Source: a virus (taxonomy: Duplodnaviria > Heunggongvirae > Uroviricota > Caudoviricetes). Taken from it: DNA of 14,743 nucleotides. Positions 1 to 14,743 of this stretch are shown here, one piece after another (within the stretch, counting starts at the first letter, position 1; the number at the start of each line of letters is the position of its first letter). The notes beneath the pieces were generated by a model. The model was not told the origin of the DNA and did not search any database. It worked only from the letters and a program-made list of their open reading frames with translations. The position numbers were made by a program, and so were the translations under genes. The DNA lies in the IMG/VR virus record IMGVR_UViG_2529293239_000005, positions 1 through 14,743 of that record; one strand, 5' to 3'.

Positions 1-77
1 CGTTGTTTTGGTGTGCTTCGCTGTCATAGGCTTTATCTCACAGCAGTAAATTAAAATTTTTGCGTTTTAACCCTTCA

Positions 78-302
78 CCTGTTCACCTTTTGATATTTTC
101 TCTTTTAATTCATAATGTTAAGGGGTGAACAGTTTCACAAAAACTATTCACCAACTGTTCACCACTGTTCACCCTTGAAGCTCAATAAACAATCAAAAAG
201 GTGAACAGTGAATAGTTTGGTGAACAGTTCATAAACAACTGTTCACCCTATAATATACTGATATAAAAGATATTTATGACAGGGTGAACAGTGGTGAACA
301 GT
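78..302. repeat. Iteron array, candidate replication origin: 10-bp unit GGTGAACAGT / ACTGTTCACC
   Basis: Perfect copies forward at 124-133, 200-209, 219-228, 283-292, 293-302 and reverse at 154-163, 164-173, 238-247; 9/10 copies at 78-87, 143-152, 208-216. AT-rich spacer 249-277 (possible unwinding element). Starts 13 bp past the primase stop codon (315-317). Confidence 0.6.
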
Positions 303-314
303 TATTCCATAAGT

Positions 315-2132
315 TTAATTTTTGCTATCGTCATTAGTGACCGATACACATGATGGCATCCAGTCTTCTGATTCCTCCGTCAGTGTCACGTTTGAACGCA
401 AACCGTGCTTCGTTTTCCGTTTCATATACTCCCTGCCATATTCCGCCATTGCCCCCGGCATATCTTTACCGAAGCGCGTCAGTGTTACAGGTTTACCAAA
501 CCCATGTGCCCTCATATAAGCCAGATAGGCATGATAGAGATACCTGCGTGGGCTGAATGGCACAATTTCAGCATTACCCACTAACAGGCCATCACACATT
601 ACCGACGCCATGAGATAGCCGCAGAAGTCCACCAGCGAATCCCCCTCTCGCTTTATCGCCAGTGCTTCTTCAGATTTCTGCTGCTCATATAACAGGCGTC
701 TGGCTTCGTCCTGGTCAGCAAACCGTGTAAGCAGATGGCGAATCACTACCGCCAGCTCACCTTCTATTTTTTCCGCCAGCATTGGATCGCGTTCGTTCTC
801 CGGTACAACTTCCGAAAAATTGAATATCACCCGACGACGTGAGATCCCCCCGCTGCGGTCACTGAATGACATGGCGTTATTGTTAACCGCCAGCACTACT
901 GCCGGAATACGCGTTGAGTAGGGGGCTTTGTGTTTTGGGTCAATTGCCACCTTGTCACCGCCTGTAATGGCCTTAATTCCTGCCCCATCACCAGCGTAGC
1001 GGGTCATATCCGGCATGATAATCAGCGAAAAGCCAACCACTAACGCGCGTTCCCTTGCATCTTCCAGCGCCTTCATGCTTGCCGATACTGTGTTGGCCTT
1101 ACCCGCCAGCATGGTGCAAATCTCCGCCATCACGCTTTTACCACTTCCCCCTGGACCTGTTACCTCAATGAATAACTGCCAGTCGTACCGGTTCGCCAGC
1201 ACCATGAATAATGCAGCCAGTACGCGATCCGCCTTGCGGTCATTCTCAGCCACCGAACGGCGTAACCACTTCCAGAAATTCGGCGCATGTGTTGCCAGCG
1301 TTTCCCCCTCTGCTGGTGGGCTGAAAGGTAATTCACTGGCAATTAACAACCAGTCGTTTTTGTTATGCTCCCGAAAATTACCTGTTCTGGTATCAAATAC
1401 CCCGTTACTGAATCCAATCAGGTTACGGGCTGTATTCCCCATTACAGGCAAACTTAACTTCATGGTATCGACCGCCGATTTAATGGCGTTCTGCGAATAG
1501 CTGATCTCCGCATCAATGAAAATCTGTGCCATAGCTCGCTGTAATTCTTTATCCTGTACTGGCTCCCATACAACGCCGTTGTAATGGTGAACAGTGTCAG
1601 AGTCAGCATGAATCGCCAGTTCACCGCCATAATGTGCCAGGAGAACTTCGCCGCGTTGACTTGCTCCCATCTGGTTAAGCGCCAGTGATGAAGCGTTATC
1701 GTCTTTTACCCGCTCTTTTTTCTTTACAGGCAGTTCAACTACCTTTTTCTTTTCCGCCTGCTCTGCCCGTTCACGTTCCAGATATTCACGCCAGTTCTCC
1801 CGTTTCTGGCTGTGCATTCCTTCAGGGTAATAATCAGCATCCCTGACACCTGCCGCTGCCAGTTTCTGCCCGATGGTATTAACAAGCCCCGGACGCAATA
1901 ACCCCGCCTGATAGAGACGCACGCGATAGCGTCCGTCCGGTACGATTTGCAGGTTGTCCAGTTCGGCAAGTTGTTGCTCTCCAAGCCAGACAGGAGGCAC
2001 GTTATCGCCAGCCAGTCGCCCGTCCTGTTCCTGCCACTGATTCGCATGTGCCCACGCATCACTACCCGCAAAAATGATGACTTCCGTCATTTTGTCACGC
2101 GGCTGGTGTTTTAAATTTGGCGCTTTTTTCAT
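315..2132 (-). CDS. Replication protein, P4 alpha-like primase / SF3-type helicase (pri-rep)
   Basis: Long ORF with Walker A P-loop GPGGSGKS and downstream hydrophobic Walker B-like stretch, as in phage/plasmid primase C-terminal NTPase domains. Start placed at ATG 2132 (GGAGAGAG SD upstream; ATGA overlap with upstream ORF stop) rather than the GTG at 2147 used by the ORF track. Iterons lie immediately 3'. Confidence 0.75.
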   Translation of the reverse strand: MKKAPNLKHQPRDKMTEVIIFAGSDAWAHANQWQEQDGRLAGDNVPPVWLGEQQLAELDNLQIVPDGRYRVRLYQAGLLRPGLVNTIGQKLAAAGVRDADYYPEGMHSQKRENWREYLERERAEQAEKKKVVELPVKKKERVKDDNASSLALNQMGASQRGEVLLAHYGGELAIHADSDTVHHYNGVVWEPVQDKELQRAMAQIFIDAEISYSQNAIKSAVDTMKLSLPVMGNTARNLIGFSNGVFDTRTGNFREHNKNDWLLIASELPFSPPAEGETLATHAPNFWKWLRRSVAENDRKADRVLAALFMVLANRYDWQLFIEVTGPGGSGKSVMAEICTMLAGKANTVSASMKALEDARERALVVGFSLIIMPDMTRYAGDGAGIKAITGGDKVAIDPKHKAPYSTRIPAVVLAVNNNAMSFSDRSGGISRRRVIFNFSEVVPENERDPMLAEKIEGELAVVIRHLLTRFADQDEARRLLYEQQKSEEALAIKREGDSLVDFCGYLMASVMCDGLLVGNAEIVPFSPRRYLYHAYLAYMRAHGFGKPVTLTRFGKDMPGAMAEYGREYMKRKTKHGLRSNVTLTEESEDWMPSCVSVTNDDSKN

Positions 2133-2428
2133 TTCTGCTCTCTCCACGCGGCAATCATGTTTTTCAGTTCCTGTAGTTTTTTATCAACATCCATACATGA
2201 CACATGGTTATTTCTGGAAAGCGGGATTTCCCGCCTGAATCTGCTAATAAAGATCTCCACGTTCAGCGAACTATGAAATGAATAGCCATCACGAATAAAA
2301 TACACACGGTCAAACATCAGTTCTTTTACCGTTACTCTGTTACCGTTCTTATCCAGATAAACAGCGCCGGGGATAGTTTTGGGGTGTGCATAACCGCTGG
2401 CAGTCAAGCCAGATAAATATGTTCTCAT
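2129..2428 (-). CDS. Hypothetical protein, 99 aa, overlapping the primase start
   Basis: ATG at 2428 with GGGGA SD upstream; stop overlaps the primase ATG as ATGA. Same strand and operon position as the small genes preceding alpha in P4-like elements. No recognisable motif. Confidence 0.5.
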   Translation of the reverse strand: MRTYLSGLTASGYAHPKTIPGAVYLDKNGNRVTVKELMFDRVYFIRDGYSFHSSLNVEIFISRFRREIPLSRNNHVSCMDVDKKLQELKNMIAAWREQK

Positions 2429-2434
2429 GATTAT

Positions 2435-2755
2435 TTATCCCCGATTTGAATCAGTATTCGCTTTCTTTATGGCATTTAATGCATCTGTGGCATTTTCAAT
2501 GGTGCACCGTAACGAAATATCAAACTGCCCAAGCATTGCCAGTAACAAACCGATATTACCCATATCAATGCGCATAGCCTTTTCGTCATAGTCCTCATTT
2601 TCTGACGCATGCCACATCAGGCTACCAATTGACGCAATACCCATTGATATATTGTCAGTAGCCCCATCCGCAGCGGAATAAACCTTTTTAGCAATATCAT
2701 GCTCACAGTTAAAATGCGGATTAATCAGGTACTGGTAATTTGACATATCAGGCAT
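2435..2755 (-). CDS. Hypothetical protein, 106 aa
   Basis: ATG at 2755, 8-bp overlap with the upstream small gene, 6-bp gap to the next gene; tightly packed operon. No recognisable motif. Confidence 0.5.
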   Translation of the reverse strand: MPDMSNYQYLINPHFNCEHDIAKKVYSAADGATDNISMGIASIGSLMWHASENEDYDEKAMRIDMGNIGLLLAMLGQFDISLRCTIENATDALNAIKKANTDSNRG

Positions 2756-2951
2756 GGCACACCCCCTGACGAATACGGGCGGCGAATACCATCACGCAGC
2801 CAGCCGGGGATTGCTGGCGTGCTTCCTGTTCGCTGGTGGCCACGATGTGAATCACGCGCGGTTGTGCGGTGCTCAGGGCGATAAAACGCCAGATGTATTT
2901 ATTCAGGTCGTGCGAGTCCCGCCCTTGCGGGTGTGTGGTATGATTTCTCAT
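2748..2951 (-). CDS. Small protein, 67 aa; possibly an Icd-like host cell-division inhibitor (tentative)
   Basis: ATG at 2951 with GAGG SD about 6 nt upstream. The ORF track extends to a GTG at 3146 but that extension covers the operator/promoter region. Sequence (MRNHTTHPQGRDSHDLNKYIW...ATSEQEARQQ...) resembles, from memory only, small Icd-like proteins annotated in P4-like prophages; unverified. Confidence 0.45.
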   Translation of the reverse strand: MRNHTTHPQGRDSHDLNKYIWRFIALSTAQPRVIHIVATSEQEARQQSPAGCVMVFAARIRQGVCHA

Positions 2952-3048
2952 AGCTACCTCGATACGCTTTCTATCGTTGGTGGTTAGAAGCCCGGTTAGT
3001 GTTAGCGCACTGCCGGGTTTCGTCGTTTCTGCACCTTGCATCAACAAG

Positions 3049-3100
3049 GTGTTAAACACCAATTTAAGCCTAGGTGTTAAACACGTCAAGTGTTGAACAC
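3049..3100. promoter_or_regulatory. Three 11-bp perfect palindromes GTGTT-N-AACAC (candidate operators) in a divergent promoter region
   Basis: GTGTTAAACAC at 3049-3059 and 3074-3084, GTGTTGAACAC at 3090-3100, plus inverted repeat CACCTTG...CAAGGTG at 3033-3052. Candidate leftward promoter: -35 TTGACG (3090..3085), -10 TAAATT (3066..3061). Candidate rightward promoter: -35 TTGAAC (3093-3098) inside operator 3. Confidence 0.55.
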
Positions 3101-3149
3101 TTATTTTTTTCCTGCATACTGCATTTGTTTTTTGTAAGGGGTACACAAC

Positions 3150-3329
3150 ATGGCGACAAAAGCAGTAAACGCAAAATCACAAACAGTTGCGGCAAGGGTT
3201 CCGCATGAAGTTATGAACAATGTTGAGGCGGTAAAAATGCCTGGTGAAAGTACAGGGCAGTTTGTAACAGCAGCATTAAAGCGAGAAGTTGAATACCGCC
3301 AGCGTCGCAAGGCCAAAGAGCAGGAGTAA
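3150..3329 (+). CDS. Small DNA-binding protein, 59 aa, ribbon-helix-helix-like; candidate repressor
   Basis: ATG 3150 with AAGGGG SD 9 nt upstream. Segment TVAARVPHEVMNNVEAVK then GESTGQFVTAALKREVEY fits a beta-strand/helix/helix (Arc/CopG-like) pattern. Sits directly beside the palindromic operators, divergent from the replication operon. Below the ORF-track length cutoff. Confidence 0.45.
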   Translation: MATKAVNAKSQTVAARVPHEVMNNVEAVKMPGESTGQFVTAALKREVEYRQRRKAKEQE

Positions 3330-3386
3330 CCATCACCAGCGCCGTGGTGCGGTGAACTGTGGCGCACAGGGTTACAGGTATCTACG

Positions 3387-3566
3387 ATGACTGACAAATC
3401 ATTAAAGAAATTATCCTCATCCAAGAAAAAACAACGCAAAAATGCGGTAAACGAACATGAACCGGAGAGATTCGCACCATGTGCGTTTATCCTTGAGAAG
3501 TACCTTAAAGAGTATTCTAGGAAAATACGCTCATTGCAGGCATGGCAGCGAATCGAGCCAGACTGA
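3387..3566 (+). CDS. Hypothetical small basic protein, 59 aa (Lys-rich N-terminus)
   Basis: ATG 3387, weak SD; co-directional with the RHH-like gene and followed by an intrinsic terminator. A 188-aa minus-strand ORF (3101-3667) overlaps it but crosses the operators and the terminator. Confidence 0.35.
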   Translation: MTDKSLKKLSSSKKKQRKNAVNEHEPERFAPCAFILEKYLKEYSRKIRSLQAWQRIEPD

Positions 3567-3630
3567 TAGCATTGCCCACTAGCCGACAACCTGGTATTCT
3601 GGATATGCTCAAGTTTAGTGTTATGCCACT

Positions 3631-3658
3631 GGCGACCGCCCCCGGTCGCCTTTGTTTT
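3631..3658 (+). terminator. Rho-independent terminator of the rightward two-gene module
   Basis: GGCGACCG-cccc-CGGTCGCC perfect 8-bp stem followed by TTTGTTTT. Confidence 0.6.
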
Positions 3659-3676
3659 ATGTGTCATAGCTCCCCC

Positions 3677-3901
3677 CTAGGCTGCCTTACCTGAATTAAC
3701 GCGGTCACGGCTTTGCACCCAGTCCATAACTTCGGAAAGCAACCAGCCTACAGAACGCCCCCCAAGATTACGGCGAGACGGAAAGCCCCCTTTCTTCTCC
3801 AGTTCGTAGCGTGTAGTACGGCTGACGCCTGTTAACTTACGACATTCATCCTCACGAATTACGCGATCTGTTAGTGATTGAAATTGTGTATTTTGATTCA
3901 T
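3677..3901 (-). CDS. alpA: AlpA/Vis-family phage transcriptional regulator (MerR-like HTH)
   Basis: 74-aa ORF with AlpA-family pattern (...FP...GGRSVGW...E...W...). ATG 3901..3899; C-terminus GKAA verified codon by codon. Confidence 0.8.
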   Translation of the reverse strand: MNQNTQFQSLTDRVIREDECRKLTGVSRTTRYELEKKGGFPSRRNLGGRSVGWLLSEVMDWVQSRDRVNSGKAA

Positions 3902-3932
3902 AAAAACACCCTCGAACGTAACCGAACGAGGG
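3902..3932 (-). terminator. Terminator-like hairpin plus U-tract immediately 5' of the alpA start codon, sequestering its SD
   Basis: Minus-strand reading: CCCTCG-(12-nt loop)-CGAGGG-TGTTTTT-ATG. The 3' arm CGAGGG contains the only SD-like element for alpA. Candidate promoter just upstream: -35 TTGCAC (3962..3957), 16-nt spacer, -10 TAAGAT (3939..3934). Confidence 0.4.
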
Positions 3933-4004
3933 CATCTTATTTACCATAGCAGTTGGTGCAATATTGGAAAAATAAACTTTATTCTAATTTATCGTTCTCC
4001 ATGA

Positions 4005-4859
4005 TTAATTTTCATTAGATAACATTTTTCTTATTTTTTCTAAAGAATCGCTGCGCATTATTTTTTCTAAGAAGGGTTTTACAGTCTGAGCAATAGCAAA
4101 GGTGTCCTTTTCACCATCAGGATACAAAGATACGGCAAGCACCCCTAATGAAATTTTTCTATCTGTAGACAACTCCCAAGATAATAAGTCAATTAATGGG
4201 ATTATCTTATAATCAATAATTTTACGTCGTATGCTCTCCCAACTTCCTGCAATTGGTTTGTCTGGCTCAACAATTGAAAGTTCACTACGCCATTTTGGTA
4301 ATAGTTTTGTAAACGCTTCAATCAACTCATCATCTCTGTTATGTAGTAAGTCAACAGAAACAAGCATATTATCTAATGTATCAGAAAGGAGATTCACTGG
4401 TTCACGCATCACAGCCCAAAACATCCCATTATCTTCTGATATTAAACTTCCAACCATCTCATTATCTATGATGATTGGTTTATCCTTCCAATATCCTCTT
4501 TCCGCAGTCAGTTTATTAATCATTGATATATCAAACCTTGTTACAGGTTTAATTCCATCATCATAACTTAGCTCAATTAACTTCGGCTGCACTTTATGGT
4601 CATATTCTTTTTGTTTATCACAAAACCAATCGTCTTCTTTAAGCTCTCCAAATGGATCCCCGTAATTATTATGCAACGGGTATTCAGCACCAAACATAAA
4701 ACCATATTCAGGCATCTCAGAATGTTTCATTGTTAAATCATCTTGTCGCCAATATAATTGGCGAAATAGATCTTTATCCGACAAGTTTTCTAGGCAATCA
4801 TATTTGCCTAAATCAAATGACTTTGGTAAATCTTTTTTACTATTTACTTTTTTCGTCAT
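4005..4859 (-). CDS. Hypothetical protein, 284 aa; AT-rich cargo gene between int and alpA
   Basis: ATG at 4859..4857 overlaps the integrase TGA (4858..4856) as ATGA; GAGAGGG SD 5-6 nt upstream. Visibly AT-rich versus neighbours (estimated by eye, not computed). No recognisable catalytic motif. Confidence 0.7.
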   Translation of the reverse strand: MTKKVNSKKDLPKSFDLGKYDCLENLSDKDLFRQLYWRQDDLTMKHSEMPEYGFMFGAEYPLHNNYGDPFGELKEDDWFCDKQKEYDHKVQPKLIELSYDDGIKPVTRFDISMINKLTAERGYWKDKPIIIDNEMVGSLISEDNGMFWAVMREPVNLLSDTLDNMLVSVDLLHNRDDELIEAFTKLLPKWRSELSIVEPDKPIAGSWESIRRKIIDYKIIPLIDLLSWELSTDRKISLGVLAVSLYPDGEKDTFAIAQTVKPFLEKIMRSDSLEKIRKMLSNEN

Positions 4860-6076
4860 TGTATCCCTCTCAATATCACAATATTTTCTTTATATCCTGC
4901 AATCATATCAAGACGCTCAACCCATAGATTCAGTGCGTCCCGTTTCGCCTGCAAATAGCGTGAATGGTTATAGGTTTTTTGCTGACCTGGCATCTGATGC
5001 GCTGTGATGTGCTCCACGATATGCGGATCGACACCTAAATCATTCAGCATAGTTGTAAACGTGTGTCGGAAATCATGCAGCGTCCAGTGTTCCTGCTTAA
5101 GCCGCTTATGCGCATTTCGTCCATATTGCGCCACCGTGGTATCTTTTTTCAGTTCGCCGAGTAATAACCCAGTGTGTGCGTTTTGCTCCACCAGCTTCTG
5201 AATGAACGGCAAAATGCCATCAGGAATAGGTCGGAATATTGTTACCTTCGTTTTGCTGTGCTCTTTTGGCACTGTCCACAACATTTCTTTCAGATCCCAT
5301 TCTTTGATCTCTGAAAGTCTGATCTCTGCCGTTCTGCACCCGAACACAATTAACAAGCGCATTAACGCACTGTAATAGGGAGCGAACACATCACCATCAA
5401 TAGCGCGTAGAATTTCTTTTAGTTCGCTGTTGCTGTGCACTCTCTCGCGGATTTCTGCTCTCTTACCCACATCAGTAACGATCAAATCGTCCAGGGCGTT
5501 GCTAAACGCGTAGCGCCGCCTGCGGCAAAACTTTAGCGCCTGTTTGCATGTCTGCATGACATGGCCCGCTGCTACTGGTGCTTTTTTTCGTACGCGGTCA
5601 AAACATGTGATCCACTGCCTTGTATCACACTTATCAAGGGGAATTGCCCCGATATGGCAAATGATGTGCTTATCCATACGCTGCACCAGCTTTATGTAAT
5701 CTTTGCGGTTATCCTTCGCGTATTCCTCCAGCCAGTAGTTAATCGCTTCCTTCACCGTAACGGGTTTTAGTGCTTCCTGTACTGTGGCGCACAACTCATA
5801 CCGAGGGTTTTTACCCTCAGCCAGCCATGCCCGGCACTGTGTTCGCTTTTCCCTTGCAGATTTCAGCGACAATTCCGGGTAAGCCCCCAGCTTTAACCGC
5901 TCTGCGGCAACCTCACGGCCTCCCGTTCGGTACCGGAAATACCAGGTTAATTTGCCTCCCTTTGAGTGTTTAATCTCCAGCCCGCCCCCGTCGGAGTAAA
6001 AACGCTCTTTTTCTGCCTGGACAGCCACCAATTTTTTTAACGTTGAATCGCTCAGTTTGTTTAGTGCTTTTCCCAC
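4856..6076 (-). CDS. int: P4-type tyrosine integrase / site-specific recombinase
   Basis: 406-aa ORF; N-terminus typical of P4-family integrases (LSDSTLKKL...GKLTWYFRYR); C-terminal catalytic signature HDFRHTF and tyrosine in KTYNHSRY. GTG start at 6076 with AGAGGA SD 7 nt upstream. Confidence 0.9.
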   Translation of the reverse strand: MGKALNKLSDSTLKKLVAVQAEKERFYSDGGGLEIKHSKGGKLTWYFRYRTGGREVAAERLKLGAYPELSLKSAREKRTQCRAWLAEGKNPRYELCATVQEALKPVTVKEAINYWLEEYAKDNRKDYIKLVQRMDKHIICHIGAIPLDKCDTRQWITCFDRVRKKAPVAAGHVMQTCKQALKFCRRRRYAFSNALDDLIVTDVGKRAEIRERVHSNSELKEILRAIDGDVFAPYYSALMRLLIVFGCRTAEIRLSEIKEWDLKEMLWTVPKEHSKTKVTIFRPIPDGILPFIQKLVEQNAHTGLLLGELKKDTTVAQYGRNAHKRLKQEHWTLHDFRHTFTTMLNDLGVDPHIVEHITAHQMPGQQKTYNHSRYLQAKRDALNLWVERLDMIAGYKENIVILRGIQ

Positions 6077-6112
6077 TATCAGATCCTCTTTTCAGTCCTC
6101 CAGCCTCAAAAA

Positions 6113-6136
6113 ACTGACCACACAACTGACCACACA
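6113..6136. repeat. Perfect tandem direct repeat ACTGACCACACA x2, 37-60 bp upstream of the int start
   Basis: Copies at 6113-6124 and 6125-6136, followed by a CA-rich low-complexity tract (about 6140-6250). Candidate regulator or integrase arm-type binding sites. Confidence 0.5.
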
Positions 6137-6457
6137 TTTCGCTGAAGCTCGGCAAACAACAACGAACAGCAACAAACAAGAAAGCTAATTAAATCATTGT
6201 ATATCAAACACATACACAAACAATCACGAACATCCCCGAACTACAAAAAACACTAAATGAGAAAATACGGGTATTTCTCAGCCTTCACAAAGAAGGGCAC
6301 CCCGAGTCATTTAAAACAAAATCAAAAGATTGCGATTAACGTCCCGTTAATCCCTGTTCTGGATCATGCCAGCGGAAAGCCAAAGACTCAACCCTAAAAA
6401 ATCCTCTGTGTCCCAGTTTGTGTCTCACGTTGTGGCCCACAGATAAATGGCAGGCAC

Positions 6458-6482
6458 AAAAAAACCGCCCATAAGGCGGCTT
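6458..6482 (-). terminator. Rho-independent terminator (minus strand)
   Basis: Minus strand reads CCGCC-ttatg-GGCGG followed by TTTTTTT (plus strand A-run 6458-6464), 37 nt past the stop of the 6519-6701 ORF. Confidence 0.5.
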
Positions 6483-6518
6483 AAGTAAATTATTCAGTCG
6501 TGAAGATTTAAATGAAAT

Positions 6519-6701
6519 CTATTTTCTGCATACGCTTTCTTCATGCAGTCGAAGTGCTTTTGCCAATTCCAATTGGAATGCAAAGGAAAGACGGGAACGG
6601 CTGATCTTGATACCGTCAATAATGATGTATGTAGGGTAAACAGTGACCATGCGGCCCAAGTATTGGAAGTGTTTAGGGTGGTTTACTTTATCGTTATTCA
6701 T
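6519..6701 (-). CDS. Hypothetical small protein, 60 aa from the ATG (ORF track extends to a TTG at 6770)
   Basis: In-frame ATG at 6701..6699; followed by an intrinsic terminator. Weak SD, no recognisable motif; may be a gene fragment. Confidence 0.3.
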   Translation of the reverse strand: MNNDKVNHPKHFQYLGRMVTVYPTYIIIDGIKISRSRLSFAFQLELAKALRLHEESVCRK

Positions 6702-7756
6702 TGTGTGCCATCCGTCTGGGTGGGGGTAATCCCGGCAACGGATGATTGATCTAAAATCGATCAAAATCAATAACTTAACAGATCACCAAATCCAGGGGGG
6801 TGTACATTGGCGAGCCTCCCTCAGCCTAACCTATACACGACCATAAAATAGGGGCGGATTCCTTCCAGTTGGGTGGGAAAATATCTGGGAGTTTGGATAC
6901 AGTAGCCAGGCAGGGTAACCAGACCCATAGATGAGAATGTTTATTATTCCCAAATATCCAGGCGAGGGGCCTGCTGTGGCTCTCTTTACGCGCCGCTGTG
7001 GCGTCTTCTCTCCTCTTTCTATACAATCCCATAGCTAACCCATTGCGAGGCTTACAGAGCGTTACAGAGCGTCCGTGTGAATATTGCATAAATGAAAGTG
7101 GTGAAAGGTCCGATTTGGTCAACTTTTAGACAACTATTTAACATATGCGCAACAGGTTAGACCTGTACCCTTTCAATAGGTCCGCCTCCTGGGCGCTGTG
7201 TACGCCCCATAACTGTGGCTCTTCTGTACCCATCCGGGAGCCATTCCACAGAGTAAACTGTAAAACTGATCTGCCTGTGAGTAACGCCCTTTTCCTGTGG
7301 ATAACTTCCACGCACTAACCCCATAAACTCCCCTTTTGAGGCGTCCGCCTCTTCAGGCCCTTTCTTGTGGCAAAAACACAAAAAGGGTTTAGGGCGGTGG
7401 CTACCGCCCCTGTAGATGGGAATGAGTCGCACTCGAAAGAGGGATTGAGAACCAATTCTCAAGTGATAATCGATCTCATTTGTGTTCGAAGTTTTCCCCA
7501 GAAAAATAATTTTGGGGTTAAGCATGTAAAATGCTACACACTTGCACTTTGTAATGATAATTAATTGACCATAAAAACAAATAGTTAGAAGCGCTGGGGG
7601 AGTCCCACTAGTTACACAATTGATTGCTTTTTGAGCTAAAACTGATTCTTTTACCGGGTATACAATCCATTTGATCGCCCTTTACCACATATTTAAACGG
7701 ATTTAAAGCCATTTATTTAGGGGGTTAGCAAAGTGTTGATTCCATGGTTACAGATA

Positions 7757-7788
7757 ACAAAAAAGCCCGCCGGGGGTTAGCCGGGGGC
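7757..7788 (-). terminator. Rho-independent terminator (minus strand) downstream of the tape-measure remnant
   Basis: GC-rich hairpin 7765-7788 (8 bp with one bulge, 7-nt loop) followed on the minus strand by a U-tract (plus strand A-run 7757-7764). Confidence 0.5.
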
Positions 7789-7894
7789 CTGTGGTTGGGG
7801 GTGTCAAACGTGGTTAGTTCGGCCCGCCCTGCATTAGCATGTTGAAAGCCTGCTGATTATTGCTCTCAACTTCAGAGCGTACCAGATCCTTAAC

Positions 7895-9413
7895 CTATCC
7901 ATCCTGCACTTTCACATTAACGTTCACGTTTAGCGGCTGGTTTAGCCACGCTGGCGGCGTCATCAGTGGATTACCTGCCATATCAACTTTAAGCTGTGGC
8001 GCTGTAATCGTCGGCGTAGGAGGTACATAAGTTGGATTGGAGTAAGAGCTTACCCACCCTGTTTTATCTGCTGGTTTGGCAAAGTCTGGATTAGTCGGAA
8101 GGTCTGGACTATGGAGGAAATCCCACAGTTTACCCAGCGGGCTATCTTTTTTCAGATTGCCCCCGGCGGTGGTGTCCTGTCCATACATGGCGTCGTTAGC
8201 GTCATGACCTTATCCCAGGCATAATCCCCACCTACCGAACCGACCGCAATGCTCCAGCCAACAGGACCGCCAGAGAGAGCCGCCGCGCCGCCTACCTTGC
8301 CAACTTTCGGACCCCGACCCGGTTTGTTTGGCTTGTCTTTACCTTCCCCACCAGATCCGCCAGTAGTAGCGGCTTCAATGCCACCAATAGCGGCGATCCC
8401 TTTCATGACCCCCAGTAATTTGGTTAGTGGGTTAAGCATGGTCAACAACCATTTAAAGGCTACGCCCAACTTCCAGATAGACCCGGCGAACATAGCCACC
8501 CCGGCGGCGTATGCTGCCATTTCGCCCCAGGCTTTAAGCTGCTCACCAGTGATCCCCATCTTGCTGGCGTAATACTCAATAATGCGGAAGGTCAGGATCA
8601 CAGTGTCATGCAACTCTGTAAACGCATCTGTGGCACCCTCAACGATTTTCCCGGCAATATGCCCGAACATCTCAAAGGCCCCACCAGAGCCGTTAACAGC
8701 GGCGCTGATAGCGTCGAAAGCGCTGGTTAATTCGTTGCCGAAGCCAGAAGCAAAGAAGATGTTCATCGCGTTCTGCATACTGGTTTGCAGGCGCTGCCAG
8801 CTTGCCCGGTTGGACTTCATAGCCTTATCCAGAGCGCCGCCGTTACGAGCTGCGGCTTTCATCTGTTTAGCCACTTCCGGGAGGATGTCCTTAGAGAACA
8901 GCTTCCCTTGTTGCATCAGGTCAAACAGATCCTTTTCTGTAAGGTTGGTTGTCCCTTTCATCTGGTTGAGAGCCTTAACGAACAGACCCACAGCCCCCGG
9001 GAGAGCTTCGGACAACTGGCCTTTGAGTTCTTCACTCATTACCGTTCCTTTAGACATCATCTGATTCAAACTTTTCAAAGCGCGGCTGGCTTCATCGGCT
9101 GAAGCACCTGTAACAAGGCCCCATTCACTGGCACCCTCAAAGATGGATCGCATCTGGTCTTTAGGGAGCTTGTCACCAACAGCGGCGGCAAACTGAGTGT
9201 AATCACGGGAAGTCTTGAGGAGATCCAGCCCCAAACGGTTGGATTGATCACGGAGATAATCAAACTCTTTAGCGGCCTTATCTGTGGAACCGGTGATCGC
9301 TGTCAGACCAGAAAGCGCGGATTCAAAATCCTGTCCGGTGGTCATGATCTTGCCGCTCAGCGCCACAGTTGCGGCAATGGTGATCGCCCCGCCTGCACCC
9401 TCGATCATGGAGG
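7895..9413 (-). pseudogene. Phage tail tape-measure protein gene remnant: 5'-truncated by IS629 and frameshifted
   Basis: ORF 8152-9408 has the Ala/Gly/Leu/Ser-rich, low-complexity composition recalled for tape-measure N-terminal regions (e.g. the stretch ...ELKGQLSEALPGAVGLFVKALNQM...). Its reading frame stays open up to the IS boundary at 9414. ORF 7895-8188 continues in a different frame with a 37-bp overlap, implying a 1-bp indel near 8204-8215. Confidence 0.7.
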
Positions 9414-9455
9414 TGAACCGCCCCGGGTTTCCTGGAGAGTGTTTTATCTGTGAAC

Positions 9456-10346
9456 TCAGGCTGCCAGATCATCGTTTCCGATGGAAGCATAATAAGCTTT
9501 TTCTGCTTCTGCCGGAGGGATGTGGCCCAGCCTTTCCAGCAATCGTCGATTATTATACCAGTCCACCCACGTGAGTGTGGCCAGTTCCACTTCTGCACGG
9601 TTTTTCCAGCTCTTACGGTGTATTACCTCCGCTTTGTAAAGACCATTGATGCTCTCCGCCATCGCGTTGTCATACGAGTCGCCTGTACTTCCTGTTGATG
9701 CCAGTAATCCGGCTTCCTTAAGCCGCTGTGTGTAGGCCAGCGATACATACTGAGAACCTTTATCACTGTGATGGACCGTGCCGGACGGTCGACGGGCCCA
9801 TAACGCCTGCTCCAGTGCATCCAGCACGAATGTCGTCTCCATGGACGATGAGACCCGCCACCCCACAATGTATCCGGCAAACACATCAATGATGAACGCC
9901 ACATAGACGAAGCCCTGCCATGTGCTGACGTAAGTAAAATCAGCTACCCACAGCTGGTCAGGTCGTTCTGCCACGAACTGACGGTTTACGCGGTCGCCTG
10001 CGGCAACGGCTTTCCGGCTGATGGTCGTACGGACCTTTTTACCCCGGAGAACACCGGCAAGTCCCATAACCGCCATGAGACGTGCCACAGTGCATCTGGC
10101 CACTCTGATACCTTCCCGTAACAACTGACGCCAGACTTTACGCACACCGTATACCTGATGATTCCCATCGTATACGCGCAGTATCTCTTTCTTCAGCCAG
10201 TCATCGCGCTGCGCACGGGCACTGCGTTTATCCGGATGATGTCGCTGTTGCTGACAGTGGTAATACGTTGACGGGGCAATATGCAGTTCGCTGCATAGCG
10301 GTCCGACCCCGTACTGCTCACGCAGCTTATCCAGCAGTGGCATCAT
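9456..10346 (-). CDS. IS3-family transposase OrfB (DDE catalytic domain), normally made as an OrfAB fusion by -1 frameshifting
   Basis: 296-aa ORF recognised from memory as IS629-type OrfB (integrase-core DDE transposase); overlaps orfA in the -1 frame at the A6 run. Confidence 0.85.
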
Positions 10347-10669
10347 TTTTTCCAGAGGCGGTCGAACTCCGCCTTCGCAAAATAAGCGGAAGCCTGGCGA
10401 AGGATATCGTTACTGCGGCGCAGTTCACGATTTTCACGCTCCAGCTCTTTCAGACGCTGACGTTCAGCGGTGGTGAGCCCGCCATCACCGCCCCCGGTAT
10501 CCCGCTCATGCTGGCGAACCCAGACACGCAGAGTCTCCGGCGTACAGCCAATCTTTGGAGCAATGGAACAAATTGTCGCCCATTGTGAGTCATATTCGCC
10601 CTGACTTTCCAGAACCATACGGACTGCCCGTTGACGGACTTCGGGGGAAAAACGAGTATTTTTAGTCAT
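10343..10669 (-). CDS. IS3-family transposase OrfA (HTH, leucine-zipper region)
   Basis: 108-aa [22 protein letters not shown]..., recognised as IS629/IS1203-type OrfA; ends in the A6 frameshift window. Confidence 0.85.
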
Positions 10670-10811
10670 CCTGTTTACCTCTTTCTCAGGAAGTTTAGTC
10701 TCCAGGATTCCCGGGGCGGTTCATTGCCTGTATGATCAATCGACTTTGTAGAGTTTCGGACGAAGGTCCGCAGAATATTCGCAGTATTAAATAAGTGTTC
10801 ATTAATGCGGC

Positions 10812-10853
10812 AAAAACTAATACACCGCATCAATGTAACATCTCTGCGGTGTA
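10812..10853 (-). terminator. Probable intrinsic terminator of apbC
   Basis: Hairpin TACACCGCA...TGCGGTGTA (10822-10853) followed on the minus strand by TTAGTTTTTG; lies between the apbC stop and the IS629 end. Confidence 0.45.
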
Positions 10854-10882
10854 TGAAGAATAACCAGAATGGTTAATAGGCG

Positions 10883-11992
10883 TTAGACCGCGCGGAAGGA
10901 AATCTCGCCTGGAATGACTTCACCCTGCCAGTAGAGCTGAGCTGCAACGCGGTCAGCCAGCTGGCGGTAGATAGCGGTAAATTCGCTCTCCGGACGGCTG
11001 ATAACCGTTGGCGTGCCTTTATCGAGATCCTCACGTAAGGAGATGTGTAACGGCATCTGCCCCAGCAGCTGTGTGTGGTATTTTTCAGCCAGTTTCTCTG
11101 CACCACCGGTACCGAAAATCGGTTCATGGTGACCACAGTTACTGCAAATATGCACACTCATGTTCTCGACAATACCAAGCACCGGAACCTCGACTTTCTC
11201 GAACATCACAATGCCTTTTTTCGCATCGATCAACGCGATGTCCTGCGGGGTGGTGACCACGACTGCACCAGTTACTGGAATGTTTTGCGCCAGCGTCAAT
11301 TGAATGTCACCGGTGCCTGGCGGCATATCAAGCACCAGATAGTCGAGATCCGGCCACAAGGTTTCCTGCAACATCTGCATTAACGCCTTGCTCGCCATCG
11401 GTCCACGCCACACCATCGCATTGTCGTCAGTGACCAGATAACCAATTGAATTGGTTGCCAGGCAATGAGACATAATCGGTGCCATATGGGTACCGTCCGG
11501 CGAAGTTGGACGCTGATTTTCTGCGCCCAGCATGGTGGGAATTGATGGGCCGTAGATATCGGCGTCCAGAATGCCGACTTTCGCCCCTTCCGCCGCCAGT
11601 GCCAGCGCCAGGTTTACCGCCGTGGAGGATTTACCCACGCCGCCTTTACCGGAACTGACCGCAATGATGTTCTTCACACCATTAATACCCGGCTGATTCT
11701 TCACGCGTTTTAAGGTGGCGATATTGTGCGACAGTTTCCAGTCGATAGCTTTCGCCCCGGTGATACGCAGCAGTTCGGCGCTACATTGCTCTTTTAACTC
11801 TTCAAACGCGCTATGCCAGACGAATGGCATAACCAGTTCCACATGCAACGTGTCGTCCATCCAGGCGACATGGTGCAACGCTTTCAGCGTGGTGAGGTTA
11901 TGCTTCAGGGTTGGGTGCTGAAAATTGGCCAGTGTCCCGGCGACCATTGCGCGCAAGGCTTCTGGTGATTTGGCCTGGGATTGTTCGTTCAT
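10883..11992 (-). CDS. apbC: Fe-S cluster carrier ATPase ApbC/Mrp
   Basis: 369-aa protein MNEQSQAKSPEALRAM... with P-loop GKGGVGKS and CxxC; recognised as E. coli Mrp. ATG at 11992..11990; the ORF track's 12022 start is an upstream in-frame extension. Confidence 0.95.
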   Translation of the reverse strand: MNEQSQAKSPEALRAMVAGTLANFQHPTLKHNLTTLKALHHVAWMDDTLHVELVMPFVWHSAFEELKEQCSAELLRITGAKAIDWKLSHNIATLKRVKNQPGINGVKNIIAVSSGKGGVGKSSTAVNLALALAAEGAKVGILDADIYGPSIPTMLGAENQRPTSPDGTHMAPIMSHCLATNSIGYLVTDDNAMVWRGPMASKALMQMLQETLWPDLDYLVLDMPPGTGDIQLTLAQNIPVTGAVVVTTPQDIALIDAKKGIVMFEKVEVPVLGIVENMSVHICSNCGHHEPIFGTGGAEKLAEKYHTQLLGQMPLHISLREDLDKGTPTVISRPESEFTAIYRQLADRVAAQLYWQGEVIPGEISFRAV

Positions 11993-12123
11993 CCCTACTC
12001 CTTTTTTGTATAGATAAACCATCAGCTGATAGTTTACCTGAAGAATATAGAGAAGTACTTACTTAACATTTTCCCATTTGGTACTATCTAACCCCTTTTC
12101 ACTATTAAGAAGTAATGCCTACT

Positions 12124-14157
12124 ATGACTCAAGTCGCGAAGAAAATTCTGGTGACGTGCGCACTGCCGTACGCTAACGGCTCAATCCACCTCGGCCATAT
12201 GCTGGAGCACATCCAGGCTGATGTCTGGGTCCGTTACCAGCGAATGCGCGGCCACGAGGTCAACTTCATCTGCGCCGACGATGCCCACGGTACACCGATC
12301 ATGCTGAAAGCTCAGCAGCTTGGTATCACCCCGGAGCAGATGATTGGCGAAATGAGTCAGGAGCATCAGACTGATTTCGCAGGCTTTAACATCAGCTATG
12401 ACAACTATCACTCGACACACAGCGAAGAGAACCGCCAGTTGTCAGAACTTATCTACTCTCGCCTGAAAGAAAACGGTTTTATTAAAAACCGCACCATCTC
12501 TCAGCTGTACGATCCGGAAAAAGGCATGTTCCTGCCGGACCGTTTTGTGAAAGGCACCTGCCCGAAATGTAAATCCCCGGATCAATACGGCGATAACTGC
12601 GAAGTCTGCGGCGCGACCTACAGCCCGACTGAACTGATCGAGCCGAAATCGGTGGTTTCTGGCGCTACCCCGGTAATGCGTGATTCTGAACACTTCTTCT
12701 TTGATCTGCCCTCTTTCAGCGAAATGTTGCAGGCATGGACCCGCAGCGGTGCGTTGCAGGAGCAGGTGGCAAACAAAATGCAGGAGTGGTTTGAATCTGG
12801 CCTGCAACAGTGGGATATCTCCCGCGACGCACCTTACTTCGGTTTTGAAATTCCGAACGCGCCGGGCAAATATTTCTACGTCTGGCTGGACGCACCGATT
12901 GGCTACATGGGTTCTTTCAAGAATCTGTGCGACAAGCGCGGCGACAGCGTAAGCTTCGATGAATACTGGAAGAAAGACTCCACCGCCGAGCTGTACCACT
13001 TCATCGGTAAAGATATCGTTTACTTCCACAGCCTGTTCTGGCCTGCCATGCTGGAAGGCAGCAACTTCCGCAAGCCGACCAACCTGTTTGTTCATGGCTA
13101 TGTGACGGTGAACGGCGCGAAGATGTCCAAGTCTCGCGGCACCTTTATTAAAGCCAGCACCTGGCTGAATCATTTTGACGCAGACAGCCTGCGTTACTAC
13201 TACACTGCGAAACTCTCTTCGCGCATCGATGATATCGATCTCAACCTGGAAGATTTCGTTCAGCGTGTGAATGCCGATATCGTTAACAAAGTGGTTAACC
13301 TGGCCTCCCGTAATGCGGGCTTTATCAACAAGCGTTTTGACGGCGTGCTGGCAAGCGAACTGGCTGACCCGCAGTTGTACAAAACCTTCACTGATGCCGC
13401 TGAAGTGATTGGTGAAGCGTGGGAAAGCCGTGAATTTGGTAAAGCCGTGCGCGAAATCATGGCGCTGGCTGATCTGGCTAACCGCTATGTCGATGAACAG
13501 GCTCCGTGGGTGGTGGCGAAACAGGAAAGCCGCGATGCCGACCTGCAGGCAATTTGCTCAATGGGCATCAACCTGTTCCGCGTGCTGATGACTTACCTGA
13601 AGCCGGTACTGCCGAAACTGACCGAGCGTGCAGAAGCATTCCTCAATACGGAACTGACCTGGGATGGTATCCAGCAACCGCTGCTGGGCCACAAAGTGAA
13701 TCCGTTCAAGGCGCTGTATAACCGCATCGATATGAGGCAGGTTGAAGCACTGGTGGAAGCCTCTAAAGAAGAAGTAAAAGCCGCTGCCGCGCCGGTAACT
13801 GGCCCGCTGGCAGATGATCCGATTCAGGAAACCATCACCTTTGACGACTTCGCTAAAGTTGACCTGCGCGTGGCGCTGATTGAAAACGCAGAGTTTGTTG
13901 AAGGTTCTGACAAACTGCTGCGCCTGACGCTGGATCTCGGCGGTGAAAAACGCAATGTCTTCTCCGGTATTCGTTCTGCTTACCCGGATCCGCAGGCACT
14001 GATTGGTCGTCACACCATTATGGTGGCTAACCTAGCACCACGTAAAATGCGCTTCGGTATCTCTGAAGGCATGGTGATGGCTGCCGGTCCTGGCGGGAAA
14101 GATATTTTCCTGCTAAGCCCGGATGCCGGTGCTAAACCGGGTCATCAGGTGAAATAA
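12124..14157 (+). CDS. metG: Methionyl-tRNA synthetase
   Basis: 677-aa protein [26 protein letters not shown]... with HIGH-type motif (HLGH), KMSKS, zinc knuckle CPKC...C..CG and C-terminal tRNA-binding domain. Start taken as the second ATG (12124), matching the E. coli MetG N-terminus. Confidence 0.97.
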
Positions 14158-14166
14158 TCCCCCTTC

Positions 14167-14196
14167 AAGGCGCTGCATCGACAGCGCCTTTTCTTT
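14167..14196 (+). terminator. Rho-independent terminator of metG
   Basis: AAGGCGCTG-catcga-CAGCGCCTT stem-loop followed by TTCTTT. Confidence 0.6.
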
Positions 14197-14297
14197 ATAA
14201 ATTCCTAAAGTTGTTTTCTTGCGATTTTGTCTCTCTCTAACCCGCATAAATACTGGTAGCATCTGCATTCAACTGGATAAAATTACAGGGATGCAGA

Positions 14298-14528
14298 ATG
14301 AGACACTTTATCTATCAGGACGAAAAATCACATAAATTCTGGGCAGTTGAGCAACAGGGAAACGAGTTGCATATCAGTTGGGGAAAAGTTGGCACCAAAG
14401 GGCAAAGCCAGATAAAAAGTTTTTCAGATGCTGCGGCAGCGGCAAAAGCGGAGCTTAAGCTGATTGCGGAGAAGGTGAAGAAGGGGTATGTGGAGCAAGC
14501 GAAGGATAATGAGGTGTACTGGCAATAG
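14298..14528 (+). CDS. WGR-domain protein, 76 aa; probably the N-terminal remnant of a molR/yehI-like gene cut by an IS
   Basis: N-terminus FIYQDEKSHKFWAVE...WGKVGTKGQ...KGY matches the WGR domain pattern. The ORF stops 8 codons after the domain, where an IS3-family terminus begins (TGTACTG at about 14515). Confidence 0.55.
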   Translation: MRHFIYQDEKSHKFWAVEQQGNELHISWGKVGTKGQSQIKSFSDAAAAAKAELKLIAEKVKKGYVEQAKDNEVYWQ

Positions 14529-14743
14529 CGGACACTACCATTTGTTCTTTTTTTAAGCAGCCATCTGATGATATTTTTCCCTGAAGGCTGCCGGGGAGAT
14601 ATTCCCCAGACGAGAGTGACGACGCTGACGATTGTAGAAAATCTCAATGTATTCCCGTATTACTGAGATGGCTTCATCCCGGTTATTAAAACGATAGTGG
14701 CTCAGGCTCTCATTTTTCAGCGTTCCCCAGAAGCTTTCCATCG
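14515..14743 (-). mobile_element. Second IS3-family element (partial), terminus near 14515-14530
   Basis: Transposase stop at 14553-14555 followed by about 25-40 bp of presumptive terminal inverted repeat; plus-strand TGTACTGGCAATAGCGGACAC resembles IS3/IS150-group termini. Exact boundary not determinable here. Confidence 0.55.
14553..14743 (-). CDS. IS3-family transposase OrfB, C-terminal end (partial; continues beyond the window)
   Basis: C-terminal sequence ...FWGTLKNESLSHYRFNNRDEAISVIREYIEIFYNRQRRHSRLGNISPAAFREKYHQMAA is typical of IS3-family DDE transposase tails. Different from the IS629 copy at 9414-10723. Confidence 0.75.
   Translation of the reverse strand, partial: MESFWGTLKNESLSHYRFNNRDEAISVIREYIEIFYNRQRRHSRLGNISPAAFREKYHQMAA

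Follow-up and report, generated by a model that had tools for sequence, protein, structure and literature searches.

Gene content of the locus

The window is the whole stretch of 14,743 nucleotides analysed here. Its positions 1-6263 carry a P4-type integrase, a DUF6387 gene, alpA, a divergent two-gene module, an icd-like gene, two small genes, a gene encoding a P4-alpha-like helicase/initiator and nine iterons. The integrase, the AlpA regulator, the replication protein and the iteron origin named in the initial annotation are all present. The three proteins are encoded on the minus strand, and the only plus-strand genes are the two of the divergent module. The features are as follows.

76-307, no strand: replication origin, 9 iterons GGTGAACAG / CTGTTCACC in two opposed sets flanking AT-rich spacers, immediately 3' of pri
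315-2132, minus: Pri/Rep, SF3 helicase and origin-binding initiator with a TOPRIM-like N-terminal domain (D5_N/DUF5906/Pox_D5)
2129-2428, minus: DUF4222 small protein (PF13973), 34% identical to its EcCICFT073 counterpart in the same position; the 3' end of the gene overlaps the start of pri
2435-2755, minus: 106-aa protein, orf106 (phrog_15327); start overlaps the icd-like stop
2748-2951, minus: Icd-like 67-aa protein (NF033153, 71 bits); its gene opens the leftward replication operon
2951-3027, plus: predicted cis-antisense small RNA of ~76 nt (covariation, conserved -10, terminator)
3047-3100, no strand: divergent control region, three palindromic operators over the leftward promoter (motif and promoter scan)
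3150-3329, plus: YlcI/YnfO-family 59-aa protein (NF041551)
3387-3566, plus: conserved 59-aa ORF, second gene of the divergent module
3631-3650, plus: intrinsic terminator of the rightward ylcI-orf59 unit, an 8-bp stem (7 GC) followed by TTTGTTTT
3677-3901, minus: AlpA (PF05930, 58.8 bits)
4005-4859, minus: DUF6387 accessory gene, 34% GC
4856-6076, minus: tyrosine integrase with arm-binding domain (Arm-DNA-bind_3 and Phage_integrase)
6104-6179, no strand: attP arm region with tandem repeat CTGACCACAC at 6114-6135
6264-6277, no strand: att core ATACGGGTATTTCT, attR copy

The terminator at 3631-3650 is convergent with the end of alpA. The expectation of unannotated small genes was borne out by the 59-aa ORF, which is conserved (63% to CFT073 WP_000130015, tblastn E 1e-16) is also present in L005, and is left unannotated by RefSeq in the 99.94% identical copy of E. 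coli FCI56 (L001). The 106-aa protein had no match in Pfam, NCBIfam or PADLOC. DUF6387, for which no known fold was found, always shares 4 nt with int, its start lying across the int stop, and is the only candidate cargo gene. Defence cargo, proposed for elements of this kind, did not emerge from the PADLOC models, which gave no convincing match among the window proteins; the sole hit was AlpA, at a marginal E of 0.003.

Integration site and boundaries

The right end of the island lies at 6263, where a 14-bp att core adjoins it, and not at 6140 as first annotated. This boundary was fixed by comparing the junctions of the occupied site with the empty site of strain K-12 and with the empty site carried by sister genomes of the source lineage. 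The core splits the aptamer of the thiM TPP riboswitch, and positions 6264-6314 are the detached 5' half of the aptamer. The intact aptamer scores 71.2 bits, and its halves score 33.3 and 21.6 bits, against a gathering score of 54.3.

Extending the sequence leftward by means of the FCI56 copy revealed the other att site, with 11.2 kb between the 14-bp direct repeats. Together with the empty site in the sister genomes, this describes a discrete att-bounded unit of the size expected for a phage-inducible chromosomal island (PICI; ~10-15 kb). The element is not an internal fragment of a full-size prophage. The opposite end of the island has a block 87% similar to the attP arm region, and the arm repeats are putative Int-binding sites by their likeness to the attP arm repeats of P4.

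Another prophage-like element occupies the same thiM riboswitch region, with a longer duplication of ~75 bp. This may run contrary to the criterion that PICI att sites are never used by prophages.

Late zone and insertion sequence

The packaging module, suspected from the outset to lie to the left of the window, was found there. In brief, the late zone of the FCI56 copy encodes a TerS homologue and a protease-capsid fusion and contains two cos-like repeats. The TerS homologue is a DUF1441 protein of 161 aa, 65% identical to TerS of phage mEp460, and the fusion is 58% identical to mEp460 gp05. The repeat, 73 nt long and present in two copies, matches mEp460 sequence that lies 120-190 nt upstream of terS. 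Judging from these similarities, lambdoid phages with an mEp460/Gifsy-2 type of head are the probable helpers. There are no lysis or tail genes within the window; the FCI56 late zone has captured tail-gene sequence of lambda, namely I and a K' fragment. We also considered the DUF1441 protein as an Rpp protein. A phmmer search of all PDB chains, among which we assume the deposited RppC to be, gave no match to any solved structure, and the candidate was set aside in favor of its similarity to phage TerS.

In the source lineage, the island is interrupted 25 nt beyond the left edge of the window by an insertion sequence (IS) of 1,264 bp, which separates the origin from the cos/late zone; past it the sequence is 100% identical into the late zone. 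Counting the IS, the island is about 12.5 kb in this lineage. Its presence may have an effect on expression or on the size to be packaged. The flanking chromosome has undergone heavy rearrangement through IS629 and another IS, and the neighboring prophage is a fragment. The island could thus be read as a decaying, non-mobilisable remnant in an IS-rich, Shigella-type genome, carried as passive DNA or kept for one host-beneficial gene. We consider this rather unlikely, although it deserves some weight. The IS sits in non-coding DNA, all ORFs of the window are intact at 99.94% identity to the E. coli copy, and the att copies are likewise intact (both in FCI56, attR in the source). The absence of the island from sister genomes fits a recent gain or loss. 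Among 5,426 complete genomes of E. coli, 50 have at least 80% of the module and 1,762 have parts of it, a distribution that shows modular exchange.

Replication protein and origin

Pri aligns with residues 320-771 of P4 alpha at 51% identity, and its C-terminus matches the solved origin-binding domain of P4 alpha (1ka8, E 1.8e-24). The N-terminus has a TOPRIM-like fold in which the catalytic acidic residues read as missing. DnaG and P4 alpha primases combine a zinc-binding domain with a TOPRIM domain carrying the catalytic Glu and DxD, a combination not found in Pri. The helicase/initiator half of the "primase/helicase" label stands, but Pri probably has no primase activity, as predicted from the missing residues.

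The origin lies immediately 3' of the replication gene. Nine copies of the iteron GGTGAACAG, some in each orientation, fall within 79-301, with 0.08 expected by chance in the window. This octamer is identical to the annotated type-1 ori/crr repeats of P4. The layout, two iteron sets around AT-rich DNA, agrees with the description of Gram-negative PICI origins (PMC6092414).

Leftward operon and its control region

The leftward operon reads icd-like, orf106, DUF4222 and pri, with adjacent frames overlapping or 7 nt apart. The Icd-like protein shares its family with the first ORF of the P4 left operon. A promoter (TTGACG, 17 nt, TAAATT) is located at 3089-3061 and is overlapped by three GTGTTnAACAC operators, against 0.01 expected copies. 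The operator sequence covaries with the YlcI N-terminus between elements. YlcI looks ribbon-helix-helix-like from its sequence, and we suggest that it is a putative repressor of the leftward operon.

A predicted conserved antisense RNA

Opposite the start of the leftward operon we predict a small RNA that is fully complementary to the 5' UTR, Shine-Dalgarno sequence and AUG of the icd-like gene. Its 5' hairpin holds the anti-Shine-Dalgarno sequence, and its 3' GC-rich hairpin is followed by a U-rich tail. An extended -10, TGgTATGAT, precedes it at 2936-2944; both this -10 and the U-rich tail are conserved on the plus strand. A covariance model of the structure, R1, found 94 copies (49 distinct sequences) at PICI and cf-PICI loci in seven genera, and nothing in P4. 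Across these, 92% of the helix cells are paired, whereas slid controls reach 43% at most; double changes occur in 11 of 16 pairs.

In P1 and P4, the C4 and CI RNAs are sense-encoded leaders upstream of icd/kil-type genes. By this precedent, the structure at 2949-3028 could instead belong to the leader of the icd-like mRNA, for example as a processed immunity RNA of the C4/CI kind with ACCA at its end; an invariant ACCA does follow the first hairpin on the sense strand, and that strand is able to fold both hairpins. We nevertheless find this improbable. Read on the sense strand, the non-Watson-Crick cells of the helices comprise 44 A·C and 1 G·U. Only when read on the plus strand are these wobble pairs, which assigns the structure to that strand. 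An independent MAFFT alignment analysed with RNAalifold gave 17 pairs and -20.0 kcal/mol for the plus strand, compared to 5 pairs and -3.1 kcal/mol for the sense strand. The minimum free energy is -36.5 kcal/mol (z -5.7) for the plus strand and -20.5 kcal/mol (z -1.9) for the minus strand, and the conserved -10 and U-rich tail also sit on the former. Neither strand of positions 1-6600 gave a hit to the Rfam C4 family (RF01695) with E values up to 1 allowed.

The sole Rfam hit, on the strand of the antisense RNA, was to SymR (RF01809). Its 32.8 bits fall below the gathering score of 61, and the RNA is therefore not a member of that family. SymR resembles it in being a cis-antisense RNA of ~77 nt with two hairpins that starts near the start codon of its target and covers its Shine-Dalgarno sequence and AUG, but the target here is Icd-like and not SymE. 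In P1 c4-icd-ant and P4 CI RNA-kil, a small RNA governs translation of a short first cistron of the Icd family and through it the downstream genes. The island would share this theme of a small RNA acting on an Icd-family first cistron, and the first cistrons of PICIs and P4 are homologous. However, C4 and CI arise by processing from the same strand and have separate target sites, whereas the RNA predicted here is a full cis-antisense with a promoter and terminator of its own.

Classification of the island

We conclude that positions 1-6263 are the integrase-to-origin half of an 11.2-kb Gram-negative PICI of the EcCICFT073 type, with lambdoid-type packaging genes located leftward, and assign this a probability of about 85%. 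EcCICFT073 is the prototype Gram-negative PICI (Fillol-Salom et al. 2018, 2019; PMC6092414, PMC6739421). Both elements have int, alpA, a divergent ylcI module, an icd-like gene, small ORFs, a DUF4222 gene, pri, an iteron origin, a late zone with two cos-type repeats and a terminal 93-aa ORF (71% identical). The order is that of EcCICFT073, with int, alpA, pri/rep, ori and late zone in one direction, and the homologues of Int (66%), AlpA (66%) and Pri (48%) are full-length, in addition to YlcI (61%) and the Icd-like protein (94%). Integrase, AlpA and Pri belong together and do not derive from unrelated elements. PICI Type A of SatelliteFinder consists of an integrase, an alpA regulator, a primase-replicase, a capsid-morphogenesis gene and a small terminase (PMC10085698). 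Judged by homology, the first three are in the window and the last two, as the capsid fusion and the TerS homologue, in the FCI56 copy.

The island differs from EcCICFT073 in several respects. It is integrated in the thiM riboswitch and not next to phoQ, and it has the extra DUF6387 gene after int. In its late zone, the ClpP-protease/capsid fusion and the DUF1441 TerS homologue take the place of the lambda-E-like capsid gene, decoration gene and RppA of EcCICFT073, and its cos-like repeats resemble mEp460, where EcCICFT073 has lambda cosN.

A very unlikely alternative is that the window shows the front half of a cf-PICI of the EcCIEDL933 type (10.1101/2022.09.08.507074), whose leftward late zone would encode capsid, protease, portal, connectors, HNH, TerS and TerL. 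In four other E. coli loci (L018, L019, L021 and L022), an int-DUF6387-alpA-pri front half ~96-99% identical to ours is indeed joined to a cf-PICI late zone at the same att site. The window is, however, 99.94% identical to the classical PICI copy in FCI56. In CP099865.1, which is 99.993% identical, the 558 nt past the IS match the FCI56 copy at 100%, spanning a cos-like repeat and a 57-aa ORF, without continuing into the 81-aa and SSB genes that come after pri in cf-PICI versions. Portal, head-tail connectors, HNH and TerL are absent from the late zone of these near-identical copies, from which the late zone of our island was judged.

Initially the island was called P4/PICI-like, and only the second part of that name holds. 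A P4-like satellite with a P2-type helper, its sid-delta-psu capsid-size module lost or replaced, would account for the P4-alpha-like helicase with its winged-helix origin-binding domain and P4 type-1 TGTTCACC iterons 3' of the gene, for AlpA (45% to P4 Vis) and for the Icd-like first ORF of the replication operon, but is scarcely credible given that Int is merely 22% identical to P4 Int, that Pri is without the zinc-finger/TOPRIM primase domain of P4 alpha, that the gene order is unlike the P4 prophage, and that late genes and cos-like repeats are of lambdoid mEp460 type and not P2-related. The island also differs from P4 in its predicted structured RNA, which is antisense where P4 CI RNA is sense-encoded. 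When all proteins of the element were compared with those of P4 by BLASTP, only alpha (partial), Vis and Int were matched; neither the window nor the complete FCI56 copy has a homologue of sid, psu, delta or epsilon, in agreement with the absence of capsid-remodelling genes already noted for the window.

Proposed life cycle

With the island classed as an EcCICFT073-type PICI, we propose the following model. Int inserted the island at the 14-bp core within the thiM aptamer. During quiescence, the YlcI-type repressor would hold the leftward operon off by binding its three operators, and a constitutive antisense RNA would mask the ribosome-binding site of the first cistron. Since the frames overlap or lie 7 nt apart, an mRNA with an untranslated leader would, if translation is coupled, give no replicase expression.

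AlpA is an activator and excision-directionality factor (PMC6092414; 10.1101/2022.09.08.507074). Following the literature on EcCICFT073-type PICIs, a helper phage would induce alpA, and AlpA would then switch on the operon and direct excision. Pri/Rep would bind the CTGTTCACC iterons via its P4-alpha-like winged-helix domain and unwind the origin as an SF3 helicase, presumably depending on a host primase because its TOPRIM-like domain is without catalytic residues. For packaging, the late zone would supply the TerS homologue, the protease-capsid fusion and two cos-like sites, and the helper large terminase would fill helper-built or modified heads, to be joined to helper tails.

The element itself is ordinary; the predicted conserved antisense RNA is the interesting part. 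It is apparently undescribed until now, and it probably keeps the replication genes of the island silent.

Genomic setting and boundaries of the island

The window is a piece of an enterobacterial chromosome, the thiM-metG region. Positions 2-14743 are 99.993% identical to GenBank CP099865.1, and the database clusters that contain window proteins carry the NCBI name Shigella sonnei. A search for the exact junction gave no match among species-representative genomes; the source was recognised through the truncated tape-measure ORF.

Main features of the window
1-6263: island
6264-6277: att core
about 6313-9414: remnant of a second prophage-like element
8152-9408: truncated tape-measure gene of the second element
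9415-10724: IS629, 1,310 bp, with an ALIL frameshift pseudoknot at 10272-10388
right of IS629: apbC and metG
14298-14528, plus strand: start of a DUF4132/WGR gene, a 76-aa ORF cut by an IS at 14510
14510-14743: right copy of an IS3-family element

The remnant of the second element also contains degraded integrase DNA and a 97-aa ORF. Strain H2 of E. coli carries this element at the same riboswitch region (L002 20001-33310). IS629 has no target duplication. It takes the place of the rest of the second prophage and of rcnR, rcnA, rcnB and yehA-E, which are located here in other E. coli, and its frameshift pseudoknot was the sole Rfam match at gathering thresholds. In other E. coli a DUF4132 gene lies downstream of metG, and the 76-aa ORF, with a Pfam match to WGR, is its N-terminal part. 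A 1,264-bp IS3-family element is present in two copies, one at each end of the window. The left copy is inserted 25 nt beyond window position 1 (L025 19436-20699) and separates the island origin from a cos-like repeat; the overlap at the insertion is 3 bp (L001 14974-14976).

A 99.94% identical copy of the island (L001) is located between thiM and rcnR in E. coli FCI56. Its junctions, compared with the empty site of strain K-12, define a 14-bp direct repeat, ATACGGGTATTTCT, and an element of 11.2 kb. In CP162080 and CP162048, from the same IS-rich lineage as the window, the island is absent and window position 6264 is joined directly to the thiM side, and thus the last island base is 6263. A block of approximately 76 bp, 87% similar, is present at both island ends and contains tandem CTGACCACAC repeats (6114-6135 in the window). 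This is the arrangement expected of arm-type integrase sites, and the blocks are putative binding sites. A tRNA att site was ruled out, as ARAGORN found no tRNA.

The 14-bp core falls midway within the TPP aptamer of thiM. The riboswitch/att segments are at 6264-6314 in the window, 9923-10057 in L001 and 2337-2433 in comparison locus L003. The intact K-12 aptamer scores 71.2 bits (gathering score 54.3), and the remainders score 33.3 bits on the thiM side in FCI56 and 21.6 bits on the attR side in the window. The left end of the island does not restore the half that is lost; the other element at this riboswitch region makes a duplication of approximately 75 bp and rebuilds the aptamer. Integration of the island also puts distance between thiMD and its promoter. 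With the aptamer cut in two, thiMD of the carriers must therefore be expressed without the riboswitch and the native promoter, a predicted example of a satellite rewiring a host operon under riboswitch control.

Gene content and classification

The initial annotation described 1-6140 as a P4/PICI-like satellite or integrative element with an integrase, alpA, a primase and an iteron origin. We find this module on the minus strand, together with a small divergent pair, ylcI and a 59-aa ORF, the only plus-strand genes of the island.

Features of the island
4856-6076, minus strand: tyrosine integrase (int), 406 aa, with arm-binding domain
4005-4859, minus strand: DUF6387 protein, 284 aa
3677-3901, minus strand: AlpA
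3631-3650: strong terminator at the end of the rightward ylcI-ORF unit
3387-3566, plus strand: conserved 59-aa ORF downstream of ylcI
3150-3329, plus strand: ylcI
2748-2951, minus strand: Icd-like protein, 67 aa
2435-2755, minus strand: 106-aa protein of unknown function
2129-2428, minus strand: DUF4222
315-2132, minus strand: Pri, 605 aa, D5_N/DUF5906/Pox_D5
1638-2132, minus strand: N-terminal domain of Pri, approximately 120 aa, TOPRIM-like fold

The 59-aa ORF shares 63% identity with an annotated protein of CFT073 and recurs in a third island; RefSeq left it unannotated in the near-identical E. coli copy. Directly 3' of the Pri gene, GGTGAACAG occurs in nine copies in both orientations (79-301; 0.08 expected per window). 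Origins of Gram-negative PICIs have two iteron sets flanking AT-rich DNA just 3' of the replication gene (PMC6092414), and 76-307 agrees with this layout.

EcCICFT073, the prototype Gram-negative PICI, taken from the CFT073 genome, has the same gene order as the island: int, AlpA, a divergent YlcI module, Icd-like, small ORFs, DUF4222, Pri and a late zone with a 93-aa ORF at its end. The homology extends over the full length, with identities of 66% for Int, 66% for AlpA, 61% for YlcI, 94% for Icd-like, 34% for DUF4222, 48% for Pri and 71% for the terminal 93-aa ORF, the sequence of the last taken from the FCI56 copy. P4, in contrast, is related to the island in parts only and differs in gene order: residues 320-771 of alpha are 51% identical, Vis 45% and Int 22%. 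The part in common is the replication module. The solved origin-binding domain of P4 alpha (1ka8) matches the Pri C-terminus (E 1.8e-24), and the island iteron is the P4 type-1 octamer. None of sid, delta, psu and epsilon was found in the island, in line with the earlier remark that capsid-remodelling genes were not seen.

Because gene order and homology follow EcCICFT073, the origin fits and kinship with P4 is partial, we assign the element by sequence comparison to the Gram-negative PICIs, which bears out the PICI-like reading. It is an ordinary member of a known family, slightly unusual in its att site in a riboswitch and in the IS adjoining its origin. The element itself adds little, as such PICI architecture is common in E. 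coli and is caught by existing tools.

The first approximately 150 residues of Pri do not align to the primase half of P4 alpha. The N-terminal domain is conserved and also precedes RepA/AAA_25-type helicases in other islands. We equated its catalytic positions by comparison with the motifs of DnaG and P4 alpha: where EGxxD has its glutamate there is almost always an alanine, and Q-A-G is found in place of DxD, which leaves no acidic residue at either site. A zinc-binding segment is absent. We infer that Pri is a helicase/initiator with a degenerate TOPRIM domain, dependent on the host primase. The label 'primase' is probably wrong across the whole Pri family.

Packaging module and modular exchange

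Any packaging module had been expected to the left of the window, and a late zone is indeed located there in the FCI56 copy. We observed it in FCI56 and in L005, a second island at another att site. In brief, it encodes a 57-aa ORF, a 637-aa ClpP-protease/major-capsid fusion, a 161-aa DUF1441 protein and a 93-aa ORF. Rpp was considered for the DUF1441 protein and dropped: it gave no PDB sequence match and proved to be a homologue of TerS, sharing 65% identity with the mEp460 small terminase (a lambdoid phage). The protease/capsid fusion is 58% identical to mEp460 gp05, and mEp460 DNA from upstream of terS through terS gives a 73% alignment to the island. Two copies of a 73-nt sequence are present in the island, one beside the origin and one upstream of the TerS gene. 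In mEp460-type phages it matches the stretch 120-190 nt ahead of terS, the expected place of a cos site. EcCICFT073 too has two cos sites, of lambda type. SatelliteFinder defines PICI Type A by int, a regulator, pri-rep, a capsid gene and TerS (PMC10085698); judged by homology of its parts, the island is such a five-component Type A PICI.

In a near-identical genome of the window lineage, the 1,264-bp IS is followed by 558 nt that are 100% identical to FCI56. The window lineage thus very likely has a classical-PICI late zone. The FCI56 late zone also holds a lambda tail-assembly gene, I, and the 3' end of K (K' fragment) at L001 11598-12390. This segment is approximately 94% identical to resident lambdoid prophages and looks like a late-gene capture of the kind described in the literature.

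At least 80% of 1-6263 is present in 50 of 5,426 complete E. coli genomes, and parts of it in 1,762. The front half from int to pri (about 96-99% identity) is linked at one and the same att site either to a classical PICI late zone or to the full late zone of a capsid-forming PICI (cf-PICI), with capsid, protease, portal, HNH, TerS and TerL (loci L017-L022 from E. coli CP082045, CP008697, CP114367, CP182331 and JAVJLR01). CP182331 carries two cf-PICI copies with the front half of the island at different chromosomal sites.

An accessory gene between int and alpA

The DUF6387 gene is located between int and alpA in all 12 complete contexts examined (Rahnella, Klebsiella, Morganella and E. coli), each time with a 4-nt overlap between its start and the int stop. 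It was considered as an obligate partner co-inherited with int, and this was rejected: its tree is incongruent with the int tree, and the closest int relatives, EcCICFT073 and L005, do not have it. The islands of the 12 contexts differ in their replicase, of which there are three kinds, and in their late zone, likewise of three kinds. For these reasons we regard DUF6387, by its sequence relationships, as an exchangeable accessory gene of the int-alpA slot, which the literature describes as a site of PICI accessory genes.

The GC content of the gene is 30-37% everywhere. PADLOC, run on seven window proteins (int excluded), gave no match for six of them, including DUF6387, and a marginal match for AlpA (E 0.003). 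We found no recognisable fold and no structural neighbour for DUF6387, and its mention in two papers is incidental. Its low GC, its constant place after int in diverse satellites and the lack of a recognisable fold make it a clean candidate for a novel accessory function of satellites.

Control region between icd-like and ylcI

The DNA that separates icd-like from ylcI contains a promoter directed leftward (TTGACG, 17 nt, TAAATT) and three GTGTTnAACAC palindromes, of which 0.01 are expected by chance. Across related islands, the repeated motif varies together with the YlcI N-terminus. This fits YlcI and the motif as a cognate repressor-operator pair; linkage alone could give the same pattern. 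To our knowledge, no Stl-type repressor has been described for Gram-negative PICIs. Kissing between two leader hairpin loops was also considered and dropped, as the loop sequences do not co-vary.

A predicted antisense RNA at the start of the replication operon

Upstream of icd-like, next to its start codon, lies a stretch that is kept across islands that are otherwise different. A search with a covariance model of this stretch (R1) gave 94 copies, 49 of them distinct, in PICI and cf-PICI loci of E. coli, Rahnella, Klebsiella, Morganella, Hafnia, Serratia and Superficieibacter; P4 gave no match. Species-representative genomes gave just four loci with Icd-like homologues, and the diversity was drawn from a viral-contig collection. 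In the R1 alignment the paired cells amount to 92%, and to no more than 43% with partners slid; 11 of the 16 pairs show double changes. The covariation score exceeded all 500 shuffles, for an alignment that was itself fitted to the model.

A sense-strand RNA was the first model tried. RNAalifold gave one hairpin only for this strand (5 pairs, -3.1 kcal/mol), and the helix cells that are not Watson-Crick read on it as 44 A·C and one G·U; these are wobble pairs on the plus strand only. For the plus strand, an independent MAFFT alignment with RNAalifold gave 17 pairs and -20.0 kcal/mol, with compensatory changes in 10 of the 17 pairs and many G·U pairs. Folding likewise gave -36.5 kcal/mol (z -5.7) for the plus strand versus -20.5 kcal/mol (z -1.9) for the minus strand.

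The plus strand also carries an extended -10 element, TGgTATGAT (2936-2944), which other islands keep or improve to TATAAT; a divergent island group has a -10-like hexamer at the corresponding place. A U-rich tail follows the 3' GC hairpin, e.g. GUUGUUUUUU in relatives, and the two make up a predicted terminator. The single Rfam match on 1-6600 was SymR, a cis-antisense RNA (Rfam), at 2952-3024 on the plus strand with 32.8 bits, below the gathering score of 61. From these models we predict an RNA of approximately 76 nt, 2951-3027(+), fully complementary to the icd-like 5' UTR, Shine-Dalgarno sequence and AUG. We found no description of this antisense RNA in the searchable literature. The initial annotation did not see it, and we rank it as the most interesting thing in the interval.

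Neighbouring reading frames in the operon either overlap or have 7 nt between them (2755/2748, 2435/2428 and 2132/2129), an arrangement that we take to indicate translational coupling. If the frames are coupled, a block of the first cistron should depress the replicase. P4 has a member of the Icd-like family as well, a 65-aa ORF just downstream of its CI RNA (NF033153, 76 bits; hhalign probability 94%). It should be noted that this ORF (L004 8168-8365, minus strand) lies inside an obsolete 137-aa 'cI' CDS of the P4 RefSeq record. PICIs and P4 thus have a homologous first cistron under RNA control, that of the PICIs being predicted, while the RNAs differ. BLASTN detected no resemblance of the PICI control region to the CI region of P4.

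Based on these observations, we tentatively suggest, at slightly less than even odds (roughly 0.45), that Gram-negative PICIs and cf-PICIs in seven or more genera of enterobacteria use a so far undescribed cis-antisense RNA of approximately 76 nt over the icd-like ribosome-binding site as an RNA-level immunity or noise filter. The RNA would be the cis-antisense counterpart of the P4 CI and P1 C4 RNAs, acting on a homologous first cistron, and through its variable hairpin its specificity would differ from one island lineage to the next. If this is true, the antisense RNA would be a missing piece in the silencing of Gram-negative PICIs, placed at the entry of the replication operon, and PICI control would be tied to the RNA immunity of P4 and P1 via the homologous Icd-like cistron.

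Follow-up and report, generated by a model that had tools for sequence, protein, structure and literature searches.

What is the function of a dense array of short repeats that lies immediately behind a gene annotated as encoding a "DNA primase family protein"? The array is found near the start of a 14,743-nucleotide stretch of DNA (IMG/VR record IMGVR_UViG_2529293239_000005; the whole stretch is referred to as the window), and an initial annotation had likened it to rep-ori modules in which an initiator binds iterons next to its own gene. Our analysis supports this reading: the initiator adjoining the array is of the P4 alpha type, the iteron of satellite phage P4 is contained in the repeat, and the layout is that of Gram-negative phage-inducible chromosomal islands (PICIs). 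We consider it very probable that the array, at positions 70 to 302, is the replication origin of the island that carries it, a PICI of the EcCI224 type, and that it is bound by the product of the adjacent gene, pri-rep. For the allele in the window, origin function and binding are deduced from anatomy, homology, conservation, and co-variation as analyzed here, together with the literature on the island EcCICFT073. Because earlier descriptions exist for this type of origin, for the element, and for the iteron, the finding represents no new biology. Possible modest additions to current knowledge are (i) cross-talk between this origin and those of P4-like satellites and (ii) a correspondence between the iteron and the wing segment of the initiator.

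The iteron array and the adjacent initiator gene

The 10-mer GGTGAACAGT occurs in eight exact copies within positions 124 to 302, starting at 124 (+), 154 (-), 164 (-), 200 (+), 219 (+), 238 (-), 283 (+), and 293 (+), which agrees with the eight perfect copies in both orientations reported initially. The degenerate copies, previously put at about three, number four, namely, 78-87 (-, one mismatch), 143-152 (-, one mismatch), 207-216 (+, two mismatches), and 70-79 (-, two mismatches). With the last of these there are 12 sites in 70-302, so that the array starts approximately 8 nt to the left of position 78, where it had been taken to begin. In the whole 14.7-kb window, 0.03 copies of GGTGAACAGT are expected, and none of 200 shuffled sequences reached the nine copies found; that the array is far beyond chance is thus borne out. 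Nine exact copies of the core TGTTCACC are present in the array, in line with P4 alpha-type origins, which have several copies of it in both orientations. Paired sites begin 10 bp apart, i.e., at a distance of one helical turn. The features of the array, of the initiator gene, and of the remaining island are as follows.

70-302: whole iteron array (putative ori), with 12 sites in two mirror-image units around a 26-bp center
200-302 (+): gene-proximal unit, with sites at 200-209, 207-216 (two mismatches), and 219-228, an inverted site at 238-247, the spacer 248-282, and sites at 283-292 and 293-302
70-173 (-): gene-distal unit, the mirror of the proximal one, with sites at 164-173, 154-163, and 143-152 (one mismatch), an inverted site at 124-133, the spacer 88-123, and sites at 78-87 (one mismatch) and 70-79 (two mismatches)
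248-282: AT-rich spacer 1, predicted DNA-unwinding element (35 bp, 80% A+T)
88-123: AT-rich spacer 2, second predicted unwinding element (36 bp, 81% A+T)
174-199: central spacer between the mirrored units (26 bp)
315-2132 (-): pri-rep, P4-alpha-type SF3 helicase-initiator of 605 to 610 amino acids, with D5_N, DUF5906/SF3 ATPase, and Pox_D5 C-terminal domains (Pfam)
354-644 (-): region that encodes the C-terminal winged-helix origin-binding domain (amino acids 502 to 598 of the 610-amino-acid ORF)
387-425 (-): segment MKRKTKHGLRSNV, read as the wing (amino acids 575 to 587), which among relatives changes in step with the iteron core
1686-2132 (-): coding region of the N-terminal TOPRIM-like domain of 149 amino acids, which stands in place of the DnaG-type primase domain of P4 alpha
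3677-3901 (-): alpA-family regulator
4856-6076 (-): tyrosine integrase (int)
6265-6278 (-): att core AGAAATACCCGTAT (14 bp), the island boundary adjoining rcnR

A single AT-rich spacer had been noted initially. Its A+T content of about 80% was confirmed, but the array contains two such spacers (88-123 and 248-282) and, in addition, the 26-bp central spacer. Among all 31-bp segments of the window, 248-278 forms the duplex of lowest stability (-28.5 kcal/mol versus a mean of -42.0 and a standard deviation of 3.8), and 92-122 ranks fifth for instability. An AT-rich tail at approximately 40-68 (AAACGCAAAAATTTTAATTT), past the last iteron, can be aligned across several genera; possible roles for this tail are those of an additional unwinding element, a site for a host factor, or an element of a promoter.

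The array ends at position 302, 12 nt from the stop codon of the minus-strand pri-rep gene (315-317), and its placement directly 3' of the gene is therefore correct. A scan for a terminator between pri-rep and the array found none, so that transcription of the replication operon reads into the array. One promoter-like site was found, at 232-259 (+), compared to 1.5 expected, and is thus within chance. There is no RefSeq annotation beneath the array. Of 5,426 complete Escherichia coli genomes, 668 contain at least 80% of the array, mostly at 95% identity or above, and the present assignment provides a functional label for a stretch that RefSeq leaves unannotated in these genomes.

The ninth copy of GGTGAACAGT, at 1586-1595 inside pri-rep, was considered as an internal origin and rejected. 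It encodes T-V-H-H of a conserved peptide, and we regard it as a coding coincidence because relatives conserve the peptide DTVHH, vary at synonymous positions, and lose the DNA word. An inverted iteron copy with two mismatches is located 20 bp from it, at 1616-1625, also within the gene.

The pri-rep ORF is intact, with GTG 2147 as a possible alternative start. The designation of its product as a primase, shared by the existing annotation of 315-2132 (-) and the initial reading of the locus, holds as far as the annotated name is concerned; however, the DnaG-type zinc-finger primase domain of P4 alpha is not present in the protein, which has just the 149-amino-acid TOPRIM-like domain at its N terminus. 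Residues 150 to 600 share 51% identity with phage P4 alpha. In a phmmer search, amino acids 502 to 598 matched the P4 alpha origin-binding domain (PDB 1KA8) with an E value of 1.8e-24, and the two DNA-binding domains are 47% identical over 106 amino acids. Judging from the winged-helix topology (PMC2777425), segment MKRKTKHGLRSNV probably forms the beta-hairpin wing. That P4 alpha binds type 1 iterons is taken from the GenBank annotation, the name of the PDB entry, PMC2777425, and general knowledge.

Identity of the island and comparison with known replicons

The DNA of the window is chromosomal and comes from E. coli; strain FCI56 matches its first 2.4 kb at 100% identity. The window is not identical to FCI56 along its full length, since the offset between the two sets of coordinates shifts by 1 from position 2400 to the att core. 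An 11-kb island lies between thiM and rcnR, and positions 1 to approximately 6278 make up its right part. The island genes in the window are all on the minus strand and comprise int, a DUF6387 gene, alpA, an Icd-like gene, a DUF4222 gene, and pri-rep. The second copy of the att core adjoins thiM and lies off the window, at 8970-8983 of the FCI56 locus (L001), 11.3 kb from the first. According to the FCI56 annotation, a prohead protease/capsid fusion, tail-gene fragments, and a DUF1441 gene are located past the window edge. The island has the features by which Gram-negative PICIs are recognized, namely, a size of 8 to 15 kb, int, alpA, flanking att sites, and one-way transcription. In the chromosomal flank, an IS1A copy at approximately 8548-9245 of the window interrupts a fimbrial gene, as read from the near-identical FCI56 annotation.

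The PICI EcCI224 is cataloged in Table S1 of Fillol-Salom et al. (2018, ISME J, PMC6092414). EcCI224 shares with the window island the att core AGAAATACCCGTAT, the size, and the rcnR/thiM insertion site (rcnR is given there as frmR). The gene order is also the same (int, DUF6387, alpA, Icd-like, DUF4222, pri-rep, array, protease-capsid fusion, and DUF1441), and the two arrays differ at one aligned base. There is no substantive difference between the two islands, which represent the same type of element in different strains. Because att core, insertion site, size, gene order, and array match those of EcCI224, the element is a cataloged phage-inducible chromosomal island.

Portal and terminase genes are annotated neither in the FCI56 island nor in the EcCI224 copy. 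In the closest genome, part of the morphogenesis module seems to be degraded, so this island copy may rarely be mobilized. In the FCI56 island, a truncated tail gene and a tail assembly gene (L001 10653-11383, approximately 0.7 kb) lie between the capsid fusion and DUF1441 and are absent from EcCI224. Just to the left of the window start, at L001 approximately 13830-13995 (-), there is an unannotated ORF of about 55 codons that is preceded by AGGAGG, as judged by eye; relative to the array this ORF lies downstream, and it shares the strand of the replication genes.

Each unit of the array has a structural parallel in P4. In the GenBank record of P4, TGTTCACC is annotated as "ori type 1 repeat" in both ori (9310-9413) and crr (4291-4590). 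The P4 ori core (9310-9415) reads GGTGAACAGT GGTGAACAGA cGGTGAACAGT, 12 nt, TGTTCACCC, a 35-bp AT-rich stretch, and GGTGAACAGA GGTGAACAGT; both units of the window show a site-by-site alignment with it. Read on the gene-sense strand, the array consists of two sites, 35 bp of AT-rich sequence, one inverted site, 13 nt, three sites, the center, and then the mirror image, and P4 ori of two sites, 35 bp of AT-rich sequence, one inverted site, 14 nt, and three sites. The core TGTTCACC is identical, the full 10-mer GGTGAACAGT is present in P4 ori, and the site held in common amounts to 8 to 10 bp. The SF3 helicase part (51% identity) and the winged-helix origin-binding domain are homologous as well, and in both elements an iteron cluster is located directly 3' of the initiator gene. 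In P4 this cluster is crr (4291-4590), which follows alpha (CDS 4636-6969) and has type 1 repeats in both orientations. The crr units were examined as a match for the layout and rejected, since their arrangement differs from that of the window units. By sequence, the array is thus crr-like in position and ori-like in structure, duplicated and inverted.

The two systems also differ in several respects. P4 has two clusters, ori and crr, 4.8 kb apart, whereas the island has one cluster with two mirror-image units; it has no counterpart of the bipartite cis requirement (ori plus distant crr) of P4. Because P4 needs both regions and the island has a single cluster, the P4 mechanism is not transferable in every detail. 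P4 alpha is a 777-amino-acid protein with a DnaG-type primase N-terminal region, in contrast to the unrelated 149-amino-acid N-terminal domain of the island protein. Unlike in a true P4-like locus, none of the P4 genes sid, psu, delta, and epsilon is among the annotated genes of the island as a whole. On a more speculative reading, the PICI origin, mirrored and confined to a single site, might correspond to a fusion of the split ori and crr of P4. These parallels link a PICI origin directly to P4 alpha and ori and hence to a ready model with a solved DNA-binding domain and a known iteron.

In PMC6092414, Gram-negative PICI origins are described as located immediately 3' of the initiator gene and as two iteron sets flanking an AT-rich region. 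The window shows this layout twice, at 70-173 and 200-302, with spacers of 35 to 36 bp and about 80% A+T. The same article states that the layout of PICI origins is common to no other known replicon; since this unit also occurs in the P4 ori core, the remark seems to go too far. It also reports that EcCICFT073's pri-rep-ori segment drives plasmid maintenance and that both rep and ori are needed. The supplementary text of PMC6092414 does not contain the iteron sequences, which are given in a figure. The EcCICFT073 array resembles that of the window in its position and in its order of two sites, approximately 40 bp of AT-rich sequence, one inverted site, three sites, the center, and the mirror image. 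Its initiator is 48% identical to the window protein overall and, in a per-domain alignment, 64% identical in the N-terminal domain. It differs in its iteron, T[GA]TCTACC (TGTCTACC) versus TGTTCACC, in its wing, ITRKVKGVTQTN, and in its DNA-binding domain, which is only 32% identical. Given this other iteron, the divergent binding domain, and the other wing, EcCICFT073 very likely belongs to a different specificity group.

Three further comparisons place the origin among other replicons. (i) vB_KppS-Ant, a 16.5-kb element that was sequenced from induced particles, encodes a 74.5% identical protein and has the same array. (ii) The origins of SaPIs and Gram-positive PICIs belong to another host clade and have other iteron sequences; they were set apart by their description. 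(iii) Classical iteron plasmids of the pSC101, R6K, RK2, F, and P1 types have repeated initiator sites beside an AT-rich unwinding region, which are recognized by a winged helix. Their Rep proteins, however, are no helicases themselves and require DnaA and DnaB, whereas the island encodes an SF3 helicase initiator rather than a Rep_3/RepA-type one, and no DnaA box (at most one mismatch) was found in positions 1 to 400 of the window.

Proposed mechanism and alternative readings

The following sequence of events would account for the observed anatomy. After induction and excision of the island, the pri-rep product would bind the TGTTCACC-core iterons via its C-terminal winged-helix domain. Closely spaced iteron groups flank both 35-bp AT-rich stretches, and their cooperative occupancy is expected to melt these stretches. 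The pri-rep protein would then assemble on the opened DNA as a hexameric SF3 helicase, presumably with no need for DnaA or DnaB. The mirrored P4-ori-like units would suit two helicases that leave in opposite directions, i.e., the loading of a double hexamer and bidirectional theta replication. Host polymerase III would complete the synthesis following a priming step.

Three other explanations of the array were weighed against its role as an origin. The array might be an auxiliary cis element like crr, which binds the initiator and stimulates replication that is initiated at another site. It lies where crr lies in P4, 3' of the alpha gene, and crr too has type 1 repeats in both orientations. 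A search for a second TGTTCACC-like cluster across the island, however, found at least four sites per 300 bp only in positions 1 to 400 of the window, compared to two such regions in P4. In addition, the layout of each half is that of the P4 ori core and unlike that of the crr units, and PMC6092414 reports that the homologous EcCICFT073 segment, together with rep, sufficed for replication. We therefore consider an auxiliary role of this kind very improbable indeed. Similarly improbable is that the array serves mainly as a set of transcriptional operators, for its own operon or for the downstream packaging and capsid genes, and is no origin. The iterons of many replicons do double as operators, and the promoter-like site at 232-259 (+) and the lack of a terminator between gene and array would fit such a function. 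This promoter-like site, on the other hand, does not exceed the number expected by chance, the array is 3' of the gene and thus away from the promoter of that gene, and two highly unstable AT-rich spacers of 35 bp and conserved length suit an unwinding element rather than an operator. The array may nevertheless have a regulatory function in addition to its role as an origin.

A decaying island could also retain an origin that looks intact but no longer fires. Compatible with such a dead remnant are the truncated tail genes of the island in the closest genome and its lack of portal and terminase genes. Against it stand the intact pri-rep ORF, the eight perfect sites among 12, the presence of the array in the 668 E. 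coli genomes mentioned above, mostly with little divergence, and the single aligned base by which it differs from the EcCI224 array; we rate the loss of function as very unlikely. The array as a replication origin bound by the pri-rep product is hence retained as the preferred explanation.

Wing segments and iteron classes among homologous loci

A survey with one genome per species yielded 80 further Enterobacterales loci, to which P4, vB_KppS-Ant, and EcCICFT073 were added; the comparison covered 84 homologous loci overall. The search of other genomes for repeat clusters next to the initiator gene, which had been proposed as a check, gave the following result: almost every locus whose gene is intact carries a cluster of one iteron type, its own, no more than 450 bp past the stop codon, and the remainder of each 4- to 6-kb locus contains zero to two iteron copies. 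A few P4-like loci have just one to three recognizable copies after the gene. The layout of the array is kept across all iteron types. Among 14 TGTTCACC-class loci, which come from several genera, conservation was 85% in iteron columns, compared to 49% in spacer columns (Mann-Whitney P = 1.6e-14). Spacer length (35 to 36 bp) and AT-richness are kept across genera, and the spacer sequence drifts.

Which iteron core a locus has corresponds to the stretch of the binding domain that is flanked by the conserved motifs EYGxxY and SN; no locus departs from this pattern. The correspondence is as follows.

Wing of the KRKTKHGxRSN type (window, P4, vB_KppS-Ant, and approximately 65 loci): iteron core T[GA]TTCACC
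Wing of the PDKGR type (...GPDKGRxxSN): iteron core TGTCTACC
Wing IRKKSTKGNMRSN: iteron core TCTCCACC
Wing KKAESKKKATRGRIQSN: iteron core TGTCCGCC
Wing KKERATRGPSKGNYQSN: iteron core TGTCCACC

Among the sequence features compared, only the wing segment sorts the iteron classes. The identity of the whole binding domain was rejected as a predictor, since, for example, domains that are 69 to 72% identical are associated with different iterons and others that are 60 to 64% identical with the same one. In two loci, from Escherichia ruysiae (L009) and Kluyvera georgiana (L014), the helicase core is 90 to 91% identical to that of the window protein, and these loci have a PDKGR wing, which in L009 or L014 reads KRKQCTRGPDKGRTISNV, and TGTCTACC iterons. 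A locus of Enterobacter hormaechei (L017) likewise belongs to the group with 89 to 91% helicase-core identity and has a different wing and TGTCTACC iterons. Near-identical cores that are combined with another wing and another iteron, as in these three loci, indicate a modular, recombinational exchange of the wing together with the origin. With at least five wing/iteron classes and cores that are up to 91% identical, the wing segment of 13 to 18 residues may constitute a compact, swappable code for iteron specificity. The step from wing segment to iteron core provides a simple sequence rule by which satellite replicons can be sorted into likely specificity groups.

The repeat had also been expected to predict cross-talk with helper phages. 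This expectation was not supported; the iteron points instead to P4-like satellites and to other PICIs that use TGTTCACC. Weak blastn matches to the array were obtained in approximately 750 further genomes and include the origins of true P4-like satellites, one example (L086) being flanked by sid and the vis/alpA gene. As counted per record, the matching places in a genome with a match to the array number 2 in the median and 12 at most. Mutual interference between origins might occur, because the iteron word, the unit layout, the fold of the binding domain, and the wing type are shared and both arrays are common in E. coli. We put forward only tentatively, and consider rather doubtful, the joint reading in which PICIs and P4-like satellites form an "origin compatibility group," with mutual firing, titration, or blocking, in which the wing acts as the code, and in which the PICI origin is a fused ori plus crr. 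If it were true, the wing code could predict which satellites can coexist, and the fused-equivalent layout would contradict the statement in PMC6092414 that this layout is unique to PICIs.

Many of the Xenorhabdus and Photorhabdus genomes (L035 to L082) contain several P4-alpha-type loci, whose proteins have approximately 800 to 840 amino acids, with up to five loci in X. ehlersii. All of the Xenorhabdus and Photorhabdus loci carry T[GA]TTCACC clusters after the gene, so that replicons of the same class coexist in one genome.

Follow-up and report, generated by a model that had tools for sequence, protein, structure and literature searches.

The three small genes at positions 2129-2951 of the window (the whole 14,743-nt stretch of DNA analysed here) are probably the promoter-proximal early replication genes of an integrase-AlpA-primase satellite of the PICI/capsid-encoding kind, with an antisense RNA repressing the Icd-like gene at the head of the operon, a reading to which we assign a probability of about 0.6. 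The antisense RNA over the Icd start, the origin of the 67-aa frame in a long ORF and the cassette-shuffling slot occupied by the 106-aa gene are new relative to the initial annotation, which had described three small genes of a P4-like element feeding into the primase.

Regarding gene organization, the Icd-like gene (gene 1, 67 aa, minus strand, 2748-2951), the 106-aa gene 2 (minus strand, 2435-2755) and the 99-aa gene 3 (minus strand, 2129-2428) precede a 605-aa replicase/primase (minus strand, 315-2132) with D5_N, DUF5906 and Pox_D5 domains and an N-terminal module of ~140 aa common to DUF927 replicases. As initially annotated, genes 1 and 2 overlap by 8 nt (2748-2755, ATGCCTGA), genes 2 and 3 are separated by 6 nt (2429-2434), and gene 3 shares an ATGA with the primase, the ATG of which is at 2132; the proposal of a single tightly coupled operon running into the primase is likewise supported, and the minus strand has no terminator-like site between 2951 and 315. 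Family matches of the ORFs are to NF033153 (Icd-like, 5e-20), PF13973 (DUF4222, 1.6e-15) and phrog_15327 (1e-71), and none of the three small proteins has a catalytic motif, as had been noted. In E. coli FCI56, which differs from the window by one base, RefSeq annotates exactly these three CDSs. As to the substitution pattern, proposed initially as the check on coding, dN/dS is 0.19-0.54 in the informative comparisons and third-position changes are commonest, by which all three small genes are under purifying selection and more than chance ORFs. Of 5426 complete E. coli genomes, 466 have the whole three-gene cassette, and 1590 match parts of the 823-nt cassette, at least the Icd-like gene; blastn of the region against phages gave a single 75-nt match.

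The operator-controlled promoter of the initial annotation corresponds to a sigma-70-like promoter on the minus strand (3061-3089; TTGACG at 3089-3084, a 17-nt spacer and TAAATT at 3066-3061), a consensus match in a region where the number of sigma-70-like sites is not above chance. Around it are three copies of the palindrome AGGTGTTAAACAC (3047-3100), which are putative operators; by eye, AGGTG-N5-7-CACCT palindromes occur at the equivalent place in other genera. A divergent 59-aa gene of the YlcI/YnfO family (plus strand, 3150-3329; NF041551, 2e-16), homologues of which are divergent from the Icd leader in most loci, encodes a candidate operator-binding regulator, and an AlpA-family regulator (minus strand, 3677-3901; PF05930, 4.8e-16) lies upstream of the operon.

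The 67-aa product, tentatively called Icd-like before, scores 71.2 bits against NF033153 of NCBIfam (cut-off 25, E 5.3e-20), compared with 52.6 bits for P1 Icd, and aligns with P1 Icd in BLASTP at 37% identity over 43 aa (E 7e-7). These scores identify gene 1 as a genuine homologue of P1 Icd. Icd is a gene of P1 and not of P4. Its dN/dS is 0.28-0.53, and a Shine-Dalgarno sequence (SD) GAGG lies 5 nt upstream of its ATG, with SD and ATG kept in all loci. In the phage collection, tblastn found no Icd-like match except in one cf-PICI-like record. According to the P1 record, icd inhibits cell division, ant expression depends on it, and C4 RNA represses it at the ribosome-binding site; it is from P1 that the toxicity of the window's Icd-like protein is assumed. 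The likeness to P1 immI (c4 RNA - icd - ant1/2) extends to the arrangement, as Icd is first in the operon, overlaps the start of the next gene, indicative of translational coupling, and has its ribosome-binding site under a small RNA. However, the C4 RNA of P1 lies upstream on the same strand, whereas the predicted RNA of the window is cis-antisense and has no similarity to C4, and the downstream gene in P1 is the antirepressor Ant, in place of which the window has small cassettes and the replicase.

The 67-aa ORF is counted from an internal ATG of a 132-codon open frame. Upstream, a 188-codon ORF (minus strand, 3101-3667) begins 9 nt past the stop codon of alpA. In relatives this frame continues into the Icd-like domain, which in most of them forms the C-terminal end of an ORF of 220-435 codons. 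In the window the long ORF is broken by a missing base in a run of seven T (3104-3110; T8 in relatives), the sole difference from a complete twin island, L001; the T7 form occurs exactly in at most one of 413 E. coli genomes and the T8 form in 132. It is possible, though on balance doubtful, that the 67-aa gene is not independent but the C-terminal remnant of a functional protein of ~306 aa, with the ORF of the window being a frameshifted pseudogene or a sequencing error. Besides the rarity of T7, this is favored by the absence of stops from the Icd frame over the 160-400 codons upstream in 12 nucleotide-distinct locus types (0 stops in a total of 3268 codons, vs ~190 in each other frame) and by the long form, which is a CDS in the annotation of vB_KppS-Ant and a predicted gene in metagenome contigs. 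Against it, the internal SD and ATG kept in every locus are exactly the target of the antisense RNA, six loci have stand-alone short forms, and P1 Icd has only 73 aa. Moreover, the extension has a junk-like composition, and its conserved stretches coincide with nucleic-acid features, namely a hairpin, the antisense RNA and the antisense YlcI gene; Pfam scans of the 132-aa extended ORF, of long forms of 427 and 256 aa and of neighboring small proteins gave no domain except Ash in a pseudogene of one relative (L013). The long ORF reads through the RNA target region in most relatives, which a simple antisense model does not explain.

Regarding the host element, PICI and cf-PICI satellites are widespread in Gram-negative bacteria, and the island is an integrase-AlpA-primase satellite with capsid genes, PICI/cf-PICI-like and not of the P4 type. 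Integrase, AlpA and primase are inside the window and the left part of the island is outside it, so that the class assignment rests on the twin L001, which has a ClpP-protease/capsid fusion, DUF1441 and tail-gene fragments. The features expected of a PICI/cf-PICI, i.e., an integrase, an AlpA-type regulator, a primase-replicase, an own capsid and no lysis or full tail module, are found by way of L001 and the relatives, and the latter have a capsid gene together with, depending on the locus, a gene for a protease, portal or small terminase, which points to a PICI/cf-PICI-like element. Such satellites (cf-PICIs of the EcCIEDL933 type and Gram-negative PICIs) share with the island the order integrase, AlpA, small genes, primase/replicase, capsid module. 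This order is also that of the O157:H7 island by roxA/pepT (Icd-like gene, small ORFs, DUF4222, DUF927 replicase, SSB and capsid), which, judged from position only, we take to be EcCIEDL933-type. In cf-PICIs of E. cloacae, Icd-like and YlcI/YnfO genes are listed as accessory genes (PMC13612085). A difference is that L001 has the fusion, DUF1441 and tail-gene fragments and not the nine-gene packaging module of cf-PICIs. In the literature consulted, the small genes are given no function.

The left operon of P4 consists of kil, CI RNA, eta, epsilon, orf151 and alpha, and the operon of the window would resemble it in being an RNA-controlled early operon with a host-killing function first, small accessory genes and the primase last. 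The satellite core of an integrase and an AlpA/Vis-type regulator is also common to P4 and the window (PMC10085698). Nevertheless, the P4-like identity initially proposed does not stand, as neither psu, delta and sid nor epsilon (Ash) was detected in the window, the relatives have the capsid with protease, portal or small terminase genes instead, none of the three proteins matches Ash, and no P4-alpha primase domain was detectable in the replicase above the NCBIfam cut-off.

An Icd-like toxic effector linked to several small genes and a DNA primase has been described as a cell-death system in the ECOR61 prophage (Silas et al., bioRxiv 10.1101/2023.04.06.535777). The operon could similarly be an abortive-infection or programmed-cell-death module, in which the Icd-like protein would kill the cell once a phage protein is detected by the small genes and primase, serving host defense rather than satellite replication; we consider this rather unlikely. 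The ECOR61 effect was abolished by removal of the Icd-like gene, and long Icd-like ORFs are the rule in relatives of the window; the ECOR61 effector has a long N-terminal extension. The two systems are compared here by gene content, and in the window the extension is out of frame, the long form being broken by T7. No PADLOC-DB model matched the three proteins or the primase (E ≤ 0.1), and the same operon occurs in elements that are packaged on induction, for which a replication role is needed anyway. Roles in abortive infection and in satellite replication are not mutually exclusive.

The stretch between the Icd-like gene and the replicase, in which gene 2 sits, contains shuffled small-gene cassettes, with at least 21 small-protein families shuffled over 23 loci. 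The cassettes are exchanged through a stereotyped junction, cAGGAGGTG-N4-ATG-NN-TRA, and out of 78 junctions there are 32 distinct overlaps of -8 and 24 distinct overlaps of -4. DUF4222 is the usual last cassette, ATGA-coupled to replicases with one common N-terminal module. In locus L011 genes 2 and 3 are still 95-97% identical although the Icd allele has been exchanged, which argues against a specific partnership of Icd and the hairpin protein of gene 2; together with the intervention of other cassettes in some arrangements, this weakens the idea that the two form a toxin-antitoxin pair.

Gene 2 belongs to an orphan family (F1) with only 20 representatives among 1.84 billion proteins. In other genera, the corresponding place in the operon is taken by relatives with 25-41% identity, and the dN/dS of gene 2 is 0.19-0.25. 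Of the profile search and structure prediction initially suggested for this gene, the prediction yielded a helical hairpin (AF2, pLDDT 81, helices 19-51 and 58-104), while neither a family nor a fold could be assigned: sequence-profile searches of Pfam, NCBIfam, PADLOC and PDB and a Pfam scan of 15 family members gave no match, and Foldseek against PDB returned only generic hairpins (EsxB, occludin, UvsY; E ≥ 0.9). The hairpin is predicted to be soluble with a conserved acidic tip; a Gre/DksA-like protein, prompted by this tip, found no support in any search, and a membrane hairpin was rejected because the hydropathy, calculated by hand, is too low. The most likely mode of action of the gene 2 product is binding to a protein of the host, the helper or a competitor.

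The 99-aa gene, previously left unassigned, is DUF4222 (PF13973; 56.8 bits, gathering score 27, profile positions 3-52 of 53). It is modeled as a Tudor/SH3-like barrel with a C-terminal helix, and the fold matches of both small proteins are generic. The N-terminal module of the replicase is 93% identical to that of the DUF927 protein in L012, and DUF4222 is most likely an adaptor for the replicase. In L026 a 75%-identical replicase has no DUF4222 gene in front of it, hence the replicase does not strictly need DUF4222. Descent of DUF4222 as a diverged copy of the genes that replace it was rejected, as hhalign among families F1, F2, F3, F4, F13, F14 and F21 gave less than 1% probability. The literature on DUF4222 and Icd-like proteins contained no functional study of genes 2 or 3.

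Genes 2 and 3 had been proposed as helper-phage manipulation factors, i.e., epsilon/Ash-like prophage derepressors or factors of helper interference, which appears unlikely. The slot of L013 does contain a sequence of the Ash/epsilon family (PF10554), the pseudogene mentioned above, which lends something to the view of the slot as an epsilon-like site; none of the three proteins of the window, however, matches PF10554. The slot content is highly variable, as expected in an arms race, and the 106-aa family, absent from 50,697 phage records in tblastn, is by these searches confined to such islands. On the other side, neither protein resembles Ash, Bro, Ant or any antirepressor in sequence or profile, DUF4222 (also without a tblastn match in the 50,697 records) is a conserved and not a variable member of the array that tracks the replicase, and Gram-negative PICIs are induced through AlpA and are not known to require a derepressor of their own.

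Over the start of the Icd-like gene lies a conserved structured element that is read as a SymR-like cis-antisense small RNA of ~80 nt (plus strand, 2949-3031), with two hairpins and a U-rich tail, complementary to the SD and ATG. It was aligned over 19 loci from Escherichia, Shigella, Klebsiella, Enterobacter, Pectobacterium, Rahnella, Pantoea and others; the search for related loci with a narrower Icd alignment gave 16 loci. In the alignment 97.7% of cells are paired, with 11 compensatory pairs, compared with 36-50% in slid controls, and none of 500 shuffles was as good; the MFE z-score is -4.4. Regarding the strand, the consensus fold has -29.2 kcal/mol on the antisense strand vs -13.7 on the operon strand, and 424 of 434 cells are paired on the former vs 361 on the latter, the difference being due to G·U pairs (65 vs 2). 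Only on the antisense strand is the second hairpin followed by a T-rich tail. A candidate extended -10 (TGgTATGAT, plus strand, 2936-2944) was predicted from the sequence inside the Icd coding region, and -10-like hexamers (TATGAT, TATGCT, TAGACT) are found 4-13 nt before CAT in all loci; this promoter is a consensus match in sequence that is also constrained by coding. The literature on SymR with Icd or Icd-like genes contained no report of an antisense RNA at Icd-like genes.

In its cis-antisense position at a start codon and its two hairpins the element agrees with SymR of K-12 (RF01809). Both span ~77-83 nt, beginning at the complement of the start codon of the target, and they share a conserved GUGRUUAG linker and a GUGUU...GCAC loop region. 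The profiles match in both directions: the Rfam model, over its full length, finds the window at 32.8 bits (E 0.0025), adjoining the ATG, and a covariance model built from these loci only (R1) finds K-12 symR (E 5.7e-5), with the first three positions of the match on the complement of the symE ATG. Membership of the SymR family is not established by these scores, because 32.8 bits is far under the Rfam gathering score of 61, a threshold that 14 related loci likewise all miss. Further differences are that the target is Icd-like here and the unrelated AbrB-fold SymE there, and that the RNA belongs to a satellite operon here and to a solitary SOS-induced gene there. An antisense RNA over a translation-initiation region, selected as RNA, is also what is expected of a type I toxin-antitoxin system, and the pairing, the compensatory pairs, the strand bias of the G·U pairs and the U-tail agree with this. 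Model R1 had no match in the P1 immI region. It is highly improbable that the element is instead a cis-acting leader of the operon mRNA, serving as a translational attenuator or processing site. In favor of this, the operon strand can fold into the same hairpins, one arm adjoining the SD, and the regulatory RNA of P4, and according to its record also that of P1, is on the operon strand. Against it, 63 of the 434 pair cells turn into C·A mismatches on that strand, the consensus energy of that strand is under half and the U-tail is on the other strand, both SymR comparisons match the antisense strand, and Rfam C4 (RF01695) had no match (E ≤ 1) in positions 1-6400 of the window.

The antisense RNA appears to keep the Icd-like gene silent. 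In the proposed mechanism for the satellite replication operon, gene 1 would encode a small inhibitor of host cell division, toxic upon expression, and the RNA, with its SymR-type two-hairpin architecture, linker sequence and position, would pair with the ribosome-binding site and start codon and block translation. Because the genes are chained by overlaps of -8 and -4, pairing would also damp expression down to the replicase. The island would remain silent until the RNA is titrated or bypassed by strong transcription, which could start at the operator-flanked promoter or read through from alpA once a helper phage has infected the cell. We tentatively suggest, at somewhat less than even odds, that this is an undescribed RNA immunity module of many enterobacterial satellites, in which a SymR-like RNA blocks an Icd-like toxin gene heading the coupled cassettes to the replicase, the long ORF from alpA, running antisense through the YlcI/YnfO gene and over the RNA target to the Icd domain, bypasses the RNA under AlpA-driven transcription, and the leader-plus-antisense cassette has found a second use with the chromosomal toxin SymE, which is unrelated.

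The cassette slot offers a ready collection of small proteins, from at least 21 families, with probable targets in hosts, helpers or rival phages. The long ORF, which overlaps a real gene on the opposite strand, lends itself well to testing dual-strand coding or translation that matters for its own sake. The silencing of PICIs and cf-PICIs without a protein master repressor is still poorly understood. If the proposed reading is true, an antisense RNA on the first, toxic gene of the replication operon would be an RNA-based immunity comparable to P4 CI and P1 C4, and the orphan chromosomal SymE/SymR would be tied in as a relative.

The three small genes on the minus strand encode an Icd-like product of 67 aa (2748-2951, counted from the ATG at 2951), a product of 106 aa (2435-2755) and a DUF4222 protein of 99 aa (2129-2428), and they are followed by the primase, which starts with the ATG at 2132. 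The first two genes overlap by 8 nt (ATGCCTGA, 2748-2755), the second and third are separated by 6 nt (2429-2434), and the third shares an ATGA overlap with the primase (2129-2132), in agreement with the ORFs and junctions described in the initial annotation. Exactly these three CDSs are annotated in RefSeq for E. coli FCI56, which carries a twin of the island and shows one 1-nt difference from window positions 2-6300. Pairwise comparison with diverged copies supported conservation of the reading frames, with dN/dS of 0.19-0.54 overall (Icd-like gene 0.28-0.53, 106-aa gene 0.19-0.25, DUF4222 0.35-0.54) and the codon third position as the commonest site of change. Among 5426 complete E. coli genomes, 466 have the whole cassette at a coverage of 80% or more, and 1590 match it in part, at least in the Icd-like gene.

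The suggestion that the 67-aa product may be Icd-like was confirmed by its match to NCBIfam NF033153, "host cell division inhibitor Icd-like" (71 bits, cut-off 25), and by alignment with P1 Icd (37% identity, 43 residues aligned, E 7e-7), which also matches NF033153. The other two genes had been left unassigned; this still applies to the 106-aa product, for which no Pfam, NCBIfam, PADLOC or PDB match was detected, but not to the 99-aa product, a DUF4222 protein (PF13973, 1.6e-15). The observation stands and was read correctly at its core; two of the three genes fall into named families, whose functions are unknown or known in part. Public assemblies also contain products of 166-324 aa in which the Icd-like and 106-aa sequences are fused (proteins P0001, P0002 and P0057), and our guess is that these stem from 1-nt differences close to the G-run that immediately precedes the 8-nt overlap.

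Regarding control of the operon, the whole SymR model (RF01809) matches window 2952-3024 on the plus strand with 32.8 bits (E 0.0025) in an Rfam scan run at relaxed threshold, the SymR gathering score being 61. The match lies antisense to the leader of the Icd-like gene, next to whose ATG it ends. In an alignment of 19 loci from Escherichia, Shigella, Klebsiella, Enterobacter, Pectobacterium, Rahnella, Pantoea, Rosenbergiella and others, the consensus fold energy is -29.2 kcal/mol on the antisense (plus) strand against -13.7 kcal/mol on the operon (minus) strand, with 23 predicted pairs, 11 of them compensatory, against 14. Under the same structure, 424 of 434 cells are paired on the antisense strand (97.7%) and 361 of 434 on the operon strand, with 65 and 2 G·U pairs, respectively; 0 of 500 shuffles were as good and slid controls reached 36-50%. 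A T-rich tail lies 3' of the GC-rich second hairpin on the plus strand only, and every locus has a -10-like hexamer 4-13 nt before the start-codon complement (TGgTATGAT, 2936-2944, in the window, where the RNA has a folding energy of -36.5 kcal/mol, z = -4.4). A covariance model built from these loci only matched K-12 symR (28.3 bits, E 5.7e-5), with its first three positions on the complement of the symE ATG, and gave no match in the P1 immI region. Because there is similarity, yet no locus reaches the Rfam SymR threshold, the RNA is termed SymR-like and not a member of the SymR family. Comparative sequence analysis thus identifies a predicted, selected antisense RNA over the Icd-like start, and no mention of an antisense RNA of this kind at Icd-like genes was found in the literature searched.

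Just past the terminator of this RNA, AGGTGTTAAACAC occurs three times (3047-3059, 3072-3084 and 3088-3100), and a sigma-70-like promoter for the operon is predicted among the three copies. Similar palindromes, AGGTG-N5-7-CACCT, were seen by eye at the corresponding position in other genera. A YlcI/YnfO-like gene (3150-3329, plus strand, in the window) is divergent in most loci, and its product is a putative binder of the palindromes.

The Icd frame is also open for 160-400 codons upstream in most relatives, with a start just after alpA in some loci, and it crosses the YlcI/YnfO gene in antisense and continues across the palindromes and the RNA target. Across 12 nucleotide-distinct relatives, its 3268 codons contain 0 stops, compared with around 190 in each of the other two frames (chance probability < 1e-40). 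The extension upstream of the Icd-like domain has no domain match, and its conserved stretches are the sites of nucleic-acid features. In the window, the T run at 3104-3110 is one T short (T7, compared with T8 in the otherwise identical FCI56 island, L001, 15103 region), which places the 188-codon upstream ORF (3101-3667, minus) and the Icd-like ORF in different frames. Of 413 E. coli genomes, 132 have the exact T8 form and at most one the exact T7 form, so that the T7 of the window is either a rare mutation or an error of sequencing. The T run lies inside the spacer of a possible YlcI promoter identified by eye (TTGAAC, 3093-3098, and CATACT, 3115-3120), and the wobble positions of the long frame and the YlcI/YnfO frame coincide (window 2952-3667, minus; loci L001-L034, the twin and related islands). 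The upstream frame is kept translatable, possibly as a route past the antisense RNA during AlpA-driven transcription.

Between the Icd-like gene and the replicase, 23 loci carry one to five ORFs of at least 21 families in varying combinations, and hhalign found no relationship among the main families. At 78 distinct junctions surveyed in the window and loci L002-L032, the genes overlap by 8 nt (-8) in 32 cases and by 4 nt (-4) in 24. Junctions of the -8 kind have the sequence cAGGAGGTG-N4-ATG-NN-TRA in common, so that the last codons of one cassette are the ribosome-binding site of the next, which dictates the final residues of each small protein. One related locus (L011) has an Icd allele 56% identical to that of the window followed by two genes 95-97% identical, which indicates recombination at cassette junctions.

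The 106-aa protein belongs to a rare family, with only 20 members among 1.84 billion representative proteins (full HMMER scan), around ten of them proteins of about 100 aa with 25-41% identity, and none among 50,697 phage records. Its AlphaFold model (pLDDT 81) is a helical hairpin (helices 19-51 and 58-104), in which near-invariant G44, M47, A50, Y56, D64 and G69 are grouped around the acidic tip SENEDYDEK; Foldseek with this model returned generic hairpins only. Distant relatives in other satellites occupy the same operon slot, 3' of a small gene (Icd-like or other), in most cases again with an overlap of 8 nt, and are followed by a gene of 112-122 aa or by the replicase. In the AlphaFold model of DUF4222 (pLDDT 75), the N-terminus is disordered, residues 23-56 form a barrel of four to five strands and residues 78-98 a C-terminal helix. 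This Tudor-like protein is tied to the replicase, its gene lying directly 5' with a 4-nt overlap in 10 of 11 occurrences. The linked replicases share an N-terminal module of around 140 residues even where the remainder differs; over residues 1-146 the window primase is 93% identical to an otherwise unrelated DUF927 protein, and the module matches phrog_2850 and no Pfam family. The link is not absolute, since a Klebsiella replicase of 75% identity follows a different small gene.

Regarding the host element, the window has genes for an integrase (4856-6076, minus), an AlpA-family regulator (3677-3901, minus) and a D5_N/DUF5906/Pox_D5 replicase (315-2132, minus). Between int and alpA, a DUF6387 gene (284 aa, 4005-4859, minus) overlaps the integrase stop by 4 nt; other genes, such as unrelated hypothetical proteins, take its position in related islands (L015, L002-L006), and the interval may be an accessory or cargo slot. 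The int-alpA RNA motif RF02996 is above threshold in three related loci (L015, 8406-8473; L020, 2153-2218; L023, 1863-1928) and has no match at E<=1 in the window. In the twin genome the island spans around 11 kb and is flanked by a 70-bp imperfect direct repeat (87%; L001 7047-7116 and 18110-18179), whose right copy is window 6111-6180 and whose left copy adjoins the thiM leader. Window 6216-6314, minus, weakly matches the TPP riboswitch (21.6 bits, E 0.82). Outside the island, window 6100-10669 and 14553-14741 are unlike the twin genome: a truncated tail tape-measure gene (8152-9408, minus), an IS3-family element with two ORFs (9456-10669, minus) and a partial transposase at the window end (14553-14741) replace the FCI56 rcnRAB-yeh region before apbC and metG.

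The proposed P4-like identity was not upheld. Leftward in the twin island are a ClpP-protease/major-capsid fusion, DUF1441 and tail-gene fragments, cassette-bearing relatives have capsid genes with either prohead protease and portal or small terminase, and psu, delta and sid are absent from the element; it therefore belongs with the PICI/capsid-forming PICI satellites and not with P4 proper. Accessory genes of cf-PICIs include Icd and YlcI/YnfO (2026 survey, PMC13612085). A 16.5-kb relative deposited as "induced prophage", 'Escherichia phage vB_KppS-Ant' (L034, LR881103.1), has the gene order of a capsid-forming PICI (int, regulator, long Icd-like CDS, small ORFs, primase, capsid, protease, portal, connectors, TerS/TerL) and looks like a satellite deposited as a phage.

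The coupled operon, the Icd homologue and the cassette slot are evident from these data. In the mechanism proposed, the antisense RNA would block translation of the Icd-like gene and, through coupling, damp the whole operon; induction would override this block, the Icd-like protein would then arrest division, the hairpin protein may bind a host, helper or rival factor and DUF4222 may assist the replicase. The RNA immunity of P4, CI, and the C4 RNA of P1 acting on icd-ant are analogues of such control. Alternatively, the operon may serve defence by cell death, for which the ECOR61 prophage system, requiring six linked genes with a primase among them, offers a precedent (bioRxiv 10.1101/2023.04.06.535777), or helper manipulation. 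The long protein, with its stop-free frame, could be the only product; the internal SD and ATG of the Icd-like gene are kept in all loci and stand-alone short Icd-like genes occur in six, and the short protein is real. These three alternatives and the proposed RNA control of an Icd-like operon are not mutually exclusive. A cis-acting leader, for which 14 pairs are predicted on the operon strand, fits poorly with the 63 pairs lost there as G·U turned to C·A mismatch, which places the selection on the RNA of the plus strand.

No description of the cassette junctions, of the SymR-like antisense RNA or of the long dual-strand ORF turned up in the literature searched, and it is in these surroundings of the genes that the interest lies, extending two known kinds of system, type I-like RNA control and the satellite early operon.

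Follow-up and report, generated by a model that had tools for sequence, protein, structure and literature searches.

The DNA analysed here, a stretch of 14,743 nucleotides referred to as the window, is part of an Escherichia coli chromosomal island located between thiM and rcnR, and 941 bp of it (2740-3680) are 99.9% identical to E. coli FCI56 (L032). The island is a satellite of the EcCICFT073 type. It shares with EcCICFT073 the genes int, alpA, an antiparallel small gene together with a YlcI/YnfO gene, an Icd-like gene, a DUF4222 gene and the primase gene in the same order, and the Icd-like protein and the second small protein of that island are close homologues of those in the window, whereas its repressor/operator allele (QALKA, described below) and its late genes are different. 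The CFT073 island used for this comparison (L045) is very probably the prototype EcCICFT073, an identification based on the genes that it contains and on its location immediately ahead of the icd prophage.

The features of the window are collected in Table 1. Only the two small genes 3150-3329 and 3387-3566, separated by 57 nt, are antiparallel, and the second of them occupies a slot that is replaced or absent in L033-L051. The integrase, alpA and primase genes have the same orientation and the candidate origin lies downstream of the primase gene, as in the Gram-negative phage-inducible island. The octamer repeated in this origin is annotated as 'ori type 1 repeat' in the P4 record, in both ori and crr, and the segment is probably the island's origin of replication; a literature search with the octamer returned primer sequences only. 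No sid, delta or psu gene is annotated in the full island of FCI56. To the left of the window, at 8835-12855 of L032, there are a ClpP-protease/major-capsid fusion, a truncated tail gene, a tail assembly gene and a DUF1441 gene, and the FCI56 copy may be a partly degraded capsid-encoding island.

Table 1. Positions of predicted genes, promoters and sites in the window
Feature	Position	Strand	Remarks
Candidate replication origin	80-300		TGTTCACC octamer, nine perfect copies (both orientations), directly following the primase-helicase gene
Remainder of the leftward operon	315-2755	-	106-aa gene, DUF4222 gene, 610-aa P4-family primase-helicase gene
Icd-like gene	2748-2951	-	67 aa, first gene of the leftward operon; NF033153, 71 bits; PGAP agrees in L032
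Antisense small RNA (predicted)	2936-3033	+	extended -10 TGgTATGAT 2936-2944; hairpin 2952-2985; terminator hairpin and U-tract 2988-3033
Inverted repeat CCTTG-N6-CAAGG	3034-3050		adjoins O1
Palindrome O1	3049-3059		GTGTTAAACAC, perfect 11-bp
Leftward promoter	3061-3089	-	TTGACG 3089-3084, 17-bp spacer, TAAATT 3066-3061; drives the Icd-like-to-primase operon
Palindrome O2	3074-3084		GTGTTAAACAC, perfect 11-bp
Palindrome O3	3090-3100		GTGTTGAACAC, perfect 11-bp
Rightward promoter	3093-3120	+	TTGAAC 3093-3098, 16 bp, CATACT 3115-3120; drives the 59-aa gene
Promoter-proximal operator position, apparently ancestral and decayed	3121-3131		reads GCATTTGTTTT
59-aa YlcI/YnfO-family protein gene	3150-3329	+	predicted ribbon-helix-helix repressor; ribosome-binding site AAGGGG 3136-3141
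Second small gene	3387-3566	+	59 aa, phrog_21027 (function unknown); co-directional with 3150-3329
Intrinsic terminator of the rightward transcript	3631-3650	+	T-run on the + strand only
alpA	3677-3901	-	74 aa, PF05930, E = 4.8e-16; convergent with the repressor cassette
DUF6387 protein gene	between integrase and alpA	-	
Integrase	6076-4856	-	

The three palindromes are located in the gap of 198 bp that separates the Icd-like gene from the 59-aa gene, with start-to-start distances of 25 and 16 bp, and with their flanks they read GGTGTTAAACACC (O1, 3048-3060), GGTGTTAAACAC (O2, 3073-3084) and AGTGTTGAACACT (O3, 3089-3101). A reading made from the sequence only had placed three perfect 11-bp palindromes at these distances, and both a pattern search and simulations agree with it. 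When the 14.7-kb window was searched for GTGTTNAACAC, three matches were obtained (3049, 3074 and 3090), all of them perfect, and allowing one mismatch over the whole window gave nothing beyond O1, O2 and O3. With two mismatches, 8 extra matches were found in the whole window against 6.9 expected, which corresponds to the chance level. Three 5-N-5 palindromes with the same arm within 100 bp were not seen in any of 300 first-order Markov simulations of the window, the largest same-arm cluster being one of two palindromes, which appeared in 3 of the 300 runs. The cluster of O1, O2 and O3 is not due to chance. At the position of the CCTTG-N6-CAAGG repeat, inverted repeats of other sequence are found in many loci, for example CCTTGAATGATTCAAGG in L013, and this repeat either would give the leftward mRNA a 5′ hairpin or could itself be an additional binding site.

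The palindromes overlap elements of both divergent promoters, as had been proposed from the sequence. O1 and O2 fall on the leftward promoter and O3 on the -35 candidate of the rightward promoter. O2 takes up the leftward spacer and directly adjoins the leftward -35 hexamer, O1 lies just downstream of the -10 hexamer and spans the expected start point at approximately 3054, and O3 is located just upstream of the leftward -35 and includes the rightward -35 candidate TTGAAC. We compared this arrangement in approximately 40 loci, consisting of 31 loci from one genome per species, others obtained by exact-protein look-up, and the CFT073 island. The layout is kept in these roughly 40 related loci from more than ten genera, including Escherichia, Edwardsiella, Salmonella, Klebsiella, Kosakonia, Pectobacterium, Serratia, Xenorhabdus and Proteus. 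Counted from the ATG, it consists of a site at about -102, a site at about -77 abutting a conserved GTCAA, TATACT at about -36 and a site right after TATACT, and across the loci the leftward promoter has one site in its spacer and another at its start point, while the rightward promoter has one. The bottom strand of the conserved GTCAA is the TTGACG of the leftward -35, which is followed after 16-18 bp by a TAnnnT-type hexamer at the same place in 24 of the 31 loci, the exceptions to this -10 type being two (CACGAT and AATAGT). The position of O2 beside GTCAA is fixed, also in 24 of 31, and its sequence varies with the class of the protein.

Most related loci have an equivalent of O1, with class-specific sequence, approximately 97-113 bp before the ATG; a few decayed ones lack it. 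On the rightward side, the window's CATACT is homologous to the TATACT or CATACT that serves as -10 at about -36 in most loci, and the rightward -35 is weak in most relatives. There the -10 is followed by G and a class-specific site, whose equivalent in the window (3121-3131) no longer forms the palindrome and is partly kept in L002, L003, L046 and L050. A site at about -61, the position of O3, was found only in the class to which the window belongs, defined below by QT[VLI]AA (L001, L003, L046 and L050). From this sequence comparison it appears that in the window's class a new site arose over the -35 and the old site behind the -10 decayed. The distance between O1 and O2 ranges from 22 to 36 bp between classes, while each site keeps its place with respect to the promoter hexamers, which argues for promoter occlusion rather than a strictly phased complex. 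Two members of the window's class, L003 (Kosakonia) and L046 (Klebsiella), have an additional palindrome with a 5-nt centre at about -125 to -110 from the ATG (GTGTTAAGGCAACAC and GTGTTTAGACAACAC), possibly a fourth but weak site.

The left half of the gap, which carries the predicted antisense RNA, is conserved in all loci. The loop and stem of the hairpin at 2952-2985 are complementary to the Icd-like gene at its ribosome-binding site and start codon. When 20 loci were folded into a consensus, 25 pairs were obtained, of which 16 show compensatory changes, many of them G-U, the + strand being much the more stable at -28.6 kcal/mol compared with -11.9 for the - strand. In Rfam, this RNA gave a sub-threshold match to SymR (32.8 bits, E = 0.0024), and no C4 or isrK match was obtained at E <= 1 for window positions 1-6300. 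The statement of the sequence-only reading that the locus differs from the RNA-based immunity of P4 therefore stands as far as a CI/C4-type RNA is concerned, but not in the sense that RNA is left out, as a conserved antisense RNA adjoins the candidate operators. As in the immI region of P1 (C4 RNA - icd - ant) and with the CI RNA of P4, a structured RNA precedes an Icd-like first gene and targets its translation start, and P4 also shares the TGTTCACC iterons and the helicase family. The RNA here differs in being on the opposite strand, cis-antisense and SymR-like. In addition, the P4 record has no ribbon-helix-helix (RHH) protein or operator layer, and none is known in P1 immI. The leftward operon is probably under two levels of control, by the operators and by the antisense RNA.

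The product of 3150-3329 matches the NCBIfam family NF041551 (YlcI/YnfO) over residues 9-50 (59.7 bits; cut-off 30), the homologues in FCI56 and CFT073 are likewise labelled YlcI/YnfO by PGAP, and the protein also matches a PHROG of unknown function. An AlphaFold2 model of the single chain, calculated from 33 homologues, has a pLDDT of 81, with residues 11-17 extended and helices at 19-28 and 35-58, and thus contains the strand-helix-helix core of approximately 45 residues. At the turn where helix 2 starts (G-x-S/T/N), all 33 homologues share G32, E33 and S34, and T35 is conserved in no less than 90% of them. The model is structurally similar to solved RHH members. At the sequence level, no Pfam RHH family was significant for the 59-aa protein or any of the 33 aligned homologues, weak hints being CB_ParB_C (E = 0.15) and PSK_trans_fac (E = 0.03). 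PDB sequence and profile searches returned only a chance segment of DNA polymerase beta and designed protein cages, and these searches did not place the protein in a curated RHH sequence family. We accept the RHH fold for this protein, and the earlier description of the small gene as RHH-like agrees with it. Alignment by hhalign with Arc and CopG was in register and below statistical significance. In this weak alignment, Q9, N11 and R13, the base-contacting residues of Arc, are opposite positions 12, 14 and 16 of the 59-aa protein.

Within any locus, all copies of the site change in concert, and the change tracks residues 11-15 of the protein. Approximately 13 protein/site classes were found. 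The class of the window, with QT[VLI]AA at these residues (QTVAA in the window), has the operator GTGTTnAACAC; the others include KKLEA (as in L037) with GTGTCAGCCAC, KRFDV with GTGTCGGACAC, KKIDV with GTGTCAGACAC, QSLKS and QALKA with GTGTGGCCCAC, QALRA with GTGGTCTACAC, QSVTA (as in L033) with GTGTCTTACAC, QK[LV]Q[AT] with GTGGAcTCCAC, QKMSA with CTGGCACCCAG and QKIQA with CTGGATtCCAG. EcCICFT073 has its own operator pair, with GTGTGGCCCAC present twice. Among protein columns 1-36, mutual information with the operator is highest at column 14 (6.4 bits), mostly with operator positions 4-8, and columns 2-5 and 8 in the N-terminal arm covary with position 1, the outermost base. Proteins with an altered N-terminal arm (MTRD.. 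or MSDN..) go with outer bases CTGG..CCAG and not GTG..CAC.

Comparison of the window with L033 reveals a natural recombinant. The two are 85-97% identical over 2759-3038, with a continuous alignment up to about 3052, and 78-97% identical over 3230-3349 (97% in 3270-3309); across approximately 3053-3243, identity drops to 30-68%. Identity is retained at 95-100% in the primase gene and 82-85% in alpA. By this comparison, the exchanged cassette consists of the operators, the promoters and codons 1-31 of the RHH gene. Neighboring genes are also mixed and matched more widely, as one class was found with unrelated left-hand genes (Icd-like subtypes, a non-Icd 89-aa protein, Phage_ASH and KilA-N) and with differing or absent downstream genes. 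In a prediction test, operator cores for six further proteins were fixed before the look-up, and each of the six turned up where expected, five of them as an exact 11-mer and the sixth in copies with a single mismatch; the chance of an exact 11-mer within 150 bp is about 1e-4. Some covariation would be expected from linkage alone, adjacent DNA being co-inherited. Linkage is unlikely to be the full explanation, because the copies change in concert, the boundaries of the swap are tight and the predictions were correct. The L033 swap, the mixing of neighbor genes, the six of six predictions and the mutual information at column 14 all point to covariation beyond linkage, and this comparison suggests that residues of the strand determine the DNA specificity of the 59-aa protein.

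Taken together, we consider it likely that the palindromes are operators of the 59-aa YlcI/YnfO protein, which would repress the replication operon and its own gene. The sequence-only reading had seen in the palindromes the signature of a dimeric repressor and had named the product of 3150-3329 as a candidate, and comparative evidence strongly supports this assignment, namely the fold, the covariation of site and protein, the L033 recombinant, the six predictions and the conserved placement of the sites on back-to-back promoters. One dimer would bind each 11-bp site, with the two-stranded ribbon reading the central five bases, residue 14 providing most of the specificity next to an invariant R16, and the N-terminal arm reading the outer bases. 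Occupation of O2 in the spacer and of O1 at the start point would block RNA polymerase at the leftward promoter and turn off the operon from the Icd-like gene to the primase gene. Occupation of O3, over the -35 of its own promoter, would result in negative autoregulation of the 59-aa protein. Repression of both promoters would serve either the quiescence of the island or a limit on its replication, and the many protein/operator alleles would be orthogonal, like those of phage immunity regions. According to the residue-14 model, K14R in the CFT073 protein would move its preference from GTGTGGCCCAC towards GTGTAGACCAC.

The same molecular mechanism could serve another role, that of a CopG- or omega-like feedback that limits the dosage of the replication genes after induction. 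In such copy-number control, the silence of the integrated island would rest on the absence of AlpA and on the antisense RNA, not on the RHH protein. Against this role, the many orthogonal alleles resemble immunity regions more, and the operators cover the sole recognizable promoter of the replication operon; we regard it as a possible but rather unlikely one.

That another factor binds the palindromes, with the RHH gene as a linked passenger, is improbable. The gene of AlpA, a regulator that binds DNA, lies at a distance of about 500 bp, and the Icd-like protein matches phrog_6196 and phrog_1743, both labelled 'transcriptional repressor'; a host factor can be imagined as well. However, this label probably goes back to the time when P4 cI was annotated as protein-coding, as it still is in the P4 record (L044 8168-8584), and not to a demonstrated function. 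Moreover, Icd-like genes that are nearly identical (those of the window, L033 and CFT073) are accompanied by different operators, identical operators are found next to the unrelated left-hand genes named above, and the L033 swap encloses just the operators and RHH codons 1-31 while alpA stays similar outside it. By these swap boundaries and the exchange of neighbor genes, AlpA and the Icd-like protein were rejected as the binder.

Still less probable is that the RHH protein is a type II antitoxin paired with the downstream 59-aa gene and that the palindromes merely autoregulate the pair. The downstream slot is variable, with unrelated proteins of 57 to 248 aa, and is empty in L034, L042/L043, L048, L049 and L050; the two small genes of the window are 57 nt apart; and two of the three sites are on the leftward promoter, not on the protein's own. 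Neither 59-aa protein matched a toxin or defence family in Pfam, and a PADLOC scan of the small proteins was empty. This reading was rejected, there being no conserved co-transcribed toxin gene and no such match. The least probable reading is that the palindromes are origin iterons bound by the primase-helicase: they are short repeats in both orientations near the replication operon, and GGTGTT..AACACC is loosely like the P4 iteron GGTGAACA, but the reading was rejected since the P4-type iterons are elsewhere, being the nine octamers at 80-300, whose place behind the primase-helicase gene is that of P4 crr, and the palindromes do not follow the primase, being different in the window and L033 despite the near-identical primase segment and being the same with a DUF927 replication protein (L037) or without a nearby primase (L040).

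The sequence-only reading had gone on to suggest that the palindrome switch likely decides induction of the satellite, and the proposed repressor has to be reconciled with what is known about AlpA. In EcCICFT073, AlpA is necessary and sufficient for induction, and its overexpression alone induces the island (PMC6092414). The repressor therefore cannot be the whole switch, and whatever it represses can be bypassed. Because its T-run is solely on the + strand, the terminator at 3631-3650 should stop the repressor transcript and not the leftward transcription of alpA, which could continue, antisense, across the repressor cassette and reach the replication operon. Terminator and alpA are arranged likewise in CFT073 (L045 4714-5243). 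Literature searches found no functional study of AlpA antitermination in these islands. Combining these points, we propose only tentatively, and with more doubt than conviction, that the YlcI/YnfO protein and its operators are a master repressor of Gram-negative islands, immunity-like and with at least a dozen orthogonal alleles, acting together with induction by AlpA read-through and a lock by the antisense RNA. In this case, the specificity of the alleles would depend mainly on a single strand residue together with the N-terminal arm. AlpA-driven transcription of alpA, antisense through the cassette, would silence the repressor and continue into the replication operon, and the cis-antisense RNA on the Icd-like gene would be a second lock.

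Mechanistically, the putative repressor is closest to Mnt and Arc, which act at P22 immI, and to omega and CopG, regulators of plasmid replication promoters. Like the 59-aa protein, Mnt and Arc are small RHH repressors whose operators overlap back-to-back promoters (Pant and Pmnt in P22), one promoter leading to the repressor gene and the other to an early or antirepressor-type operon, and their specificity resides in the N-terminal arm and strand. On the other hand, no significant sequence relationship to the 59-aa protein was found, P22 has a single operator of 17 or 21 bp in contrast to the three or four separate 11-bp sites here, and the present system belongs to a satellite island, is multi-allelic and controls an operon of Icd-like and replication genes. 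The heptads bound by the omega repressor (inc18, pSM19035) are contiguous, whereas the 11-bp units here are 5-25 bp apart and fixed relative to the promoter hexamers. In pMV158, copG is co-transcribed with repB and not divergent from it.

In role, the 59-aa protein may be the counterpart of Stl/Rpr, by analogy with the SaPIs, where a small regulator is divergent from the excision/replication operon of a phage-inducible island (PMC6092414). The genomic position and the presumed role are the same. Stl/Rpr differs in being a helix-turn-helix protein that is removed by helper-phage proteins, while the Gram-negative relatives are induced through AlpA.

The mechanism proposed here is ordinary, being of a known RHH repressor/operator type, and it is the context that is new in the literature searched. 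Published work leaves open whether Gram-negative phage-inducible islands possess a repressor, and later surveys mention AlpA and immunity RNAs, a protein repressor being absent from them (PMC10111431, PMC13612085). Our literature searches found no functional study of YlcI/YnfO, or of RHH proteins in satellites; surveys name YlcI/YnfO only as an accessory 'prophage-associated protein', or speak of immunity RNAs. The 59-aa protein, whose antiparallel gene is also present in the CFT073 island, is thus a named candidate for the repressor of E. coli phage-inducible islands, and the analysis suggests a probable function for the uncharacterised YlcI/YnfO family. It bears on what keeps the islands silent and on a possible insulation between co-resident islands. 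The approximately 13 matched pairs of small repressor and 11-bp operator could also serve as orthogonal genetic parts. Four E. coli alleles were found in 487, 134, 68 and 60 of 5,426 complete genomes, together about 750.

As to co-residence, Xenorhabdus mauleonii DSM 17908 carries two islands of different classes (L016/L026), one with KKLEA and GTGTCAGCCAC and the other with QKIQA and CTGGATTCCAG. This single case and the counts of places per genome are at most suggestive of co-resident islands being insulated from each other, or avoiding the sharing of a class. In E. coli RM10466 (L037), a second small gene (2185-2364) follows the first cassette; its product is unrelated in sequence, looks ribbon-helix-helix (..FQFRLDPDLREKMEKA..) and has its own upstream palindromes, TGTGTAATGTGTATATACACATAAACACA.

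Follow-up and report, generated by a model that had tools for sequence, protein, structure and literature searches.

Control regions of related elements

The left operon of satellite phage P4 (vis - eta/kil - CI RNA - epsilon - alpha) is the nearest described parallel to the control region analyzed here. Its gene order is shared with satellites of the present type, which likewise have an AlpA/Vis regulator, a long ORF at the stop codon of that regulator, an Icd-like/Kil C-terminal segment of 65–67 aa, a primase operon, and an internal promoter predicted ahead of kil/icd. According to PMC10111431 (citing Forti 1999), translation of P4 eta prevents premature transcription termination and permits read-through. 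The P4 immunity factor is the CI RNA, found inside eta on eta's own strand, whereas the present type has a putative protein repressor operon on the opposite strand and adds its own operators, a terminator, and a candidate cis-antisense RNA at the icd ribosome-binding site.

The immI region of phage P22 comprises two ribbon-helix-helix (RHH) repressors, Arc and Mnt, the sar antisense RNA, and ant. It has no sequence relationship to the cassette described below, for which the target would be icd-primase rather than ant and which, unlike immI, would lie antisense to a frame that is itself translated. In SaPIs and other Gram-positive PICIs, the Stl/Rpr repressor gene is divergent from the replication module and the island is kept quiescent (PMC6092414). 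The present locus has a similar divergent repressor-replication layout; however, its candidate repressor, ORF1, is unrelated and much smaller. Gram-negative PICIs and cf-PICIs have been described as AlpA-controlled, and it was stated to be unclear whether they possess a global repressor (PMC6092414). For that role in Gram-negative PICIs, a candidate is put forward here, namely an RHH protein of 59 aa whose cognate operators lie at the control region of the replication operon.

The element and its distribution

The window, that is, the whole 14,743-nucleotide stretch of DNA that was analyzed (IMG/VR record IMGVR_UViG_2529293239_000005), contains 108 ORFs of at least 40 aa, and in this setting a 59-aa ORF by itself is weak evidence. 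Pfam analysis identified an integrase, AlpA, and a D5/P4-type primase in one orientation, which is the Gram-negative PICI/cf-PICI layout. Among Gram-negative phage satellites, the element is of the int-alpA-icd-primase type. It belongs to the capsid-forming (cf-PICI) type because, in a relative that is 99.9% identical, a ClpP-protease/major-capsid fusion gene comes next, a part that the window stops short of. The locus is widespread, with DNA similar to positions 3040–3680 present in 1693 of 5426 complete E. coli genomes (~31%). Across many E. coli satellites of the same type, ORF1, ORF2, and a terminator on the plus strand are conserved.

Two genes on the minus strand frame the region. The activator gene alpA (3677..3901, 74 aa; Pfam Phage_AlpA, E 5e-16) is the upstream partner of an eta-like frame. 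The Icd-like gene (2748..2951, 67 aa), identified by the NCBIfam model NF033153 (E 1.9e-19), PGAP annotation, and comparison with P4, is the first gene of an icd - hypothetical - DUF4222 - primase operon and the counterpart of P4 kil. The same model matches the P4 ORF at 8168..8812, which is the eta/kil frame directly past vis (E 7.8e-21), as well as a 306-aa fused ORF from one locus (L001), which has a Kil/Icd-like C-terminal domain (E 5.8e-19). At the level of sequence models, these matches place Icd in the same family as P4 kil/eta. The link is made by the shared model rather than by direct BLASTP, in which the window Icd frame and the P4 frame aligned without significance (E 0.11); a search of the Icd protein against a phage collection gave one match only, and tblastn did not return P4. 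PADLOC analysis of ORF1, ORF2, a DUF6387 protein, Icd, and their neighbours gave no defence-system match.

A predicted plus-strand transcription unit

The preliminary description had placed a 59-aa ORF at 3150–3329 (ORF1), another at 3387–3566 (ORF2), and a terminator on the plus strand as a single module. Coordinates, conservation, and a coding test confirm these assignments and support a shared promoter-proximal-to-terminator layout. In a comparative set of 80 IMG/VR loci, identity spans 34–100% for ORF1 and 49–100% for ORF2. The start codon, Shine-Dalgarno sequence, and stop codon of both are preserved in the 80 loci, although the loci were gathered by ORF2 similarity, which makes ORF2 intactness partly an effect of ascertainment, and the variants share ancestry.

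The coding test scored substitutions and was calibrated on icd and alpA as controls. Codon-position periodicity was dropped as a strand discriminator, since ORF1/ORF2 and the overlapping minus frame share a wobble position. For ORF1, the true frame scored 71.4 versus 46.0 for the antisense frame that shares its wobble position (pN/pS 0.38 vs 0.50); the corresponding scores for ORF2 were 45.5 and 27.4 (pN/pS 0.35 vs 0.45). The controls gave 82.8 versus 50.1 for alpA (pN/pS 0.378 vs 0.481) and 16.5 versus 11.5 for icd (pN/pS 0.385 vs 0.496). The true-to-shadow ratios of ORF1 and ORF2 equal those of these single-coding controls, and both ORFs are constrained as proteins in the way that alpA and icd are. 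From this substitution pattern and the phrog and NCBIfam matches given below, both genes are real.

The predicted transcript has a strong intrinsic terminator (3631..3660, plus strand) consisting of GGCGACCG-CCCC-CGGTCGCC at 3631–3650 followed by TTTGTTTTAT, and it ends 7 nt from the start codon of the antisense ORF. Compensatory variants of the stem include GGCGACC/GGTCGCC, GGCCACC/GGTGGCC, GCGGCTCC/GGGGCCGC, and AGGCTGATA/TATCAGCCT. A T-rich tail, mostly TTTGTTTT, nearly always follows and is found on the plus strand only. A small predicted hairpin, GCGCCGT ... GTGGCGC (3339..3365, plus strand), occupies the 57-nt spacer between the two ORFs, and its GCGCC/GGCGC arms are present in every spacer variant. 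Its two inner pairs are G-U in the window, and so pair solely in plus-strand RNA, while they are Watson-Crick pairs in one locus (L027). Immunity in this E. coli phage satellite is likely specified by an operon made up of ORF1 and ORF2.

ORF1 as a candidate repressor

ORF1 (3150..3329, plus strand; Shine-Dalgarno AAGGGG at 3136–3141) appears to encode an RHH-type repressor of the YlcI/YnfO family. Its match to NCBIfam NF041551 scored 59.7 bits (cut-off 30, E 2.1e-16), with residues 9–50 covering the whole 42-position model, and PGAP gives the same name in relatives; phrog_949 was matched with E 5e-22. Structure prediction, a check suggested in the preliminary description, was carried out with AF2. 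The ORF1 model has an extended segment at residues 11–18 and helices at 19–28 and 35–58, in keeping with the RHH pattern of an N-terminal strand and two helices joined by a G-x-S/T/N turn. No Pfam RHH family was matched at E up to 1, a profile search against PDB sequences gave a best E of 0.79, and a Foldseek search of the model against the PDB returned nothing at E below 4.

The strand-helix-helix sequence pattern is common to ORF1 and K-12 YlcI of prophage DLP12. The two are 22% identical, and ylcI adjoins nohD in a lambdoid prophage without a long antisense ORF. The other named member of the NF041551 family, YnfO from Qin, is also a small prophage protein. The one paper found to name the YlcI/YnfO family lists it just among the accessory proteins of prophages and gives it no function; the operators and genomic context described next would assign a role to this member.

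Three operator copies (repeat family D1; 3047..3100) are situated in the segment that separates the starts of Icd and ORF1, with AGGTGTTAAACAC at 3047–3059 and 3072–3084 and AAGTGTTGAACAC at 3088–3100. The core is the palindrome GTGTT-A-AACAC. In relatives, equivalent 11-mers are found at about -103, -78, and -32 (or -58) from the ORF1 ATG. At least 10 types of ORF1 N-terminal strand were distinguished, each with a private 11-mer repeated at the fixed positions, and the 11-mers switch together with the strand residues among relatives. Residues 11–15 covary one-to-one with triplicated GTG-N5-CAC operators; they are TVAAR with operator GTGTTAAACAC in the window, and another type pairs KLEAR with GTGTCAGCCAC.

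Natural mosaics indicate which of the two genes the operators follow. One locus (L083) combines the ORF1 of the window with a 51%-identical ORF2 and retains the operators of the window, whereas another (L012), in which ORF2 is 97% identical and ORF1 only 53% identical, has different operators. The operator type goes with ORF1, not ORF2. Because of this tracking and the pairing of strand and operator, ORF1 is very likely, as judged from comparative sequence data, the repressor of the element and its specificity determinant. That ORF1 is an RHH-type repressor positioned to act on the divergent replication operon, as the preliminary description had suggested, is supported by the family assignment, the RHH-like model, and the strand-operator covariation. 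The natural specificity variants also make the repressor hypothesis directly testable.

A consensus scan, in which promoter-like sites were no commoner in this region than in shuffles, predicted a σ70 promoter for the icd-primase operon at 3061..3089 on the minus strand (-35 TTGACG at 3089..3084, 17-nt spacer, -10 TAAATT at 3066..3061). The second operator (O2) overlaps this predicted promoter and O1 and O3 flank it. The heptamer CGTCAAG, which contains TTGACG on the minus strand, is preserved across operator types. As a prediction only, this promoter would be the analogue of P4 PLE. For ORF1-ORF2, a putative -10 element may be placed at 3115..3120 on the plus strand, which reads CATACT here and TATACT in most relatives; GTATACTG is found unchanged at one position in variants that have diverged elsewhere.

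ORF2

ORF2 (3387..3566, plus strand, 59 aa; phrog_21027, E 5e-30) is preceded by a Shine-Dalgarno-like AGG at 3376–3378. The protein may be considered in terms of a Lys/Arg-rich N-terminal tail and a long amphipathic helix. As the preliminary description had noted, it is highly basic (10 K and 5 R, pI 9.9, net charge +7), and the charge lies wholly in residues 1–22. AF2 modeled a helix at residues 30–56 (pLDDT ~90) with a heptad pattern of F29/L36/Y43/L50 and A33/L40/I47; structural matches were to generic coiled-coils alone. The motif RFAPCAFxLEKFLKEY is invariant, with conservative changes in distant members.

The family is tiny, with 29 homologue clusters in Escherichia and 10 clusters among 1.84 billion representatives, and a pattern scan of one-genome-per-species contigs yielded no confirmed relative. 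PGAP had not annotated ORF2 in the annotated relatives examined. ORF2 is a real protein of narrow range that is mostly unannotated. The automatic IMG name RelE was rejected since BLAST yields no ORF2-RelE alignment. The basic tail and the coiled-coil-like helix of the model suggest a dimeric accessory factor that may bind nucleic acid or a partner; this role is a guess, because the family is so small and the model is merely a helix. The preliminary description had suggested that ORF2 might serve the repressor as a co-factor.

The eta-like antisense frame

The 188-aa minus-strand ORF noted in the preliminary description is present at 3101..3667. It has a Shine-Dalgarno sequence, GGGGGAG (3676..3670), and its ATG at 3667 is 9 nt past the alpA stop codon (3679..3677). 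A Shine-Dalgarno sequence and ATG 9–11 nt past the alpA stop are found with several alpA types. In most relatives, the frame is joined in frame with Icd to give an ORF of ~306 aa. Such a long ORF in the kil frame adjoining the alpA/vis stop is present in 9 of 9 close relatives (306 aa), but not in the window. The window has a T7 homopolymer at 3104..3110 (A7 on the minus strand), while the 9 relatives examined all have T8; lacking the eighth T, the eta-like frame of the window meets a stop codon at 3103..3101 and is no longer continuous with Icd.

The openness of this frame was assessed in several ways. Stop-free stretches reach 300–690 codons. In roughly 30 of 42 distinct variants, the Icd frame runs without a stop from the intergenic segment across ORF1, the spacer, and ORF2 to 100 nt beyond, compared to 4–9 stops for the other minus frames within the Icd-to-ORF1 intergenic segment alone. 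Intergenic lengths of 190, 193, 196, 199, and 205 nt are all equal modulo 3, and shuffles of the 199-nt segment were free of stops with a probability of 0.016. Synonymous resampling predicted 0.93 antisense-frame stops per ORF1 and 0.50 per ORF2, whereas none was observed in 23 + 11 + 28 distinct proteins; for seven other genes of the element, the counts were as expected. The frame is still open where a different RHH gene substitutes for ORF1. About one quarter of the 42 distinct variants are frameshifted and the window frame is itself broken, and uninterrupted translation is therefore not indispensable in every copy.

Where no gene overlaps the minus frame, its pN/pS is 0.93. The 188-aa product is rich in Cys, Ser, and Phe and has no family match in Pfam or NCBIfam. 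The minus frame is selected to stay open and has no amino acid constraint of its own. The preliminary description had held that a conserved and translated minus frame would speak against the plus-strand genes. The frame is indeed kept open under selection, but it lacks constraint at the protein level and the plus-strand ORFs are also real. The question is no either/or, since both strands are used, and the minus frame is the counterpart of P4 eta.

A candidate antisense RNA over icd

A cis-antisense small RNA is predicted on the plus strand (2936..3031), where it would span the Icd 5' UTR and Shine-Dalgarno sequence. The candidate has an extended -10 element, TGgTATGAT (2936–2944), a start near 2952, a first hairpin with a hypervariable loop (2960–2976), and a terminator-like second hairpin (2990–3018) followed by a T-rich tail. 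Compensatory changes were found in 8 of the 12 pairs of the second hairpin. For the 17-pair structure as a whole, 91% of cells were paired, compared to 29–60% when the partners were slid; the second hairpin alone gave 87.5%. Frequent G-U pairs are compatible with the plus strand only.

The best Rfam match was to symR (2952–3024, 32.8 bits, E 6e-4), which is far under the gathering score of 61 for RF01809; membership is not supported by score, although the structure is supported by covariation. As with SymR/SymE, the candidate RNA (2952–3030) begins next to a toxic gene's start codon, and it consists of two hairpins and a terminator. The target, however, is Icd-like and not SymE, and the resemblance is architectural only. 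An Rfam search detected no immunity RNA of the C4/isrK type, whether the gathering score was applied or E was relaxed to 10 within 2600–4100. Short direct and inverted repeats (D2, D3, and I3) were considered as targets resembling seqA/seqC and dropped, as they were not colinear and were at chance level.

A model of the control region and its alternatives

The best explanation of the whole, and a probable one, is a repressor operon antisense to an eta-like frame in the control region of a satellite. The region would serve immunity and control, following the plan of the P4 left operon with a protein repressor cassette added on the opposite strand. One short plus-strand transcript would run from the -10 near 3115–3120 to the terminator at 3631–3660 and encode ORF1 and, co-transcribed with it, ORF2. 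An ORF1 RHH dimer would read the GTG-N5-CAC operators through its N-terminal strand (residues ~10–17) and shut the divergent icd-primase promoter, with its own promoter probably regulated too. Repression would keep the satellite quiescent and define its immunity type.

When a helper phage turns on alpA, transcription would come in from the opposite side. The eta-like frame, translationally coupled to alpA, would then be read in the antisense direction, crossing ORF2, then ORF1 and the operators, and entering Icd, and selection would maintain its translation, not the sequence of its product. By analogy with P4 eta, translation would block premature (Rho-dependent) termination such that the replication genes are reached, and read-through driven by alpA would interfere with the convergent repressor operon. 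We infer where the promoters lie, that ORF1 represses transcription, that translation of the eta-like frame prevents termination, that read-through interferes with the repressor operon, and what ORF2 does. Under the model, the mechanism described for P4 eta would also apply to a cassette in which immunity depends on a protein, and the locus is a natural case of strand-overlapping selection, with one strand selected for protein sequence and the opposite merely for translatability.

A more elaborate and tentative version sets the ORF1/ORF2 operon against an eta-type "translated spacer" as a two-strand switch. Selection would keep the minus frame stop-free purely so that ribosomes could accompany alpA-driven transcription across the repressor operon and its operators to icd-primase. 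The cis-antisense RNA at the icd ribosome-binding site, combined with convergent transcription and translation, could produce a bistable decision, and the A8/T8 run, which would act both as promoter spacer and as codon run, could turn copies off by slippage. If true, the two-strand switch would give Gram-negative PICIs the repressor thought missing.

The strongest competing explanation accepts ORF1 and ORF2 as described and attributes the open minus frame to something other than anti-polar translation, either a functional Eta-like protein with a sequence-tolerant, disordered N-terminal extension or ribosomes that displace the repressor or unfold the antisense RNA. The minus frame is fused exactly in frame with Icd and does not merely end nearby, and the summary in PMC10111431 gives no function for the P4 Eta protein itself. 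However, amino acid constraint does not rise above the shadow level, frameshifted copies persist (the window included), and the same source makes P4 a direct precedent for translation-dependent read-through, which leaves this explanation unlikely.

Less probable again is that the main targets of ORF1 and ORF2 are the helper phage or incoming relatives, through superinfection immunity or interference, and not their own replication operon. Their convergent orientation to the remainder of the element and their own terminator resemble cargo expressed in lysogeny, YlcI/YnfO homologues in DLP12 adjoin phage packaging genes, and ORF1 specificity types are many. Against this, the cognate operators are at fixed positions inside the satellite's own divergent control region.

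The preliminary description had also offered a small type II antitoxin-toxin (addiction) pair, with an accessory function rather than core regulation. This alternative did not hold up and is very improbable. Neither a type II toxin family nor a toxin fold was found for ORF2 (Pfam, NCBIfam, PADLOC, and RelE BLAST were all empty), and its model is a single helix. The operators overlap the predicted icd-primase promoter, which goes beyond autoregulation alone, and the repressor gene is swapped for other RHH types while ORF2 remains, which is unexpected for a co-evolving toxin and antitoxin.

That only the long minus-strand "Icd-like" ORF is real, with ORF1 and ORF2 as chance antisense shadows, is hardly credible: 387 database clusters match this ORF (many of the best 120, at 303–320 aa, are named Icd-like protein), it is open in most variants, many draft-genome annotations imply a minus-only gene, and in some genomes the ORF2 region is covered by what PGAP marks as an Icd-like pseudogene on the minus strand, yet amino acid constraint is found in the plus frames, the minus frame behaves as the shadow frames of the control genes do and has a pN/pS of 0.93 where it stands alone, its 188-aa product resembles no family, lambdoid prophages have members of the ORF1 family with no antisense ORF opposite them, operator and ORF1 types change together, and the terminator is specific to the plus strand.

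Annotation of the locus

ORF2 is usually missed in public genomes, where the stretch carries two incompatible annotations. Some show YlcI together with a short Icd, others an Icd-like protein of 306 aa or a pseudogene. These annotations are a practical problem for the locus.

A plus-strand operon opposite an open frame

ORF1 (3150–3329) and ORF2 (3387–3566) lie on the plus strand between alpA and the Icd-like gene icd, and a strong plus-strand terminator (stem 3631–3650, then TTTGTTTTAT) follows ORF2, so that the two small genes with their own terminator that were proposed in the preliminary description are borne out. DNA like 3040–3680 is present in 1693 of 5426 complete E. coli genomes. Since the 188-aa minus-strand ORF (3101–3667) shares its third codon positions with both genes, periodicity does not discriminate between the strands. 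Amino-acid substitutions among 80 related loci were therefore compared in all six frames with the expectation from nucleotide changes. ORF1 scored 71.4 in its true frame against 46.0 in the wobble-sharing antisense frame (pN/pS 0.38 and 0.50), and ORF2 scored 45.5 against 27.4 (0.35 and 0.45). The controls, which code on one strand only, gave 16.5 against 11.5 for icd (0.385 and 0.496) and 82.8 against 50.1 for alpA (0.378 and 0.481). As the ratios for ORF1 and ORF2 are the same as those of the controls, the plus frames are protein-constrained and, at the amino-acid level, this comparison indicates that the minus frame is a mere shadow of them.

The 57-nt spacer between ORF1 and ORF2 contains a conserved GCGCC...GGCGC hairpin (3339–3365, plus). 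Because its G-U pairs form only in plus-strand RNA, the hairpin could serve ORF2 as an element of RNA processing or translational control.

ORF1 as a probable repressor with cognate operators

ORF1 belongs to the YlcI/YnfO family (NF041551, E = 2e-16), for which a literature search gave no paper assigning a role. An RHH-like fold had been suggested; the AlphaFold2 model (pLDDT = 79.6) is indeed strand-helix-helix-like, with an extended segment at residues 11–18 and helices at 19–28 and 35–58, but RHH-family sequence models do not detect ORF1.

Three copies of GTGTT(A/G)AACAC lie between icd and ORF1 (3047–3100). In the related loci, every version of the ORF1 strand is accompanied by a private 11-mer at the same positions, with at least 10 types, among them TVAAR with GTGTTAAACAC, KLEAR with GTGTCAGCCAC, SVTAR with GTGTAAGACAC, KLQAR with CTGGATTCCAG, ALKAR with GTGTGGCCCAC and KRIDAR with GTGTCGGACAC. 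Two related loci are natural mosaics: L083 combines the ORF1 of the window with a 51%-identical ORF2 and has the operators of the window, and in L012 ORF2 is 97% and ORF1 53% identical, and the operators differ from those of the window. Operator type therefore tracks ORF1, not ORF2. The operators overlap a predicted minus-strand promoter (TTGACG-17 nt-TAAATT, with a conserved -35) and also flank a conserved TATACT-like putative -10 element 5' of ORF1. Taken together, the proposal that ORF1 is the repressor of the element, acting at cognate operators, is well supported computationally, and we infer repression by ORF1 from it. According to a passage of Fillol-Salom et al., whether Gram-negative PICIs have a global repressor is unclear (PMC6092414).

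Some relatives, such as loci L003 (2207–2380, plus) and L007 (1123–1314, plus), have another, Arc-like RHH gene (57–63 aa) in place of the YlcI type 5' of a retained ORF2, and the minus frame is open even with the exchanged repressor type. From these comparisons, the repressor appears to be an exchangeable module in a setting where ORF2 and the open antisense frame are kept. In L007, part of the C-terminus of the YlcI type survives as a remnant (..EIKRRQRRKAKELE).

The minus frame and its likeness to P4

The minus frame that runs on into Icd is stop-free in about 30 of 42 distinct variants, over a stretch made up of the 190–205-nt control region between the genes, then ORF1, the spacer, ORF2 and 100 nt beyond it; the remaining two minus frames have 4–9 stops in the intergenic part alone. 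Intergenic lengths (190, 193, 196, 199 and 205 nt) are equal modulo 3, and the probability that a shuffled intergenic segment lacks stops in a particular frame is 0.016. Synonymous resampling predicts 0.93 antisense-frame stops per ORF1 and 0.50 per ORF2, against none observed in 62 distinct proteins, while seven other genes of the element have antisense stops at expected numbers. The frame starts at a Shine-Dalgarno sequence and ATG, 9–11 nt 3' of the alpA stop, and its pN/pS is 0.93 where nothing overlaps. These patterns argue that it is selected, but only to stay open.

The preliminary description had set this overlapping frame against the two plus-strand genes. The frame is selected to stay open, but the amino-acid constraint lies in ORF1 and ORF2 by the pN/pS test; rather than being an alternative to them, it forms an additional layer of the control region to which they belong. 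It would contribute through anti-termination and interference.

In P4, ORF 8168..8812 lies directly 3' of vis, an AlpA homologue, and its C-terminal part is an Icd-like domain of the same family (NF033153, E = 7.8e-21), just as alpA here is followed by a frame that is fused to Icd in relatives. This P4 frame, historically labelled 'cI', would be eta/kil. According to passages of PMC10111431 citing Forti et al. 1999, translating eta permits transcriptional read-through, Kil is a truncated eta expressed from an internal promoter, and the CI immunity RNA is located within eta. In contrast, the present locus has no CI/C4/isrK-type RNA (Rfam C4 and isrK, 2600–4100, E up to 10) and carries the ORF1-ORF2 operon on the strand opposite the eta-like frame. 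By analogy, the minus frame is taken to be a P4-eta-like translated frame, broken in this copy. The window has T7 at 3104–3110, against T8 in all nine relatives checked, and this 1-nt loss splits the 306-aa alpA-coupled frame into the 188-aa ORF and a separate Icd. The shorter run may reflect a sequencing error at the homopolymer or be genuine, in which case it would be an inactivating or phase-type change; it also falls within the spacer of the promoter predicted for ORF1.

Public annotations of the stretch equivalent to 3101–3667 are incompatible: YlcI/YnfO plus a 67-aa Icd, a 303–320-aa 'Icd-like protein' along the minus frame (in many draft genomes), or an 'Icd-like pseudogene' (sometimes, by PGAP).

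A candidate antisense RNA at icd

Just 5' of the icd start codon, the plus strand carries an extended -10 element (TGgTATGAT, 2936–2944) and, 3' of it, two hairpins and then a T-rich tail (2952–3031). The first hairpin has an invariant stem and a hypervariable loop. The second is terminator-like; of its 12 pairs, 8 show compensatory changes, and its G-U pairs are compatible with the plus strand only. From these features, 2936–3031 looks like a cis-antisense small RNA covering the Shine-Dalgarno sequence and 5' UTR of icd. Its best Rfam match, symR, is sub-threshold.

ORF2

ORF2 matches phrog_21027 (E = 5e-30). Its homologues, in 29 clusters, are confined to Escherichia, and a set of 1.84 billion representatives yields only 10 clusters. 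It is mostly missing from RefSeq, and PGAP leaves it unannotated in relatives where ORF1 is named YlcI/YnfO. The protein is highly basic, as anticipated, with the whole net charge (+7) borne by residues 1–22. In the AlphaFold2 model, residues 29–54 form a confident helix with a heptad pattern. The motif RFAPCAFxLEKFLKEY is invariant, with conservative changes in the most distant members. We conclude that ORF2 encodes a genuine protein and is transcribed together with the repressor gene; that this protein acts as a basic, probably dimeric binder of nucleic acid or of a partner is a guess. The alternative of an antitoxin-toxin pair is unsupported, as ORF2 has no toxin, defence or other family match (Pfam, NCBIfam, PADLOC) and its structure matches are generic coiled coils, and the name 'RelE' that one IMG record gives to ORF2 is unsupported, as ORF2 has no BLAST alignment to RelE.

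The satellite and its surroundings

The main satellite genes are all on the minus strand: the integrase (4856–6076), alpA (3677–3901), icd (2748–2951), two small genes and a D5/P4-type primase (315–2147). Between the integrase and alpA, a DUF6387 gene (4005–4859, minus) has a GC content of 0.34–0.38 against about 0.5 around it and no PADLOC match; it looks like variable cargo. A 99.9%-identical relative extends into a protease/major-capsid fusion gene and the satellite is therefore of the capsid-forming PICI type. The window is E. coli chromosome, with metG and mrp/apbC, in which the satellite is integrated, and there is no tRNA gene in the whole window. A near-identical element in strain FCI56 adjoins rcnR, so the same satellite occupies different chromosomal sites. 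The satellite has no connection with the prophage remnant at 7895–10669, in which a tape-measure-protein fragment (8152–9408, Pfam TMP_3) abuts an IS3-family element (orfA 10343–10669, orfB 9456–10346, ALIL frameshift pseudoknot 10272–10388). A second IS3-type transposase fragment lies at 14553–14741.

Follow-up and report, generated by a model that had tools for sequence, protein, structure and literature searches.

The AT-rich gene lying between the integrase gene (int) and alpA in a 14,743-nucleotide stretch of E. coli/Shigella DNA (IMG/VR record IMGVR_UViG_2529293239_000005; the whole stretch is hereafter called the window) is a member of the Pfam family PF19924, or DUF6387, and forms a dispensable, exchangeable cassette of a PICI-type phage satellite, in which it is coupled to int and followed by alpA. 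The gene itself has been annotated before and does not stand out within its uncharacterised family, and the adjacency of this family to AlpA-type genes extends over two classes of mobile element. As for its function, the protein is tentatively read, with somewhat less than even confidence, as a non-enzymatic, protein-binding accessory factor in the conflict between phage, satellite, and host.

The DUF6387 gene and its product

A preliminary description of the window, based on reading the letters alone, had reported an AT-rich gene of 284 amino acids between int and alpA that overlaps the int stop through the tetranucleotide ATGA and possesses a strong Shine-Dalgarno sequence of its own. These observations are sound, and the gene is found on the minus strand (Table 1), with the TGA stop of int overlapping the ATG start within the ATGA at 4856–4859 of the coding strand, a GAGGG motif 5 nt before this ATG, and alpA situated 103 nt downstream. 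The GC content of the gene is 0.337 (GC3 0.27), as compared with 0.480 for int, 0.489 for alpA, and 0.510 for the primase gene.

The same description held that the protein matches no family; however, a match to PF19924 is obtained with an E value of 4.6e-31 and a score of 108.8 bits, which is above the curated gathering threshold of 28.9 bits, and residues 3–272 are aligned with model positions 2–252 of 258, so that most of the model is covered. The protein of the window is already named in RefSeq (WP_000163378.1, "DUF6387 family protein"), and the word "undescribed" consequently applies to its function alone and not to its family. At an identity of at least 98%, it is carried by about 50 complete E. 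coli genomes; a word-indexed search returned 57 homologues down to 38% identity across Enterobacterales, and an exhaustive profile search returned 1,262 representatives of the family at E ≤ 1e-3 and 417 at E ≤ 1e-10, nearly all of which are 250–300 amino acids long. Because of the full-length Pfam match, the homologues, and the family representatives, the open reading frame is a real gene and not a chance one. Among 140 diverse relatives, DUF6387 is the sole recurrent Pfam family, and weak matches to an Slx4 domain in 5 of the 140 (best E 0.027) were treated as noise. The one match in PHROGs is to a family of unknown function, and NCBIfam has no family for the protein. DUF6387 is rare on plasmids and nearly missing from true phage genomes (2 of 50,697 records). 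In a literature search, the family was named only in gene tables and no phenotype was found; searches with the accession and the Pfam number were empty, and the supplement of PMC10763509 holds no entry for the DUF6387 gene.

An AlphaFold2 model of the protein, calculated from an alignment of 48 sequences, is confident and mostly helical (pLDDT 87.6, pTM 0.69), and the protein is predicted to be soluble and cytoplasmic, with no transmembrane segment. Its pI is 4.97 and its net charge is −12, nearly all of which is found in residues 41–165; across the family, the mean pairwise identity of this stretch is 0.13, against 0.34 for residues 1–40 and 0.31 for residues 166–284, and the length of the centre varies from 76 to 196 amino acids. 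The architecture is that of a conserved N-terminal module of about 40 amino acids and a conserved C-terminal helical module of about 115 amino acids, which are arranged around a hypervariable acidic centre. D224 is the sole residue invariant over the 140 diverse members, and eight further positions are conserved in at least 90% of them.

Remote-homology and structure-similarity searches, as proposed in the preliminary description, recovered the DUF6387 family, whereas the PDB and viral BFVD yielded no structural relative of the model in Foldseek and the sequence and profile searches of the PDB were empty. With Pfam, no nuclease, HEPN, TIR, P-loop, or other effector or catalytic signature was found in the protein or in its 140 relatives, which agrees with what had been read by eye. 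Likewise, 139 of 140 members showed no HTH family at E ≤ 0.1. An N-terminal HTH of the AlpA/HTH_17 type that had been seen by eye in DUF6387 (LPKSFDLGKYDCLENLSDKDLFRQLYWR), as well as one seen in the alternative protein of the same slot (LPKRLYYPLPEAAEKLGC...), which is introduced below, was rejected, with hhalign probabilities of 0.1–0.5% in every pairing and no HTH match in Pfam; for the N-terminus of DUF6387 against AlpA, the probability was 0.2%. The protein does not fall among the AlpA/Xis RDFs, which are small, basic winged-helix proteins, given its 284 amino acids, its pI of 4.97, and its lack of a match to Phage_AlpA or HTH_17.

A dispensable and exchangeable cassette

The element that hosts the gene is a PICI-type phage satellite, the backbone genes of which are listed in Table 1. 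In E. coli FCI56, a near-identical locus presents this backbone followed by a fusion of ClpP protease and major capsid protein, a tail-assembly gene, and DUF1441, with the whole satellite inserted between thiM and rcnR. To the right of int in the window, a truncated tape-measure gene (TMP_3) and an IS3-family element with an ALIL frameshifting pseudoknot (8152–9408, 9456–10669, and 10272–10388, all on the minus strand) precede apbC and metG, at a place where most E. coli have the rcnR–yehE region; this is an IS-associated rearrangement adjoining the satellite and has no bearing on the DUF6387 gene. At the far end, related satellites (L010, L011, L023–L026) are closed by an Abi_C-domain gene on the opposite strand, which fits the accessory/immune region described for the 3′ end of PICIs.

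Table 1. Positions of the satellite genes, signals, and slot occupants (numbered along the window unless a locus is named)
Feature	Position	Strand	Basis
D5/P4-type primase gene	315–2147	minus	Pfam, NCBIfam, and PHROG matches
DUF4222 gene	2129–2428	minus	Pfam, NCBIfam, and PHROG matches
Hypothetical gene	2435–2755	minus	Pfam/NCBIfam/PHROG matches, FCI56 annotation
Icd-like gene	about 2748–2951	minus	Pfam/NCBIfam/PHROG matches, FCI56 annotation
YlcI/YnfO gene	3150–3329	plus	Pfam/NCBIfam/PHROG matches, FCI56 annotation
alpA, AlpA-family regulator/excisionase	3677–3901	minus	Pfam Phage_AlpA, E 4.8e-16
GC-rich hairpin followed by UUUUU, abutting the alpA AUG; downstream border of the cassette	3907–3935	minus	RNAfold
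Exchangeable cassette (Shine-Dalgarno, open reading frame, and 73 nt of 3′ flank)	3932–4874	minus	BLASTN against L027–L029
DUF6387-family gene	4005–4859	minus	ORF call, 284 aa, ATG start; Pfam PF19924 match
Shine-Dalgarno GAGGG of the DUF6387 gene	4865–4869	minus	within the last int codons; 5 nt before the ATG
P4-type tyrosine integrase gene (int), 406 aa	4856–6076	minus	Pfam Arm-DNA-bind_3 and Phage_integrase; phrog_1, E 2e-65
Alternative slot gene	L027:1889–2683; L028:1889–2608; L029:1882–2655; L038:3887–4660

According to section 6 of PMC11364771, which cites Fillol-Salom 2022, and to section 17 of PMC10085698, the 5′ end of PICIs and the interval between integrase and regulator are accessory/immune regions. 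The earlier claim that the interval between int and alpA is a variable cargo position is supported here, as the gene lies between the two and both the presence and the identity of the occupant vary. Compared by BLASTN with the satellites L027–L029, the window has homology at 4875–6312 with 91.5–92.7% identity and up to position 3931 with 77–83% identity, and none between these limits. In E. coli sibling satellites at the same chromosomal site, the int DNA of which is about 92% identical, an unrelated gene coding for 239–264 amino acids replaces DUF6387. The alternative family to which that gene belongs comprises acidic proteins of 236–264 amino acids with no Pfam match and a strongly conserved C-terminal portion of about 70 amino acids, and its gene likewise overlaps the int stop by 4 bp. 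Homology between the two occupants was considered and rejected (hhalign probability 0.1–0.2%). One identical alternative protein (WP_000775337.1) is found beside two different integrases at two chromosomal sites.

The slot may also hold no gene at all: in sibling satellites at the cspD locus, some 410 bp of non-coding DNA are all that lies between int and alpA. A survey of the 80 IMG/VR satellite contigs with integrases closest to that of the window found the slot empty in 70, occupied by DUF6387 in 7, by the alternative family in 2, and by a short dubious open reading frame in the remaining one. One of the seven DUF6387 contigs (L111) carries an allele of 331 amino acids beside a 96%-identical int. 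Between L010 and L015, identity is 71% for int, 42% for DUF6387, and 71% for AlpA. Such incongruent pairwise identities of int and DUF6387 indicate shuffling, and the idea that DUF6387 has diverged strictly in step with int or AlpA, as a fixed backbone gene would, was rejected on the same ground. The cassette swap in siblings, the empty slots, and the incongruent identities together make the DUF6387 gene dispensable and exchangeable. Tandem pairs of DUF6387 paralogues are also encountered between int and alpA (L003:8007–9684, from Providencia, and L058).

The composition of the gene, distinct from that of its neighbours, had been taken to suggest separate acquisition. The low GC content is genuine, and in each of the satellite loci that were examined, from Pasteurellaceae to Serratia, DUF6387 genes have a value 0.10–0.17 lower than the genes beside them; however, the alternative occupants have a GC content of 0.32–0.39 and the empty 410-bp spacer of the siblings one of 0.32–0.33. 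As the interval is AT-rich whatever its occupant and the family is AT-rich in every satellite host examined, the low GC content provides no evidence of a recent separate acquisition. In ROD21-like islands, which are AT-rich, the GC content of DUF6387 is not below that of the flanks.

The gene had also been put forward as a novel defence candidate. Searched against the 5,027 models of PADLOC-DB 2.0.0, the protein had no match at E ≤ 1, and its 140 relatives gave no recurrent family and only single chance-level matches; by HMM match, therefore, it does not belong to a catalogued defence system. A classical single-gene abortive-infection or toxic effector, which is the strong form of the original proposal, is accordingly regarded as very improbable: in addition to the missing PADLOC match, the protein has no transmembrane segment, no nuclease, HEPN, TIR, P-loop, or other effector signature, only one residue invariant throughout the family, and no partner gene, and a toxin could hardly be coupled to int constitutively without hazard. 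This stands against the location of the gene in the immune region described for PICIs (PMC11364771), its AT-rich, variable, and dispensable nature, and the Abi_C-domain gene at the other end of related elements, which shows that such cargo is carried. In terms of defence, what the sequence leaves is a possible and reasonable candidate for a conflict or regulatory factor.

Linkage to AlpA and expression of the slot gene

The neighbours of 38 distinct DUF6387 genes drawn from genomes, metagenomes, and IMG/VR were tabulated. An AlpA-family gene is next downstream in about 32 of the 38 loci, and remote members of the family are no different in this respect; an integrase gene is directly upstream in 22–25, and the 4-bp overlap is present in 18–22. 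Elements of Pasteurellaceae and some of the prophage-like contigs have Rha or Rha-ANT as the regulator downstream instead. Free-floating cargo is not a fitting description of a family whose members, with few exceptions, directly precede a gene of the AlpA type.

The same pair is found in a second type of element. In ICEKp258.2 of K. pneumoniae ST258, the final open reading frame is of the DUF6387 family and immediately precedes the gene of an AlpA-family RDF (PMC10763509 Table 1), and DUF6387 adjoins AlpA likewise in a genomic island of Serratia (PMC9964261). SEN1998, the ROD21 homologue of the ICEKp258.2 AlpA, binds the att regions as an RDF (PMC8844411), and SEN1999 adjoins SEN1998 and closes the ROD21 island; judged from its position only, SEN1999 would be the DUF6387 gene of ROD21. 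The ROD21-like module of E. coli, in which DUF6387 is followed by AlpA, small open reading frames, and then H-NS paralogues, DUF4756, and RepL, is carried by over 500 of the 5,426 complete genomes of this species, including those of strains 536, Nissle 1917, and E2348/69. Over DUF6387 and the 5′ part of alpA, nucleotide homology is lost among L043–L044 and L185–L186 (E2348/69, Nissle 1917, E189, and EC2341) and is kept downstream; where the first genes of ROD21-like modules lose homology in this manner, the replacement is a divergent DUF6387 gene (five of five loci inspected). All ROD21/ICEKp258.2-like islands examined, a small sample, contain DUF6387; when such an island is circular, int and the DUF6387–AlpA pair lie on either side of attP and point away from each other. 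The adjacency of DUF6387 to AlpA is thereby common to transduced satellites, where it is optional, and to conjugatively mobilised islands, where it is constant within this small sample.

This linkage raises the possibility, which we consider a doubtful one, that DUF6387 is an accessory of the P4-type int/AlpA module and modulates excision, integration, or the activity or expression of AlpA; it might be an anti-RDF or anti-activator, or a sensor gating induction, placed between int (or attP) and alpA to work with them. The neighbourhood counts, shared by very distant members, speak in its favour, as do the ROD21/ICEKp258.2-like islands, which carry the pair at their edge in all examples checked although the alleles diverge (PMC10763509 Table 1), the function of the adjacent AlpA homologue SEN1998 as an att-binding RDF (PMC8844411), and the conserved translational coupling to int; the presence of DUF6387 in every such island examined would fit a role tied to int and AlpA better than it fits free cargo. 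On the other hand, 70 of the 80 related satellites and the cspD-locus siblings function with the slot empty, an unrelated protein can replace DUF6387 while alpA and its upstream hairpin stay conserved, and the identity of DUF6387 does not track that of AlpA or int. The protein has, moreover, no HTH family match and no likeness to AlpA in hhalign, and its acidity is atypical for a DNA binder.

The hairpin that precedes alpA has a folding energy of −31.3 kcal/mol (z −2.9; RNAfold) and contains the alpA Shine-Dalgarno sequence in its 3′ arm. With few exceptions, it is kept in satellite loci whose slot is filled, whichever the occupant (e.g., L010, L015, L020, L023, L027–L029, L032, and L081), and compensatory changes are seen across satellites in five of its six stem pairs. 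The structure looks like an intrinsic terminator, which would end the transcript of int and cargo and keep alpA off; in that case, the expression of alpA may need read-through, which a helper phage might, speculatively, bring about by antitermination. The loop of the hairpin (about 3913–3929 of the window) holds a direct repeat, CGAAC-N6-CGAAC, which appears inverted in the window as GTTCG...GTTCG. In empty-slot siblings (L039, L040, and L042), the stem is absent and the repeat is kept about 120 nt upstream of alpA. Its survival without the stem suggests a DNA-binding site rather than an RNA structure alone, and the repeat is a candidate site for a protein such as AlpA, the arm-binding part of Int, or an activator.

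Should the hairpin terminate transcription, the slot gene would share the expression of int, both in the quiescent island and on entry, and would be insulated from induction. Co-expression with int, as had been proposed from the overlap, is plausible, since the 4-bp overlap is kept down to about 38% protein identity. A product made with Int on entry could alternatively serve as an establishment or anti-defence factor that neutralises a barrier of the host or of a resident element, perhaps as an acidic protein or DNA mimic. The net charge of −12 concentrated in the variable centre, the coupling to int as the one function needed on entry, the occurrence in both transduced satellites and conjugatively mobilised islands, and the absence from the defence catalogue would suit such a factor. 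The charge is nevertheless modest in comparison with that of known DNA mimics, no Pfam anti-restriction family resembles DUF6387, and most related satellites lack it; this explanation is considered unlikely.

Proposed role and comparison with known systems

The readings were ranked on the dispensable cassette, the coupling to int, the variable centre, the lack of catalytic and membrane features, the tandem paralogues, the absence from phages, and the position in the 5′ immune region of PICIs, and a conflict factor that binds other proteins is preferred. As envisaged, DUF6387 would be transcribed and translationally coupled with int, and hence made in the quiescent island and during establishment, while the conserved terminator-like hairpin would separate it from the induction genes controlled by alpA. 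We infer that the protein acts by binding another macromolecule rather than by catalysis, with the variable centre setting the specificity; its binding partner would be a phage protein or one belonging to a competing element, and the outcome may be interference with, or exclusion of, the phage or helper. Several observations count against this preferred reading, namely that neither the protein nor its 140 relatives match a PADLOC model, that no effector domain is recognisable, that the slot has only two occupant families in the sample in addition to the empty state, in contrast to the far greater diversity of classical defence hot spots, that DUF6387 is almost never found away from its position directly upstream of an AlpA- or Rha-type regulator, and that every ROD21/ICEKp258.2-like island examined contains it.

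A broader proposal, offered as conceivable but not as probable, is that DUF6387 represents a new class of fold-novel, non-enzymatic specificity factors travelling with the P4-type int/AlpA module of satellites and mobilisable islands, in which the acidic centre recognises a protein of a phage or rival element and the conserved ends couple this recognition either to blocking the invader or to gating the excision and induction driven by AlpA. The former output, if true, would constitute a new single-protein mechanism of immunity or interference; the latter would supply a missing sensor of Gram-negative PICIs and ROD21-like islands. Any phage- or excision-related activity, if confirmed, would explain what a family of over 1,000 sequence clusters does, the carriers of which include satellites as well as clinically relevant islands (ICEKp258.2 of K. 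pneumoniae ST258, those of the ROD21 type in Salmonella, and islands in E. coli 536, Nissle, and E2348/69). The strength of the linkage from DUF6387 to AlpA across two element classes, the boundaries of the cassette, the conserved ends with their variable centre, and the lack of a detectable structural relative are new here, and the linkage is the most useful lead to the cues on which AlpA-controlled islands move or to what they keep out.

Among known proteins, the closest comparison is with other members of PF19924, such as WP_000163378.1 and ORF28 of ICEKp258.2 (KPNJ2_RS09320), with which the protein of the window shares the length class of 250–300 amino acids and the position directly upstream of an AlpA-family gene (PMC10763509); no feature distinguishes it within this family, to which no function has been assigned. 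Similarly, the master repressors of the Stl type in SaPIs, which sense helper-phage proteins, resemble DUF6387 in that both adjoin int, are highly diverse, have a variable putative specificity region, and are presumably expressed in the quiescent island. In contrast to Stl, DUF6387 has no detected HTH and is oriented with the regulated genes rather than divergently from them, and it is not required in every element of the lineage; as most sibling satellites do without it, the role of master repressor in this satellite family cannot be its own.

Non-enzymatic interference proteins of satellites, such as the Tai tail-assembly inhibitors (PMC11364771), are likened to DUF6387 by description, since both are small-to-medium soluble proteins with no catalytic motif that are borne by PICIs and were absent from defence catalogues when first found; the Tai genes, however, adjoin pri and not the slot between int and alpA (PMC11364771 section 6). 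Lastly, the accessory/immune genes at the 5′ end of Gram-negative PICIs, as presented by PMC11364771 after Fillol-Salom et al. 2022 and by PMC10085698, differ from DUF6387 in that the latter matches no catalogued defence protein and in that its slot shows little diversity, holding DUF6387, one other family, or nothing; with these genes, as those sources describe them, DUF6387 shares the type of element, the interval between integrase and regulator, dispensability, and exchangeability.
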